A DNA stretch of 64,000 bases from an uncultured Porphyromonadaceae bacterium (GTDB lineage Bacteria > Bacteroidota > Bacteroidia > Bacteroidales > UBA12481). Positions 1 through 64,000 of the stretch are shown here, one piece after another. The notes beneath the pieces were generated by a model. It searched no databases and had not been told where the DNA came from. It saw only the letters and a program-made list of their open reading frames with translations. Location: contig CAYHCO010000018.1 of NCBI GenBank assembly GCA_964355105.1, positions 5,323 to 69,322 of the forward strand. The letters run 5' to 3'. How positions within the stretch are numbered: the first letter of the stretch is position 1; each line of letters opens with the position of its first letter. The translations under genes were made by a program, and so were the position numbers.

Positions 1-227
1 TCCTTACTTTCCGGAACCGATACTGGAATTGAAACAAGGGGTTTACCAACCAATTTGCTTAACTCATAGGTTAATTTCCGGTGGTACTTAGCCTCTTTCC
101 CGGGAAATACCTTTTTAAGAATTTGGTTCCTACCCAGTCGGTCATAAAGTCCAATCCCGCTAAGATAATCCTGTTCAGAATCAAGCCAGGCAATAATTTG
201 AGACCTATCACTTTCTTGTAATGTCAT
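1..227 (-). CDS. hypothetical protein, N-terminal part (gene runs off the left window edge)
   Basis: An ATG at 227 on the minus strand opens a stop-free frame down to position 1 (75 codons, MTLQESDRSQIIAWLDSEQDYLSGIGLYDRLG...). It is absent from the ORF track because the window edge truncates it. No family recognised. Confidence 0.4.
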   Translation of the reverse strand, partial: MTLQESDRSQIIAWLDSEQDYLSGIGLYDRLGRNQILKKVFPGKEAKYHRKLTYELSKLVGKPLVSIPVSVPESK

Positions 228-238
228 ACGTAATATCG

Positions 239-260
239 AGATAGATGGCAAGATAGATGC
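239..260 (+). repeat. tandem direct repeat agatagatgG / agatagatgC, 12-bp register (possible recombinase arm-type sites)
   Basis: The 10-mer occurs at 239-248 and 251-260, about 110 bp left of the tRNA-Asn fragment. Confidence 0.35.
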
Positions 261-371
261 CTAATTGGCTTGTGGAAAGGACAATCAGGTAACTGGATAT
301 TTTTCAACTCCGTTTTAAAGCCCCAGGTACAAGGAAGGAGTGACGGAAGAACGTGTCAAATTAGACTAACA

Positions 372-418
372 TCTGGCTGTTAATCAGAGGATCCCTGGTT
401 CGAGGCCAGGATGGAGCG
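372..418 (+). pseudogene. tRNA-Asn(GTT) 3' fragment (anticodon arm to discriminator), attR-like remnant
   Basis: Anticodon stem tctgg/tcaga (372-376/384-388), loop ctGTTaa, variable ggatc, T-arm cctgg-ttcgagg-ccagg (394-410), then acceptor 3' strand atggagc plus g. The 26 nt upstream cannot form the complementary acceptor 5' strand or a D-arm, so this is not an intact tRNA. Confidence 0.55.
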
Positions 419-434
419 CGAAGAAAATGCAGCA

Positions 435-463
435 CTTACCTCATCTAACAGGTAAGAGTTTTT
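435..463 (+). terminator. rho-independent terminator following the tRNA fragment
   Basis: Stem cttacc/ggtaag (435-440/451-456), 10-nt loop, then agTTTTT. Confidence 0.5.
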
Positions 464-530
464 CCGTTTATGCCAGGGAGAAGAAGTTGTCAGAACAGAA
501 CATTCATGAAATCAGTTTTTGCAGCCGATT

Positions 531-1706
531 TCATTTGTACTCATAGAAAATCAAAATCGGATTGTCATTCTCATTGGTTGCCTTGACCAGGTCTAAAATG
601 GAGTCCTTGATTCCGGGCTGTTTGATAATCGATAGATTCTTATCGGCTTGAATAACTTTCTTATATTCTTCTTTAAAATCAAGTGCCTCAATAATATCAA
701 TAAGACCTTCATCCCAGGATCCCACGAAAAATCTGGTTTCGAACAGGGCAAGATCGTTCAGAAAGTTAGTTCGCTTAACGCTGATGGTATTGTTTGAAGA
801 GAGGTTTCCGAAGGCATAGTACATATCCCGGTTATAATCGTAACAAAAACTCAGGTTCTCATTTACGACCTTAATACCGCTAATTAGGCCTGGATAGCCT
901 TTTTGGGAGTTATCTCTCACAGCCGCTTCGAAATCTGTTGATTCTAACAAATGATCCGCCGGTATTTTCGTGTCAAATACAAAATCACAGACCTTCACCA
1001 GGTTCAATGCTGTATCAATACGGAATAAACCATGTTGGAAAATCGGAACCACGTAGGCATTTCTGTCCTTACTGAGGAATAAATTGCTGTGAGTGACAAC
1101 ACTTATGCTGCCAGGGATGGTTCTGATTCCTTCATATACTTTTAGAATCCGTCCCTGACTATTAAATATACCTAATACCATCGGCCCAATCGCATAATCA
1201 TCGGAAAAGAATGGTCCATTATAGCTGTAACCGATATAATTAGTTTCCGACAGTTTCTCAAAACCGCGCACCCAAACAGACCGGTTGGTTTTTATATACT
1301 TACCGCTATAGTCAAAAACCAAGATGCGTCTTGTTCCGGTATCGAGAATCTCAATCTGTTTTTTGGATCTGTTCAAAGTAAATCCCGCCGGATTAACCAT
1401 TTCGCCTGGCCCCTTCCCTTTAGTGCCTATTTTCGCAATAAAATGTCCATCAATGGTGAAAACAAAAAGGGTTTCCTGTCTGTTGTCATAAGCAAAAAGA
1501 TGGTCTCCATCTACTTTTAGTGTGCAGATACCACCAATCAAACATTCCGGACTGGTCTCCAGTTTTACCAGTTTAGCAGATTTAAAAATCTGGGAATAAG
1601 CAACTTTATCATTTGACTTCTCATGGATCCTAATAATATTCTGAGCATTGACAGAATTGATACAAATCAGGATCGGGATAAAAGTTGTAATAACCAATTG
1701 CCTCAT
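531..1706 (-). CDS. 6-bladed beta-propeller protein (BF3164-like), secreted
   Basis: 391-aa ORF with an N-terminal signal peptide. Repeated blade-like G-x-G-P-G-E motifs (GTKGKGPGEM) are shared with the paralogous ORF 4182-5348. Confidence 0.75.
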   Translation of the reverse strand: MRQLVITTFIPILICINSVNAQNIIRIHEKSNDKVAYSQIFKSAKLVKLETSPECLIGGICTLKVDGDHLFAYDNRQETLFVFTIDGHFIAKIGTKGKGPGEMVNPAGFTLNRSKKQIEILDTGTRRILVFDYSGKYIKTNRSVWVRGFEKLSETNYIGYSYNGPFFSDDYAIGPMVLGIFNSQGRILKVYEGIRTIPGSISVVTHSNLFLSKDRNAYVVPIFQHGLFRIDTALNLVKVCDFVFDTKIPADHLLESTDFEAAVRDNSQKGYPGLISGIKVVNENLSFCYDYNRDMYYAFGNLSSNNTISVKRTNFLNDLALFETRFFVGSWDEGLIDIIEALDFKEEYKKVIQADKNLSIIKQPGIKDSILDLVKATNENDNPILIFYEYK

Positions 1707-1972
1707 TCAGTGTTTTGTTGGATGTAATTCATAAATAGGATCACAGCTCAATATTGTCAACTGTGTTTTAATGACCATCTGTGGTTTTTTGTTTGGCGAG
1801 GTATATTGACAAGGCCTTAAAGTTAAAGAAATGTTATTGAACAGCAGTCTACTGAAATTGAGTTATTTCAATATCTCCGATTAGTTCAGGTATCCGTTTT
1901 TCATTGGAAGTGTTCGATGAGTAACCATGCCATCTTCCAGTTTTCATTCTCCTGTCTGTTGCGGATCGTCGC

Positions 1973-2171
1973 CTGAATGGACACCGACAGAAAACCAATC
2001 CTCGCCGGGCTAATTGACCACTTTCTGCCGAACCAGTTGATCAGTGGCCTCCGGAGTCATCTGACCGCCTGGATCATGGCAACCATCAGGCTTACAAATA
2101 CATATAAATGATGGATGAATCAACTCGGCTGGGACTGTTCAACATGTCCGTTTTATCCAATTCCTTGCAAT
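1973..2171 (+). repeat. R repeat, copy A (~200 bp, structured)
   Basis: Aligns over its full length, at roughly 85% identity by eye, to 5499-5700. It shares the nested inverted segments AGTTGAT/ATCAACT and CCATCA/TGATGG. Confidence 0.7.
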
Positions 2172-2261
2172 ATTTAACGTCAAGTAACTCTGAACACTCA
2201 TTGGTATAAAGTTAAAATGTGTGTTTCTCCTAACAAAGCAATGTCTTAGCCAATAAGCCTC

Positions 2262-2885
2262 TCACTTGGTCTTTACGCACCGGATTGAATATCCCCAAAC
2301 CTTCCACTCTTCATAAGTATGTAGAATATCATCACCCGAGGATAAATATCGGGAACAACCCTTATTTATTGGGGTTGCCGTGGATGAAGTCCAGAAATAG
2401 GCAAAATCCCTAAGTCCCATGAATTGTGTTCTGCCATTGGGATCCAGACTTTTACAACCGGAAGCACGTGCGCTGAATCCGCTTTCTCCCCTCACTACGG
2501 CATCCGGGCCATTCCAATGAGTATCCCCAAGTTCTTTCAGTTTTTCTCCTGCCTGATCATCCAAAAAAACTGCCAGCACCTTCCACTCCTGATCCGATGG
2601 CAGATGCCAGCCGGCCGGACAAACCTTCTGGGCAACAGACCATTCATACAATCTGCCATATGTCTTGCAATGGGTCGAATCCAGATTGTAGCAAAAGGAT
2701 CCCTTGGGTACCTCGAAATTCAGATTTTGTGCCATCCATGTTTGCGACCCAATCCGTATCCAGCGGTAGGTCTGATGATCTCGAAGATCTTCGAATGAAC
2801 CGGATGGTTCAATATTGACATCCTGTGCCTTTAACCACATCGGACCTAACAATAAGGTTGCCAGTATTAATATGCAAGTCTTCAT
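2262..2885 (-). CDS. FISUMP (Fibrobacter succinogenes major paralogous) domain protein, secreted
   Basis: 207 aa with a signal peptide. Motifs TWMAQNLN, YGRLYEW and CPAGWHLPSDQEW are typical of the family. Confidence 0.8.
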   Translation of the reverse strand: MKTCILILATLLLGPMWLKAQDVNIEPSGSFEDLRDHQTYRWIRIGSQTWMAQNLNFEVPKGSFCYNLDSTHCKTYGRLYEWSVAQKVCPAGWHLPSDQEWKVLAVFLDDQAGEKLKELGDTHWNGPDAVVRGESGFSARASGCKSLDPNGRTQFMGLRDFAYFWTSSTATPINKGCSRYLSSGDDILHTYEEWKVWGYSIRCVKTK

Positions 2886-2906
2886 CTTGTCGAAAATTGT
2901 TATGAA

Positions 2907-4172
2907 TTACTGAATATACATGGTATACAGGCTTTTATATCTCTGCTCCTGGCGATCCCGGAACATGAACCAAACTTGATTGTCATGGACTCTGACCTTG
3001 TCGATAAATGGATGGTCGGGAATGGAAATTTCCCTGATGATGGTCCCTGTTTCCAGGTTAAGTTCTTTTAGGGTGTACCGACCGGTTAGAGCCGTTCTCC
3101 AGATGGAATAGACTTTACCGGTTATGTCGTCCACAACAATATCCTGTGTGAAATTGACAACATCCAGGTCATAGGCCTTTTTACCCAGTTGGTCATAATA
3201 CATCATGGTATGAAACATGGTTGGGATCTTTTTAACCGACCGGCCTTTCTCATTGAAAAATTCTATCTCATTTGCAAAAAAATTGAACAGGACAATCTGG
3301 TTTTTGTAGGTAATGATGGGAACACAAACGTTCCTTTGCCTCAGATACCGCATATTCCCGAATTCATCATAGATATGTTTGACCCTCTTAATGGTATCGG
3401 TATTCCGTACAATAAAATAGGTGTCATTATTGTTCAAATCTGATTTCTGAAAAAACAGTTTCTCTTTCAACCGGCACTTAATGGGGAAAAGGTAGTTGTA
3501 GCAATCTTCATATTTACTGGGATAAATCAGGTAAATCTTTTCGTCTTTAAGAAAAACCTGCCAGACCTTTGTTTTGGCCATAAGTTGAATCTCACCATAC
3601 GTGTCTTTGAAGAGATAAATTCTTCTTGATGCCGGATCATCGGGAAATCTGATATCCTTACCCATATCATGCAGATTTCTGTAGGAAAAGATATATCCTC
3701 CCAGATTTGTCAAATAGATTCTTTGTTTGAGGGAGTCATTGGCAGACCTTGCCATGATCAGCAATCGATTGTTCCATATCTCATAATCCAGCACCTGCAG
3801 GCTGTCTCCTTCCAGAATGTTTCGGAATTTATCGCCGAAAACTGTGACTTCCCCAATGTTTCTGACTTCCGTAGTCAATAAAACTTTCATGGGCAGTGTA
3901 GTGCTTTCATCCACTGCAAATTGTCTGATACCATAACCCAGATAGCTAAAGATCAGCACAGCCTTTCGAGCCGGTAGTTTTAGCTTAAAAAATCCATCCC
4001 GATTAGTGGTTGTCCCGATATTCGAACCGGCAAGTGAAATATTCACGTTAACCAGGGGCGACATTCCGGCAGAATCGTAAACATACCCTGAGCAGGAAAA
4101 GTCAGCGATCTGGGAAAAGCAACTCATTGCAGCTAATGACACCCCGAAAAGTAATGTAATTGATTTTTTCAT
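2907..4172 (-). CDS. CarboxypepD_reg-like domain protein with unknown C-terminal domain
   Basis: 421 aa with a signal peptide. The N-terminal GYVYDSAG..PLVNVNISL..TTTNRDGFFKL pattern is typical of the carboxypeptidase-regulatory-like fold. Confidence 0.65.
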   Translation of the reverse strand: MKKSITLLFGVSLAAMSCFSQIADFSCSGYVYDSAGMSPLVNVNISLAGSNIGTTTNRDGFFKLKLPARKAVLIFSYLGYGIRQFAVDESTTLPMKVLLTTEVRNIGEVTVFGDKFRNILEGDSLQVLDYEIWNNRLLIMARSANDSLKQRIYLTNLGGYIFSYRNLHDMGKDIRFPDDPASRRIYLFKDTYGEIQLMAKTKVWQVFLKDEKIYLIYPSKYEDCYNYLFPIKCRLKEKLFFQKSDLNNNDTYFIVRNTDTIKRVKHIYDEFGNMRYLRQRNVCVPIITYKNQIVLFNFFANEIEFFNEKGRSVKKIPTMFHTMMYYDQLGKKAYDLDVVNFTQDIVVDDITGKVYSIWRTALTGRYTLKELNLETGTIIREISIPDHPFIDKVRVHDNQVWFMFRDRQEQRYKSLYTMYIQ

Positions 4173-4181
4173 GGCATAAAA

Positions 4182-5348
4182 TCAATTTCCTTTTGGAGTA
4201 ACCAGCATGATAACCGGATTGTCATTAACACTGCTTTTTTCCAACATCCGGATAAAGTCCAGCTGCCGGTCGGGATATTTCAATTCATTTTTTGTGTTTG
4301 GCTTCCAGTATTGCTTTAACATCACCCGATCGAAAAGCATATACAGTTTCCCGTCGGATGTGGTGCCAATGGGCCAGAAATCAGGTCCGCCATCAAAATC
4401 ATTTACAATTCTTGTCCTTTCAGGCAAAGTGACTGACCTGCGTGTATCCTTATTGTACAGATGCTGCCTGGTACGCCCTTGGTAGCTGGTTTCAAGATAG
4501 ATGTACTGATCCGATTCAAATATCCGCATAGGCATCCTGTATTTATCGATCAGTTTTCGATAACCCGGAGTGATAGGGCTGATGGGTAGGACTTTTGGGA
4601 GACGGTGTCTCCCCAGGTCGAGATAATATCTGGGTGTAACCTTAAAATCATCGCTGATCCTGTATACCGTGTCGCACAATCCTTCCCAGACGGTTGCACT
4701 ATCCCGGTATACATACCGTTGGGTATTCTGGACACTAAGATTATCAATATGATCCCATGTATCCTGATTAACTTTGAGCAGATTACAGACGGTAGTGCCA
4801 TTAAGGTCATTGATCACCACTCGATAGCCATTTGAGCGGGCAACCATCCGGGATGAATGGAGGTTTAAAACATTGTCGCTGCCAAATGGAGATGCATATA
4901 AACCGGATAGCACCGACTGCTCCCTGATCAGGTCCCCGTTTAGATTGAATTGCATCATTTTTCCCAGGCGGTCAAAAATGAAGAATGTTTCCCCGGTGGA
5001 ATCAAAATCAAAACCGGCTATCTCGGTATACTTGCCAGGTTCCTTTCCTTTGCCTGAGATTGAGTTCAGAAATCTTCCCTGCCTGTCAAATCGGAGAAAA
5101 GCTTTATCGGCAACGACTATATTATCTGAATTAGCGGCAATATGATGCCCGGGTCCACTGATCCTGCATTGATCGGTGGTTTCCAGAAAAATATATTCAA
5201 CCTCCTGTGCTATGTCTTTCAGGAGAACCGGCTTTTCTCTTTTCAACCCTTTGCCAACTTTTATTGTTTCAGGTTGTTGAGCGGATACGATAACAGGAAA
5301 TACAGAGAACATCCCGATCGTAATGAGCTGAATTAGAATTGTTTTCAT
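4182..5348 (-). CDS. 6-bladed beta-propeller protein (BF3164-like), secreted
   Basis: 388 aa with a signal peptide and a GKGKEPGKY motif. Paralogue of 531-1706. Confidence 0.75.
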   Translation of the reverse strand: MKTILIQLITIGMFSVFPVIVSAQQPETIKVGKGLKREKPVLLKDIAQEVEYIFLETTDQCRISGPGHHIAANSDNIVVADKAFLRFDRQGRFLNSISGKGKEPGKYTEIAGFDFDSTGETFFIFDRLGKMMQFNLNGDLIREQSVLSGLYASPFGSDNVLNLHSSRMVARSNGYRVVINDLNGTTVCNLLKVNQDTWDHIDNLSVQNTQRYVYRDSATVWEGLCDTVYRISDDFKVTPRYYLDLGRHRLPKVLPISPITPGYRKLIDKYRMPMRIFESDQYIYLETSYQGRTRQHLYNKDTRRSVTLPERTRIVNDFDGGPDFWPIGTTSDGKLYMLFDRVMLKQYWKPNTKNELKYPDRQLDFIRMLEKSSVNDNPVIMLVTPKGN

Positions 5349-5498
5349 TATAATTTCAGTATCGATGCAGATGGATTAACGACAAGACGCCAAAAAAACC
5401 TGGGGGATAATCAAAGGTAACAAAATGTGTTATATCCAAGAAGAACCCTTCCGAATTGTGTAAGAAAAGATGTTATCAAGATTTAAATGCAATAAAGT

Positions 5499-5700
5499 CT
5501 AAGTGGACCTGGCGACAGAAAAACCAAACCTCGCCGGGCTATTTGACCGCCTTCCGACGAACCAGTTGATCAGTGGTCGCCGGAGTCATCGGACCAGTTG
5601 GATCATGGCAGCCATCAGGCTTACAACTACAAATGGATGATGGTTTGATCAACTCGGTAGGGACTGGTCAACATGTCCGTTTTTTCCACCTCCAAGCAAT
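5499..5700 (+). repeat. R repeat, copy B (~200 bp, structured)
   Basis: Full-length match to copy A. Its right ~12 nt (cctccaagcaat) coincide with the first nt of the 820-bp duplication. Confidence 0.7.
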
Positions 5701-5729
5701 GAAAGAGAGAGACCAATTATCTGTGAATC

Positions 5730-5963
5730 CTATCCTTTTATTTTACCGCTCGCCTTCCGGACCTTCTTGTCCGGGGTTTCAGTACCGGGGTCCTCACCAG
5801 CAACCTCCGGTAACCTTTCCAGGTACGGCAGCCCCGCCTCATACAGGTCCCGGGCCGTCCCGACCGGTAGATTGGCGCCGGCAAAATCGACTATACCGAA
5901 CCGGGAAGTTTTAACCCTTCCCGGTTCGAGGCCGATCAGGCGGTAGTGCTCCTGCCAGCCCAT
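5730..5963 (-). CDS. hypothetical 77-aa protein (diverged duplicate of 8611-8844)
   Basis: Intact ORF that differs from the 8611-8844 product at roughly one residue in five. Its ATG overlaps the TAA of the upstream pseudogene (TAATG). Confidence 0.5.
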   Translation of the reverse strand: MGWQEHYRLIGLEPGRVKTSRFGIVDFAGANLPVGTARDLYEAGLPYLERLPEVAGEDPGTETPDKKVRKASGKIKG

Positions 5964-6508
5964 TACGGAATTATCGCAGCCGAGAGCGATATGCTCCCAG
6001 GGTATTCATACAGGCTGTGAGTCCGGTAGGTGAAGGTCATACCCAGACCCCGGCGACCATCGGTCGTGGATCCGGTTCCGGAGCCTTCCCCGGCAGAAAA
6101 CTTGGCCGAACGCAGCTCCCATCCGAGCAGGTATTACTGGTTCTGGTTGTCCTCGGCGATAAAGATCAGGTCTTAGTTCTTGTTGGCGTTCATAAACCCG
6201 AGCAGTTTCTTATTTAGGCCCGGGGCAAACACTTTCAGGGTAAGTTCATACCCTTTCCCACCCTCTTCGCCGATGGGGCTAATATCCAGCCGGGCGGCAT
6301 CCTCGGTGGTGTACAGCTCGTACATCCGTTTGCCGGCTTTCATGGTGATGTCCCCGGTGAGTGCACCGGCGGCATCGAGAGTGGCCGGCGTAGCAGGCTG
6401 AGTTGGCCAGGTTGCCACATCGTTCCAGAGACCGAAGTAGATTTTCTGGCCCAGTCCGCCCAGGTTCCTGCCGTCACTCAAAAGTTTTCCTATATCTGCA
6501 AAATCCAT
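5963..6508 (-). pseudogene. pseudogene of the 181-aa island structural protein (two in-frame TAA codons)
   Basis: Same length and frame as 8844-9389. The N-terminal 111 aa are nearly identical. GAG->TAA and AAA->TAA changes interrupt the frame (...NANKN* and ...NQNQ*). Confidence 0.8.
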
Positions 6509-6612
6509 TCAGCTCTCAGCCTTACAACTATCAAGGGATGATGGTTTTATTAACTCGGCAGCGAGAGGCCAATTCCCTTTGGCGAGGATTGGACAACCTG
6601 TCCGTTTATTCT
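6509..6612 (+). repeat. R repeat, copy C (3' ~100 nt only, with an inserted hairpin)
   Basis: Matches the right half of R (cttacaac...gatgatgg...aactcgg...tgtccgttt). It carries an extra GCCAA-ttccct-TTGGC hairpin (6568-6583) and starts exactly where the 820-bp duplicate ends. Confidence 0.55.
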
Positions 6613-6913
6613 ATTTTGGGTCAGGATGTTCAGTTTGCAATCGTGGACATTGGTTAACAATTTCGGCGGAAAGCGGGCAAAGTTGCACCTCTCCGCTCAT
6701 TAAAAAAAAGAAAGCGTTGAATTCCCCAACTCTGTTGTGTCATGGATTTTAAGTTGGTACAATCGGCGGCGCCGGCACTCCGCTTTGGGGTATAAAACGA
6801 TTGAAGAGTTTTATATAATAAATAGTATTCTTAAAAATGCCGCTTTGCTTAACTCAGACTCCGGTTATTGGTAGCAAGTCCAGTGCCACACTGTTGCTGA
6901 TTCTAAACACGGG

Positions 6914-8410
6914 TTATAACTTGTCTCCTTCGTTCTGCATCATAATAATCTGTTTCTCCAAGGTTTCAATTTCCGAGGGGCGGGCAGCATCTTTGTTAAT
7001 TATTTTGCCATTTTCATCAATCAACAAATACCAGGGAATTGCAATTATCCCATTTTCATTGAATATCCTAATCAAGTCATCCTTGAACTCTTGGCTAGCC
7101 CTAATGTGGTGGCCGTCGAGTTTGTAAAATTTGATCATTTCTTTCCATTGCTCTTCCTTGTCCTGTTTGTCAATGGAAATATAGAGGACCTCAAATCCTT
7201 TTGATTTCAAGAGAGTATCCAATGAATCCTTGTATTTAAATTCCGCTTTGCAAGGCCCACACCAAGTAGCCCACACATCGACGTAAACTTTTTTACCCTT
7301 AAACTTTGCTATACACTCTTCAAAAGTTGAAATATCATCGGCATTATCGATGAATTTCACCTGGTTACTGAAACTTGTTTTCGCTAGTTTTTGGTATTCG
7401 GCAACCGGATTGACCAATGGAATCAAGTAAGGAATTGCCATGCTTTGAGGATACTTGACATTAAATCTTTCGAAAATCGCTATCAATTCCTTTTCAAAAT
7501 TTTTCTGCAAGCACCTTTCATATATTAAAGAAGCAGCGAAAGTTTCAGCCATTTTCTTAGAGAATAACTTTTCAGATAATGCAATCGCCTCCGTGTATTG
7601 CAACCCTTTCTTTAAGCTGCTCTTTAATACCTTAAGATCACTTGTATCACCAAGATATTGTTGGTACTCTACATAATATTTTGCGTATTCAAACCATCTG
7701 GGGGATAGAAGATTTTTGGGGTCAACTGGAGGGTTTTTTTCGAAGATTTCCTTCCATTGTTTTTTTAATTCTGCCGGATAGATTGCAGGGTTAAAAACAT
7801 CTCCCCTATAGAGTTTTATAAGGGGAAAAGTTGAAAGCAGAGTGGAGAAATAACAGTTACGATCAATCAAAACTTCGTTAAAAAAACTCTCCGATATCGA
7901 ACCTTTTTCAAGTAATTCCTGGAATTTTTTTATTTGCTCATCCTTTTGCAATCTAACCTTTTCGGAGTAAAGAGAAAAATTCTCAGCCTCACCAATCCTT
8001 CCAAATTCCATTTGAACCAAATACGGTGAGGGTAGTTCGTTATATAGTTTTTGTCCAGCTTCATTCGGCCCTAAAATATTAAACAATGTTTTTCCATCCT
8101 TAAGTTCAAACGAAACCTGAAATGATTCACCTGGCTCGGCAATGATAAATCCATCAGTGAAGGAGGCATAGATTGTAATAACAGTAGGTTGTTCAATTTG
8201 AATTTGTAAAAGAAAAGTCCCATCTGCATTAATGACAATTGAATCACGGAATCCAGGGAATGGGAATCCGTTTATCGGATTAACATACTGTAATCGCGTT
8301 GGGACAAATCCAACTACCTTACCTTTGATCGTTACGGTATTATTGTCAGTACCATAAGCAGTAATCCTTCCGATGATTAGAAGAAAAAGAAGCAGTGATT
8401 TGATCTTCAT
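6914..8410 (-). CDS. TlpA/ResA-like thiol-disulfide oxidoreductase with long N-terminal domain, secreted
   Basis: 498 aa with a signal peptide and a C-terminal thioredoxin fold carrying WATWCGPC. Confidence 0.8.
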   Translation of the reverse strand: MKIKSLLLFLLIIGRITAYGTDNNTVTIKGKVVGFVPTRLQYVNPINGFPFPGFRDSIVINADGTFLLQIQIEQPTVITIYASFTDGFIIAEPGESFQVSFELKDGKTLFNILGPNEAGQKLYNELPSPYLVQMEFGRIGEAENFSLYSEKVRLQKDEQIKKFQELLEKGSISESFFNEVLIDRNCYFSTLLSTFPLIKLYRGDVFNPAIYPAELKKQWKEIFEKNPPVDPKNLLSPRWFEYAKYYVEYQQYLGDTSDLKVLKSSLKKGLQYTEAIALSEKLFSKKMAETFAASLIYERCLQKNFEKELIAIFERFNVKYPQSMAIPYLIPLVNPVAEYQKLAKTSFSNQVKFIDNADDISTFEECIAKFKGKKVYVDVWATWCGPCKAEFKYKDSLDTLLKSKGFEVLYISIDKQDKEEQWKEMIKFYKLDGHHIRASQEFKDDLIRIFNENGIIAIPWYLLIDENGKIINKDAARPSEIETLEKQIIMMQNEGDKL

Positions 8411-8610
8411 AGTTGGCGGTTGAGGTGAAATAATTGAAATCTCATAAAGTTAGTGAATTGTTAAACAGGTGGAGCCTTCCGGAAAAAACTGTGTTTACCT
8501 GTTTTCCCAGATCAGTCAGAAACACCCACCACAACAAGTAAGAAAGGCCCCCCACCTTCCGGCAGGGAGCCTCCAAGCAATGAAAGAGAAAGACCAATTA
8601 CCTGAGAATC

Positions 8611-8844
8611 CTATCCTTTTATTTTACCGCTTACCTTCCGAACCGGCATGGCAGGGGTTTCAATCACCGGTTCCTTATTGGAAGCCTCCGGTACCCTTTC
8701 CAGGTAGGGCAAACCCGCCTCATACAAGTCCCGGACCGTCCCGACTGGTAGATTGGGGTCGGCAAAATCGACCACACCGAACCGGGAAGTTTTAACCCTT
8801 CCCGGTTCGATGCCGATCAGGCGGTAGTGCTCCAGCCAGCCCAT
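8611..8844 (-). CDS. hypothetical 77-aa protein (last gene of island operon)
   Basis: ORF translationally coupled (TAATG) to the upstream 181-aa gene. A paralogous copy lies at 5730-5963. Confidence 0.6.
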   Translation of the reverse strand: MGWLEHYRLIGIEPGRVKTSRFGVVDFADPNLPVGTVRDLYEAGLPYLERVPEASNKEPVIETPAMPVRKVSGKIKG

Positions 8845-9389
8845 TATGGAATCACCGCAGCTGAGAGCGGTATGCTTCCGGGGTATTCATACAGGCTGTG
8901 AGTCCGGTAGGTGAAGGTCATACCCAGACCCCGGCGACCATCGGTCGTGGATCCGGTTCCAGAGCCCTCCCCAGCTGAGAACTTGGCCGAACGCAGCTCG
9001 CATCCGAGCAGGTATTTCTGGTTCTGGTTGTCCTCGGCGATAAAGATCAGGTCCTCGTTCTTGGTGGCGTTCATAAACCCGAGCAGCTTCTTGTTTAGGC
9101 CCGGGGCAAACACTTTCAGGGTGAGTTCATACCCTTTCCCACCCTCTTCGCCGATGGGGCTGATATCCAGACGGGCGGCATCCTCGGTGGTGTACAGCTC
9201 GTACATTCGTTTGCCGGCTTTCATGGTGATATCCCCGGTGAGTGCACCGGCGGCATCGAGAGTGGCCGGCGTAGCAGGCTGAGTCGGCCAGGTGGCTACA
9301 TCGTTCCAGAGACCGAAGTAGATTTTCTGGCCCAGTCCGCCCAGGTTCCTGCCGTCACTCAAAAGTTTTCCTATATCTGCAAAATCCAT
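8844..9389 (-). CDS. phage structural-like protein, 181 aa (paralogue of 11605-12078)
   Basis: Lies immediately downstream of the capsid gene. Shares NLGG(I/L), E(E/S)GG..YE.TL and D(Q/N)N..Y.L(I/L)G motifs with the 157-aa ORF. Confidence 0.7.
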   Translation of the reverse strand: MDFADIGKLLSDGRNLGGLGQKIYFGLWNDVATWPTQPATPATLDAAGALTGDITMKAGKRMYELYTTEDAARLDISPIGEEGGKGYELTLKVFAPGLNKKLLGFMNATKNEDLIFIAEDNQNQKYLLGCELRSAKFSAGEGSGTGSTTDGRRGLGMTFTYRTHSLYEYPGSIPLSAAVIP

Positions 9390-9422
9390 TTTTCCTGTAT
9401 TTTAAAGGTTAATGAACCCTGA

Positions 9423-10382
9423 TTACCCGCCAGGGGCAACAGTGTGTTGCAAGTTGGTCCAGACGGCTCCGTTCATGCCAAAACCGAGGCCTTCCCACCA
9501 GTCGCAGAGGAACGAGACCTCACGCTTGCTCTCCTCGATGGAGAATTTGGTTTTGTTGGCGCTCTTTTTGGTAATGTGCAGGAGGTTGTCCTTCGGTGTG
9601 GCAAAGATTACGTTGGTGCCGTTCAGGCAAGGAAGTTCAACCACGCGCTGGCTGGTAAAGTCGATGGATTCATCGACATCCTTGTCGGAGGTGCGGAAGT
9701 AATGCCCGCTGTCACGCTTGTCCCGGAGGTAATGTTTCCGCCAGGTCTGGGACATGAAGACCGACATTGGGATCCCCTGGTAAATTTGGTCGATCCCGTC
9801 GACGAATGCTTCCACCTGGTCATAGATGGAATCCTTGTCCAGGGCGCCGATATTGACCGGGTTGACGGTTTCATTGTCCACACCATGCTGAAGCTGAAAG
9901 ACAAGTCCGTTCATCCCAGAGCCCGTAACACCGGAGGTGCCAGCGGTCGGTTCAGCATACACACCCTTGCCATATTCAAAGAGCTCCATGTCCTGGTTGA
10001 TCTGCGGGATGTAACCGCGTTCAATCAGGAACTTGGCCAGCGGCCAGTCCTTGCGGGTGACGTTATCGGCTGCCAGGAACCCCAGCCAGGTAGCTTCCAC
10101 GTCGTCCGGGGTGAGATCCTCATCAACTTTGAAGTGGAATAGCCGGATCTCGTTCGGGGTGATGGCTGCAGCATTCCTCGGGGTCCAGCCTTTCTGGAAC
10201 GGCTGCACAATCCTCTGCAGGGAGAGCTTGGCCAGTTTAAAAACGGTATCGTCGGTTTTGATCGGCATGCACACGCCCGGGGTGACAAGACCCTGGGTCA
10301 GCATGGTTTTCACACGGGCCTGGTTCTGGCCCGAGTTCTCGTAATAAGCGCCAAAGGCGCTGATGATTTCATGAATATCCAT
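9423..10382 (-). CDS. putative phage major capsid protein
   Basis: 319-aa ORF directly downstream of the prohead protease/scaffold gene. Its length and pattern are reminiscent of P2-family capsid proteins. The fold was not verified. Confidence 0.65.
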   Translation of the reverse strand: MDIHEIISAFGAYYENSGQNQARVKTMLTQGLVTPGVCMPIKTDDTVFKLAKLSLQRIVQPFQKGWTPRNAAAITPNEIRLFHFKVDEDLTPDDVEATWLGFLAADNVTRKDWPLAKFLIERGYIPQINQDMELFEYGKGVYAEPTAGTSGVTGSGMNGLVFQLQHGVDNETVNPVNIGALDKDSIYDQVEAFVDGIDQIYQGIPMSVFMSQTWRKHYLRDKRDSGHYFRTSDKDVDESIDFTSQRVVELPCLNGTNVIFATPKDNLLHITKKSANKTKFSIEESKREVSFLCDWWEGLGFGMNGAVWTNLQHTVAPGG

Positions 10383-10409
10383 ACGGTTGGTTTGTTTGGT
10401 GGTTAGCGG

Positions 10410-11498
10410 TTAATAGCGATCTTCCTGCATGTGTGGCAGGGAGTTCAAAAGTTCCCAGTCAACCCCGTCCGGAGATGGGGTTTTGTCGCTCGCGGTTTGA
10501 ACGCCGGTAGGTGCAACGGCCGGTTTGGCGGCTAGAAGCATCCGGATGGCCGATACTTTCCCTTCAATGGTTTCTTCGGCGGCCACTTTGGGATCCAGAG
10601 CATTCAGGGCGGTAATTGCCGATTGGCGGTCCCCTATGGCCTGGTCCCGGTCAAGGGCAGCCTGGCGTGAGGCTTCAATTTCCTCGTTGAGAGCGGTTAG
10701 CTGCTCCTCATTCAGGTAGGTGCCCTCGGGGGTAAACTCAAGCGTTGGCACTCCCAGCAGAGAGTGCAGTGCGGTCAGGTTTTTCATATTGAGTATTTGG
10801 TTTACGGTGGTTTTAATAACCGGATAAATCTGGGTCAGAATCGTCTGTGTAGGCGGTTCTTCGCTTGTCAGGCTGACTATCGGTGAAGGTTGGCCGGCCC
10901 TGAGCGGTATTGGCAGGTTGGCGCAGTTGAGCATCGTAACAAGCTTTCGGTTCATGAGCGGGCTTTCCCCCAAAGGGGTCTCAAGAATCTCCTCAATGAA
11001 TCCCCAGGCCAGTGCTTCGTCTGCCGTCAGCCAGGTTTCCTGCTTCATCAGATCCAGAATCTCGGGGGTGGATTTACCGGATTTACGGGCATACATTTTT
11101 GCCAGTACGAGGGTGATCTTCTCAAGTTCACTTTTTTCCTTTTCCAGGGAAAGAATCAGCGCATCCAGATCATCCTCGTTCATGTTACCCCAGGTATCCA
11201 CCCATTGAAGGGCTTTGTGAATGAGGTAAAAGGAATTTGAGTGCATCTGGATCCGTCGGGCTCCTAGCGTTATGAGCGTGGCCGAACTGGCATTAAATGC
11301 CGTGAGGACGACGGTGACATTTCCGTGCTCCACAAACTGGTTATGAATGGCAATGGCGTGATCCACGTCACCCCCAAGGGAAGAGACCCGAATGGTCACG
11401 GGATCCTTGCCGCTGGAGGCGAGAAAATTCCGGATGAAGGATTTTGAGTACCCCCACCCTCCTATAAAGCCATCAATGTCCAATACGTGCTGATCCAT
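10410..11498 (-). CDS. ClpP/S14-family prohead maturation protease fused to a scaffold-like C-terminal region
   Basis: 362 aa. The N-terminal half has ClpP-like motifs (VSSLGGDVDHAIAIHN, FNASSATLITLG, YLIHKA). The C-terminal ~150 aa are Ala/Glu/Leu-rich and coiled-coil-like. Confidence 0.8.
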   Translation of the reverse strand: MDQHVLDIDGFIGGWGYSKSFIRNFLASSGKDPVTIRVSSLGGDVDHAIAIHNQFVEHGNVTVVLTAFNASSATLITLGARRIQMHSNSFYLIHKALQWVDTWGNMNEDDLDALILSLEKEKSELEKITLVLAKMYARKSGKSTPEILDLMKQETWLTADEALAWGFIEEILETPLGESPLMNRKLVTMLNCANLPIPLRAGQPSPIVSLTSEEPPTQTILTQIYPVIKTTVNQILNMKNLTALHSLLGVPTLEFTPEGTYLNEEQLTALNEEIEASRQAALDRDQAIGDRQSAITALNALDPKVAAEETIEGKVSAIRMLLAAKPAVAPTGVQTASDKTPSPDGVDWELLNSLPHMQEDRY

Positions 11499-11604
11499 TT
11501 TGTCCTCCCTGGAATACTACCCAAGCTTAATGGCACCAAATTACAGGCGCCGTGGGCCCCCAAAAAGGACAAAATCCCCGGAAACACAGGGATTGCCAGT
11601 TGGA

Positions 11605-12078
11605 TCAGAAGGGATTGGACATAAATATCGAAGGGTACGGAGAAGTCCCGGTAAATTCCAGACGGATGTGGTTCAGGTCGGAAATCTCAGCTCCCGTGTT
11701 TCTTGCAATACCCACCCTTAACGGATAGGCCTTGCTTCCAATCAAACGATAGAGCCCGTTCTGATCCAGGGTGAGAAGGCTCCAGCGCCCGGACTGCAAG
11801 TCCTCGAGGTATGCCTTGAGCGCCGGGGAATCCCTGGCAATGCTCAGGGATAGGGTTGACTCATAATAGGTTCCACCTGACTCTGTCTTACTCGTCTCAG
11901 AAAATCTTAGTGACTGGAAGATCGGAAGGATCTCCAGGCACTCCAGGGTAAACTCATCGGGTAAAAAAAAGCTATTGGGCTCGGCCGGTTGCCGGGTGAT
12001 GTCCGCCAGTGAGGATGGTATAGCCCATACTTTGGCTATCCCCCCAAGATTGTTGGTGCTTTTGGGTGTTACGTTCAT
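11605..12078 (-). CDS. phage structural-like protein, 157 aa (paralogue of 8844-9389)
   Basis: Shares motifs with the 181-aa protein (NNLGGIAKVW, ESGGTYYESTLSL, DQNGLYRLIG, RLEFTG). Confidence 0.6.
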   Translation of the reverse strand: MNVTPKSTNNLGGIAKVWAIPSSLADITRQPAEPNSFFLPDEFTLECLEILPIFQSLRFSETSKTESGGTYYESTLSLSIARDSPALKAYLEDLQSGRWSLLTLDQNGLYRLIGSKAYPLRVGIARNTGAEISDLNHIRLEFTGTSPYPSIFMSNPF

Positions 12079-12628
12079 ACTCTTTTAGGGTCAAATTCCC
12101 AACTGTCCCAATTTCGGACAGCTGGGTCAAAAATATTTTGGTCAGGTTTTCGGAAATGGTGTTCTTGAAGTTGAACCGATGGACCGCTGCATGCCGCATA
12201 AAGTCCTTCCGGATGGATTCATGGGGCCAGGTATCTTCCGGGATATCGAAGTCGAGGGTGAACCGGTCGATGGCCGTTTCCAGGTTCCCGTAAAAGGTGA
12301 AGTTGATGGCCACAATCACGTGCATCATGTGTTTAAAGGAGCGCTCCACCTCTTTGTTGAATACGATGGCCCCGATCCGGGAGAGGTCAAAGCCAACCCT
12401 CAGAAAGTCATCCTCGGAAAGCAGGATCGAAACGGATTGGGAATAGATCTGTGCACTGAGTCTGCGCGCCGGGTACTTGTCTCTCCTCTGGTTATGAAGG
12501 AGAAGCTTCAGTAGCGGCAAAAACGGGTTGTCCCCCTGGTAGAGGTTCACCGGGTTCCCGAAACTCTGAACCAGGTAATGCCTGACATAAGGCTTACAGG
12601 GAATTTGTAATGAAAAATCTGATTTCAT
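11972..12628 (-). CDS. hypothetical protein, 218 aa
   Basis: Long ORF in the operon with no recognised family. Its 3' end overlaps the next gene by 107 nt. Confidence 0.5.
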   Translation of the reverse strand: MKSDFSLQIPCKPYVRHYLVQSFGNPVNLYQGDNPFLPLLKLLLHNQRRDKYPARRLSAQIYSQSVSILLSEDDFLRVGFDLSRIGAIVFNKEVERSFKHMMHVIVAINFTFYGNLETAIDRFTLDFDIPEDTWPHESIRKDFMRHAAVHRFNFKNTISENLTKIFLTQLSEIGTVGNLTLKEYERNTQKHQQSWGDSQSMGYTILTGGHHPATGRAQ

Positions 12629-12695
12629 GCGGCTTGAGGAATGGTGGTGTAAGGTGACATCGTATGGCTTTTTGATAGGAAATCTGTTCGGTCAT

Positions 12696-12914
12696 CTATT
12701 TCCGGAGTTCTTCAAGCAAGCTGGAAAGGGAGTACCGGTCAGAATGGTCCTGTCCATACAATTTGCACACTTCACTGTTCTTACCCCAGGTGTATGCCGT
12801 CCGGATCATCGATTGGACTTCTTTGTTTTGAAGCAGCTTGCGCCTCTTAAGACTTTGGCTCAGCAGTTCTGTGGGGTTGAAGGTCAGGATCCTGGTTACG
12901 AAATTTAGGTTCAT
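12696..12914 (-). CDS. hypothetical small protein, 72 aa
   Basis: ORF co-oriented with the island operon. No family recognised. Confidence 0.4.
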   Translation of the reverse strand: MNLNFVTRILTFNPTELLSQSLKRRKLLQNKEVQSMIRTAYTWGKNSEVCKLYGQDHSDRYSLSSLLEELRK

Positions 12915-13028
12915 AAAGTTCCCAGTTTATTGATTAATGTGTTAGTCAGTAGGCGGATAGCCTTTTGCTAAAAGAAATGATTGCAGCCAGATGGCGATCA
13001 CGGGTGACTGCCCGGACCTGAAAAAGCC

Positions 13029-13262
13029 TCATGCTACTTTAAATGAGAATTCGTCCCTGTCAAAAACCATAACACTGCCGTCCTCAAGCTCTATGATAGC
13101 TTTAAGGGGGTCCTGGCTATCCGGGTCGTAAATCCATTCATGAAACGCTCCAAGGTCTTTCTCCACGAGGGGTGACCCATCATCATGGGTGGTACAGTAT
13201 CTACACTCCACGATCCGGTAGCCCATTCGTTTCATCTTCTTCGTCCATTGTTTTGTTGTCAT
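13029..13262 (-). CDS. hypothetical small protein, 77 aa
   Basis: ORF co-oriented with the island operon. Contains a CRYC pair. No family recognised. Confidence 0.4.
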   Translation of the reverse strand: MTTKQWTKKMKRMGYRIVECRYCTTHDDGSPLVEKDLGAFHEWIYDPDSQDPLKAIIELEDGSVMVFDRDEFSFKVA

Positions 13263-13521
13263 ACCAGTTTCTTCTAAGGTGGTTTCTTATTGTTGTTTTG
13301 GGGTTCCCGTTAAAAGGCTGTTGTATTACGAGGATCCTGTAATCCGAGGTAAAATACAGATCACGGAGCCATTCCCCGTCCATGAGTTCCTTGACGGCTG
13401 CGATAAACCGTTCCGGTTCCTTGAGGGTATCAACCGGGTAGCGGCCCGGCCTTAGGGCTCTCACCTCTACAAATACTCGGTCCAGGTAATCCATCAGAAA
13501 AAAATATATGGCTGCTTCCAC
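13201..13521 (-). CDS. hypothetical protein, 106 aa
   Basis: ORF co-oriented with the island operon, first gene after the ori region. Overlaps the next ORF by 62 nt. Confidence 0.4.
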   Translation of the reverse strand: MEAAIYFFLMDYLDRVFVEVRALRPGRYPVDTLKEPERFIAAVKELMDGEWLRDLYFTSDYRILVIQQPFNGNPKTTIRNHLRRNWYDNKTMDEEDETNGLPDRGV

Positions 13522-13545
13522 AGGTGCTATCTTTCAGAATTCTTT

Positions 13546-13731
13546 GGAACAGTCGGAACAATGATTGTAACTTATTATTATATAGTTATTTATTTTAAAA
13601 AAGTCTGTTCCAAAGGTGTTCCAGGCTGTTCCCATCTGTTCCAAAGTGTTCCGTATCGTTCCCAGTTGTTCCGGAGAATAACTTCCGGAATGATTTATTA
13701 TCCATGGTGTTCCGTCTGTTCCGTCTGTTCC
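13546..13731. other. putative replication origin (iterons flanking AT-rich segments)
   Basis: Two inverted GGAACA sites (13546, 13555) precede an AT-rich 13561-13603. Seven direct (T)GTTCC follow at 13607, 13618, 13628, 13638, 13648, 13658 and 13668 (10-11 bp phasing). An AT-rich spacer with palindrome ttccggaa is followed by three more GTTCC at 13709, 13718 and 13727. The region lies immediately 3' of the primase/helicase gene. Confidence 0.65.
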
Positions 13732-13780
13732 GGGCGTAATTTCTTCTGGATGGGTTCATAAAATTTTTCAGTTATTAGGG

Positions 13781-16700
13781 TTAAAAGGGCAATTCGCCAG
13801 TAACCGATTGAGAATCTTTCTTTTTAGGCTCATCTTGTACCTTGGTAATCGATGTTTTTTCACTTTGGTCTTCTGTATGCAGGCTTACCTCGAGTTTGTC
13901 GTAATCGAAACAGTAAGCCCATTGAGGTTTGGTCTGATAAACCCCTTCCTGACCCGGTGTCGGATCAATAAACCGGAACCGGGTTCGCTTTTTGCCATAG
14001 TAACGCTTGTCATTTCTAAGGTAATAATCAATGGAATCGGTCGGCAAAACTTTGTCTCCCGCGGATTTGCCATGTTTTCGATAGAGAAGGTAGATGCGGG
14101 ACATCTGGATCAACAGGACATTGACCGGAAACTCGAACTCCGTTTTCCGCACATCGGTCTCAATGGTCCTCTGGCATTCGATCTTATAATCAATTCCTTG
14201 CTGAATAAGACCGTCCGAAGCCAGGAAGTTGACCATGTTCCAGAAGTTTGCTACTTCGCTTGATCGCTTGGTCTCAACATTTTGTAGCTGTATCTGAGAG
14301 GCCGCCTGACCAATCAAGTCCTCATAACTGAAAGCCACCTTGAGGTTCTTTCGGATGGCATGAAATGAGGCCAGCAAGATCAGCCAGTTGCGGAAAATAC
14401 GGTCCTCTATCACCACATCTTCGAGGATCTTGTTCAGCTCAACGGCAACCTGGTCATAACTGGTGGCAAAGTTGACGATGAAGTGGCTTCTCAGTCCCAG
14501 GATTTCGTTGGTGATATGGGTATTACCGAGTTGCTCAATTTGCTTTAGTTCATTGAACCGGGCCTTGGCGGCCTCGTCAAATTCAGCGGTGGTAAAGGTC
14601 AGGTAGACAAGACGGGAGAACAGGGCGATATCTGCCGTTGGCATTTCCTGCCCTGATAGGATTACCCCGCAATCGACGGCCGTGGTTTCCTTCTTCTTGT
14701 CTTTATCCATGTTCATCCGGGTCCTGCCGGTACCATCCCATAGGCCTTTCAGAAACTCAATTTTCTCCGGCTCGATGTTGTTCTTGTACTCGTCGATATG
14801 GACACAGGCGTTGGCCACGGTAGCCACATGGTCCGCCAGTGCGGCTTTAGAAGTGTTGTTGATATTGGGCCCCTTCCCTTGCCTGCCAAAGAAACTCATG
14901 AGGGAAACGGCCAGCTCCGTTTTGCCGGCTCCCTTAGGCCCAAAGAGGTTCAGGATCGGAAAAAAATGAAAACGGCCGACAATAACGTCCCTAAACAGAC
15001 TGGCAATGAAAAAACAAAGCGCAATGGATGCATTGGGCCCGAAAACGCCAATGAGTTTTTCGGAATAAGAATTTAGTGTGATGGTATTGGTATCCCGGTG
15101 GATGAACTGACGTTCATTAATGAAGAGCCCGAGTTCATTGGCATAGGTTCGCGAGAAGGCCGGCAGGTAAAAGTTGGTATCCTCATGCTTGACGATCCCG
15201 TTTTCATCGACCGAAGTGAATCGGGAATTAAAGATTCCGTTTCCCCAGGCAAAGAACTGGTCTTTTTGCCAGCCCAGTTGCGTGATTTCGAGGCAGGATT
15301 CTGTTTCCTCGTATAGAAACCGCTTCAAGCGGTTCAGCTCGACCTCGGAAGCTTCCCAAAGGAAGTTACCGAGGGATTCAATACGCTCCTTGAAGCGGAC
15401 CAGGGAAACCAGGTCTTTTTGCGGAAGTTCGATCACACGGCTTTTCCCCCGGTGGTTGGTGATGGTGAAAAGGCGCTTGGCGTTGAGGGTGGATTCTATG
15501 TGGAACAGGGGTTTCAGGACAAAATTGCACCCCCTGATAATGCCCTTGGAAGTATCGAAAAAGTAACAGTTATTGTCTTCATAGAATCCATAATTGTCCC
15601 AATCCACAAGACTGACATGGTCAGGTATTTTCTTGAAGTCTTTATCATGAATTTCTTCGGATGCATTGTCCCGGAGGATCTCACGGATTTTATCCTTGAA
15701 AGCTTTCTTGGGTTTGATCAGTCGCCCTACCTGCTCGATGTAAACTTCATGACTTGAGGCACTGAGCTTTGATATCAAGCCTGATATTTCCTCGATGGCT
15801 CTGAGCTTAAAATCCGGTGCATGGGCCCGATCCTGCCATTGGGTTGCCAGATCCACGATATAATCACGAATGTGGGTTTTAACGGTTTCCTTGAACTGCT
15901 GTTCGTCAGTAAAGTAGCTGTCCGGATCCACCTTTTCCCCTTCATCGGACGGAAGACGAATTACGTTGCAATTCATTCCTTCCTCAATGATCAGACGGGC
16001 TGAACGGTCGACGGCCATCTGGCCGGCTTTGTCGGTGTCCCCGATGATCGTGATACTGTTGCAAAGTTTTTTAAGCTCCAGGATCTGCTCCCTGGAAAGG
16101 GCTGTTCCGGATGAAGCAACAGTTTCCAAAATACCAATCTGATGCAGCCGGATAACATCGGCATTCCCTTCTACCAGATAGGCAAACCCTTTATTCTTGA
16201 TCGTATGGCAAGCCCAGTTCAGGCCAAAGAGCGCTTTGCTTTTATAGTACACCGGGGTTTCCGGGGTATTGAGGTATTTTGCTTTGGCCTCAGGATCGAA
16301 GGATCGGCCGGTGAACCCGATGATCCGGCCATATTTGTCATGAATCGGGATCATGAGGCGGTTCCGGAAGAAGTCATAGGCTCGTCCATCCATTTTTTGA
16401 CTCTCTTTGATCAGTCCGGCTTTGAAAAGGAATTCACTTTTCATACCTGCCTTTTTCGCGGCATTGATGAGTCCGTCCCAGGATTCCGGAGCAAAACCTA
16501 TTTCCATACGCTTGAGGATCTCTTCGCTCCAGCGACCCCGGGCATATTCCAGGGCACTGTAGTGTTCCGGCAGGTACAGGCAATCCTTAAAATAGGATCC
16601 GGCAAAGGAGTTAACAATGTACAGGGATTCGATTTGGTTCTGGGCGGCCTTTTGATCAGGTGAAAGGCTCTCTTCCAGGATGTCGATTTTGAACTTTTGG

Positions 16701-16957
16701 GCTAGTTTACGACAGGCATCGATAAAGGATACCTTTTCGACTTCCATAACGAATTTGGTGGCATTCCCGGCCATCCCGCATCCGAAGCATTTGAAGATGT
16801 TCTTGGCCGGGCTGACCGATAAACTTGAGGATTTCTCATGATGAAACGGACAGGGTCCAAGCCAGTTTGCTCCTGATTTTTTCAACTTTACATAGTCCTG
16901 GACCACCTCCAGTACTGGTAATGCCGTGATCTGCTCGATAACATTTTGTGGGATCAT
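13781..16957 (-). CDS. DNA primase / helicase fusion (Zn-finger CHC2 + Toprim + P-loop NTPase), P4-alpha-like
   Basis: 1058 aa. Contains CPFHHEKSSS...CFGCG (zinc finger), VEGNADV...GDTDKAG (Toprim) and Walker A GPKGAGKT in the C-terminal half. Confidence 0.9.
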   Translation of the reverse strand: MIPQNVIEQITALPVLEVVQDYVKLKKSGANWLGPCPFHHEKSSSLSVSPAKNIFKCFGCGMAGNATKFVMEVEKVSFIDACRKLAQKFKIDILEESLSPDQKAAQNQIESLYIVNSFAGSYFKDCLYLPEHYSALEYARGRWSEEILKRMEIGFAPESWDGLINAAKKAGMKSEFLFKAGLIKESQKMDGRAYDFFRNRLMIPIHDKYGRIIGFTGRSFDPEAKAKYLNTPETPVYYKSKALFGLNWACHTIKNKGFAYLVEGNADVIRLHQIGILETVASSGTALSREQILELKKLCNSITIIGDTDKAGQMAVDRSARLIIEEGMNCNVIRLPSDEGEKVDPDSYFTDEQQFKETVKTHIRDYIVDLATQWQDRAHAPDFKLRAIEEISGLISKLSASSHEVYIEQVGRLIKPKKAFKDKIREILRDNASEEIHDKDFKKIPDHVSLVDWDNYGFYEDNNCYFFDTSKGIIRGCNFVLKPLFHIESTLNAKRLFTITNHRGKSRVIELPQKDLVSLVRFKERIESLGNFLWEASEVELNRLKRFLYEETESCLEITQLGWQKDQFFAWGNGIFNSRFTSVDENGIVKHEDTNFYLPAFSRTYANELGLFINERQFIHRDTNTITLNSYSEKLIGVFGPNASIALCFFIASLFRDVIVGRFHFFPILNLFGPKGAGKTELAVSLMSFFGRQGKGPNINNTSKAALADHVATVANACVHIDEYKNNIEPEKIEFLKGLWDGTGRTRMNMDKDKKKETTAVDCGVILSGQEMPTADIALFSRLVYLTFTTAEFDEAAKARFNELKQIEQLGNTHITNEILGLRSHFIVNFATSYDQVAVELNKILEDVVIEDRIFRNWLILLASFHAIRKNLKVAFSYEDLIGQAASQIQLQNVETKRSSEVANFWNMVNFLASDGLIQQGIDYKIECQRTIETDVRKTEFEFPVNVLLIQMSRIYLLYRKHGKSAGDKVLPTDSIDYYLRNDKRYYGKKRTRFRFIDPTPGQEGVYQTKPQWAYCFDYDKLEVSLHTEDQSEKTSITKVQDEPKKKDSQSVTGELPF

Positions 16958-17037
16958 TGAAATCAGGTATTGCGCTGGGAAGGGTATAAAAGCTTGGGGT
17001 TATCCAAGGACATTTTGTGGAGCATGGAGGAATCCTG

Positions 17038-17385
17038 TTAGTTAAAAGAAAACGCTGGCAATGGAAGGAGGACGTTTGTATCCATGGCGATGGCCCTGGC
17101 CATTCGACTTAGAACGGTAAAGTTCAGGATGGTAATTTCGTGCACTGGACTTCTCCGGCCCGGAATTAGTGCGGCGATTTCCTGGGAGTGCTGGATCCAG
17201 AACCGGGCCATCTTTAGGTCAGTATCGTATTGATATGCATCCAGGTATTTCTCCAATTCCCAAAGGCAGGAATTGATGAAACCCGGATCGGCCTTTGACT
17301 GACCCGATGCAATGAGGTATCTACGCTGCCTGATGAGCATCTGAACAAATTCAGCAGCAGCTACGTGAAAAGTGCTATTCATCAT
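17038..17385 (-). CDS. hypothetical protein (~115 aa)
   Basis: The ORF in the track runs 17038-17412. The start is more likely the ATGATG at 17385/17382, next to the stop of the upstream ORF. Confidence 0.4.
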   Translation of the reverse strand: MMNSTFHVAAAEFVQMLIRQRRYLIASGQSKADPGFINSCLWELEKYLDAYQYDTDLKMARFWIQHSQEIAALIPGRRSPVHEITILNFTVLSRMARAIAMDTNVLLPLPAFSFN

Positions 17386-17629
17386 CCGTGCGTTTCTGAA
17401 TATAATTGCCAATGTCTTCGGCTAACTGGGCAGTTGAGTTGTACTCGGTTTCATAGGATTCCCCTTCAATGACGATTGGCATTCGGGAATTGCGGTTTTT
17501 TGCCAGGTGCATCAGGTGGGACAAAAGGGCCCGATGGATTAATTTCAGGGCCCTGGTACTGGATTGCGGATTCACCACTAAGGCCATGGGATCAATAAGA
17601 GTTTGAACGGAGCGTTTGGTTTTGTTCAT
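17375..17629 (-). CDS. hypothetical small protein, 84 aa
   Basis: ORF in the island early operon. Its ATGA overlaps the upstream ORF. Confidence 0.4.
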   Translation of the reverse strand: MNKTKRSVQTLIDPMALVVNPQSSTRALKLIHRALLSHLMHLAKNRNSRMPIVIEGESYETEYNSTAQLAEDIGNYIQKRTDDE

Positions 17630-17934
17630 GATACATTTGAAAGCTTAATGAATTGGATAGCACTTGCATTAGTCATAAACTCTTTGTAAGCAATACCCAG
17701 CTCGATCTGAATGTGGTATAACCGTTCCTCATCCGCAGCATCACAATTATTGAATGCTGCTTCAAGAATTTCTATACGTATTCTTAGAGCTTTGGCTGCT
17801 GTTAGCGCCTCAGGTTTGAATTGGGAAGCTGGCTTGCCCATGATCGGCAAACTCATTAAGAATATTCTCGAACCGTGTAACTGATTGTTTCTTGGCCTGT
17901 AAGGATTCTTCGAAGATGTATACGGCACAATCAA
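17626..17934 (-). CDS. hypothetical small protein (maximal ORF; real start probably internal ATG at 17856 or 17841)
   Basis: ORF in the island early operon. Its 5' part overlaps 17810-18070 in another frame. Confidence 0.35.
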   Translation of the reverse strand: MIVPYTSSKNPYRPRNNQLHGSRIFLMSLPIMGKPASQFKPEALTAAKALRIRIEILEAAFNNCDAADEERLYHIQIELGIAYKEFMTNASAIQFIKLSNVS

Positions 17935-18070
17935 TAATCTGTTGATTGTAACGCTCCCCTTTTAGAACAAAGTCAATGTGTGGGTAAGAGAATCCGGTTT
18001 CTTTGTGTATACGCTTCCTGTAGCCTTTAGGAAGCAATTTTCTAAGTAGCTTTAACTGTGAGTTATTCAT
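17810..18070 (-). CDS. hypothetical small protein, 86 aa, first gene of leftward operon (possible Cro/HTH-like)
   Basis: ORF divergent from the XRE genes. A basic N-terminal segment KGYRKRIHKETGFSYPHIDFVLKG suggests DNA binding. Not verified. Confidence 0.45.
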   Translation of the reverse strand: MNNSQLKLLRKLLPKGYRKRIHKETGFSYPHIDFVLKGERYNQQIIDCAVYIFEESLQAKKQSVTRFENILNEFADHGQASFPIQT

Positions 18071-18225
18071 TGAATAAACAATAATAATTTGGATATTGTA
18101 TAAAAAATGTATAAACTTCGTAGTGTAATAATCAATATCTAAGATTCATTATAGATGAACAAAGTAACTACTTATTACAACAACTTATAGCTTTTGGGCG
18201 GTTTTTAACTAAATATACTCTTGAG
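18071..18225. promoter_or_regulatory. divergent promoter/operator region of the island
   Basis: AT-rich 155 bp between divergent genes. Direct repeat TGTATAAA at 18097 and 18108 (11-bp spacing). Imperfect inverted repeat ATAATCAAT/ATTCATTAT (18128-18136/18144-18152). TAgcTTTTG, resembling the Bacteroidetes -7 box, lies about 30 nt upstream of the 18226 ATG. Confidence 0.45.
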
Positions 18226-18585
18226 ATGATTGATTCTGAGCGATTAAATCTTTTCCTGCACTCGAAGAAGGTTTCAACAAAGGATTTGGCCAAACTATTG
18301 GGGGTTAGCCATGCTGCCATTTCGATGATTAGAACCGGGAAGAATAATTTGAGTTCCCAAATGTTGGTTAAGCTAATAGAGCTTTATCCGGAACTATGCC
18401 CGAAGTGGTTGATAACGGGTGTCGGGGACATGGTATGTGACTTACATAAGGATCATTGGAAGACACAAAGCGATGGAGATCAATTTGCAGAAATCCAAAG
18501 GCTTAAGGAGCAACTGGCAGGAAAGGAAGCTCTATTAAAAGCGAAGGAGGAGATTATTGAACTTCTTAGGGAGAAGAAGCAATGA
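18226..18585 (+). CDS. XRE/phage-CI-like HTH regulator with coiled-coil C-terminus
   Basis: 119 aa. The HTH LAKLLGVSHAAISMIRTGKNN plus the PKWLITGVGDM motif is shared with the chromosomal 31144-31572 product. Confidence 0.8.
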   Translation: MIDSERLNLFLHSKKVSTKDLAKLLGVSHAAISMIRTGKNNLSSQMLVKLIELYPELCPKWLITGVGDMVCDLHKDHWKTQSDGDQFAEIQRLKEQLAGKEALLKAKEEIIELLREKKQ

Positions 18586-18914
18586 TTAGGAATGTGGGAG
18601 AAATAGTCAAGCAACGGCGCTTGCAGGTTGGAATGAGCAAGGTAACTCTGGCCAAGAAACTTGGCTGCAGTCCTCAGAATGTGGATTCATTGGAGAAGAG
18701 AAAATCTATCGATTTTGAACTGGCCCAGAGAATCTCCCTACTCCTGGATTTTGACTTGTTCTCTTATTATCGGATGCCGGATCCCGAACAGGAAACCATA
18801 CTATCCGACCTACAACGAACCATTGCACAACTCACAGAGAAATATGTACAGGTCCTGGAGAAAAACAATGAATTGCATGAACGGATAGCTGAACTCACTC
18901 ACAAACAAACATAA
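18582..18914 (+). CDS. XRE-family HTH regulator with coiled-coil C-terminus
   Basis: 110 aa. HTH LAKKLGCSPQNVDSLEKRKS. 4-nt ATGA overlap with the preceding XRE gene. Confidence 0.75.
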   Translation: MIRNVGEIVKQRRLQVGMSKVTLAKKLGCSPQNVDSLEKRKSIDFELAQRISLLLDFDLFSYYRMPDPEQETILSDLQRTIAQLTEKYVQVLEKNNELHERIAELTHKQT

Positions 18915-19141
18915 AAACAAGTCATTAGTTGATTATTTGGAAATGACAAAACTCCAAACATACAATTTCGTATAAGTAATTGTGAAATATGTAACTAACA
19001 ATTAACTTACTATTAATTATAAGACAAGTAAATTGATGGAATTTGTCACAAACGGCTAACCTGGAATAACCTTGAGAGGACTGATTACAGCAGCTTTTGC
19101 ACAATTAAATTAATATATATTTGGTGGAAATTGACATTCCC

Positions 19142-19669
19142 ATGAAAACCTTGTCGACAATTTTCGCAATAGCATTTCTTATGATTGCAAACCAATTAAA
19201 CGCCCAGACTCCCGACGACCGCGGATACCTGGTAAAAGTTGGCCAGCAGGTTCCGGAGATTTCCCTGAAACTCACGGATGGCAAAACCATATCAACTAAA
19301 GATCTCAAAGGAAAAGTCGTGATGCTTCAGTTTACCGCCAGCTGGTGCGGTGTATGTCGCAAGGAAATGCCGTTTATCGAGAAGGATATCTGGCAGGTTT
19401 ATAAAGATAAAGGATTGGTTCTGATCGGTATAGACCGAGAAGAACCTATTGAAAAAGTCATCGCATTTAAAAAAGAAATGAAGATCACCTACCCTCTTGC
19501 CCTGGATGAAAAATCTGAGGTCTTCACCACATTTGCCGACATGAAGGCAGGCGTCACACGGAATATACTGATAGACAAAACGGGCAAAATCGTCTTCCTC
19601 ACCAGACTTTACGATACAGTTGAATTTGAGGCACTTAAGAAAAAGATTGCAGAGCTGACCAACCTTTAA
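19142..19669 (+). CDS. thioredoxin-fold protein (TlpA/AhpC-TSA family), secreted
   Basis: The signal peptide starts at MKTLSTIF (ATG 19142; the track ORF starts at 19121). Contains a TASWCGVC motif. Confidence 0.85.
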   Translation: MKTLSTIFAIAFLMIANQLNAQTPDDRGYLVKVGQQVPEISLKLTDGKTISTKDLKGKVVMLQFTASWCGVCRKEMPFIEKDIWQVYKDKGLVLIGIDREEPIEKVIAFKKEMKITYPLALDEKSEVFTTFADMKAGVTRNILIDKTGKIVFLTRLYDTVEFEALKKKIAELTNL

Positions 19670-19672
19670 GGC

Positions 19673-19800
19673 ACAAGGCAAAAGGCAGAAGGCATAAATT
19701 GGTAATAGGGAATAATTTAAAGGAAGAAGGCGGTACGCGCACTTTTTCCTTATTCTTAATCCTCTTACTAATTTATGCCTTCTGCCCTCTGCCCTCTGCC
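19673..19800. repeat. 128-bp imperfect inverted repeat built from GGCANAA heptads
   Basis: The left arm ggcacaa ggcaaaa ggcagaa ggcataaatt... pairs with the right arm ...aatttatgcc ttctgcc ctctgcc ctctgcc. It fills the gap between convergent genes. Confidence 0.6.
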
Positions 19801-21735
19801 TTATTTCGTCACTGTCATTCGTAGAGTTTTCGTAAAACCTTGTCCGGTAACGGTATACAAATAAGTACCCGGCTGGAACAGGGCTCCATCGAGAGTAACT
19901 GTGTGCTCCCCTGCCCCCATGTTGCGATATTTTCTGCTAAACACCAGCTTTCCGGTGATATCATTAATATTCAGCTGAATATCTGATGGTTGATCCAATT
20001 TATAAGTAATTGCTGTCTCCCTACTGAACGGATTCGGATAGTTTTGCATCACCATTCCCTGGTTCAACTCAAGGTTACCGGTACCGTCGACCAGATTGGA
20101 GTGATCCTCCAGATTCATCCTGATCATGAAAAGGTCATTGCCACTCGACCACCAGGCCTGAATTTCCGTCTGGTAAAACCAGCATTTCCCGCTGGGATAG
20201 AAATTGCTCCGATCGGACCCGATGGAATACCGCGGAGAATCGTAAGCGGTCTGGAAATCAAGGTTATTGAAGAATTCAATGGCGACCATGTAGGATTCAC
20301 CTGCTTTAAGGAATTCCCCTTCCCCATCCTTCATCAGTGGCAAGGTTACCCAGTGGTTTTTCAGGATTGTAGAATCCATCTGCATGAATTCCGAACCGAG
20401 CAATTCATAGGTGGCATCGTCGGTGGCATTGTATCCGAGGAGGACAAATCTGAAAGTGCTCCGGATATCGGCAGTATTGATATACGCAGAGATACCATTG
20501 ATTTCAATGTCCTTTTTAATGGTATACCAGGTTCCCATCTGATCGCCTTCATGCTGATACGTATACCAGCCCCAGGTTGAGAAAGAGACCTCCGGCTGGT
20601 CATCGCATCGCGAAAACACACTGTCGGTTATATTAAACGGGACCGAGGAAAAATTGTCGACTGGAATCTCGTCGGGGTCATCCATTTTAGCTGAGAATTC
20701 CATTCTGTAATGCCCGAAATCCTGAGGTAAAAACTGCTGCGCAATCCGGAAAGTGTCGGTTATTCCAGGATACAGGACGTAAGGAGTGGTATTTTGGTCG
20801 AAAACCGACTGGTTATTCTTGATGACCTTAACATTGAAATGAGTTCCCCATTGTTCGAGGTTTCCAAAATTCCGGATCACTGAAAGCATGTCATATCCGG
20901 AGATCTGCGTTTTTGGGACCTGGTAAAAGAATCCCTCATTGGTATCTGTGCCGTTATCGTAATCAGCTTCGGTATGCAGCATCTGGAGATCATTATCCCA
21001 GCCTTCCATAAAGGTAATGTCGTCAATCATCCAATAATACAACCGAGCTTTGCGCCAGGAGATCCTGAACTGAACTTCCGGTAAACCTGCCGCTACATCG
21101 GATGCATTCAGGTATAGGTCAACTTTTCCGCCGGGAGCAACATGACCGACCCTTTCGCTGTAAATTGTGCCCATTTTCATGTCGAATGAGGCCCAGTGGA
21201 CGCCATTATCATTCGTCACCTCGAAAATCATATCAGCATCGGACCAAAAGCGAAAATTCTGCTCGATCCTGATTAACACTGATGAATGGCCGCTACAGTT
21301 GATTTTGGGACTGACAATGGAGTTGTTTACAGCTATGTAATTGTTGTAATTCCCGATATCCTGGTTGTACCCGTCGAGATTAAGTGCCAGAAAACCGTTT
21401 TGCTGTGAGGTAGACTTAATTGGTGGTTCCCGGGTATAGAAACCCTTTAACGTATCGTTTGCCCAATGCCAGTTATATCCGATATCGGTTGGGTCTTCCA
21501 GCTTCCAGTCTGAAGGCAGTCGCCACCCAAGCGGCATGCTGGGATCGCCCCAGTTGAATTCCTCTTTCCAGAAAACATCGCCACCGCCCTTGAGATGGTT
21601 GTAATCGGGCAATGCTGATGTGGATAAGGAGCTACTCTCCTTTGTTGGTGGCTCCATGGCTGCAGGTTTTACCTTCTGTCCCCACAAATTGGCCGTGAAA
21701 ACAAGCAGAATGAGTGTGATGGTAAAGTGTTTCAT
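19801..21735 (-). CDS. T9SS C-terminal-sorting-domain secreted protein
   Basis: 644 aa with a signal peptide. The C-terminus NYPNPFSRETAITYKL...GTYLYTV...LRMTVTK is typical of the Por secretion tail. Confidence 0.8.
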   Translation of the reverse strand: MKHFTITLILLVFTANLWGQKVKPAAMEPPTKESSSLSTSALPDYNHLKGGGDVFWKEEFNWGDPSMPLGWRLPSDWKLEDPTDIGYNWHWANDTLKGFYTREPPIKSTSQQNGFLALNLDGYNQDIGNYNNYIAVNNSIVSPKINCSGHSSVLIRIEQNFRFWSDADMIFEVTNDNGVHWASFDMKMGTIYSERVGHVAPGGKVDLYLNASDVAAGLPEVQFRISWRKARLYYWMIDDITFMEGWDNDLQMLHTEADYDNGTDTNEGFFYQVPKTQISGYDMLSVIRNFGNLEQWGTHFNVKVIKNNQSVFDQNTTPYVLYPGITDTFRIAQQFLPQDFGHYRMEFSAKMDDPDEIPVDNFSSVPFNITDSVFSRCDDQPEVSFSTWGWYTYQHEGDQMGTWYTIKKDIEINGISAYINTADIRSTFRFVLLGYNATDDATYELLGSEFMQMDSTILKNHWVTLPLMKDGEGEFLKAGESYMVAIEFFNNLDFQTAYDSPRYSIGSDRSNFYPSGKCWFYQTEIQAWWSSGNDLFMIRMNLEDHSNLVDGTGNLELNQGMVMQNYPNPFSRETAITYKLDQPSDIQLNINDITGKLVFSRKYRNMGAGEHTVTLDGALFQPGTYLYTVTGQGFTKTLRMTVTK

Positions 21736-21824
21736 TTTAATAATTCTGTTTATTTTCGTTAAGTTACGTAAGATTAATTTTTCGCAAGGTACCTTGTGCC
21801 AGAGTTTTTATAAATGAGTTATTT

Positions 21825-23420
21825 ATGCCTATAACTATACCTAGTATTTTCAATGATGTACTTGGCCCGGTTATGCGGGGCCCATCCAGCTCACATACAG
21901 CCGGTTCTTACCGTGTCGGTCTTCTTTTGCGGGATCTTGCAGGAGAGAAACTCAAATCCGCTCTTTTTGAATTTCATCCCGAAGGAAGCCTGGCAACCAC
22001 CCATAAAACGCAAGGCTCTGATCTGGGACTGGCAACGGGTTTGGCGGGATTGAATATTCTTGATGCTGAAATGCCCCAGGCGCTTGAAATCCTTCAGCGC
22101 TCAGGTGTGGATATATCGTTCGTTATTGCTGATTATCCTGCTGATCACCCGAACACCTATAAATGTACAGTAACCGACATCAACGGTGGTGTTTATACTG
22201 CCGTGGCACTCTCCACCGGTGGCGGCATGATCCGCGTCATCGATATCATGGGTTTCCCGGTGGATTATCTTGGTGATGATGCGGCGTTTTTTGCGATACT
22301 CAGAAATGATTCAGACTGCACCGCAAGAAAGAATATTGAGGACCTCATGAAGGGTGTTCCGGGCTATGCCGGGTGCCATTGGACCACTAACGGCCCGGAC
22401 AACGGAGTCCTTTTTCGCTTTTCGACTACACCCGATCTGGGTATCTATACATCAGATTTCGAGGCGCATCTGGCGTTTTATCGCATGCTCCGTCCGGTTA
22501 TGCCGATCCCGGGATTGACTGCTACCCTACCCTTTTCCTCCTTATCGGAATTATTGCAACGAACAGATCTAATGCAGATTAAGGCCAGTCGACTGGCGCA
22601 GGAATTTGAAAGCGCACGTTCAGGCTATTCCATTCCGGATCTGAATAAGATGATGGAAGAATTGATCTTAATCTGGAAGAGCAGCATACGCTCCGGTTTG
22701 GAAGGGACGGTTTACCGCGACAGGCTTATCGGTTCGCAATCGCCCGGATTTATTGAAAAGCAGAAAAGCGGCCGTCTGATAGAGGCCGGCCCTCTGAATA
22801 CCATGATCGCCTACTCTACAGCATTGATGGAAGTTAAGAGCAGCATGGGGGTCATCATTGCCGCCCCGACTGCGGGTGCCTGCGGCGGTTTGCCCGGCTG
22901 CCTGATCGGCCTTGCCGATTATCAGGATAATCATGATAAACTGATGGATGGATTTTGGGCCGCCGGTCTTGCCGGCCTGTTTATCGCCATGGATGCTACT
23001 TTTGCTGCGGAAGTTGCAGGTTGTCAGGCTGAAACGGGTGCAGGAGCCGCAATGGCCGCTGCCGGACTCGTTGAAATGGCCGGGGGAACTGCACAACAAG
23101 CTTTCGATGCAGCTTCAGTTGCCTTGCAAAATGTTATCGGCCTGGTATGCGATCCTGTCGCCAACCGGGTTGAGATACCCTGTCTGAGCCGTAATGCCAA
23201 TGCAGGTGCCAATGCGCTGACCTCGGCGAACATGATTCTGGGGGGCATGGATGCGGTGATACCATTCAATGAGACCATTATTACCATGATGGAAGTTGGC
23301 AAGTTAATGCCGGCTTCCCTGCGCTGTACAGCAATCTGTGGGCTTTCAAACACTCCGACAGCAAGAAAACTGGAGGCCGGAGCTTACAATATTTTCAATC
23401 GTGATAACTATAATAAATAA
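21825..23420 (+). CDS. sdaA: iron-sulfur-dependent L-serine dehydratase-like protein
   Basis: 531 aa with an N-terminal GPSSSHTAG motif and a Gly/Ala-rich C-terminal alpha domain. Confidence 0.75.
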   Translation: MPITIPSIFNDVLGPVMRGPSSSHTAGSYRVGLLLRDLAGEKLKSALFEFHPEGSLATTHKTQGSDLGLATGLAGLNILDAEMPQALEILQRSGVDISFVIADYPADHPNTYKCTVTDINGGVYTAVALSTGGGMIRVIDIMGFPVDYLGDDAAFFAILRNDSDCTARKNIEDLMKGVPGYAGCHWTTNGPDNGVLFRFSTTPDLGIYTSDFEAHLAFYRMLRPVMPIPGLTATLPFSSLSELLQRTDLMQIKASRLAQEFESARSGYSIPDLNKMMEELILIWKSSIRSGLEGTVYRDRLIGSQSPGFIEKQKSGRLIEAGPLNTMIAYSTALMEVKSSMGVIIAAPTAGACGGLPGCLIGLADYQDNHDKLMDGFWAAGLAGLFIAMDATFAAEVAGCQAETGAGAAMAAAGLVEMAGGTAQQAFDAASVALQNVIGLVCDPVANRVEIPCLSRNANAGANALTSANMILGGMDAVIPFNETIITMMEVGKLMPASLRCTAICGLSNTPTARKLEAGAYNIFNRDNYNK

Positions 23421-23429
23421 TAGGGGAAT

Positions 23430-24392
23430 ATGTTAGTAATCAATGAATCTGCCCTGGCTCAAATGACCGACTGGAACTTGCTGGTCGACCATATGGTTAA
23501 AGCCATGATTGCCTATGAAAATGGCGATTTTGTTCAGCCCGACAGGGTTAGCATGGGGTTCGCAAACAACACCCTGCTGCTGATGCCTGCCCAGAGTGGC
23601 AAGTACTTCAGTACAAAATTATTAAGCCTGTTTCCCGATAATCCTTCCAGAAATGAGGCGGTTATCCAGGGAGTTGTCATCCTGAACAGCGGGGAAACCG
23701 GTGAACCGCTTGCGATCCTTAATGGTGCCAAGCTGACTGCCATCCGCACTGCTGCTGTTGCTGCAGCCGGAATCCGGTACACCACGCCTGAGAATGTGAA
23801 AAGCCTCGGCCTGATTGGGGCCGGTGTTCAAGGGACTCATCAGATCCTTGCAGCGTGTGCGGTCAGGCCGATTGAAAAGGTTTATGTCATGGATAAATAT
23901 GCCGACCGTGCCAAGACATTCATTTCTTGCCTGGTTTCCTCCCTGCCTGACGTTGAGCTTATCCGTGTGAATACCAGTGAGGAGCTTATGGAGCGTTCTG
24001 AAATCATTATCACAGCCACCAATTCCAGCAGGCCTGTGCTTGCTGACGATCCTGCCCTGCTGACCAACAAGCATTTGATTGCCATAGGTTCCTACAAGCC
24101 GCAGATGTGGGAGCTGCCCGATTCACTTTTTAAACTCATCGACCAGTGTTTTGTGGATGTGAGGTTTGCCCTGGAAGAATCCGGCGATATCATCCATCCT
24201 ATCGAGATGGGACTTTTGAAGCAGAAACAGGTTATTCCCTTAGGCTCGCTGATCGAAGGAAAGGTTACTGCCGATGTCACAAAAACTACCTTATTCAAGT
24301 TAGTTGGAATGGCGTTGTTCGACCTGTTTACCGCTCAGTGGTTCTACGAAAAGGCCATTCGGCTGGATGCCGGCGACAGCTTTCGATTGTAA
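23430..24392 (+). CDS. ornithine cyclodeaminase / mu-crystallin family protein
   Basis: 320 aa with Rossmann motif LIGAGVQG and overall family pattern. Confidence 0.8.
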   Translation: MLVINESALAQMTDWNLLVDHMVKAMIAYENGDFVQPDRVSMGFANNTLLLMPAQSGKYFSTKLLSLFPDNPSRNEAVIQGVVILNSGETGEPLAILNGAKLTAIRTAAVAAAGIRYTTPENVKSLGLIGAGVQGTHQILAACAVRPIEKVYVMDKYADRAKTFISCLVSSLPDVELIRVNTSEELMERSEIIITATNSSRPVLADDPALLTNKHLIAIGSYKPQMWELPDSLFKLIDQCFVDVRFALEESGDIIHPIEMGLLKQKQVIPLGSLIEGKVTADVTKTTLFKLVGMALFDLFTAQWFYEKAIRLDAGDSFRL

Positions 24393-24529
24393 CAGACCTA
24401 ACCAAACGGTCTCGTTTGTCAACTGATTCTACCCGCTTAATTAGTTATTATCCGGTTTTTGTGTTTTTGGATGTTTTGGCAAGTCATTTGCTTGTCAAGG
24501 GTATCAATAACCCTCAAAAATCCAAAGCC

Positions 24530-25603
24530 ATGAAAAACTATTTAACTTTTGCCATGATACTGGTGACTGGATTATCCGCTTACCCGCAGGCTACCAGGAC
24601 CGCAAAAGAATCAAAAAACGAAAAAAGCGGCAACAGGACGGAAACCGTCCATCGCAAGACAGAAAGAACCGACAACAAGGCAGCTACGCGGTCGGCAACA
24701 ACCGAAAGAAGCAAAGCTGCATCCGCCTCACCTGAGAGGACCCGAACCAGGGTTGAAACCAGGAGTGCCGAGCGTCCGCAGGCAACCACAAGAACTTATG
24801 AGCGTCCACAGGCAACGCGGTCAACCAATCCCGGTGCCCGGTCAGACAACCAGGGAGCACGCAGGTCGGTTGAAACCGCAAGGCCATCAGTTAACACTGG
24901 CCGCCCGGGTGGAACCTCTGGGACCTCATCCGCAACCAGAACTTTCCGGGAAGGTAACGGTACACTTACCCGCGATGACGGGACGGTTATCCGTCACCAG
25001 AATGATGAAATATTCAGATCACGCAAATTCCGGCTGGATTACGACAATTATGAAAACCTGAGAAGGTCGGACGAATTCAGACGTTACCACCGTGATTACA
25101 ATAACTGGTGCGGCCACAGATACGTACGGGTTATCAACCACTATCATAACAATTACTTTCCACTTGCCTGGGAGATTCGGAGAGCACGCTATTATCACAG
25201 GATGCCTCACCACATCGACCTGATCTGGACTCCACTGTTGTTCCACCGGTTCATGTTTTACTACCCCACTCATCTGGATTGGAACCTTGAGTTCGGCAGC
25301 CAGATTGAGACCATCTCAGCCTACGAAGCACAGAATTATGCAGGAACGGTAAGACAGGTTTACGGAAAGGTTGAAGAAGTGTTCTATTCACCAGAGGATG
25401 AGAACTATATCTTATATATCGGTGGGCCATTCCCCTACCAGGACATGAGCATCGTGATCCCAAAAGAAATAGCCAGAAATATCAGCCTGAGCCCCAAATG
25501 GTATTTCGAGAATGAATACGTCTGGGTCATCGGACTTATCAACATCTGGGAGGGAAAACCTGAAATTATTGTCCGCGATGAGGACCAGCTGAGAAAGTAT
25601 TAA
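24530..25603 (+). CDS. hypothetical secreted protein with Arg/Thr-rich low-complexity region
   Basis: The signal peptide MKNYLTFAMILVTGLSAYPQ starts at ATG 24530. The track ORF start at 24146 would overlap the previous gene. Confidence 0.6.
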   Translation: MKNYLTFAMILVTGLSAYPQATRTAKESKNEKSGNRTETVHRKTERTDNKAATRSATTERSKAASASPERTRTRVETRSAERPQATTRTYERPQATRSTNPGARSDNQGARRSVETARPSVNTGRPGGTSGTSSATRTFREGNGTLTRDDGTVIRHQNDEIFRSRKFRLDYDNYENLRRSDEFRRYHRDYNNWCGHRYVRVINHYHNNYFPLAWEIRRARYYHRMPHHIDLIWTPLLFHRFMFYYPTHLDWNLEFGSQIETISAYEAQNYAGTVRQVYGKVEEVFYSPEDENYILYIGGPFPYQDMSIVIPKEIARNISLSPKWYFENEYVWVIGLINIWEGKPEIIVRDEDQLRKY

Positions 25604-25648
25604 TGACTACTTTTAAGCCCTGATATAAATGTAAACTGCACGTTTAGT

Positions 25649-26401
25649 TTGGTTGACAGGGCTTTCATAGAATGGTTTTCGCAGAAAAAGTACGGAATCT
25701 TTGGTACCGTACTTTTTCATATGTTGCTGGTCGTAATAATACTGTTTATCAAGGTTAACAGTGTTCAGCAGCCTCAGGAAGAGCTGATCTATGTTGATCT
25801 CAAGATGCTGGAACAGATCAGGAAACTCGAGACCGTGAAAGATCAGCAGGCAGCCCGTCCAAAACCTACAGGCAGGCAGGCAAGGAATATCGCGGTTAAC
25901 CAGGCGGAAGACAAAGTTGAAAAGTATGAGGATTACAAGGCTCCTCGAACCTCCAGCCGCTCGATTGAACGGGAGGCCCAGGGACGGGTTAACCAGGCAG
26001 TTAAAGACATTATCAAGGAGAATCGCCTGAATCCCAATGATAAGGAGCTTCCCAATGTGGAATCAAAGCCCATCGATTTTTACCAACCCAAAAAGATTGA
26101 GGAAGAGCAGGTTTACAAGGGTCCGACCAATATATATTTCAAGCTCGACGACCGGAAGGTTGCCTACCTTCCCATCCCGGTTTACAAATGCAAGGGAGGA
26201 GCAACGGTACAGGTGGATATTCGGGTGAGTCAGCGGGGAAAAGTGGAGCTGACCACAATAAACAAGGCGGGAACCGACACATCAGATGCCTGCTTTCTCG
26301 ATGCGGCAAAAGAAGCAGCGCAAAAAACCCGGTTCAACTTCAGCACCTCATCGGCAGCCTTTCAGCAGGGATATATCATTTATCATTTCGTTGCCCAATA
26401 G
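25649..26401 (+). CDS. membrane-anchored TonB-C-terminal-like protein (start uncertain, TTG)
   Basis: 250 aa with an N-terminal TM helix, a charged linker and a C-terminal ~80-aa TonB-like domain. Confidence 0.55.
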   Translation: MVDRAFIEWFSQKKYGIFGTVLFHMLLVVIILFIKVNSVQQPQEELIYVDLKMLEQIRKLETVKDQQAARPKPTGRQARNIAVNQAEDKVEKYEDYKAPRTSSRSIEREAQGRVNQAVKDIIKENRLNPNDKELPNVESKPIDFYQPKKIEEEQVYKGPTNIYFKLDDRKVAYLPIPVYKCKGGATVQVDIRVSQRGKVELTTINKAGTDTSDACFLDAAKEAAQKTRFNFSTSSAAFQQGYIIYHFVAQ

Positions 26402-26425
26402 GTTACTGGTGTTTAACAGACGGGG

Positions 26426-26986
26426 CTATTCCGATTGCCTGAAATCCTTTTTCCAGATCACTTCGCCAACACCCAGGTCGTAGGCCGTTTTTCGCGCTAA
26501 AACAAAAAGGTAATCGGATAAGCGGTTGATATATTTGATGAGCATCGGATCAATATCGGCTTCCCTGGAGATGGTGATCATACGTCGTTCGGCACGCCGG
26601 CAAACCGTTCTGGCAATATGACAATAGGCAACTGACGCGTGGCCAGCCGGCAGAATGAAATTAGTCAGCTCCGGTATTTGATCCAGGAGGAAATCCATAG
26701 CCTTCTCCAGGTCAATGATATCATCTTCAAGAATATGAGGCAACTTTTGAAGCAGCTCATCATTATCGACCGCCAGGTTGGAGGTGACAATAAAAACGCG
26801 ATTTTGGATCCCGGTCAGCCGTGTCTTTTCGCCCTGGTCAGGAATGACCGATTGTATAAGGCCAAGATGTGAATTTAGTTCATCGACTGTTCCGTAAGCC
26901 TCCAGGCGAGGATGATCCTTTGGTACCCTGGTTCCTCCGGAGAGTGAGGTCTCGCCTTTATCGCCGGTTCTTGTATAAACTCTCAT
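26426..26986 (-). CDS. PduO-type ATP:cob(I)alamin adenosyltransferase
   Basis: 186 aa. N-terminus MRVYTRTGDKGETSL...EAYGTVDELNS. Confidence 0.9.
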   Translation of the reverse strand: MRVYTRTGDKGETSLSGGTRVPKDHPRLEAYGTVDELNSHLGLIQSVIPDQGEKTRLTGIQNRVFIVTSNLAVDNDELLQKLPHILEDDIIDLEKAMDFLLDQIPELTNFILPAGHASVAYCHIARTVCRRAERRMITISREADIDPMLIKYINRLSDYLFVLARKTAYDLGVGEVIWKKDFRQSE

Positions 26987-27008
26987 GATGAATACTTTTA
27001 CCTAAAGG

Positions 27009-28007
27009 TTAATTCTTGTTTTCCTCAATATTTATCAGTACCGGCCGGCCTTTCCTGAAATTCTGAACCAGACAGGTGATGGTCTCAGGATTATATAAAT
27101 CCTGTTGCGTTTGCCAGGATTGTGGCTTGACCTTTATTTCCTGACCGTAGATATCCAAAACAGTAATGACAGCTTCCATGCGGCCAAATAAATCGATTGT
27201 TTTTTGAAGGCCGGAATATTTGAAAGCATAGCTCTCCCCGATCTTATAAAACGGATGAACCGGTTCGATCAGACATTCTCCGTTCGGCTTGTATTTCACC
27301 ACCATGGCTTCGATAACCTGACCGGGTCTGAATCCATAATTAATATAGTGCATTAAAGGCAGCCGGTGGAAGTTTCCGATGGTATCCTTAAGAATATAGA
27401 ATTCCTCATTCTCGAAAGTCTTGATATCCTGCAATCTGAATGAGTAGATCAATCCTGCTTTCAATGAAGTGAATCTACTGGTCATAGCGGGTAAGGACAA
27501 AATCAATTCTCCTTTCTTAATCCGTTCAACCCTGCATGCCAGGTAACTGTATCCCGGCTCAATATCCTCCGCCTTATCGATGGGACATGACCACTCAAGA
27601 CCATGCAGGTCCCGTACCCAGGCGATGAGCTGGGTTCTCCCCAAAAAGTTTTCCTGCTCAGCAAGCCTGAGAACAAGAAAATCATACCGTTCACCGATTT
27701 TGTAGTACGGATGGTCGGGTTCAAGAAAAATCTTCCCTGAACAATTAACCTTATCAATGGTGCAAGTGATCACCTGACCTACTTTAAGATGGTAGTTTTC
27801 ATAGTATTGCTCAGGCAAGAGGTATTTTTTCTGATCCGGCCCCAGTAGGATAAAGTTGGCTTCATCAGTCCCCGGAAGCACCAATTTATTGGTAATCTGG
27901 AACTGAAACCGTTGTCCTTCCTTATAGATAATTTCTTCAGGCATTGAGCTATCCCAACCATTGCGATATGTAAAGATGCAAAAATATTTATCTTTAGTCC
28001 AGTGCAT
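27009..28007 (-). CDS. hypothetical protein with repeated OB/S1-like modules (start uncertain)
   Basis: 332 aa. Internal repeat signature EPxHPxYKIGExYxF occurs twice (DHPYYKIGERYDF, VHPFYKIGESYAF). Confidence 0.55.
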   Translation of the reverse strand: MHWTKDKYFCIFTYRNGWDSSMPEEIIYKEGQRFQFQITNKLVLPGTDEANFILLGPDQKKYLLPEQYYENYHLKVGQVITCTIDKVNCSGKIFLEPDHPYYKIGERYDFLVLRLAEQENFLGRTQLIAWVRDLHGLEWSCPIDKAEDIEPGYSYLACRVERIKKGELILSLPAMTSRFTSLKAGLIYSFRLQDIKTFENEEFYILKDTIGNFHRLPLMHYINYGFRPGQVIEAMVVKYKPNGECLIEPVHPFYKIGESYAFKYSGLQKTIDLFGRMEAVITVLDIYGQEIKVKPQSWQTQQDLYNPETITCLVQNFRKGRPVLINIEENKN

Positions 28008-28024
28008 GATTTAATAACAGTCCG

Positions 28025-28486
28025 ATGTCTGAGACCAGCAAAATTGACAGTATAGACAGACGTATCATGAGATTGCTGTCCGAAAAGGGAAGAATTTCAT
28101 TTCTCGAGGTTGCCCGCGAATGTGGAATGTCCGGAGCAGCTATCCATCAGCGGGTTGCCAAGTTAGAGCAGCAGGGAATCATTACCGGATACAGCGTGAA
28201 GCTTTCTCCCGAGAATCTGGGGTACAGCACATGTGCGTATGTCGGTGTTTTTCTCGAAAAGGCCATCATGTACCATTCGGTTGTCAAGGATCTGGAGAAG
28301 ATAAGTGAAATTGTGGAAGCCCATTATACCACCGGCAACTACGCTATTTTCCTGAAAGTTTACTGTCGGAATAACCAGCACTTAATGGATGTTCTCAATA
28401 GCCGCATACAGACGATTCCAGGCGTTGCCAGTACGGAAACGTTTATCAGCCTTGAACATGGGATTATGCGCGACGTGCAGCCCTGA
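28025..28486 (+). CDS. Lrp/AsnC-family transcriptional regulator
   Basis: 153 aa. N-terminal HTH (DRRIMRLLSEKGRISFLEVA) plus a C-terminal RAM-like domain. Confidence 0.9.
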   Translation: MSETSKIDSIDRRIMRLLSEKGRISFLEVARECGMSGAAIHQRVAKLEQQGIITGYSVKLSPENLGYSTCAYVGVFLEKAIMYHSVVKDLEKISEIVEAHYTTGNYAIFLKVYCRNNQHLMDVLNSRIQTIPGVASTETFISLEHGIMRDVQP

Positions 28487-28499
28487 CCGCGCAAAGGAT

Positions 28500-29987
28500 T
28501 TATTTGTTTTCGTCGACTGAGTCAAACCGGAATCCCCGGATCCTGTAGTCCTCGTTTATATCGAAATAGAGCCGGATAAAAGCTTCCTTGCTGTTGGTCA
28601 GCTGGAACACCTCGATATTCATCATCTGGTTGTCGGTAATCATGATCTGCCTGATCTTCAGCGGGCCGGTACGTTTTTGCAAATCCTTAAGATTTCTGAC
28701 AAGCGTATCGTTGCCAAATTTGTTTATCAGGCGGCTCGAAAGGCAGGTCTCCGTGAAAATCTTGAAATCCTTTTCCGTTCCGTTGGCCAGAAGGGTGAGG
28801 AATTTTCCGCCCAGAAAACCGAGCCGGTTATCAGGAAGGGAATCCAGGCATTGTGTTAGACTACCGGCAAGTTTTGGTTGATAATCCTTCCAGAAAATAC
28901 ATTTTGCAATTTCATAGGGGATGCTCTGATTTCCCTTTCTGTATTTGTTAGATAACATGATGATGGTTACCTTTTCATCAAGGTACCGCAGAAAATCAGA
29001 ATAAAACCGTCCGTTCCATCCATTGTGGGCAATCACATTTGTCTGCCTCATGGTTTTAAAGACCATCCACCCGTAACCCGATGAAGCCACTTCATCGATT
29101 TTAACAGACTGTTTGGGATAATAATATTTTCCTTTGGCTGATTCATTAAGTATTTGATCACCAATGAGTGCCTCATTCCAGGCAAACAGATCCATCACCG
29201 TGCTTAGCATGCCCCCGCTGGCCCTTCGGTTCCAGGAGGGTCCGTCCTCGACCCAACCGGCATCCATCGGTCCGCCCCAATCATTGCAAAACCTGTACCC
29301 ATGAGCAACGCTCGTGGAATTCCAATCCGGTGCACGGTATCCGGTATACCGCATTTTAGCAGGCTCGAAAAGGTTGGTTTGCAGATAACTTTCATAATCC
29401 ATACCGGAAATCACCTCAATCAGCAATCCTAAAAGATTGTACCCGGCATGAGAATAATGGTACACCATGCCAGGGAGGTTAATTAATTGTGTGTCATTGA
29501 TGCGGTTAAGCAACACTTCCCTGGTGATGACTTCGGTATCAGATCCGATATCTGTCGGTAATCCTGATGTATGGGTCAGCAACTGGTGAAAGGTAATAGA
29601 TCTTTTTTCTACTGAAATATTTGGCAAATACTTGCCGATGCTGTCTGTGACAGATAATTTGCCTTCCATCTCGAGTTTCAGTATTCCAGCACCGGTAAAT
29701 TGTTTCGTAATGGATCCGATATCAAAAGCAGTTTCAGGTGCATTAGGTACCTGCCTCTCTTTGTTCGCATAGCCGAACGATTTGATCATAGGTGCATTAC
29801 CGGGAGTCTTGACTAATACAACCCCATCAAAACCATTTTCACTTTCCCACTCCAAGTAACGGCTGATAACCTGCAGCGTAGAGTCCTGTAAAGGTTTACC
29901 CGGGCTGTTGCCTGGGGTGCAGCTAATTACTGTTAAACCCATTACCAGTGGCAATACCAATATTATATATAGCCGTTTGATTTTCAC
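28500..29987 (-). CDS. serine hydrolase (beta-lactamase/PBP4-like family), secreted
   Basis: 495 aa with a signal/lipoprotein peptide and SxxK motif SITKQF. Confidence 0.8.
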   Translation of the reverse strand: MKIKRLYIILVLPLVMGLTVISCTPGNSPGKPLQDSTLQVISRYLEWESENGFDGVVLVKTPGNAPMIKSFGYANKERQVPNAPETAFDIGSITKQFTGAGILKLEMEGKLSVTDSIGKYLPNISVEKRSITFHQLLTHTSGLPTDIGSDTEVITREVLLNRINDTQLINLPGMVYHYSHAGYNLLGLLIEVISGMDYESYLQTNLFEPAKMRYTGYRAPDWNSTSVAHGYRFCNDWGGPMDAGWVEDGPSWNRRASGGMLSTVMDLFAWNEALIGDQILNESAKGKYYYPKQSVKIDEVASSGYGWMVFKTMRQTNVIAHNGWNGRFYSDFLRYLDEKVTIIMLSNKYRKGNQSIPYEIAKCIFWKDYQPKLAGSLTQCLDSLPDNRLGFLGGKFLTLLANGTEKDFKIFTETCLSSRLINKFGNDTLVRNLKDLQKRTGPLKIRQIMITDNQMMNIEVFQLTNSKEAFIRLYFDINEDYRIRGFRFDSVDENK

Positions 29988-30074
29988 TCTGTAAAAATAG
30001 TTGGATGTAAATTACCGAGAGTCATGAATGTACCGCGAAAAACTTAAAAGATGTTAAACACGCAAACAGCCCAA

Positions 30075-31097
30075 TCAAATGGATTTCAGGATCTTAGGCA
30101 ATATTCCCGGGCCTTCATATATAAAACCGGTATATAATTGGACCAGAGTGGCGCCTGCCTCTATCTTTTCAACGGCATCCTCCGCTGACATGATACCCCC
30201 GGATGCAATTATCGGATACCTGTCACCCAGCTTGTCATGCAGATATTTGATCACCGCGGTGGAAGTCTCTGAAAGGGGCTTGCCGCTCAGACCCCCGGCG
30301 CCAATTGCATTCAATTCCTCCCGGGTATAGTCCAAGCTGTTTCTTTGGATACTGGTATTCGTGGCCACCAAACCGTCGATACCGGTTTCTCTGACCACTT
30401 CAATCACTTCATCCAGCTGAATGAATGAAAGATCGGGGGAAATCTTCAGCAAGATCGGTCGTTTTTCATCCATTTCTTTCCGGTAATCCACCAGGTGGTT
30501 AAGAATCTCCAGCAGATGGTCGCGGTTTTGAAGCTTACTGAGATCCTTAATATTAGGGCAACTAACGTTAACAATGAAGAAATCAACGCAGGAGTACAAT
30601 CCTTTAAAGCAGGTTAAATAATCTTTCCAGGCATCCTCGTTGCTGGTCAGTGTATTCTTACCAATATTCCCGCCTATGATAAATCCCTTTGGCCTGCGAA
30701 GCAGTCGTTGCCGGATCTTTTCCAGTCCGTCGTTATTGAAACCCATACGGTTGATGAGGGCCGAGTTCCTTTTTAGCCTGAATAACCGGGGTTTTGGATT
30801 TCCCCTCTGGCCAAGAGGGGTGACTGTTCCGATTTCCATAAATGAAAATCCCAGGTTCCTCATGAACTTAAGTGCTACAGCATTCTTGTCCAATCCACCG
30901 GCAATGCCAACCGGGTGATTAAGATTTAAACCAAGAAAGGCTCCATTTGCCAGCCGGTCGGTCTGTAAACGCGTAATGTTATTTCTTAGAATCTTACCCA
31001 GGAAAGGAAAGTGCCGGAAAAAGAAAAATGTGAAAGTGTGGATAAATTCAGGATCGAACAGGAAGAGGATCGGGCGGACAATTTTTCTATAAAACAT
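30075..31097 (-). CDS. pyrD: dihydroorotate dehydrogenase (quinone), class 2
   Basis: 340 aa with typical N-terminal extension and GGLSGKPL / ASGGI motifs. Confidence 0.9.
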   Translation of the reverse strand: MFYRKIVRPILFLFDPEFIHTFTFFFFRHFPFLGKILRNNITRLQTDRLANGAFLGLNLNHPVGIAGGLDKNAVALKFMRNLGFSFMEIGTVTPLGQRGNPKPRLFRLKRNSALINRMGFNNDGLEKIRQRLLRRPKGFIIGGNIGKNTLTSNEDAWKDYLTCFKGLYSCVDFFIVNVSCPNIKDLSKLQNRDHLLEILNHLVDYRKEMDEKRPILLKISPDLSFIQLDEVIEVVRETGIDGLVATNTSIQRNSLDYTREELNAIGAGGLSGKPLSETSTAVIKYLHDKLGDRYPIIASGGIMSAEDAVEKIEAGATLVQLYTGFIYEGPGILPKILKSI

Positions 31098-31143
31098 TCA
31101 TGCCGGGTTAATCGGCACAAATTTACATAAATCAACGAAATTT

Positions 31144-31572
31144 TCAGGATTCAGTTTTATCAGCCTTTAAAAACTCATCATAGGTATGATCCGAGTAAAA
31201 TATTAAAACCTTATCGACGTATCTGTCCTTAATTTTAATCTGATCTACCTGTTTTTCAATAGGTTTTGTCTCCTCAACCACTATCGGTTGCTGGGTTACC
31301 TGTGGAACGGAATCGAAAATTGAAGGTTCCCTGACTGCAGAAACTGGTTTTTCGGTATAATCCGACCGATACATGGCCCCGGTTCCGTTCAGCAACCATT
31401 CTGGATTGATCTTCGGAAAGCTTTGTATGGTTTTAACGATAAAATCCAGACTTGGATTATTTCTTCCGTTTATGATGTGGGACATGCTGCTGCGCTGCAC
31501 ACCGATCATGTCTGCGAAAGATCCGGAGGTCAATCCCTCCTTCAATATGATTTCTTTTATACGTTCTACCAT
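31144..31572 (-). CDS. XRE/phage-CI-like HTH protein
   Basis: 142 aa. HTH FADMIGVQRSSMSHIINGRNN and NPEWLLNGTGAMY, homologous to the island regulator at 18226-18585. Confidence 0.75.
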   Translation of the reverse strand: MVERIKEIILKEGLTSGSFADMIGVQRSSMSHIINGRNNPSLDFIVKTIQSFPKINPEWLLNGTGAMYRSDYTEKPVSAVREPSIFDSVPQVTQQPIVVEETKPIEKQVDQIKIKDRYVDKVLIFYSDHTYDEFLKADKTES

Positions 31573-32315
31573 GTAACAAATGTAAACAAATCAATGTAAT
31601 TCACAAAATCACAATTGTCAATTGTAAATATTCATTGATGTAAATTGTAATTCACAATTTGCAATTTTTTGCAATTTGTGATGGCACATGTAATTTTTAG
31701 AGGGCATATGTCAATTAATGCTTTAACCTCCACGTAAAGGCGAACATTCGGAGATTGCGAAGTAATACTGTTAACGGAACACCATATATTATTCGCACTT
31801 ATAAACGATATTATATCAATCTATTACAAGCTAGCCTGATTTACATGGTAAATTGGCCGGAATATCACCTCTTCTGCGCCTGTTTTAGTGTTAGTTAATG
31901 CACTAAAACATGATTTGAGAGGGGACAAAGCACTGTTAATCAATTAATATAATACAATTTAGTATTTGTAATTTCAAGACCCTCCGGTCAGGGGTCATTG
32001 GGACCTGTTTATCTATAGTTAAACAAGAGTAAATACTATCTAATTAACTGATTATTTGTTCACTATGAATTATTCAAGATGCATGTTATATACTTAATGA
32101 ATAATTTACAATTGACATTTATTGTGATTGGCATCTGTTAATTTAAACGGTTACTTTAGATAGAGCTATGTTAATTAGTATTGGATTCAGCCATGACGAA
32201 TGTAAATAGTGTGGGTAGGGCTAAATTGATTTCCTCATTTCCCTGCAAAATTTGATTCTTTATCGGGTAATGACAGCCATTTGTAAATCATTCAATTCTG
32301 GTTGAGGTATAGGCA

Positions 32316-32345
32316 TAAAAAAACAGGCCTAAGTGCCTGTTTTTC
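32316..32345. terminator. bidirectional rho-independent terminator
   Basis: A-tract, stem acaggc/gcctgt (32323-32328/32335-32340), then T-tract. Lies just 3' of tRNA-Gly on the minus strand. Confidence 0.55.
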
Positions 32346-32353
32346 TGTACCTG

Positions 32354-32425
32354 AGCGGGAAACGGGATTCGAACCCGCGACCCTCAGCTTGGGAAGCTGA
32401 TGCTCTACCCCTGAGCTACTCCCGC
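32354..32425 (-). tRNA. tRNA-Gly (anticodon CCC)
   Basis: The reverse complement reads GCGGGAGTAGCTCAGGGGTAGAGCATCAGCTTCCCAAGCTGAGGGTCGCGGGTTCGAATCCCGTTTCCCGCT. It forms a full cloverleaf with anticodon loop TTCCCAA. Confidence 0.9.
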
Positions 32426-32447
32426 CTGATTTGCTGCAAAAATAGAA

Positions 32448-33524
32448 TTATTTGTAGATTTTAGGTTCAAGTTCCCCATTAATAACCATTAGAACGTTCA
32501 GTGCCAGTGCGCGCATCTCATCTTCGCCCGGGAAGACCCTGATTTGTGAAATCCAGGCTATCCGGTAGGTAAGTAATTGTATGAACAGTTCATTGAAGGC
32601 AATACCACCAGTTACGAGGATGGCATCCACCTGCCCTTTCAGCACCACAGCGCATGCCCCTATTTCTTTTGCCACCTGGTAGGCCATGGCTTCATACACC
32701 AATTTGGCATAGCTGTCGCCCTTGCTGATGCGTTCTTCTATTACATTGGCTGCACTTGTTCCAAGGTAGGCAACCAGACCACCCTGCCCAACCACCATTT
32801 TGCGGATTTCTTCCTCTGGGTATTTCTTGCTGAAGCACATCGAGATCAATTGTCCAACCGGCAGTGTTCCGCTTCTCTCCGGAGAGAATGGCCCTTCGCC
32901 GTCCAATCCCTGGTTAACGTCGATAACACGGCCCTTTTCATGAGCTCCCACGGATATTCCTCCCCCCAGATGAGCCACAATAAGGTTCAGGTCGGAGTAT
33001 TTCCTTCCTATGGAATTGGCATAAGTCCTGGCAACGGCTTTCTGATTAAGGGCATGGAAGACCGAAACCCTGCTAAAAAGTGGATGTCCGGCAAACCTGG
33101 CCAGGTCGCTGAGCTCGTCCACAACGATGGGATCGGCAATGAAAGCCCTGGCGCCCGGGATTCTGGAGGCCAGATCATGGGCAATAAGCCCACCGAGGTT
33201 GCTGGCGTGCTCTACTGCCATCGGAGAAGTCAGATCGTTAATCATAGCCTCATTTACCTCGTAAACGCCTGATTCGATGGGTTTGATCAGTCCTCCCCTG
33301 CCGACAATGATTGAAATCCTTGTTATGTCGATCTCCGCTTCGATTAATTCCTTGATGATGATCTCTTTGCGGAACTCATATTGGTCGGTAACGCGTTGAA
33401 ACGGTTTTAAGTCTTCCGGAGAATGCTTGATGCTTTTCTGAAAAATAGGCCTGTTATTCTCGAATACTGCAATCTTGGTCGAAGTTGAGCCAGGATTAAG
33501 AACAAGGATTTCTTTCGGATTCAT
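32448..33524 (-). CDS. buk: butyrate kinase
   Basis: 358 aa. N-terminus ILVLNPGSTSTKIAVF; family pattern throughout. Confidence 0.9.
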   Translation of the reverse strand: MNPKEILVLNPGSTSTKIAVFENNRPIFQKSIKHSPEDLKPFQRVTDQYEFRKEIIIKELIEAEIDITRISIIVGRGGLIKPIESGVYEVNEAMINDLTSPMAVEHASNLGGLIAHDLASRIPGARAFIADPIVVDELSDLARFAGHPLFSRVSVFHALNQKAVARTYANSIGRKYSDLNLIVAHLGGGISVGAHEKGRVIDVNQGLDGEGPFSPERSGTLPVGQLISMCFSKKYPEEEIRKMVVGQGGLVAYLGTSAANVIEERISKGDSYAKLVYEAMAYQVAKEIGACAVVLKGQVDAILVTGGIAFNELFIQLLTYRIAWISQIRVFPGEDEMRALALNVLMVINGELEPKIYK

Positions 33525-33540
33525 TGTTTTCTTGGTTCTC

Positions 33541-34449
33541 TTATTTATGACCGGTCACCGCAGCAGCCAGCAATATGCTGTTTAGCTTGGCTTCTTCTGA
33601 ATCTGATCTGGAGGTAAGTACCACGGGTGCCGAAGCTCCGAGGATGACAGAGGCAACGAGGGAACCGGCAAAATAAGCCAGCGCCTTGTATAATACGTTG
33701 CCCGCCTCGATATCGGGCATGACCAGCAGGTCCGCATCACCAGCAACTTCACTGACCAGATTCTTATGTTCGGCACTCTCCCTGCTGATTGCTGTATCAA
33801 AAGCCAGCGGTCCCTCGACCAGGCAGTCACGTATGATATGGTCACGGTTCATCTGGGCAAGACCAGCGGCATCAACGGTGGCAGGCATCTGTTCGTTCAC
33901 CGTTTCCACTGCCGCTATGAGGGCTACTTTGGGATTTGAAATACCAAGTCGCTTAAGGAACTCAACCGCATTGCTGATGATGGCCACCTTGTCTTCCAAA
34001 GTAGGGGCAATATTGATTGCAACGTCAGTGATACCGAGCAGTTTATGGTATGCAGGGATCTCGAAGAGGGCAAAATGCGACAAAAGCGCTCCCTTTCGAA
34101 GGCCCCACTCCTTGTTGAGAACTCCCTTAAGCAACTGAGCCGTGCTGCATCCGCCCTTCATCAGGACATCGGCAATTCCGTCATGAACCAATGTTACGGC
34201 GATTTCAACCGCCTTGATCGTATCCGGCTCATCAACGATTTCCCAACTGTCAAGCTGAATATTTTCATCATGGGCAAGCTGAACGATCTGCTCCTTGTTC
34301 CCGACCAGCACAGGTTTGATAAACCCCTTTGCAGCAGCCTTTGACACCGCATCGAGGGCATAGGAATCCTGGGCAACGGCAAGTGCAAGCTTAACAGGTT
34401 GCTCCAGACCCTCCAGCAGTTTTTCGAGATCAGCTATTCTCTTCAACAT
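33541..34449 (-). CDS. ptb: phosphate butyryltransferase
   Basis: 302 aa PTA_PTB-family protein located next to buk. Confidence 0.85.
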   Translation of the reverse strand: MLKRIADLEKLLEGLEQPVKLALAVAQDSYALDAVSKAAAKGFIKPVLVGNKEQIVQLAHDENIQLDSWEIVDEPDTIKAVEIAVTLVHDGIADVLMKGGCSTAQLLKGVLNKEWGLRKGALLSHFALFEIPAYHKLLGITDVAINIAPTLEDKVAIISNAVEFLKRLGISNPKVALIAAVETVNEQMPATVDAAGLAQMNRDHIIRDCLVEGPLAFDTAISRESAEHKNLVSEVAGDADLLVMPDIEAGNVLYKALAYFAGSLVASVILGASAPVVLTSRSDSEEAKLNSILLAAAVTGHK

Positions 34450-35660
34450 TATCGTTTTGAAACAATTCTTTCAGTATCCTCAGCGATGACAAGCTCTTCG
34501 TTCGTTGTTACCACCATAGCTGTAACTTTCGAATTTTCACGTGTTATGACGACATCCTTTCCGCGTTTGCCCGCGTTCAGGGTAGGGTCAAAATCAACAC
34601 CCAGATAGGTAAGGCTTTCGCAAATGGCTTGGCGTGATTCCGGTCCGTTTTCACCGATACCGCCGGTGAAAATGATCAGGTCGACACCATTCATGGCTGC
34701 AGCGTAAGCACCGATATACTTGATAACCCGGTAATGGTACATATTCAATGCAAGCTGCGCCCGCTTGTTGCCCATGTCCCAGGCTTCCGTCTCAATTTCC
34801 CGCATGTCCGACGAAACCCCCGACACGCCCAACATTCCGCTATGCTTATTAATCAGCGTATTGGCTGTCTGCTGATCGATCTCCTCCTTATCCATAATGA
34901 AGGTGAGAACACCCAGGTCGAGATCGCCGGTGCGGGTACCCATGATCAGTCCTTCCACAGGCGTGAATCCCATCGATGTATCCACGGATTTGCCTTTATG
35001 GATGGCCGTTACCGAAGCACCGTTGCCCAGATGGCAGGTTATCATTTTAATCGCATGGTAATCCAGTCCGAGTATGCCGCAAGCCTTCTTGGCCACATAT
35101 TTGTGCGAAGTACCGTGAAAGCCGTACCGCCGGATTTTGTATTTGCTGTAAAGAGAATAAGGTATACCGTACATGAAAGCATAATCAGGGATGGTCTGGT
35201 GATAACTGGTATCGAAAACCGCCACCTGGGGAATGCCTGGGATTAACTGCGACATGGCATCAATTCCCTTCATGTTGGCAGGATTGTGCAAAGGTGCCAG
35301 TTCGAACAACTTGGCAATCTCAGTTCTCACATGCGGGTCGATAAAGGCACTGTCGGCAAAGTGCTCGCCGCCATGGGCAACGCGATGCCCTGCAGCATCA
35401 ATCTCGTCCAGGCCCTTCAGGCAGCCATGATTCTTGCTGGTAAGCACACCCAGAATATATTCAATACCACTCTGATGGTCAAGTATTTCCCCTTCAAGAG
35501 TGATCTTCTGTCCATCTTCTTTATAGTGTTTCAGAAAAGAACCCTTAAGACCAATTTTTTCAACGACACCCTTGGCCATAACGGTTTTATCCACCATGTT
35601 CCAAAGTTGATATTTAATGGATGAACTTCCGCAGTTCAAAACTAGAATCTTCATGGTCAA
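34449..35660 (-). CDS. ackA: acetate kinase
   Basis: 403 aa. ILVLNCGSSSIKYQLW, HRVAHGG, GFHGTSH motifs. Confidence 0.92.
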   Translation of the reverse strand: MTMKILVLNCGSSSIKYQLWNMVDKTVMAKGVVEKIGLKGSFLKHYKEDGQKITLEGEILDHQSGIEYILGVLTSKNHGCLKGLDEIDAAGHRVAHGGEHFADSAFIDPHVRTEIAKLFELAPLHNPANMKGIDAMSQLIPGIPQVAVFDTSYHQTIPDYAFMYGIPYSLYSKYKIRRYGFHGTSHKYVAKKACGILGLDYHAIKMITCHLGNGASVTAIHKGKSVDTSMGFTPVEGLIMGTRTGDLDLGVLTFIMDKEEIDQQTANTLINKHSGMLGVSGVSSDMREIETEAWDMGNKRAQLALNMYHYRVIKYIGAYAAAMNGVDLIIFTGGIGENGPESRQAICESLTYLGVDFDPTLNAGKRGKDVVITRENSKVTAMVVTTNEELVIAEDTERIVSKR

Positions 35661-35665
35661 AGAGT

Positions 35666-36625
35666 TTAAAAAGTTGATTTTTCGATACGCTGCCCATCAT
35701 TGTCATACGCGTAGAATCCCTGGTTGGTGATCCTTCCCAGCTGGTTTGCCCTGACCTTGCGCTTGAGAATTGGCGAAGCCTTGTATTTCATGTCACCAAA
35801 TTCGTTGTACAGGTTTTCCAGCCACCGCAGCACCTTGTCGAGTCCGATTTTGTCCGCCAGCTCGAAAGGTCCCATACCCAGACCCAGGCCGGTTCTCACG
35901 GAAAGGTCGATATCTTCCATCGTTCCAACACCCTCCATGTAGATCTCGCAGGCCTCGTTAATGAGGGTTGAAAACAGGCGGACCGACATCAGTCCCGGAC
36001 TCTCAACCACGGGGATCATCTTCTTGTCAATCAGCTTGATAAATTTCTTGACATTGTCGTAAGCTTCCTGCGAAGTGTACAAGCCACGTGCGACCTCAAT
36101 AATATTCGCAGCCGGGTTTGCTGTAGAGAAATGCAGGCTGACGCAACGATCCTTATATTTCAATTCCGATGACAGCTCAGTAGTAACGATGGTCGTAGAA
36201 TTGGTGGCAATGATGGTGGTAGGATCGACATATTCTTCAATACGCTTGAAAATTTCTTTCCTCAGACTGACCCTTTCCTCCCGTGAGCGGCTTTTTATTG
36301 CCTCGATAACCAGATCGCATCCGGCCAGGTCGCTGCACCTCATGGTACCCTTAATGCGGCTCATCACTCCCCTCTTCTCTCCCGATGTCATACCCCAGTG
36401 ATTGATCATATTGTCGAGTTCTGCCTCGATACCGCCGAGTGCGGCTTCGATTTTTTCCTCATCGAGCTCAACAAATGTCACCTCGATACCCTGTGATGCG
36501 ATCATGCGGGTAATGGTTTGCCCGACTGATCCGCAACCCACGACGCCCACCTTGGCGAATTGTGTTTTAGCACGGTTCTTTTTACTTAAAGCATATTGTT
36601 CAATGCTTTCAACTATATCAGCCAT
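35666..36625 (-). CDS. 3-hydroxyacyl-CoA (3-hydroxybutyryl-CoA) dehydrogenase family protein
   Basis: 319 aa with NAD-binding VGVVGCGSVG and a C-terminal 3HCDH domain pattern. Confidence 0.85.
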   Translation of the reverse strand: MADIVESIEQYALSKKNRAKTQFAKVGVVGCGSVGQTITRMIASQGIEVTFVELDEEKIEAALGGIEAELDNMINHWGMTSGEKRGVMSRIKGTMRCSDLAGCDLVIEAIKSRSREERVSLRKEIFKRIEEYVDPTTIIATNSTTIVTTELSSELKYKDRCVSLHFSTANPAANIIEVARGLYTSQEAYDNVKKFIKLIDKKMIPVVESPGLMSVRLFSTLINEACEIYMEGVGTMEDIDLSVRTGLGLGMGPFELADKIGLDKVLRWLENLYNEFGDMKYKASPILKRKVRANQLGRITNQGFYAYDNDGQRIEKSTF

Positions 36626-36646
36626 AATGATTTGAATAAAATTTTA

Positions 36647-37675
36647 TCAATAGCTGCCACCAGCCTGATTAGCTGTAATGGCTACAAGATTTACGATGTC
36701 ACTAACCGAACAACCTCTGGAAAGATCATTGATCGGAGCTGCCATACCCTGAAGGACCGGTCCGATTGCCTCGGCTTTCGCCAGGCGCTGAACAAGCTTA
36801 TAGGCGATATTTCCCGCTTCCATAGTCGGAAAAACCAGAACATTGGCGTGGCCTGCGATGGGGCTGCCCGGGCATTTCATGCGACCTATTGATTCCACGA
36901 TGGCGGCATCTGCCTGCAATTCTCCGTCGAACATAAACTGTGGTGCCATTTTCTGAGCAATCGCAGTGGCTTCCACAACTTTATCCACCATTTCGTGTTT
37001 TGCGCTGCCTTTAGTCGAGAAACTCAGCATAGCAACCTTAGGGGTGATCTCAGCGATCGCCTTGGCAGTCTGAGCGGTGCAAACGGCAATTTCGGCCAGC
37101 TCCTGTGCGGTCGGATTGGGATGTACGGCGCAATCGGCAAATACCATCATTCCGCCTTCACCCCACTGGGTATCAGGCATGATCATGATGAAAGCACCAG
37201 AAACCACAGATATTCCCGGCAGGGTTTTAACATATTGAAATGCCGGCCGCAAAACGTCACCGGTAGCATTATTCGCACCTGCAACTTCCCCATCTGCATC
37301 ACCGGCTTTGATCATCAGGGTAGCCAGGTAAAGGGGATTCTCTATCAGTTTGAGTGCTTCTTCTTTGGTGAGCCCTTTGCTTTTGCGCATTTCCACCATC
37401 ATATCGGCATAAGCCTCCTTTTTTTCATGATCAGCCGGATCAATAATGGTAGCTTTTCCAAGGTTTTTCAAACCGAATTTTTCAGCTTCACGTTGAACGG
37501 TTTCAGGCTTTTCCAACAGGATGATCCTGGCGATTCCTTCGCCTAACAGAATATCTGCTGCCCTGAGTGTTCTCTCTTCCCATGCCTCCGGTAAAACGAT
37601 CCTTTTGTTGAATTTCTTGGCATTCGTTTTAATTTTCTCCATTAATTCCATGCTAATCAATATTTTAGGTGACAA
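36647..37675 (-). CDS. pta: phosphate acetyltransferase (start possibly at MELMEKIK, 37651)
   Basis: 342 aa PTA_PTB family. RIVLPEAWEERTLRAA motif. Confidence 0.9.
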   Translation of the reverse strand: MSPKILISMELMEKIKTNAKKFNKRIVLPEAWEERTLRAADILLGEGIARIILLEKPETVQREAEKFGLKNLGKATIIDPADHEKKEAYADMMVEMRKSKGLTKEEALKLIENPLYLATLMIKAGDADGEVAGANNATGDVLRPAFQYVKTLPGISVVSGAFIMIMPDTQWGEGGMMVFADCAVHPNPTAQELAEIAVCTAQTAKAIAEITPKVAMLSFSTKGSAKHEMVDKVVEATAIAQKMAPQFMFDGELQADAAIVESIGRMKCPGSPIAGHANVLVFPTMEAGNIAYKLVQRLAKAEAIGPVLQGMAAPINDLSRGCSVSDIVNLVAITANQAGGSY

Positions 37676-37838
37676 ATTCTGATTTTACAAAGATACCCAA
37701 AAAAGCAACCCCAAGTCAGCTAAAACCTATGATTTTTGTCAGTTTCCAGACTTTTCTGCGTACACCTGATGTTTCGCTTTTTTTTTCGTGGATTGTTGTG
37801 TTAATTTACCCCTATTAAAACCCAAAATTTTATTCATC

Positions 37839-40109
37839 ATGGTTTTCGACATTGAAATGATCCGTGGCATTTATGAATCTTATCCTGAACGGATTAGCAA
37901 AACAAGGCAATTATTGGACCGGCCTTTATCGCTGATTGACAAGATTCTATATGCTCACTTGTACGATGGTTTCCCGAACTCTCCCTATAAACGAGGAAAT
38001 GATTACACTGAGTTTTCTCCCGACCGCGTTGCCATGCAGGATGCGACTGCGCAAATGGCCCTTCTGCAATTCATGCAGGCTGGTAAAAGCAAGACGGCAG
38101 TTCCCTCAACGGTTCATTGCGATCACCTGATCCAGGCTAAGATTGGTGCCGTGGCGGACCTCAAGGTTGCGCAGGAAATTAACCAGGAAGTTTTCAGTTT
38201 CCTTTCCACTGTTTCCAATAAATACGGGATTGGCTTCTGGAAACCGGGTGCGGGGATTATTCATCAGGTTATTCTTGAGAACTACGCATTTCCGGGAGGC
38301 ATGATCATTGGAACCGATTCCCATACGGTAAATGCAGGCGGTCTGGGCATGATCTCCATTGGCGTTGGGGGTGCGGATGCAGTGGATGTCATGTCGGGCA
38401 TGGCATGGGAACTTCTTTTTCCAAAGTATATCGGAGTCAGGCTCACGGGCCGGCTGAATGGCTGGGCTTCGGCTAAGGACGTCATCCTCAAGGTTGCCGG
38501 AATTCTTACCGTTAAAGGGGGAACCGGTTATATACTCGAATATTTCGGCGACGGAGCCGAATCGATATCTGCAACCGGTAAAGGCACCATCTGCAACATG
38601 GGCGCTGAAATCGGTGCCACCACTTCCGTTTTCGGATATGATTCCAAGATGGCCGATTACCTTCGGGCTACCGGACGTGATGAGGTAGCCACCCTGGCCG
38701 ATCAGATAAAAAATCACCTGACCGGTGATCCTGAGGTATATGCAAATCCTGAAAAGTATTTCGACCAGGTCATTGAAATCGACCTGGATGAACTTGAACC
38801 CTATATCAATGGTCCTTTCACGCCTGACCGTGCATGGCCGATATCGGAATTTGCGAAGGCAGTAAGGGAAAACGGTTTTCCCCAGAGGCTGGAGGTTGGC
38901 CTTATCGGATCCTGCACCAACTCTTCCTATGAAGATATGACCCGGGCTGCAAGTATTGCACGCCAGGCTGTCGAGAAGAATCTGAAGGTAAAATCCGAAT
39001 TTACCATTACTCCCGGATCTGAGCTGGTCCGCTATACTATCGAACGCGATGGCCTTCTGGAAACATTCGAGGAAATCGGCGGAATGGTTCTCGCCAACGC
39101 ATGCGGACCCTGCATCGGGCAATGGGCCAGGCATAATGCCGAAAAACAGGAAAGAAACTCAATTATCACTTCTTTCAACCGCAATTTTGCCAGCAGGAAC
39201 GACGGAAATCCGCATACACATGCTTTTGTGGCTTCGCCTGAGATTGTAACCGCTCTGGCTATTGCCGGTGATTTAACATTTAATCCACTCACCGACCAGC
39301 TGATCAACGACGACGGCATTGCCGTATCGTTCGACGAGCCATCAGGTCTTGAGCTTCCCCTCCGGAATTTTGCTGTTGAGGATAACGGTTATCAGGAACC
39401 CGCCAAAGACGGTTCCAAAGTCAATATCATTGTCAACCCCGAATCCGACAGGCTTCAGCTTCTTCAGCCTTTCGAACCCTGGAGCGGCATGGACTTGCAT
39501 AACCTCGGCCTCCTGATCAAGGCTTACGGAAAATGCACCACCGACCACATCTCCATGGCAGGTAAATGGTTAAAATTCAGGGGCCACCTCAGCAATATTT
39601 CCAATAATATGCTGATCGGAGCCACCAATGAATTTAACAAGGCCATCAATCAGGTTAAAAACCAGATAACCGGGAAGGTGATGACTGTTCCCGAATCAGC
39701 CAGGGTATACCAGACACAGGGTTTAGGGTCCATTGTTGTTGGAGATGAAAATTACGGCGAAGGTTCCTCCAGGGAGCATGCAGCCATGGAGCCGCGGCAC
39801 CTGGGTGTTAAGGCCATTCTGGTGAAATCGTTTGCCAGGATCCATGAAACCAACCTCAAAAAGCAGGGAATGCTGGCATTGACCTTTGCCAATAAGGAGG
39901 ATTACAACCGGATCAGGGAGAGCGACACCTTCGACATCATTGGTTTAAAGACCTTTACTCCGGGATTGCCGTTAAAATTGACCATCCGTCATAACGATGA
40001 CGGCACCGAGGAAACCATTACCGTTAATCACAGTTACAACGAGAATCAGATCGACTGGTTCAGGGCCGGTTCAGCCCTGAATCTGATACGTCAGAACCAG
40101 CTGAAATGA
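37839..40109 (+). CDS. acn: aconitate hydratase (mitochondrial-like type)
   Basis: Contains Fe-S ligand motifs [12 protein letters not shown] and [10 protein letters not shown]. Start taken at ATG 37839 ([10 protein letters not shown]); the track ORF begins at 37788. Confidence 0.9.
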
Positions 40110-40172
40110 TCGACATATTCAAAGTATATAAAAAGATATATATTTACAGAAACTAACTATTACTTGACAAAT

Positions 40173-41399
40173 ATGAATAAAATCCGGGTGCTCCATCCCG
40201 TTGTAGAGATGGATGGAGACGAAATGACCCGTATCATCTGGAAAATGATCAAGGAGCGATTAATCCTGCCCTATCTGGATCTGGACATCCAGTATTTCGA
40301 TCTGGGGATTGAACACAGGGATGCCACCAATGATCAGGTTACCATTGATTGTGCGGAAGCAATTCTAAAGACCGGCGTAGGGATAAAATGCGCCACCATT
40401 ACGCCTGATGAGGCCAGGGTGAAAGAGTTTGGCCTGAAGAAAATGTGGAAAAGCCCGAACGGAACTATCCGGAACATCCTCGGAGGTACTGTATTCCGTG
40501 AGCCAATCCTGATCAAGTCGATTCCCAGACTGGTTCCCGGGTGGACTCAGCCGATCTGCATCGGCCGGCATGCCTTCGGTGATCAATACCGTGCCACTGA
40601 TTTCCGCGTTAAGGGGAAGGGCAAACTGACTATCACCTTCACTCCTGAAAACGGTACTCCCGAGGTGCATGAAGTATTTAATTTCAGTGATGACGGGATT
40701 GCACTGGCCATGTACAATACGGATGAATCGATCCGTGGATTTGCGCATTCCTGCTTCAACATGGCCCTGGACAAGAAATGGCCGCTCTATCTGTCCACCA
40801 AGAACACCATCCTGAAAGCCTACGATGGACGATTTAAGGATATTTTCGAGGAGATTTACCAGGCAGATTATAAAACCCGTTTTGCCGCTGCTGGCATACA
40901 TTATGAGCATCGTCTGATCGATGACATGGTTGCCGCTGCACTGAAATGGAGTGGCGGATATGTTTGGGCCTGTAAGAATTATGATGGTGATGTTCAGTCG
41001 GATACGGTTGCCCAGGGATTCGGATCTTTAGGTCTGATGACCTCGGTACTGGTCACTCCTGACGGAAAAACCATGGAAGCTGAGGCTGCCCACGGTACCG
41101 TTACCAGGCATTACCGGATGCATCAGGAGGGCAAACCTACCTCGACAAATCCAATTGCATCGATTTTTGCCTGGAGCAGGGGTCTTGCCTTCCGTGGCAA
41201 GCTTGATGACAATGCCGAACTGATTAAATTTACCGGGATGCTGGAAGAAGCCTGCATCGAAACGGTTGAGAACGGTTTCATGACCAAGGATCTTGCGGTA
41301 TTGGTGCACGGTGACAAGGTTACCACAGACCAATATGTGACCACAGAAGGGTTCTTTGATGCGATAGAAAACAGATTACATACTAAAATCTCCTCCTGA
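40173..41399 (+). CDS. icd: NADP-dependent isocitrate dehydrogenase (eukaryotic-like type)
   Basis: About 408 aa. [29 protein letters not shown] motifs. Start at ATG 40173. Confidence 0.92.
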
Positions 41400-41401
41400 A
41401 T

Positions 41402-42724
41402 ATGGGACAGATAAAGAAAAAATTCATTGAAAGGGCACTCCCTAAAGCCGAGATCGTAAAAAAACTCAAGAACGAATACGGCAGTGTTGTTATCGGGGAA
41501 GTAACCATCGGACAGGTATTGTCGGGCATGAAAGGAATTGTCGGACTCCTCACCTGTACCTCAAAACTTGATCCTGAAGAGGGTATCCGGTTCCGGGGAT
41601 ATACCATCCCTGAATTGCGTGAAATGCTTCCAAAATTATCACCGGAAGATGAACCGCTGCCCGAAGGGCTCTTCTATCTTATGCTGATGGACGAAATGCC
41701 TACGAATGAGGATGTACAGTACATCCAGAACGAGTGGGTCAAACGGGCTCATGTGCCGAAGCATGTTTTTGATGTTATTGATGCACTCCCAAGGGATACC
41801 CATCCCATGAACCAGTTTGTCACCGCTATAGTTTCCATGGCAGGTAGCTCCAGGTTCATGAAAGCCTATGAAGCTGGTGCCGCTAAAAAGGATTACTGGG
41901 ATTCCACCTACGAAGGTGTTATGGACCTTATCGCAAGAATCCCCAGGATCGCAGCCTACGTATACAGGCATACCTATCACAACGGACGCCATATCGAACC
42001 GGATTCTGACCTCGACTGGGCAGGCAACCTGGCTCATATGATGGGTTACGACAATGATGAGGTTAAGAAGCTCTTCAGGCTTTACATGACTATCCATGCC
42101 GATCATGAAGGCGGCAACGTAAGTGCCCATACCACGCACCTGGTGGGATCGGCCCTCGCCTCCCCTTACCAGGCTTATGCAGCCGGGATGCTTGGTTTAG
42201 CAGGACCTCTGCACGGACTTGCCAATCAGGAAGTTATTAAATGGGTGTTTGAAATGATGCATGAGATCGGAACTGAAGATCCTTCAAAAGAACAGATCTC
42301 CGACTACGTTCACAAAACCCTTGCTGACGGTCGCGTGGTTCCGGGATATGGGCATGCCGTTCTTCGCAAAACCGATCCCCGCTATGTTGCGCAAAGGGAA
42401 TTCTGCCTCAAATATCTGCCGAACGATCCTCTGTTCAAGGTGATCAGCAGAATTTACGAGGTAGTTCCCCCGATCCTCAGCACCGTAGGCAAGATCAAGA
42501 ATCCGTGGCCCAACGTGGATGCCCATTCGGGGTCCATCCTGGTTCATTACGGAATCAAGGAATACGAATTCTATACCGTTCTTTTTGCTGTTTCGCGGGC
42601 ACTCGGAGTTCTGGCATCGCTGGTATGGGATCGTGTTTACGGGCTACCTCTCGAAAGACCGAGCTCTCAGAATACCCGCTGGTTTATTGAGAAAGCCGGT
42701 ATTGATTCCCCGGTAAAATTTTAA
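41402..42724 (+). CDS. gltA: citrate synthase
   Basis: 440 aa. HADHEGGNVSAHT and GYGHAVLRKTDPR motifs. Confidence 0.92.
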   Translation: MGQIKKKFIERALPKAEIVKKLKNEYGSVVIGEVTIGQVLSGMKGIVGLLTCTSKLDPEEGIRFRGYTIPELREMLPKLSPEDEPLPEGLFYLMLMDEMPTNEDVQYIQNEWVKRAHVPKHVFDVIDALPRDTHPMNQFVTAIVSMAGSSRFMKAYEAGAAKKDYWDSTYEGVMDLIARIPRIAAYVYRHTYHNGRHIEPDSDLDWAGNLAHMMGYDNDEVKKLFRLYMTIHADHEGGNVSAHTTHLVGSALASPYQAYAAGMLGLAGPLHGLANQEVIKWVFEMMHEIGTEDPSKEQISDYVHKTLADGRVVPGYGHAVLRKTDPRYVAQREFCLKYLPNDPLFKVISRIYEVVPPILSTVGKIKNPWPNVDAHSGSILVHYGIKEYEFYTVLFAVSRALGVLASLVWDRVYGLPLERPSSQNTRWFIEKAGIDSPVKF

Positions 42725-42751
42725 CTGGAACAACCTAACTATCTAACTTAT

Positions 42752-43693
42752 ATGGACAGAAGAATAACAATTATCGGTGCCGGAAATGTCGGCGCAACCG
42801 TTGCTCATGAAATCGCCAGGCAGGATCTGGCAAAGGAAGTTGTAATTGTTGATGTTAAAGAAGGTACCGCGGAAGGCAAAGCCCTTGATATGTGGCAGAC
42901 TTCATCTATCCTGAATTTCGACTCCAGGGTTGTTGGTGTGACCAACGACTACCTGAGAACTCGCAATTCGTCAGTGATCGTCATTACTGCCGGTATTCCC
43001 CGGAAACCGGGGATGTCGCGCGACGACCTGATCAAGACGAACGCGGCGATCGTAAAGGAAGTAACCGAAAAGGCTGTTAAATACTCGCCGGATGCCATCA
43101 TCATTGTGGTTTCGAACCCATTGGATGTCATGACCTATGCCGCTTACCTGGCTGCCAACAAGGCACCAAACAAGGTATTCGGTATGGCCGGAGTACTGGA
43201 TACAGGCCGTTATAAGGCTTTTCTTGCTGAAGCGCTCAACGTATCTCCCAAAGATATCCACGCCCTTCTGCTTGGCAGCCACGGAGACACCATGGTTCCA
43301 TTAAAGCGTTACACCTCTGTTTCAGGTATTCCGGTAACCGATTTACTGGGCGACGATGTCCTCGACAAAATCATTGAAAGGACCCGTAAAGGCGGCGGAG
43401 AGCTGGTTAATCTTATGGGAACCTCTGCCTGGTATGCTCCGGGCGCTGCAGTCGCCGCCATGGTTGATGCCATCGTCCGCGACCAGCACCGTGTTTTCCC
43501 CGTCTGTGCTTATGTTGACGGCGAATATGGCCTGAATGACATTTACCTGGGTGTACCTTGCATTATCGGTAAAAACGGTATCGAGAGGATCATTACGCTC
43601 AATCTTGATGAAGATGAGAAGAAATTGCTCATTGAATCGGCTAAGTCAGTGAAACAGACCATGGATGTGCTTGACGAGATGAAACTTTTCTAA
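42752..43693 (+). CDS. mdh: malate dehydrogenase (LDH-like)
   Basis: 313 aa. IIGAGNVG, TAGIPRKPGMSRDDL, GSHGDTMVP motifs. Confidence 0.92.
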   Translation: MDRRITIIGAGNVGATVAHEIARQDLAKEVVIVDVKEGTAEGKALDMWQTSSILNFDSRVVGVTNDYLRTRNSSVIVITAGIPRKPGMSRDDLIKTNAAIVKEVTEKAVKYSPDAIIIVVSNPLDVMTYAAYLAANKAPNKVFGMAGVLDTGRYKAFLAEALNVSPKDIHALLLGSHGDTMVPLKRYTSVSGIPVTDLLGDDVLDKIIERTRKGGGELVNLMGTSAWYAPGAAVAAMVDAIVRDQHRVFPVCAYVDGEYGLNDIYLGVPCIIGKNGIERIITLNLDEDEKKLLIESAKSVKQTMDVLDEMKLF

Positions 43694-43723
43694 GTTTCAC
43701 CCTTCAGATGAAATATGCAAAAG

Positions 43724-43757
43724 CCGGGTTAGCGATAACCCGGTTTTTGCTTTTTTT
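43724..43757. terminator. bidirectional rho-independent terminator
   Basis: Perfect 8-bp stem ccgggtta/taacccgg with gcga loop, T-run downstream and A-run upstream. Lies between convergent mdh and the PIN gene. Confidence 0.7.
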
Positions 43758-43759
43758 AA

Positions 43760-44173
43760 TCACAAGTATTTCTCCATAAACTCGCTGCAACTTAAAACCT
43801 CAATTTCCGCAAAATGAAAATCCCCCTTGTCTTCAGTAACAATTGTCTGGCAGCCCGATTCAACTGCTGAATAATATTCCAGGCCATCCTCGAAATCAAG
43901 GATCTTATTATTGCTGATGGTCAGTATGACTGCATTTTTATTGGTTGGAGCTATTTGGATATGACTCACAAGAAGCGCGATTTTTCTTCCTGCCATGCTC
44001 GGACCACTTTTCTTTTCGGCAAAATAAAAGGCAATTGCAAGACAAATCGGAGAGGTGAATAGCTCGATGTTCTTCTTGTCACCAGCACTTAGGATTCTGG
44101 AAGCATAACTGAAAAGCGGGTACTCCTTATTTAGCACCGTAACCAATACGTTGGCATCCAAAAAGACCTTCAT
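43760..44173 (-). CDS. PIN-domain (VapC-like) toxin
   Basis: 137 aa. N-terminal FLDANVL and distal acidic residues typical of the PIN fold. 4-nt overlap with the upstream small gene. Confidence 0.75.
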   Translation of the reverse strand: MKVFLDANVLVTVLNKEYPLFSYASRILSAGDKKNIELFTSPICLAIAFYFAEKKSGPSMAGRKIALLVSHIQIAPTNKNAVILTISNNKILDFEDGLEYYSAVESGCQTIVTEDKGDFHFAEIEVLSCSEFMEKYL

Positions 44174-44427
44174 TTTCTGGAATTCAGAAATTCGTTTCTC
44201 ATTGATTTACGGTTTGCCGGCTTGGTTTTATAATGTGCTTCCCCCTCGGCCAACTCATTGACCCAATCGGATACCGGCAAGTTTTCGAGGCTGGAATAAT
44301 TCCCACTCGTAATCTGGCGAAGAAGAAACTCCATCATCCGGGACAAACTGATATTTTGAGCCTCGGCAAATTTTTTTGCTTTTACGATCACTTCCTTATC
44401 GAATGACAGGGTTATTTTGGCGTCCAT
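44170..44427 (-). CDS. putative antitoxin partner of the PIN toxin
   Basis: 85-aa ORF immediately upstream of and overlapping the PIN gene (ATGA). Confidence 0.6.
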   Translation of the reverse strand: MDAKITLSFDKEVIVKAKKFAEAQNISLSRMMEFLLRQITSGNYSSLENLPVSDWVNELAEGEAHYKTKPANRKSMRNEFLNSRK

Positions 44428-44587
44428 AGATTGAATTTTTATTACGACAAATATAATATTTCTATACGTAAAGAACGAGTATTTTCAGTCTTTTCCGCTT
44501 GTGAAACCATTTATTCTTTCAGATTGATCAGGGATTATTCAGGATGTTCCTATTTTTACCCGTCACATCAAAAACCTGCGATCCCTG

Positions 44588-47521
44588 ATGGAAAAAAGAT
44601 TTCTGGACCTTGCGGTGTCTCTTGACGGCGATCTGTTAACCGATAGCCTAACCAGGACGATATACGCTACAGATGCTTCCATCTATCGCGAAATCCCTGC
44701 AGCAGTAGCCTACCCCAAGAATGCAGCCGACCTGGTCAGGTTGGTGAATTTTGCCGGGAGGAACAATCTTTCACTGATTCCACGAACGGCAGGCACCTCC
44801 CTGGCAGGCCAGGTTGTTGGCACGGGGATTGTCACCGATGTTTCGCGTTACATGAATAAAATCCTGGAGATCAATGTAGCGGAGAAATATGCCTGGGTGG
44901 AACCCGGCGTTGTACTGGATGAAATGAACGCGGTACTTCGGGGATACGGACTGTTTTTCGGGCCCGAAACCAGCACAGCCAACCGCTGCATGATCGGGGG
45001 AATGCTTGGGAATAACGCTTGTGGGCTGCATTCCCTGGTATACGGCAGCATGCGGGATCATACGCTGGCTGTAAGGGCAATACTGAGCGACTGCTCCGAA
45101 GCGGAGTTTTCCCTGCTCACTGTAGCGGAATTCGAAGATAAGTGTAATGAGAACAGTCTGGAAGGCAGAATTTACCGGGAGGTTCGTGACATTATCGGTG
45201 ACCCCGCGAACAGAAAAGCGATCCGCGAAGGATATCCCGACCCTTCGGTACCCAGGCGCAATACCGGTTACGCGCTGGACCTGCTGCTGGATGCCGAACC
45301 TTTTGCCGTTGGCGGTAATCCGTTCAACATGTGCCGTATACTGGCCGGATCTGAGGGTACCCTGGTCTTTTTCCATGCAATAAAAATCAATCTCGTTCCC
45401 CTGCCACCGGCTCATCAGGCCCTCATCTGCGCTCATTTTGAATCACTTTCCGATTCCCTTCATGCCAATGTTGTGGCACTACAGCATAAGCCAACCGCAG
45501 TGGAGCTGATGGACAGCGTTGTCCTGGAATGCACCCGGACCAATCACACCCAGCAGGCAAACAGGTTTTTCCTGGTTGGCGAACCACGCACCATTCTGAT
45601 CATCGAAATCGACGAAAATAGCCGGGAGGAGCTTGAAACAAAAATCGAGGAAACCATCGGCGACCTGAAAAAGAACAATCTGGGTTACGCTTATCCGGTT
45701 GTTTACGGATCTGATATCCGGAAGGTCTGGGACCTCCGGAAGGCCGGTCTGGGATCACTGGCTAATATCCCGGGTGATCAAAGATCGGTTACCGTTATTG
45801 AGGATATCGCCGTCCCGGTTCAGAATCAGGCAGCTTATATCCTTGAAATGGAAAAGCTTTTTGCCGATAGAGGTCTGACCTGCGTATTTCACGCACATGC
45901 TGGTACGGGTGAGCTACATCTGAGGCCGCTTCTGAATTTGAAGGATCCGGCTGATGTTGAACGCTTCAAGGAACTTGCCGCTGCTGCGGTGCCGATCGTG
46001 AAAAAGTACGGAGGATCGCTAAGCGGCGAACACGGCGACGGCAGGCTCAGGGCATCCATGATCCCGCTTTTCCTTGGTGAGCATAACTATCAGTTGCTCA
46101 AACGAATAAAAAACACCTTCGACCCGCAAAATCTATTCAACCCCGGAAAAATCATTGAGGCACCGCCAATCGACTCTTTTCTCCGGAACGAACCGGGTGT
46201 GCCGACCCCGGAGATAGCCACCGTTCAGGATTTTTCTGATACTCTGGGAATCGTGCGGGCTGCAGAAAAATGCAACGGTAGCGGTGATTGCCGTAAATCG
46301 CCGCAGGCCAAAGGCTCCATGTGTCCTTCCTATCAGGCTACCCTGGATGAGAAGAATACTACCCGCGCCCGCGCCAACATCCTTCGCGAGTTTCTAATCA
46401 AACCCGCCGGGAAAAATCCTTTCGACCATCCTGAGATTCATGAGGTACTTGATTTATGCCTTTCCTGCAAAGCGTGCAAATCAGAATGTCCCTCCAATGT
46501 GGATATGGCTAAATTAAAGGCCGAATTTTTACAGCATTGGCATGATGTTCATGGATTATCATTCCGGACCCGGTTTGTGGCTTATATGCCCCTTATTTAC
46601 AGATTTGCGCAACCTTTTGCTCCATTAATCAACCGCATGATGCGACCGGGAGTTATTTCCAACCTTTTCAAGGGTATTGCCGGATTCAATAAAGCCAGGT
46701 CGATACCGGCACTGTCGGTGAAATCCCTCGACCGCTGGATGTCTTTCAACTTACTGGCTGTGAATCCTTCAGGGGGATCGGTAAAGGGTTCGGTTTTCCT
46801 GTTTGCCGACGAATTCATCTCTTACCAGGATTCGGTTATCGGAATTAAAACCATACAGTTACTCACACGCCTGGGATATGCAGTCAATATTGCCGGGAGA
46901 ACAGGCAGCGGACGCACTTTCATTTCGAAGGGTCTGCTGAGAAAGGCAGCTGCTGTGGCGCGGGAAAATACTTTGCTGTACCATGGACTGGTCAGTGAAG
47001 AACGCCCACTTATTGGAATCGAGCCTTCCGCAATTCTGGGTTTCAGAGATGAATTTCCCGATCTGGTCGGTGGAGAATTGAAGCAAAAAGCCCTTGAGAT
47101 TGCGCGCCACACCTTCCTTATAGATGAGTTTCTGGAACGTGAAATGCGGGCAGGCAGAATACTGGTGGATGATTTCACCGCAGAAAAGAAAGATATTTTA
47201 TTGCACGGGCATTGTCAGCAAAAAGCGGTAGCCTCTACATCATCAACAATTTACGTGCTTAACTTTCCAAAGAACCACACCTGTTCAGAGATTCCTTCAG
47301 GTTGCTGCGGAATGGCCGGATCCTTCGGTTTTGAGAAGGAGCATTATGAATTATCCATGAAAGTTGGCGAGCTGGTCTTGTTGCCCGCTGTCAGGGCTGC
47401 TGATGAAAACACGCTGATTGCCGCTTCGGGGATGTCGTGCCGTCACCAGATTCTCGACGGTACCGGCAGGAAGTCATTACATCCTGTTGAAATCCTGTAC
47501 GATGCGCTAAAGCTCAACTAG
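44588..47521 (+). CDS. FAD-linked oxidase fused to Fe-S/CCG-domain protein (YdiJ-like)
   Basis: 977 aa with an N-terminal FAD-binding PCMH-type pattern (PRTAGTSLAGQ), a central CLSCKACKSECP ferredoxin-type cluster motif and C-terminal Cys-rich repeats. Confidence 0.85.
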   Translation: MEKRFLDLAVSLDGDLLTDSLTRTIYATDASIYREIPAAVAYPKNAADLVRLVNFAGRNNLSLIPRTAGTSLAGQVVGTGIVTDVSRYMNKILEINVAEKYAWVEPGVVLDEMNAVLRGYGLFFGPETSTANRCMIGGMLGNNACGLHSLVYGSMRDHTLAVRAILSDCSEAEFSLLTVAEFEDKCNENSLEGRIYREVRDIIGDPANRKAIREGYPDPSVPRRNTGYALDLLLDAEPFAVGGNPFNMCRILAGSEGTLVFFHAIKINLVPLPPAHQALICAHFESLSDSLHANVVALQHKPTAVELMDSVVLECTRTNHTQQANRFFLVGEPRTILIIEIDENSREELETKIEETIGDLKKNNLGYAYPVVYGSDIRKVWDLRKAGLGSLANIPGDQRSVTVIEDIAVPVQNQAAYILEMEKLFADRGLTCVFHAHAGTGELHLRPLLNLKDPADVERFKELAAAAVPIVKKYGGSLSGEHGDGRLRASMIPLFLGEHNYQLLKRIKNTFDPQNLFNPGKIIEAPPIDSFLRNEPGVPTPEIATVQDFSDTLGIVRAAEKCNGSGDCRKSPQAKGSMCPSYQATLDEKNTTRARANILREFLIKPAGKNPFDHPEIHEVLDLCLSCKACKSECPSNVDMAKLKAEFLQHWHDVHGLSFRTRFVAYMPLIYRFAQPFAPLINRMMRPGVISNLFKGIAGFNKARSIPALSVKSLDRWMSFNLLAVNPSGGSVKGSVFLFADEFISYQDSVIGIKTIQLLTRLGYAVNIAGRTGSGRTFISKGLLRKAAAVARENTLLYHGLVSEERPLIGIEPSAILGFRDEFPDLVGGELKQKALEIARHTFLIDEFLEREMRAGRILVDDFTAEKKDILLHGHCQQKAVASTSSTIYVLNFPKNHTCSEIPSGCCGMAGSFGFEKEHYELSMKVGELVLLPAVRAADENTLIAASGMSCRHQILDGTGRKSLHPVEILYDALKLN

Positions 47522-48194
47522 CTCTTTTTGCCCGGCGACCGTGACGCCGGCTGTTGAGTCTCTTATTCATCCTCACATTCCGGCGCTCAGTCCTTTTCTC
47601 CTTCCGTCGCTCAACGCGCCGGTCATGTCTCTCATGGCGATCGACCGGGAGGTAAAAATTTGCCGGAAACTTGGCCTGTATGGTGGAATAGAAAATAGCT
47701 ATTTCCTTCATGTCTTTCGCTATATCATCGCCGGGATAAAAAACCGGACCCACGCCAACCACTTTCCTTCGATAATCCATATAACCAAGTACAATCGGTA
47801 CACCAGCCTGTTTGGCTATATGATAAAATCCCCGTTTCCACACCATAACCTCTTTTCTGGATCCTTCTGGCGCAATCGCGAGGTAGAAATTTTCAGAATT
47901 CTTGATTTTTACACCCAGATGTTCGACCAGGTTGCCATGCTTTTTTCGGTCCACCGGAATGCCTCCGATCCAGTGAAAAACCCATCTGAAGGGGAAAAAG
48001 AACAGCTCCTTCTTCATCAGGAAGCGAATATTCAACCCGTAATAAAGCTTGTAAATCATTCCGAAGAAGAAATCCCAGTTACTAGTGTGCGGTGCTCCGA
48101 TAATCACGCATTTGCTGAGCTCCGGAATCTTGCCTTCCAATTTCCACCCGGAAAGCAGCAATAATAATTTTGCCAGAAGTCTTTTAAAATTCAC
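47514..48194 (-). CDS. PlsC-family acyltransferase with highly basic C-terminal tail
   Basis: 226 aa with HX4D motif HTSNWD and a C-terminal ~45 aa rich in Arg/Lys. Confidence 0.75.
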   Translation of the reverse strand: MNFKRLLAKLLLLLSGWKLEGKIPELSKCVIIGAPHTSNWDFFFGMIYKLYYGLNIRFLMKKELFFFPFRWVFHWIGGIPVDRKKHGNLVEHLGVKIKNSENFYLAIAPEGSRKEVMVWKRGFYHIAKQAGVPIVLGYMDYRRKVVGVGPVFYPGDDIAKDMKEIAIFYSTIQAKFPANFYLPVDRHERHDRRVERRKEKRTERRNVRMNKRLNSRRHGRRAKRAS

Positions 48195-48211
48195 AAGTCC
48201 CCTCCTCCAGA

Positions 48212-49915
48212 TTAAAAGCCCTTCGCAGTATCGTCACCACGGGGGTCCGCTCCACCTTCCATTGTTCCGTCCGGCCATATCAGGATAGCATCCACCCGCC
48301 CGATATTTCCAATTTTTTTTAAATGATGACCCATTCCCATCAGTCTTGCCACCTTAACGGTATCAATAGCCTCCGGTTCATACTGAATCATGTCGGGCAG
48401 CCACTGGTGATGAAAACGTTTGGCAGTGACTGCCTGCTGCATGGTCATTCCATGATCAATTACGTTGAGGATCGTCTGAAAAACCGATGTGATGATCGTT
48501 GATCCCCCAGGACTTCCCACAACCATGTACAAATGGTCATTTTTCGTGACCAGGGTCGGGGTCATGCAGCTGAGCATTCTTTTTCCGGGCTCAATCGCAT
48601 TCGCCTCATTACCAACTAATCCGTATATATTTGGTGTCCCGGGTTTGGAGCTGAAATCATCCATCTCATTATTCAGGAAGAATCCCCCACCCTTCACCAC
48701 GATCTTGTTACCATAACCCCCGTTTAGGGTTGTTGTGGCTGCCACTGCGTTACCCCACCTGTCGGCTACGGAATAGTGCGTGGTTTCCAGGCTTTCAGGT
48801 TTTACAATTTTTCCCGCTTTAATAGAGTCCGAAGGGGTGGCTTTCCCCTCTTTGATGCCGAGGGCGCGCTTATGGAGGTACCTGGCGTTAGTGATTTCAT
48901 CAACAGGCACCTTAATAAATTCGGGATCTCCAAGATATTCAGCCCGATCGGCATAGACCAATTTCTCAGCTTCCGCCATATAGTGGATGGTTTCAACGGA
49001 ATTGTGGCCCATCGAACTGATATTGTATTCCGATATGATACCCAGCAATTGCTTTAGTGCGACACCTCCGCTCGACGGTGGCGCCATGGAATAGAATTTA
49101 TAATCCCGGTAGGAACCGGTCACCGGCTCCCGCCAGACTGAATGATAATCCTGAAGGTCCTGGTGCGTAATCAATCCTCCTGATTCCTTCATCTGCCCGA
49201 CAATGAAATCCGCTGTCTCACCGGAATAAAATCCATCTCGTTTTGCATCCCGGATCCGCTGCAGCGTAAGGGCAAGTTCTGGCTGGACCAGCAAATCCCC
49301 CTCTTTCCAGGTGGAATCACTGACGAATGCCGGCTTCCAGGTATTTCTTTCGAGTAAGGTTTTTTTAATCGAATTCAGGTCGTTGGCCTGTTTTCGGGTA
49401 ATAGGAAATCCTTTGGCAGCGAGGTCTATAGCTGGCTGAATGACTGCCTTCCAGGTTAAAGTGCCGAATTTTTCATGCGCCTTAACCATGCCATCCACGG
49501 TTCCGGGAACCCCTGAGGCTAGAATGGTTTGGGTGCTCAATCCCGGCACGATTGCTCCGTCGGGTCCGATATACATGTCGCGGGTGGCAGCCAGGGGTGC
49601 CTTTTCCCGGTAATCAAGCGTGCAGATCTTGTTGGCTGAGGTGCGGATGACATAAAATCCGCCACCGGCAATATTTCCGGCGGCAGGATAGCAAACCGCC
49701 AAAGCAAATTCAATGGCTACAGCTGCATCAACCGCATTTCCTCCCTGCTTAAGGATCGTTAACCCGATATTGGTTGCCTCCGGATGTGCGGTTACCACCA
49801 TTCCCTGCTTTCCTGTAGGCCCGAGACCTTCGCGGGAATGAGCCCCGCAGGAGACGAACAAGCTGGCGACCAGAAATAACCATGCAATCCGGATCCCTGA
49901 ATTTGCCTTCATCAT
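48212..49915 (-). CDS. ggt: gamma-glutamyltransferase
   Basis: 567 aa with a signal peptide and the autoprocessing Thr motif ETTHYSV. Confidence 0.92.
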   Translation of the reverse strand: MMKANSGIRIAWLFLVASLFVSCGAHSREGLGPTGKQGMVVTAHPEATNIGLTILKQGGNAVDAAVAIEFALAVCYPAAGNIAGGGFYVIRTSANKICTLDYREKAPLAATRDMYIGPDGAIVPGLSTQTILASGVPGTVDGMVKAHEKFGTLTWKAVIQPAIDLAAKGFPITRKQANDLNSIKKTLLERNTWKPAFVSDSTWKEGDLLVQPELALTLQRIRDAKRDGFYSGETADFIVGQMKESGGLITHQDLQDYHSVWREPVTGSYRDYKFYSMAPPSSGGVALKQLLGIISEYNISSMGHNSVETIHYMAEAEKLVYADRAEYLGDPEFIKVPVDEITNARYLHKRALGIKEGKATPSDSIKAGKIVKPESLETTHYSVADRWGNAVAATTTLNGGYGNKIVVKGGGFFLNNEMDDFSSKPGTPNIYGLVGNEANAIEPGKRMLSCMTPTLVTKNDHLYMVVGSPGGSTIITSVFQTILNVIDHGMTMQQAVTAKRFHHQWLPDMIQYEPEAIDTVKVARLMGMGHHLKKIGNIGRVDAILIWPDGTMEGGADPRGDDTAKGF

Positions 49916-49938
49916 TTATTGATTTGGCCTAAAAGTAA

Positions 49939-51897
49939 CTATTTTCTTGCATCCATATTTAACACAAAACCTGCTCTTAACCATGTTCCGGGCTGAGGCA
50001 CGCTGCCCAGGTCGAAATAGGCGGTATTGAACAGGTTGCTGCATTCCGCAATGAAAGTTACTCGTTTTATTCTATAGGAAAGCTTAAGGTCAACAAGCAT
50101 AAAAGGTTTGTAATCAACCTCCGTAATCCTGTTTTGGGAATCATAGGCGGTATAAGATCCGTTTCTTTCCTGCCAGATCAGGTTTGCCGACAGGCGGAAG
50201 GGAGCTCCCACTTTGAGGGTAAATCCTGTGGTCATCTTCCATTTCAGGTAATCCAGAACATATTGAGAGAGGTAATCTCCGGCCTGGTGATGTTGAAAGT
50301 AGTAGCGATACCCTAAATTGAAATGGTCGATAAATTTCTTTATAGCCCCGCTGGTCTGCGGAGTCCAGGATAATCCGGTTTCGAAGCCCCATGTTTTAAT
50401 CTGACCGAGGTTCTCCGTGTGCCACACCGTTTCTTCGGCGGTCCTCACCCAGTCGATCGACTGCGAAGCGTACCGGTAAAAACCCAGTATTCTGCTGGTG
50501 AATCCCCCCCGGTTGAAAACGGTTCCAGCTTCAGCGTGCCATGCCGTTTCGGGCAAAAGGTCTGAATTTCCCTGCTGGACCGGTGATTTATAATAAAGCT
50601 CGGTGAAGGTTGGCAGGCGGAAAGCCCGATTGAATGAAATAAAAGCCCGCCAAGCCTCGCTTCCGATAAATCCGATATCAACACCGGGATATGCCTGGAA
50701 ATAATTTTTTACCGATCTGACTTCATGCAGAACGAGTCCGCCATTAAACCGGAACGCACCTGCGACAATATGCTGTTCCGCAGAAAAGCTGAAATGTGAC
50801 CGTGAACCGAAATGATTGTATGCTGCTGAGTCGGAACCCGCGACAGGCCATGTTTGCTCCGAAAGTTGACCCAGAACCGTGCTCCGGATCGATTCATGCC
50901 TCATCTCGAGTCCAAAGGCAGTCTTTCCCAGTTTGCTGGAAAACCATGCGTCAGTTTTTCCTCCGGCAATCTGGGTCTGGTGGTAATTCGGCGAGGTATA
51001 CCAGGATGGCGGATTGGATCGGAATAAGGTGAATTCATCGGAATGGATCCTGTAATACAAAGATTGACTGACATTCACCTTTCCCTGAACGGATAACTGA
51101 AGAGCCATTAATCCGGAACCGGAATTTTCAAACTGGTTCGGGTATTTTGGCGAATAAAAACTGTTGGCTCCAAAGGCCTTCTTCAGGCCCCCTGCCATCA
51201 TGGATAAGTCAAACTGTTTATGCCGGAAACCAGTCTGGAAGAATCCGTTAAGTGTTTTGAAATCAGTATTTTCACGATATCCGTCGGACCTGACAAGTTC
51301 GATTCCACCCTGTTGCCACCATTTTTTCCGGACATTTCCGGCATCAATACCGGCATTCACATATCCGTACTGACCTGCCTGCAATCTCAGGTTTACATTT
51401 TTCCCCGAGGGTGCTCCGGTAACAAGATTAACCGCCCCGGCAAAAGCGTTTGAACCCAGGGATTTCACATCGGAGCCGGGTAAAATCTCAATACGTTGAA
51501 CCATCGACAGCGGAATCGGAATATCCAATTGAAAATGACCGGTTTGAGGATCATTAAAATTGATACCGTTAACGAGAATGGCTGTCTGGTCAAATGTGCC
51601 ACCCCGAAAACTGATATCTGCCTGAACTCCGGCTGGACCGCGCTGCCTGATATCGAGATCGGGAATGTACCGAAGAATTCCAGCCAGGTCGCTTGCCGGG
51701 AGCTGTTGTATAGTCTTTCGGGTAAGAATATTAGTCAGCCTGACCGATTGCCGGGAGTCCTCCGGTATGCGGCTGGCCTTGATGGCTACCTCATTGAGGG
51801 AAATACGTGTGGTATCGCCGGATTTTACCTGGCCAAAAATTGGTGACGCCAACAAGGCACCCAGCAATATCCATGAGAAACTAATTCTTTTTCTCAC
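49939..51897 (-). CDS. TonB-dependent receptor
   Basis: Plug plus beta-barrel pattern. The track start (TTG 51930) overlaps folD by 50 nt. GTG 51897 gives the signal peptide (M)[21 protein letters not shown]. Confidence 0.8.
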
Positions 51898-52759
51898 CTG
51901 CAGCTTTAAGCGTATTCTGTAACAGCACAATGCGGGTCATAGGCCCAACCCCACCGGGAACCGGAGTAATGAAGGAGCATTTAGGTGCTGCTTCTTCAAA
52001 ATTCACGTCACCCGACAAACGGAATCCTGATTTGGTGGTGTCAGAGGGTACCCGGGTTGTGCCCACGTCTATTATAACGGCACCCGGTTTCACCATATCG
52101 CCGGTAAGGAAGGCAGGTTTGCCTAAAGCTGCGATCAGGATATCGGCCTGAAGGCAAATCTCCTTTAATCCCCTGGTTTGACTGTGACATAGGGTAACGG
52201 TACAATTTCCCGGGTTCGATTTTCTGGACAGCAGGATGGATAAAGGAGTACCCACTATATTGCTGCGGCCAATAATGACGCAATGACGACCCGAAGTCTC
52301 AATCTTATAGTAATCAATCAGCTGCAGGATCCCCGAAGGGGTTGCAGGAAGGTATGAAGGCAAGCCGAGGGCCATCTTGCCGATATTTACCGGATGAAAG
52401 CCATCAACATCCTTTGCCGGATCAATAGCCTCAATCACGTTATTCTCATTGATATGACGCGGTAACGGAAGCTGCACGATAAATCCGTCCACTGACGGAT
52501 CCGAGTTCAGTTTATGCACCGCCTCAAGAAGGTCTGTTTCAGACACTGTATCCGGAAAACGGATCAGCGTGGATTGAAAGCCAACTTCAGCGCAATCCTT
52601 AACCTTGGCAGCCACATAAGTTTCGCTTCCGCCATCGTTTCCAACCAGGATAGCAGCGAGATGGGGTTGTTTAAGGCCAAGCGCATTTCTTCTGATCACC
52701 TCTTCGCGAATCGCCGACTTGAGTTCGGCTGAAACCATTTTACCGTCGATGATTGTCAT
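51881..52759 (-). CDS. folD: bifunctional methylenetetrahydrofolate dehydrogenase/cyclohydrolase
   Basis: 292 aa. [38 protein letters not shown] motifs. Confidence 0.92.
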
Positions 52760-52769
52760 GATATTCAGA

Positions 52770-54104
52770 TTATCTTCTGCCTAAAGGGCTGTTTCCTGCC
52801 ATCCTACCCAGGTTTTTCCCGGTGGCAACCATTTTCATCATTTTACGCGTTTCATCGAATTGCTTGAGTAACTGATTAACAGCCTGCACGGTAGTGCCGC
52901 TACCCGTAGCTACGCGCTTCCTCCTGCTGCCGTTGAGTATGGAAGGATTCTGGCGTTCATCGGGAGTCATGGAATGGATGATCGCTTCAATGCTTTTAAA
53001 CGAATTATCGTCCATATCAAGGTCCTTAACCGCTTTTCCCATTCCGGGGATCATCGCTGCCAGTTCCTTGATGTTGCCCATTTTCTTGACCTGCTGTATC
53101 TGTTTCAGGAAATCGTCGAAATTGAAAGTGTCCTTGGCGAGCTTCCGCTGCATCCTGACTGCTTCCTCGGAATCAAACTGTTCCTGTGCCTTTTCCACCA
53201 GGGTAACGATATCCCCCATTCCGAGGATCCTGTCGGCCATACGCTCAGGATAGAAAATATCCAGTGCATCCAGCTTTTCACCGGTACCCACAAACTTGAT
53301 AGGTTTGTTCACCACCGTGCGTATCGAAAGAGCAGCACCCCCACGGGTATCACCGTCAAGTTTTGTCAGAACGACACCGTCGAAGTCGAGACGGTCATTG
53401 AATTCCTTGGCTGTATTTACGGCATCCTGACCGGTCATGGAATCAACCACAAACAGAATTTCTTCCGGATCCACTGCGGCTTTTATGGCGGCGATCTCGT
53501 TCATCATGGCTTCATCAACCGCCAGACGGCCGGCCGTATCAATGATCACGAGGTCGAAACCGTGCTGCCTGGCATGACGGATACCGTTTTTAGCCAGCGC
53601 TACCGGGTCGAGGTTTCCATCTTCGGTATATACCTGAATACCTGCCTGCTCGCCAATTATTTTCAACTGTTCGATAGCAGCCGGCCGGTAAACGTCACCA
53701 GCTATCAGCAGAGGCTGTCTGCCCCGTTTTGTCTTCAGAAAATTCCCAAGTTTTCCACTGAAAGTGGTTTTACCCGATCCCTGTAAACCGGCTATCAGAA
53801 TAACCGTAGGATTTCCCTTCAGGTTGAGGTCGCTTTTCTGACCGCCCATCAGCTGCACCAGCTCGTCATGGACAATCTTTACCATCATTTCCGACGGCTT
53901 GACCGCGGTAAGAACATTCTGTCCCAAGGCTTTTTCCTTCACCGTAGCGGTAAAATCCTTGGCAATTTTAAAGTTAACATCGGCATCGAGCAGCGCGCGT
54001 CGCACCTCCTTAAGGGTTTCCGCAACGTTGATCTCGGTAATTCTGCCCTGGCCCTTAAGTAATTTCAGGGACCTTTCTAATCGTTCGCTAAGGTTCTCAA
54101 ACAT
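52770..54104 (-). CDS. ffh: signal recognition particle protein
   Basis: 444 aa. [20 protein letters not shown], and a Met-rich M domain. Confidence 0.95.
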
Positions 54105-54121
54105 AATTCAATACAATTATT

Positions 54122-55918
54122 TTACATCCTGTCGGGAATATGAATCCCCAACAATCCCATACCATCCTCGATATGATTCGCAATAAATCTCGATAATGCC
54201 AGTCTGAAATCACGTTTAGCATCATCGGGTTCTTTAATGATCGGACAAAACTGATAAAAATGGTTATACTCTTTCACCAGTTCATAAAAATAATTTGCCA
54301 CCAGCGCCGGAGAGAGCGTACGGCCGGCCTCTTCCAAAATATCGGGATACTGGTAAATTCTTTTCAGCAAGGCGTTTTCCCGCGGATCAAGATGATCAAC
54401 CAGTGAAAGATCCGTCTCCTGCCTAAGTCCGCTTTCGGCTGCCTTGCGCTCAACCGAGCGTATCCTCACGCAGGTATACTGGATGAAGGGGCCCGTATTC
54501 CCGTTAAAATCAATCGATTCTTCCGGGTTGAACATCATGGTTTTCTGCGGGTCGACTTTCAGGATATAGTATTTCAACGCACCTAAAGCAATCCTGTAAT
54601 TAACTTCTTCTTTCTCCTCATCCTGAAATCCTTCCAGCTTGCCGAGCTCGGATGATACCTTCCTGGCTGTTTCGATCATTTCCTGAATAAGGTCATCTGC
54701 ATCAACGACGGTACCTTCGCGGGATTTCATCCTGCCATGGGGCAATTCAACCATACCGTAGGATAAATGATAAAGCCTGTCCGCCCAGTCGAAGCCCAAT
54801 TTTTTCAGAACTAGTTTCAATACCTTGAAGTGATAGTCCTGCTCATTTCCAACGACATATATATGCCTATCGAAAGTAAATTCTTCAAACCGCTGATGAG
54901 CGGTACCCAGATCCTGGGTCATGTAAACACTGGTACCGTCGGATCGGAGCAGGAGTTTCTGGTCGAGACCGTCGGCAGTAAGATCAGCCCACACGGATCC
55001 GTCCTCTTTGCGGAATAGGACCCCTGTATCGAGTCCGGCCGTTACGAGATCTTTTCCGAGCTTATAGGTCTGTGATTCCTGATAGAATTTATCAAAAGAT
55101 ACGCCAAGCTTACGGTACGTTTTATCGAAACCCGCATAAACCCAGTTATTCATCCGGGTCCATAATTCAATGGTTTCGGGATCATTGTTCTCCCATCTCA
55201 GAAGCATATCCTGTGCTTCCCGGATGATGGGAGCCTCCGCTTTCGCTTTTTCCTCCGTATAACCCTGTGATACAAGCTCCTGAATCTGGATTTTATATTC
55301 CTTGTCAAACCGGATGTAAAAATCCCCGACCAGCTTATCGCCTTTCATACCCGATGACTCAGGTGTTATACCGTTACCCCATTTTTGCCAGGCAAGCATC
55401 GATTTGCAAATATGTATCCCCCTGTCGTTTACGAGGTTTACCATTTTCACTTTATTTCCTGATGCTGCGATAATTCTTGAAACGGCATAGCCAAGAAGGT
55501 TATTCCTGATATGTCCGAGGTGCAGGGGTTTATTGGTATTCGGCGAGGAGTATTCCACTACCACGACGGGTGAATCGCCGGTCACCGGCTTATGGCCGTA
55601 TTCCAGTTGTGATGAAATACCTGAAAAGAATCCAATCCAGAATTTATCAGAAAGGACAAGGTTAAGGAATCCCTTAATTACCTCGAATTCTGATATTTCA
55701 GGAAGATGGGCTTTGAGGTATAGTCCGATCTCCTCCCCGGTTTCCTCCGGCTTTTTTCGGGATATTCTGGTCAGGGGGAAGGTAACTACGGTATAATCGC
55801 CTTTCTGGTCCTTGCGTGTGCTCTGCACCTGAATATTTTCAGGTTTTTCATCGCTATTATACAAATCACGGATTGCCTGGGCAGTCATGCGGGCAATTCG
55901 ATTTTCAATACGCTCCAT
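54122..55918 (-). CDS. argS: arginine--tRNA ligase
   Basis: 598 aa with class I HIGH-type motif PLHLGHIRNN. Family pattern holds throughout, ending in ...IPDRM. Confidence 0.95.
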   Translation of the reverse strand: MERIENRIARMTAQAIRDLYNSDEKPENIQVQSTRKDQKGDYTVVTFPLTRISRKKPEETGEEIGLYLKAHLPEISEFEVIKGFLNLVLSDKFWIGFFSGISSQLEYGHKPVTGDSPVVVVEYSSPNTNKPLHLGHIRNNLLGYAVSRIIAASGNKVKMVNLVNDRGIHICKSMLAWQKWGNGITPESSGMKGDKLVGDFYIRFDKEYKIQIQELVSQGYTEEKAKAEAPIIREAQDMLLRWENNDPETIELWTRMNNWVYAGFDKTYRKLGVSFDKFYQESQTYKLGKDLVTAGLDTGVLFRKEDGSVWADLTADGLDQKLLLRSDGTSVYMTQDLGTAHQRFEEFTFDRHIYVVGNEQDYHFKVLKLVLKKLGFDWADRLYHLSYGMVELPHGRMKSREGTVVDADDLIQEMIETARKVSSELGKLEGFQDEEKEEVNYRIALGALKYYILKVDPQKTMMFNPEESIDFNGNTGPFIQYTCVRIRSVERKAAESGLRQETDLSLVDHLDPRENALLKRIYQYPDILEEAGRTLSPALVANYFYELVKEYNHFYQFCPIIKEPDDAKRDFRLALSRFIANHIEDGMGLLGIHIPDRM

Positions 55919-55952
55919 CTTTTAAAATTAAGAGCCGCAAAGATAATAAAGA

Positions 55953-56852
55953 TCAGCCAATGGAGCTTACTGAGCCAAGCTTGTATAAATCAAGCAGTAA
56001 AAGGGAAGGATTGGTGCCGCAAAGCCTTTTTTCCAAGCTTTTTCTGCGAATTTCAAACCAGGCGGAAACCAGGCCGCTCAGGCCCGACTTCTTCAACCTT
56101 TTCCAGGTTAGCAGCAGGCTGATGTCGCGCTCCATTCCGGGTGGAAAGGCCTTTTTTTCATGAAGGTCGCGCAGGCTGGCAGCGGATTCCCGTATTTTTT
56201 CCAGATAATTCACAGATGGTTCCAGTCCCAGGTGTATGAGTCCGTTATCAATATGCTCAATATCAAAGCCATTCTGATGCATCTGCATTCCGAACAAGGT
56301 GTCCTCGTGGCCATAGCCACTTACTGATTCATTGAATTCAATCTTTTTGAAAACACCGGCCGGTACCAGGAAATTAAAGGTTGAGAAGGATTTCCATGGC
56401 TTCACGCTTCTTTTTGCTGCACTCTTTTGCTCCCTCGCCTTGCCATATTTCCATCTGAGCATGAATTCTTGATTTTCCGGAGGGTCCTGACTATATAGCG
56501 TTCCTCCGCATAAAACCTTATTCGGTGCCAGCGTGGCCAGGTATCTGGAAATGAAGTCCGGGTGCGACATGCCAGCATCACCATCGATAAATAAGAGATA
56601 ATCCCGGGATGCCCGGGAGGCCAGAAAGTTTCGGTTGGCGCTGCGGCCCAAAGGTTTCTCACGTGTAAATACCTGTACGCCTGATATTTTATTCAGCTCA
56701 GCGGCTAATGCCGGAGAAGTTTTAGGATCACTGTCATCGCTGATAATGATCTCATACGCCACCCCGCTTTGGGCAAGCTGATCTGCCAGTGACCGCACCA
56801 GTTCTGAGGGATCCCAATCTTTCAAGGGTATAAGAACCGACAGCATAAACAA
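55953..56852 (-). CDS. family 2 glycosyltransferase
   Basis: 299 aa. VLIPLKD...IISDDSD and DXD-like FIDGDA. Confidence 0.8.
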   Translation of the reverse strand: MFMLSVLIPLKDWDPSELVRSLADQLAQSGVAYEIIISDDSDPKTSPALAAELNKISGVQVFTREKPLGRSANRNFLASRASRDYLLFIDGDAGMSHPDFISRYLATLAPNKVLCGGTLYSQDPPENQEFMLRWKYGKAREQKSAAKRSVKPWKSFSTFNFLVPAGVFKKIEFNESVSGYGHEDTLFGMQMHQNGFDIEHIDNGLIHLGLEPSVNYLEKIRESAASLRDLHEKKAFPPGMERDISLLLTWKRLKKSGLSGLVSAWFEIRRKSLEKRLCGTNPSLLLLDLYKLGSVSSIG

Positions 56853-56905
56853 ATAATTTCTTCAAATGTACTTATTGTCTGCCTATCTTTGCGGCAAAAA
56901 GCAGC

Positions 56906-58318
56906 ATGAAGTCCGTTAGATTTTCGATACCCCTGCTGATCATTTCCCTGTTTTGCAGCAGCCCTGTGTTTAGCCAGGGTTTTAAGTTAAGTGTTTCTAT
57001 TCCTGACCTTCCCAATACCGATATCATACTGGCTCATCGTTTCGGGTTAAAATTCTTCACTGACGACACAGTCAAAACGGACGATCAGGGCAAGGCAGTA
57101 TTTGAGTCACAGAATACCATGGCAGGCGGCATGTACCAGATTGTTTTTCCTGATAAAAAATTTGTTGAGTTCTTCATCGATGCCGACCAGAGCTTCAGTT
57201 TGTCTACCAAAGTTTCCAATCCATCTGAGGCTCTTGCCTTTAAAGGCAGTGCCGAAAACAGCCGCTTTCTGCAGTGGCAGCGAGATTACGCAGCCAACCG
57301 AAGCCGGGCAACGGAGATGCAAAATCGGATCAAGAAAGGCGGGCTAACCCCCGACAGCTCGAAAATCCTCAACGACGAGTTAAAACGGATACAGGTATCC
57401 AATACAACCCTATGGGATTCAGCTATCTATGACCTGGCCGGTACTTTACCTGGTAAATTCATTGCAGGCCTGAAGCCTGTGAAAATCCCTGAATCGTTGG
57501 GTAAGCAAGGCGATCCGGCCAATCAGGCAAAACAGTACCAATATCTGAAGGATCATTTCTTTGATGGGGTGGATTTTACTGATTTCAGGCTCCTTAACAC
57601 TCCTTTGATCGAAACCAAGCTCGACCAGTTCTTCAAGCAGATTGCGCCACCGGTGGCTGACAGTATCGCTGCCGAAGCGACCCGGTTAATCGAGAAATCC
57701 CGTCCGGCACCACTGGTTTATCAATTCGTAGTCCAATACCTCTTTAACTTATATTCTACCCCTGAAATAATGGGTACCGATGCGGTTTACGTCTACATTG
57801 CCGAAAAATATTATCTCACCGGTCAGACTCCCTGGATAGATTCCGCCAACCTGCAGGGAATAAAGGAACGGGTGAAGGAATTAAAACCATTGCTGCTCGG
57901 GAAAGATGCACCGGTACTCGACGGTCTTGTGAATCCTGAAGAACAGCCGGTTGAAATAAAAAACATTAAAGCCAATTACCTCATTCTTTACTTCTGGAGC
58001 CCCGATTGTGGCTTCTGCAAGGAAGCAACACCAAAATTTGCTTCCATTTATCCGGAGTTAAAGCAAATGGGAGTTGAAGTTGTGGCCGTTAATACCCGTA
58101 TCGAAAAGGATATCTGGACCCAATTCATAGGAGAACATCATCTGAACTGGATTAATGTATACAGTCCTTTAAAAGTCCGCGAATTGATTGATAAGTACCA
58201 GGCATTCACAACACCTACGCTATTCATATTGGATCCGGCCCGAAAAATTATTGCCAAAAGCATTTCCTATGATCAGGTTAAACCTTTTCTGACCAGGTAC
58301 ATCTCAGATCGTAAATAA
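56906..58318 (+). CDS. thioredoxin-fold protein with long N-terminal domain, secreted
   Basis: 470 aa with a signal peptide and a C-terminal FWSPDCGFC motif. Confidence 0.8.
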   Translation: MKSVRFSIPLLIISLFCSSPVFSQGFKLSVSIPDLPNTDIILAHRFGLKFFTDDTVKTDDQGKAVFESQNTMAGGMYQIVFPDKKFVEFFIDADQSFSLSTKVSNPSEALAFKGSAENSRFLQWQRDYAANRSRATEMQNRIKKGGLTPDSSKILNDELKRIQVSNTTLWDSAIYDLAGTLPGKFIAGLKPVKIPESLGKQGDPANQAKQYQYLKDHFFDGVDFTDFRLLNTPLIETKLDQFFKQIAPPVADSIAAEATRLIEKSRPAPLVYQFVVQYLFNLYSTPEIMGTDAVYVYIAEKYYLTGQTPWIDSANLQGIKERVKELKPLLLGKDAPVLDGLVNPEEQPVEIKNIKANYLILYFWSPDCGFCKEATPKFASIYPELKQMGVEVVAVNTRIEKDIWTQFIGEHHLNWINVYSPLKVRELIDKYQAFTTPTLFILDPARKIIAKSISYDQVKPFLTRYISDRK

Positions 58319-58326
58319 GCTGCTAT

Positions 58327-60924
58327 TTATTTTAGGATCAAGAACTTCGTAGGAAACGAATCTCCGTCAACCGTAAGGCGGAACACGTAGATTCCCGGTA
58401 CCGGCGGCTTTATCCGGAAATTAACCTGGTTGTTCATGATGGTTTCATCGCCGGCCACCTTCTGTCCGTTCATGTTAAAAACAGCTACATCGAGGTGGCT
58501 GAAAATTAAATTACCCAGATCGGCAGTGAATACTCCGTCAGAATAATCGGCAACGATCTTCCTGGTTTCGTTGGCTGCAATTAGCGGCATCCAAGCTTCC
58601 ACCGCTATATCAAGTGACGTATGCACCCCAGCATATTCATCCATTGGATGCCAATTCCCCTCATTGATGATATAGGCGGTATTGGCCCCTTTTTCACCAC
58701 GGTCTGTGGCCATTTTGGATACGAATACACCTTTATCCGCTGAAGGTATTTCATACCCCACGTATATAAGATCATTGTAACTGATCGGGTTCTTAAGCCA
58801 TTTCGTAAACCGTGTGTTATTCTGAAAATTCTTTATCTGAATTGAATCTTTATAAACCATCTGCTGTTCTGAATTCCAAACATACACACGGAGGTAATAA
58901 TCAGGTGCATACCTGGTGAACTGTGCTACGGGAATGGTTATTCCCTGAAGATAATAAGGGAAATGAGACTTCGTTGGGAAAGCCTCGGCAAAGGCGGCCG
59001 CTTCCTGGTAGAGGGTACCGGGGAGATATCCGTCCTGCCGTTTCAGGAACCCGACATGTTCATCATCGGCCACATTTTTAAAAGAAAACATCCTGAATGC
59101 ATTCACTCCGGTTAATACCTTTACCTGATTGTAATGAATCAGGGTATCCGTTTCATCGGAATATTCAACTATTTCTTTTACCGTATATTCTCCTGAGTTT
59201 GCGAAAGAAAGGTCGAAATTCTTACCGATAAATACCGGTTTGGAGGCTCCATCCACAGCCCAGGACACGGATTGAGGATTTCCGGAGCTGTTATCGCTGA
59301 GCTCAGTTAAAAAATTTACCGAAAGGCGGCTCTCCCCTATTTTGAATGATGGGCTCTCCCCAACCACCACGGTTTGAATCAGTGAGTCGGTTCCCAGATC
59401 ATTGCTGACTATCAGTTTAACATGGTAGATTCCGGAAGAAGTAAAATTTACCGGAGTGGGTGTTTGTTCCGTTGAGGTTGCCGGCTCCGCTCCATCGAAA
59501 GACCAGCTCCAGGTTTTTATCAGCCCCGATGAAAGGTCGGTGATGTAGGTCTTTTTACCCGCCTGGATTTTGTCAGGTCTGATAACGAAATTTGCAATCG
59601 GCTTCCCGCCTGCAAACGGATCATATCCGTTGGCCACAAATGCCCCGGTCTGATCAGGATCGAGCCAATATTTCAGCTGGTTGGTTGAATCAGGATATTT
59701 ATCCCAGCTTATCGAAAACTTCTCAAAATAATCGTTGAAATTGTAGGAACAGCTTGCATCTCCACCGGTCAGGTCACCGACAATCCGATGATCCTTGTTA
59801 AAAAGCGGACTTCCTGATGAACCCGGCTCAGTGGTCCCCATATTCCACTCACTGATTTTCCAGTGCGTATTGGTATCGTATCCGCCTCCAAAATCAGCAG
59901 TCAATATCTTTCCAAATGCTTTTGATATTTTTTTCGCATCCCCGTTGGGATGATGAATGCAGGTTACCGAGTCGAGGTATGCGTATATCCTACGGTCCCA
60001 CCCTGCATAATAAGGTTCATAGCTTTTGGGTGGCGTAGTGCTGAGTTCAACCAGGCAGAAATCGACCTTGGAGGTTGTGGCCAGTAACTTTGATCCGTAG
60101 ATTGACAGTATGGCAGGGTTTCCGCTCCCGCAGGATACGCGTTCAAACTTGAAGTAAAAGATGGATGTGCGCGCATGCTCCGCTGTGCCGATGGTGTGAT
60201 TTGCAGTCAGGAGTATCGGCCTTCCGTTATTTCTAGTGTTGTTGATCAGGGCGCCCGAACAAAGCCAACTGCCTCCGCGGATAAATTTCACAACGGCTCT
60301 TTTCTCTGTTTGCCAGGCTGCACCGGCTGGGCAATTGATATCCACATTGCAATCCCCAGATTTCATCAGATCAAAAAATCCCTTAAAATCATGACTGACC
60401 CTGGAGATCACGACCAACGGATTGTCAGAAACATTAGCCGGCACATCGAGTTCAAGGATGAGTTTGTCACCCGGAAGCGGAGTGGTGGCAAATTCACCTG
60501 AGGAGTTGCCGCTGGCTGCCGTGTAAGCGCCCCGGATGGTTTGATAATCCGGGGTGTAAAGGAACAGCGCCGCACCTTCAGGGATCACAAACCGACTGAA
60601 TAACAGGTTAAGCGACAAGGCGTTAGGAGAGTGAATTAATAACCTCCATATTCTCGATCCGTCAGGAAGCGTTTCCCAGGTACCTTTCTCATCCGAGCTC
60701 ACCCGGGTTTCGAAAGGATAGGCAAATAGCATCGCCTTCAACCGGGTAGACAGCGTATCGGCATATGCCTCTTCAGCAGTTTTTGTCAGGCCGGGAAAAT
60801 TAATGGCTGCAGGAGCTGACTTAAGCTTAAGACCCATGGACAGAGGCTTTCCCGGAAATTCAATCTGGGCCGCCAGTGCCAGGGGTATCAAAAAGGCAAT
60901 AAAAACAAGTAACGGCTTTTTCAT
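58327..60924 (-). CDS. S1-family (lysyl-endopeptidase-like) serine protease with PKD domain and T9SS C-terminal sorting domain
   Basis: 865 aa. His LLTANHTIG, Ser TEPGSSGSPLF, a PKD-like segment (WSWSFDG...IYHVKLIVSNDLG) and a T9SS tail (...GIYVFRLTVDGDSFPTKFLILK). Confidence 0.75.
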   Translation of the reverse strand: MKKPLLVFIAFLIPLALAAQIEFPGKPLSMGLKLKSAPAAINFPGLTKTAEEAYADTLSTRLKAMLFAYPFETRVSSDEKGTWETLPDGSRIWRLLIHSPNALSLNLLFSRFVIPEGAALFLYTPDYQTIRGAYTAASGNSSGEFATTPLPGDKLILELDVPANVSDNPLVVISRVSHDFKGFFDLMKSGDCNVDINCPAGAAWQTEKRAVVKFIRGGSWLCSGALINNTRNNGRPILLTANHTIGTAEHARTSIFYFKFERVSCGSGNPAILSIYGSKLLATTSKVDFCLVELSTTPPKSYEPYYAGWDRRIYAYLDSVTCIHHPNGDAKKISKAFGKILTADFGGGYDTNTHWKISEWNMGTTEPGSSGSPLFNKDHRIVGDLTGGDASCSYNFNDYFEKFSISWDKYPDSTNQLKYWLDPDQTGAFVANGYDPFAGGKPIANFVIRPDKIQAGKKTYITDLSSGLIKTWSWSFDGAEPATSTEQTPTPVNFTSSGIYHVKLIVSNDLGTDSLIQTVVVGESPSFKIGESRLSVNFLTELSDNSSGNPQSVSWAVDGASKPVFIGKNFDLSFANSGEYTVKEIVEYSDETDTLIHYNQVKVLTGVNAFRMFSFKNVADDEHVGFLKRQDGYLPGTLYQEAAAFAEAFPTKSHFPYYLQGITIPVAQFTRYAPDYYLRVYVWNSEQQMVYKDSIQIKNFQNNTRFTKWLKNPISYNDLIYVGYEIPSADKGVFVSKMATDRGEKGANTAYIINEGNWHPMDEYAGVHTSLDIAVEAWMPLIAANETRKIVADYSDGVFTADLGNLIFSHLDVAVFNMNGQKVAGDETIMNNQVNFRIKPPVPGIYVFRLTVDGDSFPTKFLILK

Positions 60925-61034
60925 TTAATCCTGCATGATCAGCGCCGTCAAAAGTAGACAAATTCAGTTGATTCCCTCTTTTTGCGGTGACCGGATGGTG
61001 GCCTCAAACCTGTACTGTGCAAAAGTACTGATAA

Positions 61035-63107
<2,073 letters not shown>

Positions 63108-63111
63108 CGTT

Positions 63112-63711
63112 ATGATAGCATTCATTCAACGGATATTTTTGATACCAAGGCTTTTAGCTTATTTTCACCGAAATCAGTCAAAGAAAGCCTTTATTCACCT
63201 GAAAGAGGCAAAGTCTATCGGCATACTTGCCGATCTCAGGAAACCCGGTAATGTGCCAACCGTTGTTCATTTTGCCAAGGCAATACACAAACAGGAGCGC
63301 AGGTGCCACCTGGTCGTGGTTATTCCTGACAAAAGAAAAGAGCTTAACGCTTTTGAATATGAAAAGAATTTCCCGGGGATGCCGGTTGAGCTGATCTGCC
63401 AGGAAGAGCTGAATTTCTTTCAAGCTCCAAAAAAGGAAAAGATCAAGCAATTCATCATCAATAACTTCGATATCCTTTTCTACCTGGATACCGAAGACAG
63501 TTTTACTCTCCAAAGCGTTCTGTGGCAGTCAAAAGCCAAGATGTTCGCTGGTCCTGAGGGTTTTTGCGGTGGCGTTTTTGATTTCGAGATCGGGTTAAGG
63601 GATCGTACAGACCTGACTTATCTTGCTGATAATCTGATGAAATATCTTCAGAATATCCAGAACAAGTCTGAAGGCAATCAGACTGAAAAAGAATCTTTTA
63701 AGCTTTTCTAA
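63112..63711 (+). CDS. hypothetical protein
   Basis: 199-aa ORF tightly packed between ligA and dapA. No family recognised. Confidence 0.5.
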   Translation: MIAFIQRIFLIPRLLAYFHRNQSKKAFIHLKEAKSIGILADLRKPGNVPTVVHFAKAIHKQERRCHLVVVIPDKRKELNAFEYEKNFPGMPVELICQEELNFFQAPKKEKIKQFIINNFDILFYLDTEDSFTLQSVLWQSKAKMFAGPEGFCGGVFDFEIGLRDRTDLTYLADNLMKYLQNIQNKSEGNQTEKESFKLF

Positions 63712-63712
63712 C

Positions 63713-64000
63713 ATGAATACAACCCCACTTAGAGGTGCCGGGGTAGCCCTGGTCACCCCGTTTTTGAATGATGGCAATATTGATTTTCCGGCCTTGAAGC
63801 GGGTTACGGAATTCACCATATCCAAAGGCATTGATTTTCTGGTAGTGCTGGGCACGACAGCTGAAACCCCAACGCTGGAAAAAGAAGAGAAACAGGAAGT
63901 TATCCGCACCATTCTTGAAGTCAGCAGCGGTCGCCTGCCGATTGTTCTCGGAATCGGGGGTAACGATACGAGGGCGGTGGTAAAGCAGATCGGTGAACAG
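63713..64000 (+). CDS. dapA: 4-hydroxy-tetrahydrodipicolinate synthase, N-terminal part (runs off right edge)
   Basis: ATG at 63713. GAGVALVTPF...VVLGTTAETPTL motif. Open to the window end (96 codons). Confidence 0.9.
   Translation, partial: MNTTPLRGAGVALVTPFLNDGNIDFPALKRVTEFTISKGIDFLVVLGTTAETPTLEKEEKQEVIRTILEVSSGRLPIVLGIGGNDTRAVVKQIGEQ

Follow-up and report, generated by a model that had tools for sequence, protein, structure and literature searches.

Comparison of a short repeat, R, present as three copies (A, B, and C) in the window, the 64,000-nt stretch of DNA analyzed here, suggests with a probability of roughly 80% that R is a MITE-like element without autonomy, derived from the IS21 family by fusion of both transposon ends and loss of the istA and istB genes. 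Among the interpretations offered by an earlier, sequence-only reading of this DNA, the MITE-like foldback element thus appears essentially right, and the homology of its ends would further specify it as an IS21 left end fused to a right end. R is an ordinary kind of mobile-DNA relic, and neither an RNA gene nor an island attachment site, which gives a former candidate for a novel RNA or att site an ordinary explanation.

Anatomy and distribution of the repeat

R is a discrete non-coding element of 185-210 nt with sharp 5'-TGGA...TCCA-3' ends, termini that were found in 16 of 17 copies. It is composed of ~23-nt units (GCCGG-N6-TTGACCACC), with four at the left end and, in inverted orientation, two or three at the right end, and its unit L1 aligns with the reverse complement of R1 across ~29 nt, forming terminal inverted repeats. 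Copies A and B, described earlier as full-length, same-orientation repeats of ~85% identity, are indeed direct repeats with 85% identity across 181 nt, and a whole-genome search with copy A recovered copy B at E = 1.7e-53. Copy A (1978..2159, plus strand; nhmmer model 2-210, E 2.9e-50) has the termini TGGAC...ATCCA and was assigned as a complete, ends-only IS21-type element, where unit mapping placed L1-L4 at 1978-2072, the spacer at 2073-2109, R3 at 2110-2129, and R1 at 2130-2159. Copy B (5504..5688, plus strand) is likewise a complete ends-only element by the nhmmer family model, with the left units L1 (5504-5532), L2 (5533-5555), L3 (5556-5578), and L4 (5579-5601) followed by the spacer (5602-5635), R3 (5636-5658), and R1 (5659-5688). 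The ~24-nt unit R2, carried by most family members, has been lost from both A and B, whose right side consists of R1 plus a degenerate R3. Copy C (6509..6613, plus strand; nhmmer model 101-208, E 8.9e-18) was correctly recognized as a 3' half: it retains the right end only and matches this part of R at 72-79% in two blocks with a 24-nt insert between them. Its parts are a spacer remnant (6509-6536), R3 (6537-6559), a degenerate R2 (6560-6583), and R1 (6584-6613), and its terminal CA is mutated to TA. The "different hairpin" that copy C was thought to have acquired as a replacement is really this degenerate copy of R2.

The 17 full copies fall into four or five sub-families from two genera and display a common internal junction, and their central spacers are homologous, with an AGGCTT block conserved. 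Their alignment further revealed that the blocks GCCGG, TGACCACCT, and GGGACTGGTCAAC are near-invariant across genera and the center of R is variable, and the flanks of the 17 copies are unrelated to one another. The search for more copies in the genome and its relatives, proposed earlier, was productive: 8 of the family's 29 genomes contain R, at between 1 and 11 matches each. The distribution is patchy, since among related uncultured Bacteroidales some genomes have multiple copies of R and others, including many genomes of the genus, have none. Copies are low in number and have diverged (63-91% in comparisons by blastn and between repeats). Collections of genome contigs and metagenome contigs yielded R matches in 7 and 3 DNA stretches, respectively, all from one small clade, and no parent element of R was found in these collections. 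Many one-nucleotide indels separate the copies, so R is considered non-coding; its open reading frames do not exceed 45 aa and are not conserved. A coding reading based on the 44-45-aa plus-strand frames in A and B was rejected on the same indels and on the loss of the frame in other copies. On contig C6 (L015 7685-7966), a possible R nested in R gave a signal too weak to use.

Homology to IS21-family ends

Elements of the IS21 family encode a two-protein system, comprising the istA transposase and the istB AAA+ helper. Here, a sequence-only covariance model built from the 17 full R copies was searched against 401 genomes of the order, and half-length matches were found on both sides of a two-gene unit in other Bacteroidales families. 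The unit encodes IstA (NF033546, E about 1e-66, above the curated cut-off) and IstB (NF038214, E 1e-72 to 1e-79), with sizes of 514-519 and 245-255 aa, respectively, in the elements with R-like ends. In the cmsearch alignments, R positions 4-110 were colinear with IS21-family left ends from an identical TGGA start. Such left ends were identified in G152 (L121 4562-4716, directly 5' of istA at 4732; E 2.6e-12), G098 (E 2.6e-10), G248 (E 6.6e-10), and G389 (E 6e-9), the last of which possesses the same degenerate third unit, TTGATCAG, as R. On the opposite side, R positions 98-217 match a right end located just 3' of istB (L117 3102-3221, E 1e-5). The full IS21 elements also display the GCCGG-N6-TTGACCACC units, which run as direct copies at the left end and in inverted orientation at the right end, and the right termini of the full-length relatives are ambiguous or lost at contig ends.

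Each IS21 end is a series of direct repeats (L1/L2, R1/R2) that terminates in CA, and IstA requires two complete repeats at each end (PMC10122671). R resembles the family (IS21, IS5376, and relatives) in its 5'-TG...CA-3' termini and in the arrangement of one transposase-site unit as direct repeats at each end, inverted between the ends (PMC10122671). By analogy, the ~23-nt units of R would be putative binding sites of the IstA transposase. R also departs from the family in several respects. IS21-family elements are 2-2.7 kb long and contain istA and istB, whereas R is ~0.2 kb long and contains neither; their ends are usually described with two units, whereas the left end of R has four; and R, unlike IS21, keeps no 4-8-bp target-site duplication and has no partner element in this genome.

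Origin and mobility

We propose that an IS21 left end, located 5' of istA, was joined via a short spacer to a right end, located 3' of istB, and that one such internally deleted copy would have been amplified by IstA/IstB acting in trans. A single origin is suggested since all copies have the same internal junction. R copies may later have become substrates for IS-end-mediated adjacent deletions or inter-copy recombination, and such events would account both for the location of R at junctions and for its missing target-site duplications. None of 16 full R copies showed a 4-8-bp duplication even at an offset tolerance of 3 nt, against a null expectation of 0.7. Among these duplication-free copies are two that, on visual inspection of the alignment, seem close to identical. 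Searches by tblastn and HMM of this 97.5%-complete assembly (G000) revealed no istA/istB or IS21 transposase; metagenome-derived assemblies often lose IS copies, and the missing partner is, therefore, weak evidence. In the same-family genomes that carry R, the IS21 copies displayed no R-like ends by nhmmer, and motif-similar ends in the family were confined to elements of G007 and G016, where they lie below nhmmer detection. Neither a clean empty R site nor joints skipping R were observed in relatives (by synteny) or in eight metagenomes. Given the 16 copies without duplications and the genome without istA/istB, the mobility of R is only inferred. Because these genes were not detected, and because A and B are each short of one right-end repeat and C is only a partial copy, the copies in this genome are probably immobile relics.

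It is unlikely that R is still mobilized by IstA/IstB in trans and acts as a portable recombination module that shuffles DUF5128-propeller/Fib_succ_major/CarboxypepD_reg cassettes. If it were, the 3.3-kb block and the direct-orientation copies A and B on either side of it would constitute a composite unit, and R would be the first family of MITEs to be assigned to IS21. We consider it quite improbable that the copies are in-situ relics, left where full-length IS21 elements lost their genes and never moved in the short form. Although such relics would fit the missing target-site duplications, the R-bearing genomes without cognate transposase, and the age and divergence of the copies, independent deletions would differ from one another, whereas the 17 full copies share one junction and a homologous spacer, and no copies of intermediate length were seen.

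Breakpoints and neighboring genes

The terminus of R coincides with a synteny break at three places, namely the 5' end of A, the 3' end of B, and a copy on contig C6 that abuts a truncated tRNA-Met fragment. At the first of these, a 3' remnant of a serine-recombinase (resolvase) gene, comprising its last ~40 codons (1853..1977, minus strand), is cut exactly at the 5' terminus of A. The corresponding contig of a relative (G023:C553) displays 96% identity to window positions 1-1977, breaks exactly at the 5' end of A, and extends further into the recombinase reading frame, present there as a 125-aa fragment, the other flank not being common to both. A full-length homologue matches Pfam Resolvase (E 4.5e-25). 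Repeated transposon ends are textbook substrates for deletion and duplication, and R would lie at rearrangement breakpoints because it consists of gene-less IS21 ends, a relationship that would explain the local genome mosaic of truncated genes, including the resolvase remnant, the island fragment, and the tRNA fragments.

As noted previously, A and B bracket a 3.3-kb block of three genes, Fib_succ_major, CarboxypepD_reg, and DUF5128, all located on the minus strand. The accompanying claim that each copy lies just downstream of a minus-strand gene holds in the window and fails as a property of the family, where the orientation of R relative to neighboring genes is mixed (17 loci). A promoter or 5'-leader reading, based on the location of A and B 5' of paralogous DUF5128 genes, was rejected on the same mixed orientation. 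At about half of the R loci, Fib_succ_major or DUF5128 genes are found at a distance of up to 3 kb, and both this genome and G027 contain the same three-gene block with a copy 5' of its DUF5128 gene. These neighbors, together with the near-invariant blocks around a variable center, would be compatible with a host-adopted cis-acting DNA element, such as a recombination or regulatory module maintained by selection beside secreted-protein genes. Such a role is nevertheless very unlikely: orientation relative to the neighbors is mixed, R is wholly absent from many genomes of the genus, and the conserved blocks correspond to the transposase-site units of true IS21 ends, so that the constraints of transposition would explain their conservation.

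The island fragment and the attachment-site reading

The last base of copy B (5688) abuts an 820-bp duplicate of island sequence, and copy C starts at 6509, directly after the end of the duplicate at 6508, in line with the sequence-only reading. The duplicate (5689..6508, minus strand), wedged between B and C, is a pseudogenized copy of the island's last genes, whose intact counterpart was located by sequence comparison at 8570..9389 (minus strand); its 181-aa gene carries two TAA stops, and identities of 97% (protein) and 92% (nucleotide) were recorded for the copy. Independent metagenome assemblies span both junctions, with contigs of X1 and X2 reaching 5924 and those of X3, X4, and X5 crossing 6509, and the junctions are therefore not assembly artifacts. 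The first 12 nt of the fragment, CCTCCAAGCAAT (5689..5700, plus strand), directly follow the terminal CA of B and equal 8570-8581, which bears out the reported sharing with the island; exact matches of this 12-mer occur at 5689 and 8570 only. The 12 nt located 3' of the terminus of A, ATTCCTTGCAAT (2160..2171, plus strand), agree at 8 of 12 bases with the 12-mer 3' of B and may be the tail of an R sub-family or a chance match. Separately, a similar GCAAT was seen at equal offset 3' of one copy in G027.

The precise location of the fragment between B and C, the 12-mer common to the flank of B and the island, and the partial likeness of the flank of A had pointed to R as an att or target site of this capsid/protease/primase island family, a reading that is now hardly credible. 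Island homology was identified in 11 of the 29 genomes of the family, yet none of the 28 other loci retrieved from these 11 genomes, the window's own fragment set aside, has R within 1.5 kb, and the proposed search for R-like borders at homologous islands thus returned none. The two are distributed independently: four genomes (G012, G016, G021, and G023) lack R but contain 4-7 island matches, a part of which are fragments, whereas another four (G011, G024, G025, and G026) carry R and no island. No integrase was found in the island. Since island homology in the nearest relative, G028, extends leftward past 8570 by about 25 nt, B is joined to an internal island position, and C is cut within the central spacer at a microhomology, rather than at the transposon terminus or at a shared core.

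The small-RNA reading

The 3' part of tRNA and tmRNA genes can serve as an integration site, and, as at such sites, a full copy and a 3'-half copy are found here around an island-derived segment. Full-length B, the island fragment, and the half copy C would thus resemble a regenerated gene and its displaced 3' end. The terminus of R, where a short GGAC...GTCC stem precedes a T-run, and the slightly negative single-sequence fold z-scores of the two strands (mean about -1.6) would also be in line with a small, structured RNA gene used for integration at its 3' part. We nevertheless regard such a gene as extremely improbable. Unlike tRNA/tmRNA-type sites, R carries no RNA features, the other islands of the family lack R, and the joint lies inside the island. 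The proposed cmscan search against Rfam returned nothing relevant, either at gathering score for the whole window or at E up to 10 for 1800-6800. The RNAalifold consensus of R reached just -6 to -7 kcal/mol, and covariation was detected neither in this consensus, on either strand, nor in an exhaustive stacked-pair scan; a formal count of the proposed helices showed no excess covariation. These nested helices, which had been described as conserved, are present in A and B only, copies that are anyway 85% identical, and over 17 family members 58.6% of the cells pair, a level reached by 432 of 500 shuffles and thus no better than chance. The helices are pieces of the inverted ~23-nt units, and every conserved block of R is accounted for by IS21 homology. 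No conserved promoter was found 5' of R, where the upstream flanks are unrelated, and at very low depth no metatranscriptome contigs lie on R, whereas the neighboring genes have some.

Comparison with other repeats

Like the bacterial MITEs (Correia/NEMIS, RUP, ERIC, and IS630-/IS5-derived elements), R is short, non-coding, and intergenic, possesses terminal inverted repeats and foldback potential, and is multi-copy with unrelated flanks, patchy, and tied to rearrangements. It differs from them in its low copy number (up to 11 per genome), high divergence, and missing target-site duplications, and its parent family would be IS21; few and diverged copies also set it apart from a recent MITE burst. 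Our full-text literature search found no description of an IS21-derived MITE. R further resembles the integron attC site, with imperfect inverted repeats after gene cassettes and with motifs (TTGACC and GGTCAA) that are one base off the attC cores GTTRRRY and RYYYAAC. In contrast to attC, the motif order is reversed, the length is at least twice that of attC, and no integron integrase lies nearby; the motifs are explained by the IS21 units, and attC, retrons, and Tn7-like ends were dropped as candidates on finding the IS21 match. If gene-less IS21 derivatives are truly undescribed, R would be of modest use as a source of natural minimal ends for studies of IstA end recognition. The R end substrates come both with and without the second right-end repeat.

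Copies of R and their junctions

The ~200-bp repeat R is present in the window as copies A (1978-2159), B (5504-5688) and C (6509-6613), where the sequence-only reading had placed them, as upheld by both repeat comparison and a search of the host's own genome. The host is an uncultured freshwater Bacteroidales organism whose genome (G000) is 97.5% complete, with the window on contig C18. A and B are direct repeats with 85% identity across 181 nt, while C is the 3' half alone, with a 24-nt insert relative to both; searching the 4.4-Mb assembly with B recovered A at E = 1.7e-53 and C at E = 1e-8. The 820-bp copy of 8570-9389, part of the phage-like island, is 87-92% identical to its source and adjoins B's final base, 5688, and C starts immediately past it, at 6509, so the claimed coincidence of R copies with both limits of the duplicate is confirmed. 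Since contigs of independent public metagenomes cross both junctions and alternative joints are absent, the junctions are not an assembly artefact.

R is most likely an IS21-derived element

Alignment of 17 full copies from six genomes revealed sharp termini, 5'-TGGAC...TTCCA-3', with wholly unrelated flanks. A sequence-only covariance model built from these copies was run against 401 genomes of the order, and its matches beyond the taxonomic family were half-length. In the loci fetched, these lie either side of a two-gene unit encoding IstA (514-519 aa; NF033546 IS21 transposase, E about 1e-66) and IstB (245-255 aa; NF038214, E 1e-72 to 1e-79). By cmsearch, the left ends of the IS21-family elements are colinear with R positions 4-110 from a common terminal TGGA (E = 2.6e-12, 2.6e-10, 6.6e-10 and 6e-9 in four genomes), the match in genome G152 stopping 16 nt short of the istA start; in genome G230, the right end directly past istB matches R positions 98-217.

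These full elements carry the same ~23-nt units as R, GCCGG-N6-TTGACCACC, three or four of them direct at the left and others inverted at the right, and R comprises left-end units L1-L4, a 34-37-nt spacer and then inverted right-end units R3, (R2) and R1, with R1 and L1 being inverted repeats of each other. The proposed helix AGTTGATC/GATCAACT is just L3 opposite R3. This layout matches the published IS21 end architecture, in which multiple direct repeats (L1/L2, R1/R2) terminate in CA and IstA requires two complete repeats at each end (PMC10122671).

Given this end homology, R most likely derives from an IS21 element through an internal deletion that removed istA and istB. The initial observation largely stands, and of its three readings the MITE-like one is borne out, while those of a small RNA gene and an att site find no support. 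MITEs, gene-less IS derivatives, are a well-known class, and as our full-text literature search found no paper on an IS21-derived MITE, R is most likely a newly recognised member of it.

Distribution and variants

R was found in 8 of the 29 genomes of the taxonomic family (1 to 11 matches per genome) and is ~210 nt long in most full copies. A ~26-nt unit is absent from A, B and one other copy but kept by C and the majority, so that the "replacement hairpin" attributed to C represents a degenerate form of the ancestral state, lost from A and B. Half copies are frequent and break at the variable centre, and contig C6 of the host holds four further diverged copies or fragments. Clusters totalling five or six copies and fragments within 12-13 kb, in both orientations, occur in accessory regions of L043 (G011:C46:6118-18972) and L165 (Ga0209417_1006598), the former beside genes for HipA-like, ankyrin-repeat and AAA_14/DUF4143 proteins. 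An internal-deletion variant (model positions 51-91 gone) is common to genomes G011 and G027.

R termini at breakpoints and a proposed history

Breaks fall exactly at R termini in three places. Contig G023:C553 matches window 1-1977 at 96% identity and, where the host has A's first base, carries on with more of a serine-recombinase frame; the recombinase assignment is backed by a full-length homologue (Pfam Resolvase, E 4.5e-25). The CA-3' end of B meets the island within its 3' untranslated region and not at its edge, as island homology in the closest relative, G028, runs ~25 nt further left of 8570. The third, a copy on contig C6, adjoins a truncated tRNA-Met, a 36-nt fragment. Unlike these, C is cut within the spacer, at a 3-6-nt microhomology to the start codon of the island gene.

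The history would begin with an internal deletion stripping istA and istB from an IS21 element. All copies agree in their internal junction and have homologous spacers, so the family probably goes back to one such derivative that IstA/IstB, acting in trans, amplified as a MITE. Neither gene was found in the host assembly, and the IS21 copies of R-bearing relatives have ends that differ from R; in elements of G007 and G016, the resemblance to R ends was at motif level only. A 4-8-bp target-site duplication was seen in 0 of 16 full copies, which counts against a simple cut-and-paste history, and relatives and public metagenomes yielded no clean empty site. All this is consistent with old copies that would have exchanged their flanks through inter-copy recombination or IS-end-mediated adjacent deletions.

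The recombinase 3' remnant (window 1853-1977, minus strand; related loci L148 1340-2086 and L147) is a ~125-nt sequence recurring in many genomes of the genus at 84-91% identity. In G016 and G022, an intact recombinase gene lies ~750 nt from a match to window 377-476, which suggests that an integrative element carrying a resolvase resides at tRNA-Asn. In the C6 stretch L015 (G000:C6:155000-171590; tRNA-Met and R features at 6232-6270, 12357-12502 and 12724-12799), the 36-nt piece is from the tRNA-Met 5' half; the intact tRNA-Met lies 6.5 kb away, with an R right-end fragment ~220 nt upstream of it.

Alternative readings of R

If R were the island's att or target site, homologous islands should be bounded by it; with the window's own fragment set aside, 28 other island loci were retrieved, and none has R within 1.5 kb. 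The island's 181-aa protein occurs in 11 of the 29 genomes (at most 7 matches each), uncorrelated with R. The 12-mer shared by B's junction and the island occurs at 5689 and 8570 only, A's flank agreeing in 8 of 12 positions; it may simply open the duplicated segment as its first 12 nt, or be a microhomology with an R sub-family tail. The capsid/protease/primase island family (window 8570-18914 and 28 loci outside G000 among L057-L086) is multi-copy in some relatives, where its 181-aa protein is 68-92% identical; the copy in the window showed no integrase.

The small RNA gene reading rested on conserved helices, and the two proposed pair in 58.6% of cells, with 432 of 500 shuffles equally good. 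On neither strand did RNAalifold show covariation, its consensus reaching only -6 to -7 kcal/mol; stacked conserved pairs, searched for exhaustively, came down to invariant inverted motifs, and Rfam held no match even at E = 10. No contig lies on R in two small metatranscriptomes of the same samples, whose depth is too low to decide. Coding sequence is excluded, as one-nucleotide indels between copies break any frame.

Neighbouring repeats and genes

A second repeat family of ~140 nt lies between C and a TlpA-like gene (6742-6884), with 76-92% identity across nine or more genomes of the genus and one more host copy (C37:2790-2864); the G027 member overlaps a DUF5128-like ORF at the ORF's 5' end. 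G027 also carries a Fib_succ_major / CarboxypepD_reg / DUF5128 block that is a paralogue or orthologue of the window's (L045, G027:C2, 3685-7886; 40-49% protein identity) and is likewise followed by R, as two copies with 380 nt between them. The block's closer orthologue (G027:C1, L146; 81% nucleotide identity) has no blastn match to R. In the window, the neighbouring Fib_succ_major and CarboxypepD_reg genes have contigs in both metatranscriptomes, covering parts of each within 2486-3135, and this accessory block is thus expressed in situ.

Follow-up and report, generated by a model that had tools for sequence, protein, structure and literature searches.

Gene content and organization

The window, which is a stretch of 64,000 nucleotides from a contig of an uncultured Porphyromonadaceae bacterium, contains about two-thirds of an element that spans position 18914 down to about position -5893 (~24.8 kb), wherein negative positions denote source-contig DNA to the left of the window. 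The initial annotation had placed the left boundary at position 8570, which is wrong because this position is the end of an internal duplication, and its size of ~10 kb falls short of the actual one. All of the ~20 core genes are intact.

There are two overlapping genes for XRE-family HTH regulators at the right end of the element, both on the plus strand, as initially reported. The first (18226-18585, 119 amino acids) matches Pfam HTH_3 (4.1e-7) and, weakly, Phage_CI_repr, and the second (18582-18914, 110 amino acids), which overlaps it by 4 bases, also matches HTH_3 (2.2e-7). The first gene is divergent from the main operon, and its homologues occupy the same end of related elements. The control region that separates the leftward operon from the HTH genes (18071-18225), read directly, is AT-rich and has only weak inverted repeats. 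The operon extends from 18070 to 8611 on the minus strand and is indeed tightly packed. It begins with four small ORFs (17038-18070; 86, 102, 84 and 124 amino acids) that have no Pfam match, and whose order is kept in the clade relatives L011, L013-L020, L026 and L030.

The next gene (13781-16957) encodes a 1058 amino acid DnaG-type primase with a C-terminal Walker-A NTPase. This assignment, already made previously, is borne out by matches to Pfam DNAG_N (8.5e-34), Zn_ribbon_DnaG (1.3e-31) and Toprim_2 (5.7e-15), to PHROG 6444 (1.6e-98) and, on residues 490-915, to PHROG 1139, as well as by the motif GPKGAGKT in the C-terminal part. The protein is 28% identical over its full length to gp23, the primase of phage Ingeline. 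Next to the primase gene is the expected iteron array (13546-13735), a candidate replication origin. There are 12 copies of GGAAC(A) at 13546-13732, compared with about 0.5 expected; ten are in one orientation, most of them ~10 bp apart, and these are accompanied by an AT-rich spacer and two inverted copies. Three small ORFs (12696-13521; 106, 77 and 72 amino acids) are located between the origin and the head module on the minus strand. They lack family matches in Pfam and PHROG, and those of 106 and 72 amino acids are conserved in the clade.

The morphogenesis block, also on the minus strand, starts with p218 (11972-12628), which has no Pfam or PHROG match and precedes p157 and the protease in most of the ~160 loci surveyed, complete phages included. 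The 362 amino acid ClpP/S49-type prohead protease (10410-11498) was correctly recognized at the outset, and it matches Pfam CLP_protease (7.6e-16, residues 27-174) and the PHROG for head maturation protease (2.5e-34). Its C-terminal extension of ~185 amino acids, which matches nothing in Pfam or PHROG, we infer to be scaffold-like. The 319 amino acid protein encoded next (9423-10382), previously called capsid-like, is the major capsid protein and has an HK97 fold. It has a tblastn match (6e-9) to the annotated capsid protein of phage Mea-Yong924-1, and its AlphaFold model (pLDDT 62.8) yields 142 Foldseek matches in the PDB at E<=1e-3, wherein almost all of the best 50 are HK97-fold capsids or encapsulins.

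A conserved virion-module protein, p181 (8844-9389), follows. Its AlphaFold model (pLDDT 82) is structurally most similar to an uncharacterised protein from Polaribacter phage Leef_1 (TM 0.77), and its similarity to tail-tube or neck folds in the PDB is weak (E>=0.03). The first half of the late operon ends with the small ORF p77 (8611-8844), which is likewise conserved behind p181 in relatives. The initial annotation had also proposed a pair of paralogous structural-like proteins. In jackhmmer searches, p181 and p157 (11605-12078) each draw ~250 ORFs, with the two sets counted separately, and this is far above the other core proteins, but BLASTP reveals no significant link between them. Judging from these searches, p157 is possibly a remote paralogue of p181.

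Cargo hotspots

The late operon is broken by 8.4 kb of cargo, picks up again with p264 at position ~251 and leaves the window leftward. This interval between p77 and p264 is one of two cargo hotspots, and the other is the interval between TerL and RadC. A gene for a 498 amino acid TlpA/thioredoxin-like protein (6914-8410, minus strand; Pfam Redoxin 3.2e-15) is located between the two copies of p181-p77. The second copy (5689-6509, minus strand) has 92.4% DNA identity to positions 8570-9390, its p181 is a pseudogene with two in-frame stop codons, and the cargo region is a patchwork of repeats. There is also a four-gene cassette (531-5348, minus strand), for which Pfam indicates a DUF5128 beta-propeller, a CarbopepD_reg protein, a Fib_succ_major lipoprotein and another DUF5128 protein; the related element L021 has three of these four genes at the equivalent position.

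Across the clade, the hotspots carry surface-protein genes or, alternatively, defence genes that encode a Gabija-like OLD-ATPase with UvrD, type IIG restriction-modification, Vsr/Bse634I/C5-methylase, a Schlafen-like ATPase or Abi_2. P4-like satellites and PICIs are known to have defence hotspots of a similar kind.

Packaging genes beyond the window

The packaging half begins with p264, whose 5' part (1-251, minus strand) is at the left edge of the window and was located by a tblastn match of a 288 amino acid protein from locus L004 to positions 45-197. On the source contig (locus L006), p264 is followed in order by p199, p92, p194, TerL, Abi_2 and RadC, and p264, p199, p92, p194, TerL and RadC are intact. 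The p199 protein is a PLD-like nuclease and p194 is probably the small terminase. TerL (-3681 to -1984, 565 amino acids) carries the Walker A motif SRGTGKS and shares 30% identity with annotated large terminases (1e-56). Thus, the initial claim that there is no terminase fails for the element as a whole.

RadC ends at position -5869. Homology to the nearest relative ends 24 bp past the RadC stop codon, and the six small genes that come next in that relative are absent. Past RadC, the genes of the source contig are encoded on the other strand, and their families are those also seen in the host DNA on the right-hand side of the element. There is no direct repeat of at least 11 bp joining both ends of the element, there are no att repeats, and Pfam reveals no integrase in this copy.

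The absence of portal, tail and integrase genes that was initially described holds more widely, since homologues of portal, adaptor, tape-measure protein and integrase were not found on the 73-kb composite contig. Similarly, no Pfam or PHROG match suggests lysis genes. Perhaps the locus is nevertheless a complete prophage whose portal and tail genes are further away, past a large cargo insertion or outside the contig. The source contig stops 7.3 kb past TerL, the second hotspot reaches 4.8 kb in complete phages such as L031, and a Por_Secre_tail gene after RadC could be cargo because T9SS-type cargo is found inside the hotspots of relatives. However, such an arrangement is at odds with the end of homology right past RadC, with the strand and host-like families of the genes beyond it, with the search across 73 kb, and with the nearest relative, which is portal-less over 10 kb past TerL and has a defined end in two contexts. 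We consider a complete prophage to be very improbable.

Relationship to complete phages

The block from the protease to TerL is syntenic with complete Bacteroidota siphophages of the Duneviridae type (37-47 kb), and the element is an integrated descendant of temperate siphophages of this type. Representatives are Cellulophaga phage Ingeline (NC_062749), Polaribacter phage Leef, Flavobacterium phages 1H, 6H, 2A and 23T, and 'Microcystis' phage Mea-Yong924-1. Complete phages of 37-45 kb that share the head and packaging module include Ingeline, Mea-Yong924-1 and IMG/VR contigs whose capsid protein is 50-65% identical. The syntenic genes in common are those for the primase, p218, p157, protease, capsid protein, p181, p264, p199, p194 and TerL, and Bacteroidales members also have RadC after TerL, as in the element. 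These phages continue past TerL with portal, adaptor, tape-measure protein, tail fibres and integrase, whereas the clade of the window ends after RadC or a few small genes. The portal gene (447 amino acids) of complete phages is located 0.5-4.8 kb past TerL and is followed by the adaptor and tail genes. Thus, the possibility raised earlier that the same genes are part of a complete 35-45-kb prophage in relatives is correct for the head and packaging module, but the element's own clade is portal-less.

In complete phages, the genes that are missing here (portal, adaptor, neck, tail, lysis and integrase) are all part of a single uninterrupted segment at one end of the prophage, which fits a defective remnant, the main rival of the satellite reading given below. 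A Duneviridae-like prophage might have lost its portal-tail-lysis-integrase end in one deletion, and then have been inherited vertically as an immobile, decaying locus that takes up host-like genes. This would also be consistent with a copy that has neither integrase nor att repeats, with the pseudogenized p181 duplicate and the repeat patchwork around it, and with the absence of the post-RadC genes of the nearest relative. Some clade members are also clearly decayed, as L163 has a truncated primase joined to p199-TerL and L164 is rearranged. Moreover, there are no members of the clade among 2.9 million IMG/VR viral contigs, where the best capsid protein is 65% identical and the best terminase is 61% identical. 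The intact state of the ~20 core genes argues against a remnant, as do the relatives described below, and we regard it as possible but rather unlikely.

Conservation of the portal-less clade

In the window's clade (terminase 71-94% identical), a portal gene after TerL is absent from every member, with DNA covered past TerL for 10 kb in L155, L157, L161 and L164, 8.9 kb in L159, 5.7 kb in L153 and 5.1 kb in L022. One and the same element is found in two different contexts in L155 and L157, which diverge sharply 7 bp past the last small gene. This shared break indicates a defined element end without portal or tail, and it counts against a remnant. There is also a second, distant compact lineage (L118-L141, IMG/VR) that has the same primase-to-TerL-RadC layout and is portal-less.

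The core genes are under strong purifying selection. Compared with the nearest portal-less relatives, dN/dS is 0.033 for the capsid protein, 0.04-0.05 for TerL, 0.03 for p194, 0.05 for p181 and 0.06 for RadC, and that of the protease is 0.11 against L010; the overall range is 0.03-0.15, from comparisons at dS 0.5-1.6 (about 0.9). These relatives lack the portal themselves, and the values count against a decaying remnant. So does the recurrence of the truncated layout in many diverged copies, several of which are found per genome bin with co-resident capsid proteins 60-88% identical. The neighbours at the HTH end differ among copies and are unrelated host genes (GH38, GH99, UDP-glucose dehydrogenase, redoxin and Fic). 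Most copies lack an integrase, but two clade members (L020 and L030) retain a complete Bacteroidetes-type tyrosine integrase at this end.

Selection on capsid and terminase genes in the absence of portal and tail could also point to a domesticated defence or cargo island. Perhaps these proteins are kept to interfere with infecting relatives, by poisoned capsid assembly or hijacked packaging, and the element is not transferred. The Abi_2, restriction-modification, Gabija-like and Schlafen-like cargo in both hotspots and the lack of an integrase in most copies would favour this function. However, an immobile island would not need the full primase, iteron origin and XRE switch that are retained, and it would not be expected in many genomic contexts or with the integrases of two copies. 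We therefore view such domestication as quite doubtful, and less probable than a remnant.

Comparison with known satellites

Capsid-forming PICIs (cf-PICIs) were reportedly described by Alqurainy and colleagues in 2023. Like the element, they are small and integrated, have their own primase-type replication module, and encode a capsid protein, a prohead protease and small and large terminase subunits without tail or lysis genes, and their modules resemble those of true phages although the genome is much smaller. However, cf-PICIs also encode a portal and a head-tail adaptor/connector, and tails are all that they steal, whereas the window's clade has neither portal nor adaptor/connector. The gene order is also different, because the element has its head genes first and the terminase last. 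There is no cf-PICI membership at the sequence level, as neither the capsid protein nor TerL has a PHROG or Pfam match that ties it to known families. In addition, the host phylum of the element is Bacteroidota and most of its copies lack an integrase, unlike cf-PICIs.

SaPI/PICI and P4 satellites share with the element a repressor switch and a primase beside an iteron origin, and they depend on a helper for virion parts, as is proposed here. Their hotspots carry anti-phage systems. Classical PICIs and P4 differ in that they encode neither a capsid protein nor a large terminase, remodel helper capsids by CpmAB, Sid or Ccm, and always have an integrase. Homologues of Sid, Psu, Delta, AlpA and Stl were not detected in the element by Pfam or PHROG.

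The cf-PICIs are modelled in a satellite census (de Sousa et al. 2023, PMC10085698) that does not mention Bacteroidota. Marine VEIMEs are small integrative elements, some of them in Flavobacteria, that are found in virus particles (Eppley et al. 2022, PMC9618062). They likewise have primases, defence genes and small terminases, but major capsid genes are absent from them, and their DNA is packaged in concatemeric form into helper capsids of full size (PMC9618062). Unlike VEIMEs, the element has genes for a capsid protein, a protease and a large terminase. The literature searched yielded no described satellite family of Bacteroidota, in agreement with the initial annotation.

A possible portal-less satellite

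These findings support a phage-derived island with its own primase and iteron origin, XRE switch, protease and HK97-fold capsid protein, as originally outlined. The satellite idea needs revision because a terminase is encoded, but it survives in modified form, with capsid and terminase and no portal, since the portal and tail block is consistently missing from the close clade, whose genes are under purifying selection. We give roughly even credence to the view that this lineage is a helper-dependent satellite of this form.

Under this satellite reading, the induction of a related helper siphophage, or infection by one, would relieve the XRE switch, and the element would replicate from its own origin. 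Shells made from its own capsid protein and protease would be assembled on the portal of the helper, the element's terminase would package its own DNA, and the helper would supply the neck and tail. Against this reading, no helper phage was identified, and no circular or terminally repeated contig was found. The present copy may no longer be mobile.

We know of no satellite family that builds a capsid and bears a terminase yet lacks its own portal, and the proposed mechanism is thus without precedent. The element is a member of a conserved Bacteroidales lineage that resembles an undescribed kind of phage satellite.

Regulators, primase and candidate origin

The early end of the element contains two genes on the forward strand (18226-18914), and both encoded proteins carry XRE-type HTH domains. 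All ORFs listed in the initial annotation are present where it placed them, including that of the 1058 amino acid primase (13781-16957, reverse strand), in which CHC2 zinc ribbon, DnaG catalytic core and Toprim domains are found. The Walker-A NTPase thought to be fused to this protein is likewise recognizable as a C-terminal match to PHROG 1139 that includes the Walker A sequence GPKGAGKT. The primase is shared with the complete Cellulophaga phage Ingeline (Duneviridae), being 28% identical to gp23 over its full length.

The predicted iteron array located 3' of the primase gene comprises 12 copies of GGAAC(A) at 13546-13732, where about 0.5 would be expected by chance. Ten copies share the same orientation and are mostly about 10 bp apart, and they are followed by an AT-rich spacer and two inverted copies. 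The array is thus a convincing candidate for an iteron-type origin. A search for operators in the control region (18071-18225) revealed only weak inverted repeats, and an Rfam search of positions 1-22000 of the window returned no match.

Head and packaging genes

The 362 amino acid prohead protease is a ClpP/S49-type head maturation protease according to Pfam and PHROGs. Its tail had been called scaffold-like, and there is indeed a long C-terminal extension that matches no family; its role as a scaffold is something we infer. The 319 amino acid protein had been described as capsid-like, and it matches nothing in Pfam or PHROGs. Its AlphaFold model is of moderate confidence (pLDDT 62.8) and gives 142 Foldseek matches in the PDB at E<=1e-3, wherein nearly all of the best 50 are HK97-fold capsids or encapsulins. 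This protein also matches the annotated major capsid protein of the complete 'Microcystis' phage Mea-Yong924-1 (tblastn 6e-9, 94% coverage), as well as Cellulophaga and Flavobacterium phage proteins.

The element was initially thought to lack a terminase. However, a 565 amino acid large terminase (TerL) is encoded on the same element just beyond the window edge, at -3681..-1984, where negative positions denote the source contig past the left edge. TerL carries the Walker A sequence SRGTGKS and an ILDEA Walker B-like motif, and across 97% of its length it shares 30% identity with annotated large terminases (1e-56). Its start codon is overlapped by the gene for p194, one of the core proteins that we number by their length in amino acids. 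From this position only, p194 is a putative small terminase.

Searches of Pfam and PHROGs with p218, p157, p181, p77, p264, p92, p194 and the small ORFs gave nothing informative, and none of the unassigned core ORFs exceeds 264 amino acids. Sequence searches of the PDB with the terminase and with the alignments of capsid and p181 were also without useful result. We considered p181 as a tail or neck protein, and its confident model matches only uncharacterized phage proteins; matches to tube or neck folds in the PDB are non-significant (E>=0.03).

Extent of the element

A search with the capsid protein gave 484 matches, showing that its relatives abound in Bacteroidales metagenomes, and in them the capsid gene is followed by p181, p77, p264-288, p196-199, p92-98, p194-196 and a 565 amino acid protein. 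When the genes of these relatives are mapped onto the window, a second p181-p77 copy appears at 5766-6508, and at 45-197 lie the initial 50 codons of p264, a gene that continues past the left edge. Beyond the window, the source contig (L006, on which a window position equals 11707 minus the L006 position) encodes p264, p199, p92, p194, TerL, Abi_2 and RadC, and then host-like genes on the opposite strand. Position 8570, once taken as the end of the island, is merely the edge of an internal duplication (5689-6509 versus 8570-9390, 92.4% identity). The size estimate of about 10 kb therefore gives way to about 24.8 kb, measured from the stop codon of the second HTH gene (18914) to the point past RadC where homology ends (-5893), and the core accounts for about 15 kb of this.

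The segment at 531-8410 was considered as host DNA marking the end of the island. This was rejected because the operon resumes past it and because relatives hold other cargo at the same point. Logan contigs of about 10.5 kb were considered as complete elements and were also rejected, being fragments that end inside or beside genes and lack terminal repeats.

The end past RadC can also be examined in L155 and L157, which are near relatives representing the same element in two samples. Their 91% identity extends to 7 bp past the final small gene, beyond which the two sequences part entirely; one copy continues with an HTH gene and its counterpart with a RES-domain gene. This sharp divergence indicates a defined right end without portal or tail genes.

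The element is flanked by genes for two paralogous Por_Secre_tail (T9SS-sorted) proteins of about 650 amino acids (32% identical) that converge on it, located at L006 17875-19833 (window -8126..-6168) and at window 19801-21735. In the left host flank, an 88 amino acid cysteine-rich secreted peptide (L006 19926-20192) adjoins a 182 amino acid protein and a DUF5128 beta-propeller, and this group looks like a small secreted-peptide cluster. Thioredoxin-like and DUF5128 genes are present in both flanks and in the cargo, so these gene families are common to the cargo and the host neighbourhood. The sole tRNA gene in the window, tRNA-Gly(CCC) at 32353-32425 (reverse strand), is far from the element and thus is not its integration site. 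Upstream of RadC there is a 39-bp non-coding stretch (L006 16894-16932; window -5187..-5225) that is about 90% identical in the distant loci L099 and L106, and some 230 bp around it are repeated downstream in L155 (17409-17631). This stretch could be a regulatory, pac or recombination site.

Kinship with complete phages

The order p218, p157, protease, capsid, p181, p264, p199, p92, p194 and TerL is the same in Mea-Yong924-1, in Ingeline, and across some 160 loci retrieved from IMG/VR and GTDB genomes. Primase, protease, capsid and TerL are thus homologous and ordered as in a Duneviridae-type prophage. Past TerL, the Ingeline genome continues with a small ORF and the genes for portal (447 amino acids), adaptor, tape-measure protein, tail proteins and integrase. 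A portal HMM built from the lineage's own portal detects a portal of 438-456 amino acids in nearly all loci from Flavobacteriia genomes, at a distance of 0.5-4.8 kb past TerL. The same HMM is positive in nine Bacteroidales loci (L023, L031, L050, L053, L058, L065, L073, L081 and L083) and in the 40-44-kb IMG/VR contigs L090, L111 and L113. The shared order and the portal after TerL indicate that complete phages of about 40 kb contain this head and packaging module.

The initial annotation had named the occurrence of the same genes within complete phages as a point against a satellite. The head and packaging module does occur there, at 23-65% capsid identity, and the satellite reading retains partial support. 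Each module of the element has homologues in a known phage lineage, and it is the combination that is unusual, with capsid and terminase present and no portal. The human faecal virome record MT836778.1 (8799 bp, 'Bacteriophage sp.', unannotated) ends in a terminase 52% identical to that of the element, and many human-gut IMG/VR prophages of 30-50 kb have terminases that are about 54% identical.

A clade without portal genes

The absence of a portal proposed earlier is borne out on the 73-kb composite of the window and its continuation, where the portal HMM, jackhmmer searches with the adaptor, and tape-measure profiles have no match. Pfam and PHROGs reveal no tail or lysis genes. The portal HMM and jackhmmer also find neither portal nor adaptor in the close relatives (clade members, terminase 71-94% identical), and the portal, adaptor and tail module that follow TerL in a Duneviridae-type prophage are absent from the element and the clade alike. 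One alternative is a complete prophage whose portal gene is simply distant. Searches anchored on the terminase and extending up to 10 kb past it found no portal in L155-L160 (94% terminase identity), L153/L154 (86%), L161 (77%), L164 (71%) or L022 (71%), and we regard this alternative as very improbable. In the clade, TerL is instead followed by a second variable region, RadC and, in some members, a few small genes.

The family is present in multiple genomic contexts. Over 70 loci were found among the GTDB species-representative genomes; a genome bin often holds several of them, and in several bins there are three to six copies. The capsid proteins of co-resident copies are only 60-88% identical, so these copies did not arise by recent duplication. 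The gene adjoining the HTH regulators varies among members (GH38, GH99-like, UDP-glucose dehydrogenase, redoxin or Fic), and in L020 and L030 a complete Arm-DNA-bind_5/SAM_5/Phage_integrase tyrosine integrase is found beside these regulators.

A second compact lineage is represented by L118-L141, which are IMG/VR contigs of 4.6-31.6 kb with terminases 26-29% identical to that of the element. They encode a 700 amino acid primase, the p218-to-TerL block, RadC, and a type IIG restriction-modification enzyme or ArdC. There is no portal within 3.5-5.7 kb in these contigs, whereas sister phages have one 0.6 kb after TerL. This distant lineage suggests that the strategy is recurrent.

The 4.18-Mb Bacteroidales genome OY781965.2 holds L004/L024 and also L031, whose portal is 4.8 kb after TerL. 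The L004/L024 copy has a T9SS gene of about 1800 codons after TerL and an internal 319 amino acid integrase. We rejected this pair as a satellite residing beside its helper, given that the copies are 85-92% identical in head and packaging proteins and that L004 offers only 5.2 kb past TerL, all of it taken up by one giant T9SS gene, in which to look for a portal.

Selection and state of the window copy

The portal-less relatives L010 and L155 were used as references for dN/dS (dS 0.5-1.6). The ratios are 0.033 for the capsid, 0.04-0.05 for TerL, 0.03 for p194, 0.05 for p181, 0.11 for the protease, 0.07-0.09 for p199 and 0.06 for RadC, indicative of strong purifying selection, and all core ORFs of the window element are intact. 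These values bear on the possibility that the element is a deletion remnant of a prophage. Low dN/dS and intact core ORFs fit poorly with a remnant in decay, unless portal and tail genes were lost far more recently than the relatives diverged, and such a late loss is disfavoured because the architecture is shared among relatives. We consider a remnant unlikely, albeit a serious competitor.

The integrase reported missing is indeed absent, as the window copy encodes no recombinase. There are also no att-like direct repeats between the ends of this copy (no shared 11-mer or longer), the second p181 copy (5689-6509) has two in-frame stops, intergenic segments are repeated, and the small genes that trail RadC in the nearest relative are missing. 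These features count against mobility of this copy, which is a cargo-laden and possibly immobilized member of the clade. Degraded relatives include L164, which is rearranged, and L163, where two HTH genes and a 328 amino acid truncated primase (zinc ribbon only) are joined to p199, p92, p194 and TerL (7610-11698). The whole head module is deleted in L163, making it a further-reduced derivative.

Further points against mobility are that in IMG/VR capsid identity reaches at most 65% and terminase identity at most 61%, a terminal-repeat search of the fetched loci for circular or DTR contigs found no terminal direct repeat in any, and no helper phage was identified.

Cargo hotspots

Hotspot 1 is the gap between p77 and p264, which ranges from 0 to >9 kb across loci. 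In the window it spans 8.4 kb between p77 (8611) and p264 (251) and holds a TlpA/thioredoxin-like gene, the pseudo-duplicate and a DUF5128-CarbopepD_reg-Fib_succ_major-DUF5128 cassette. Three of the four cassette genes are also found in L021 at the same place, indicating a recurrent cassette rather than random host DNA. Elsewhere, hotspot 1 carries a Gabija-like OLD-ATPase with a UvrD helicase (L010), a type IIG restriction-modification enzyme (L011), an IS element with T9SS-secreted proteases (L155), GmrSD, a PDDEXK nuclease and a Stealth protein (L153), or glycosyltransferases and methylases (other loci). Because complete phages of the lineage use the same hotspot, it is not satellite-specific by itself. 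Hotspot 2, between TerL and RadC, holds Abi_2 in the element, a Schlafen-like ATPase and MmeI-type restriction-modification in L155, Vsr, Bse634I and a C5-methylase in L153, and a DUF1016 nuclease in L161. With cargo of this kind, a domesticated interference or defence island is another conceivable reading, and we judge it improbable.

The p181-p77 block is recurrently duplicated (window, L028, L084 and L085), which suggests cassette exchange by homologous recombination at that point. L084 and L085 hold an isolated C-terminal fragment of the capsid protein with p181 and p77 beside host-like genes, and L028 consists of two partial elements with a head-to-tail junction. Repeated non-coding segments within the window cargo (1985-2171 versus 5513-5700, 188 bp, 84.6% identity; 5609-5671 versus 6510-6572, 63 bp, 79%) may be cassette boundaries.

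Comparison with known satellites and implications

Proteobacteria and Firmicutes have well-described phage satellites. Some of these, such as P4 and SaPI, remodel capsids, and capsid-forming phage-inducible chromosomal islands (cf-PICIs) steal only tails. In operation, cf-PICIs are the closest known system, as the element has its own major capsid protein, prohead protease and large terminase and no tail or lysis genes. However, the portal and head-tail adaptor/connector that define cf-PICIs are absent, and the window copy also lacks an integrase. Among the hallmarks of P4-like satellites (Sid, Psu, Delta, alpha primase-helicase, integrase and cos), the sole analogue is the primase with its iteron origin, and Pfam and PHROGs show no match for the others. 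With SaPI/PICI and P4 the element has in common only the logic of switch, primase and origin. A gene transfer agent would have head, portal and tail without its own replication and regulation, whereas this element has no portal or tail and carries its own primase, origin and XRE switch. Unlike this element, marine VEIMEs encode no capsid genes (PMC9618062). Bacteroidota go unmentioned in the census of satellites by de Sousa et al. (PMC10085698), and no such family in Bacteroidota, Bacteroides or Flavobacteria was described in the literature searched.

The proposal of a satellite thus stands for the element's own capsid, protease and primase/iteron origin, but not in its terminase-less form of about 10 kb. 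The best-supported reading, with chances that seem about even, is a helper-dependent lineage derived from Duneviridae-like phages. Such an element would replicate from its own primase and iteron origin and make its own HK97 shell and terminase, and it would borrow portal, neck, tail and lysis functions from a helper. The data directly show the gene content, the synteny, the missing portal, the defined end, purifying selection and the variety of genomic contexts. Helper dependence, assembly on a foreign portal, and packaging are the parts of this model that we infer. More tentatively, there may be a widespread, undescribed satellite family in Bacteroidota that combines its own shell, protease and terminase with the portal, neck and tail of a Duneviridae-type helper, and that shuttles defence and surface cassettes among Bacteroidales through the two hotspots.

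Even if its members are remnants, the family is common and worth annotating. If the satellite reading is true, it would represent a grade of piracy intermediate between capsid-remodelling satellites and cf-PICIs, and would address a gap in a phylum that is dominant in gut, freshwater and marine systems. A lineage in which capsid and terminase genes stay under strong purifying selection although a portal is lacking would imply that the shell and motor of a satellite are able to assemble on a foreign portal, a novelty both for capsid assembly and for the specificity between satellite and helper. The hotspots, with their Gabija-like, restriction-modification, Abi, Schlafen-like and surface/T9SS cassettes, offer a possible route by which genes for defence and surface variation may move in Bacteroidales.
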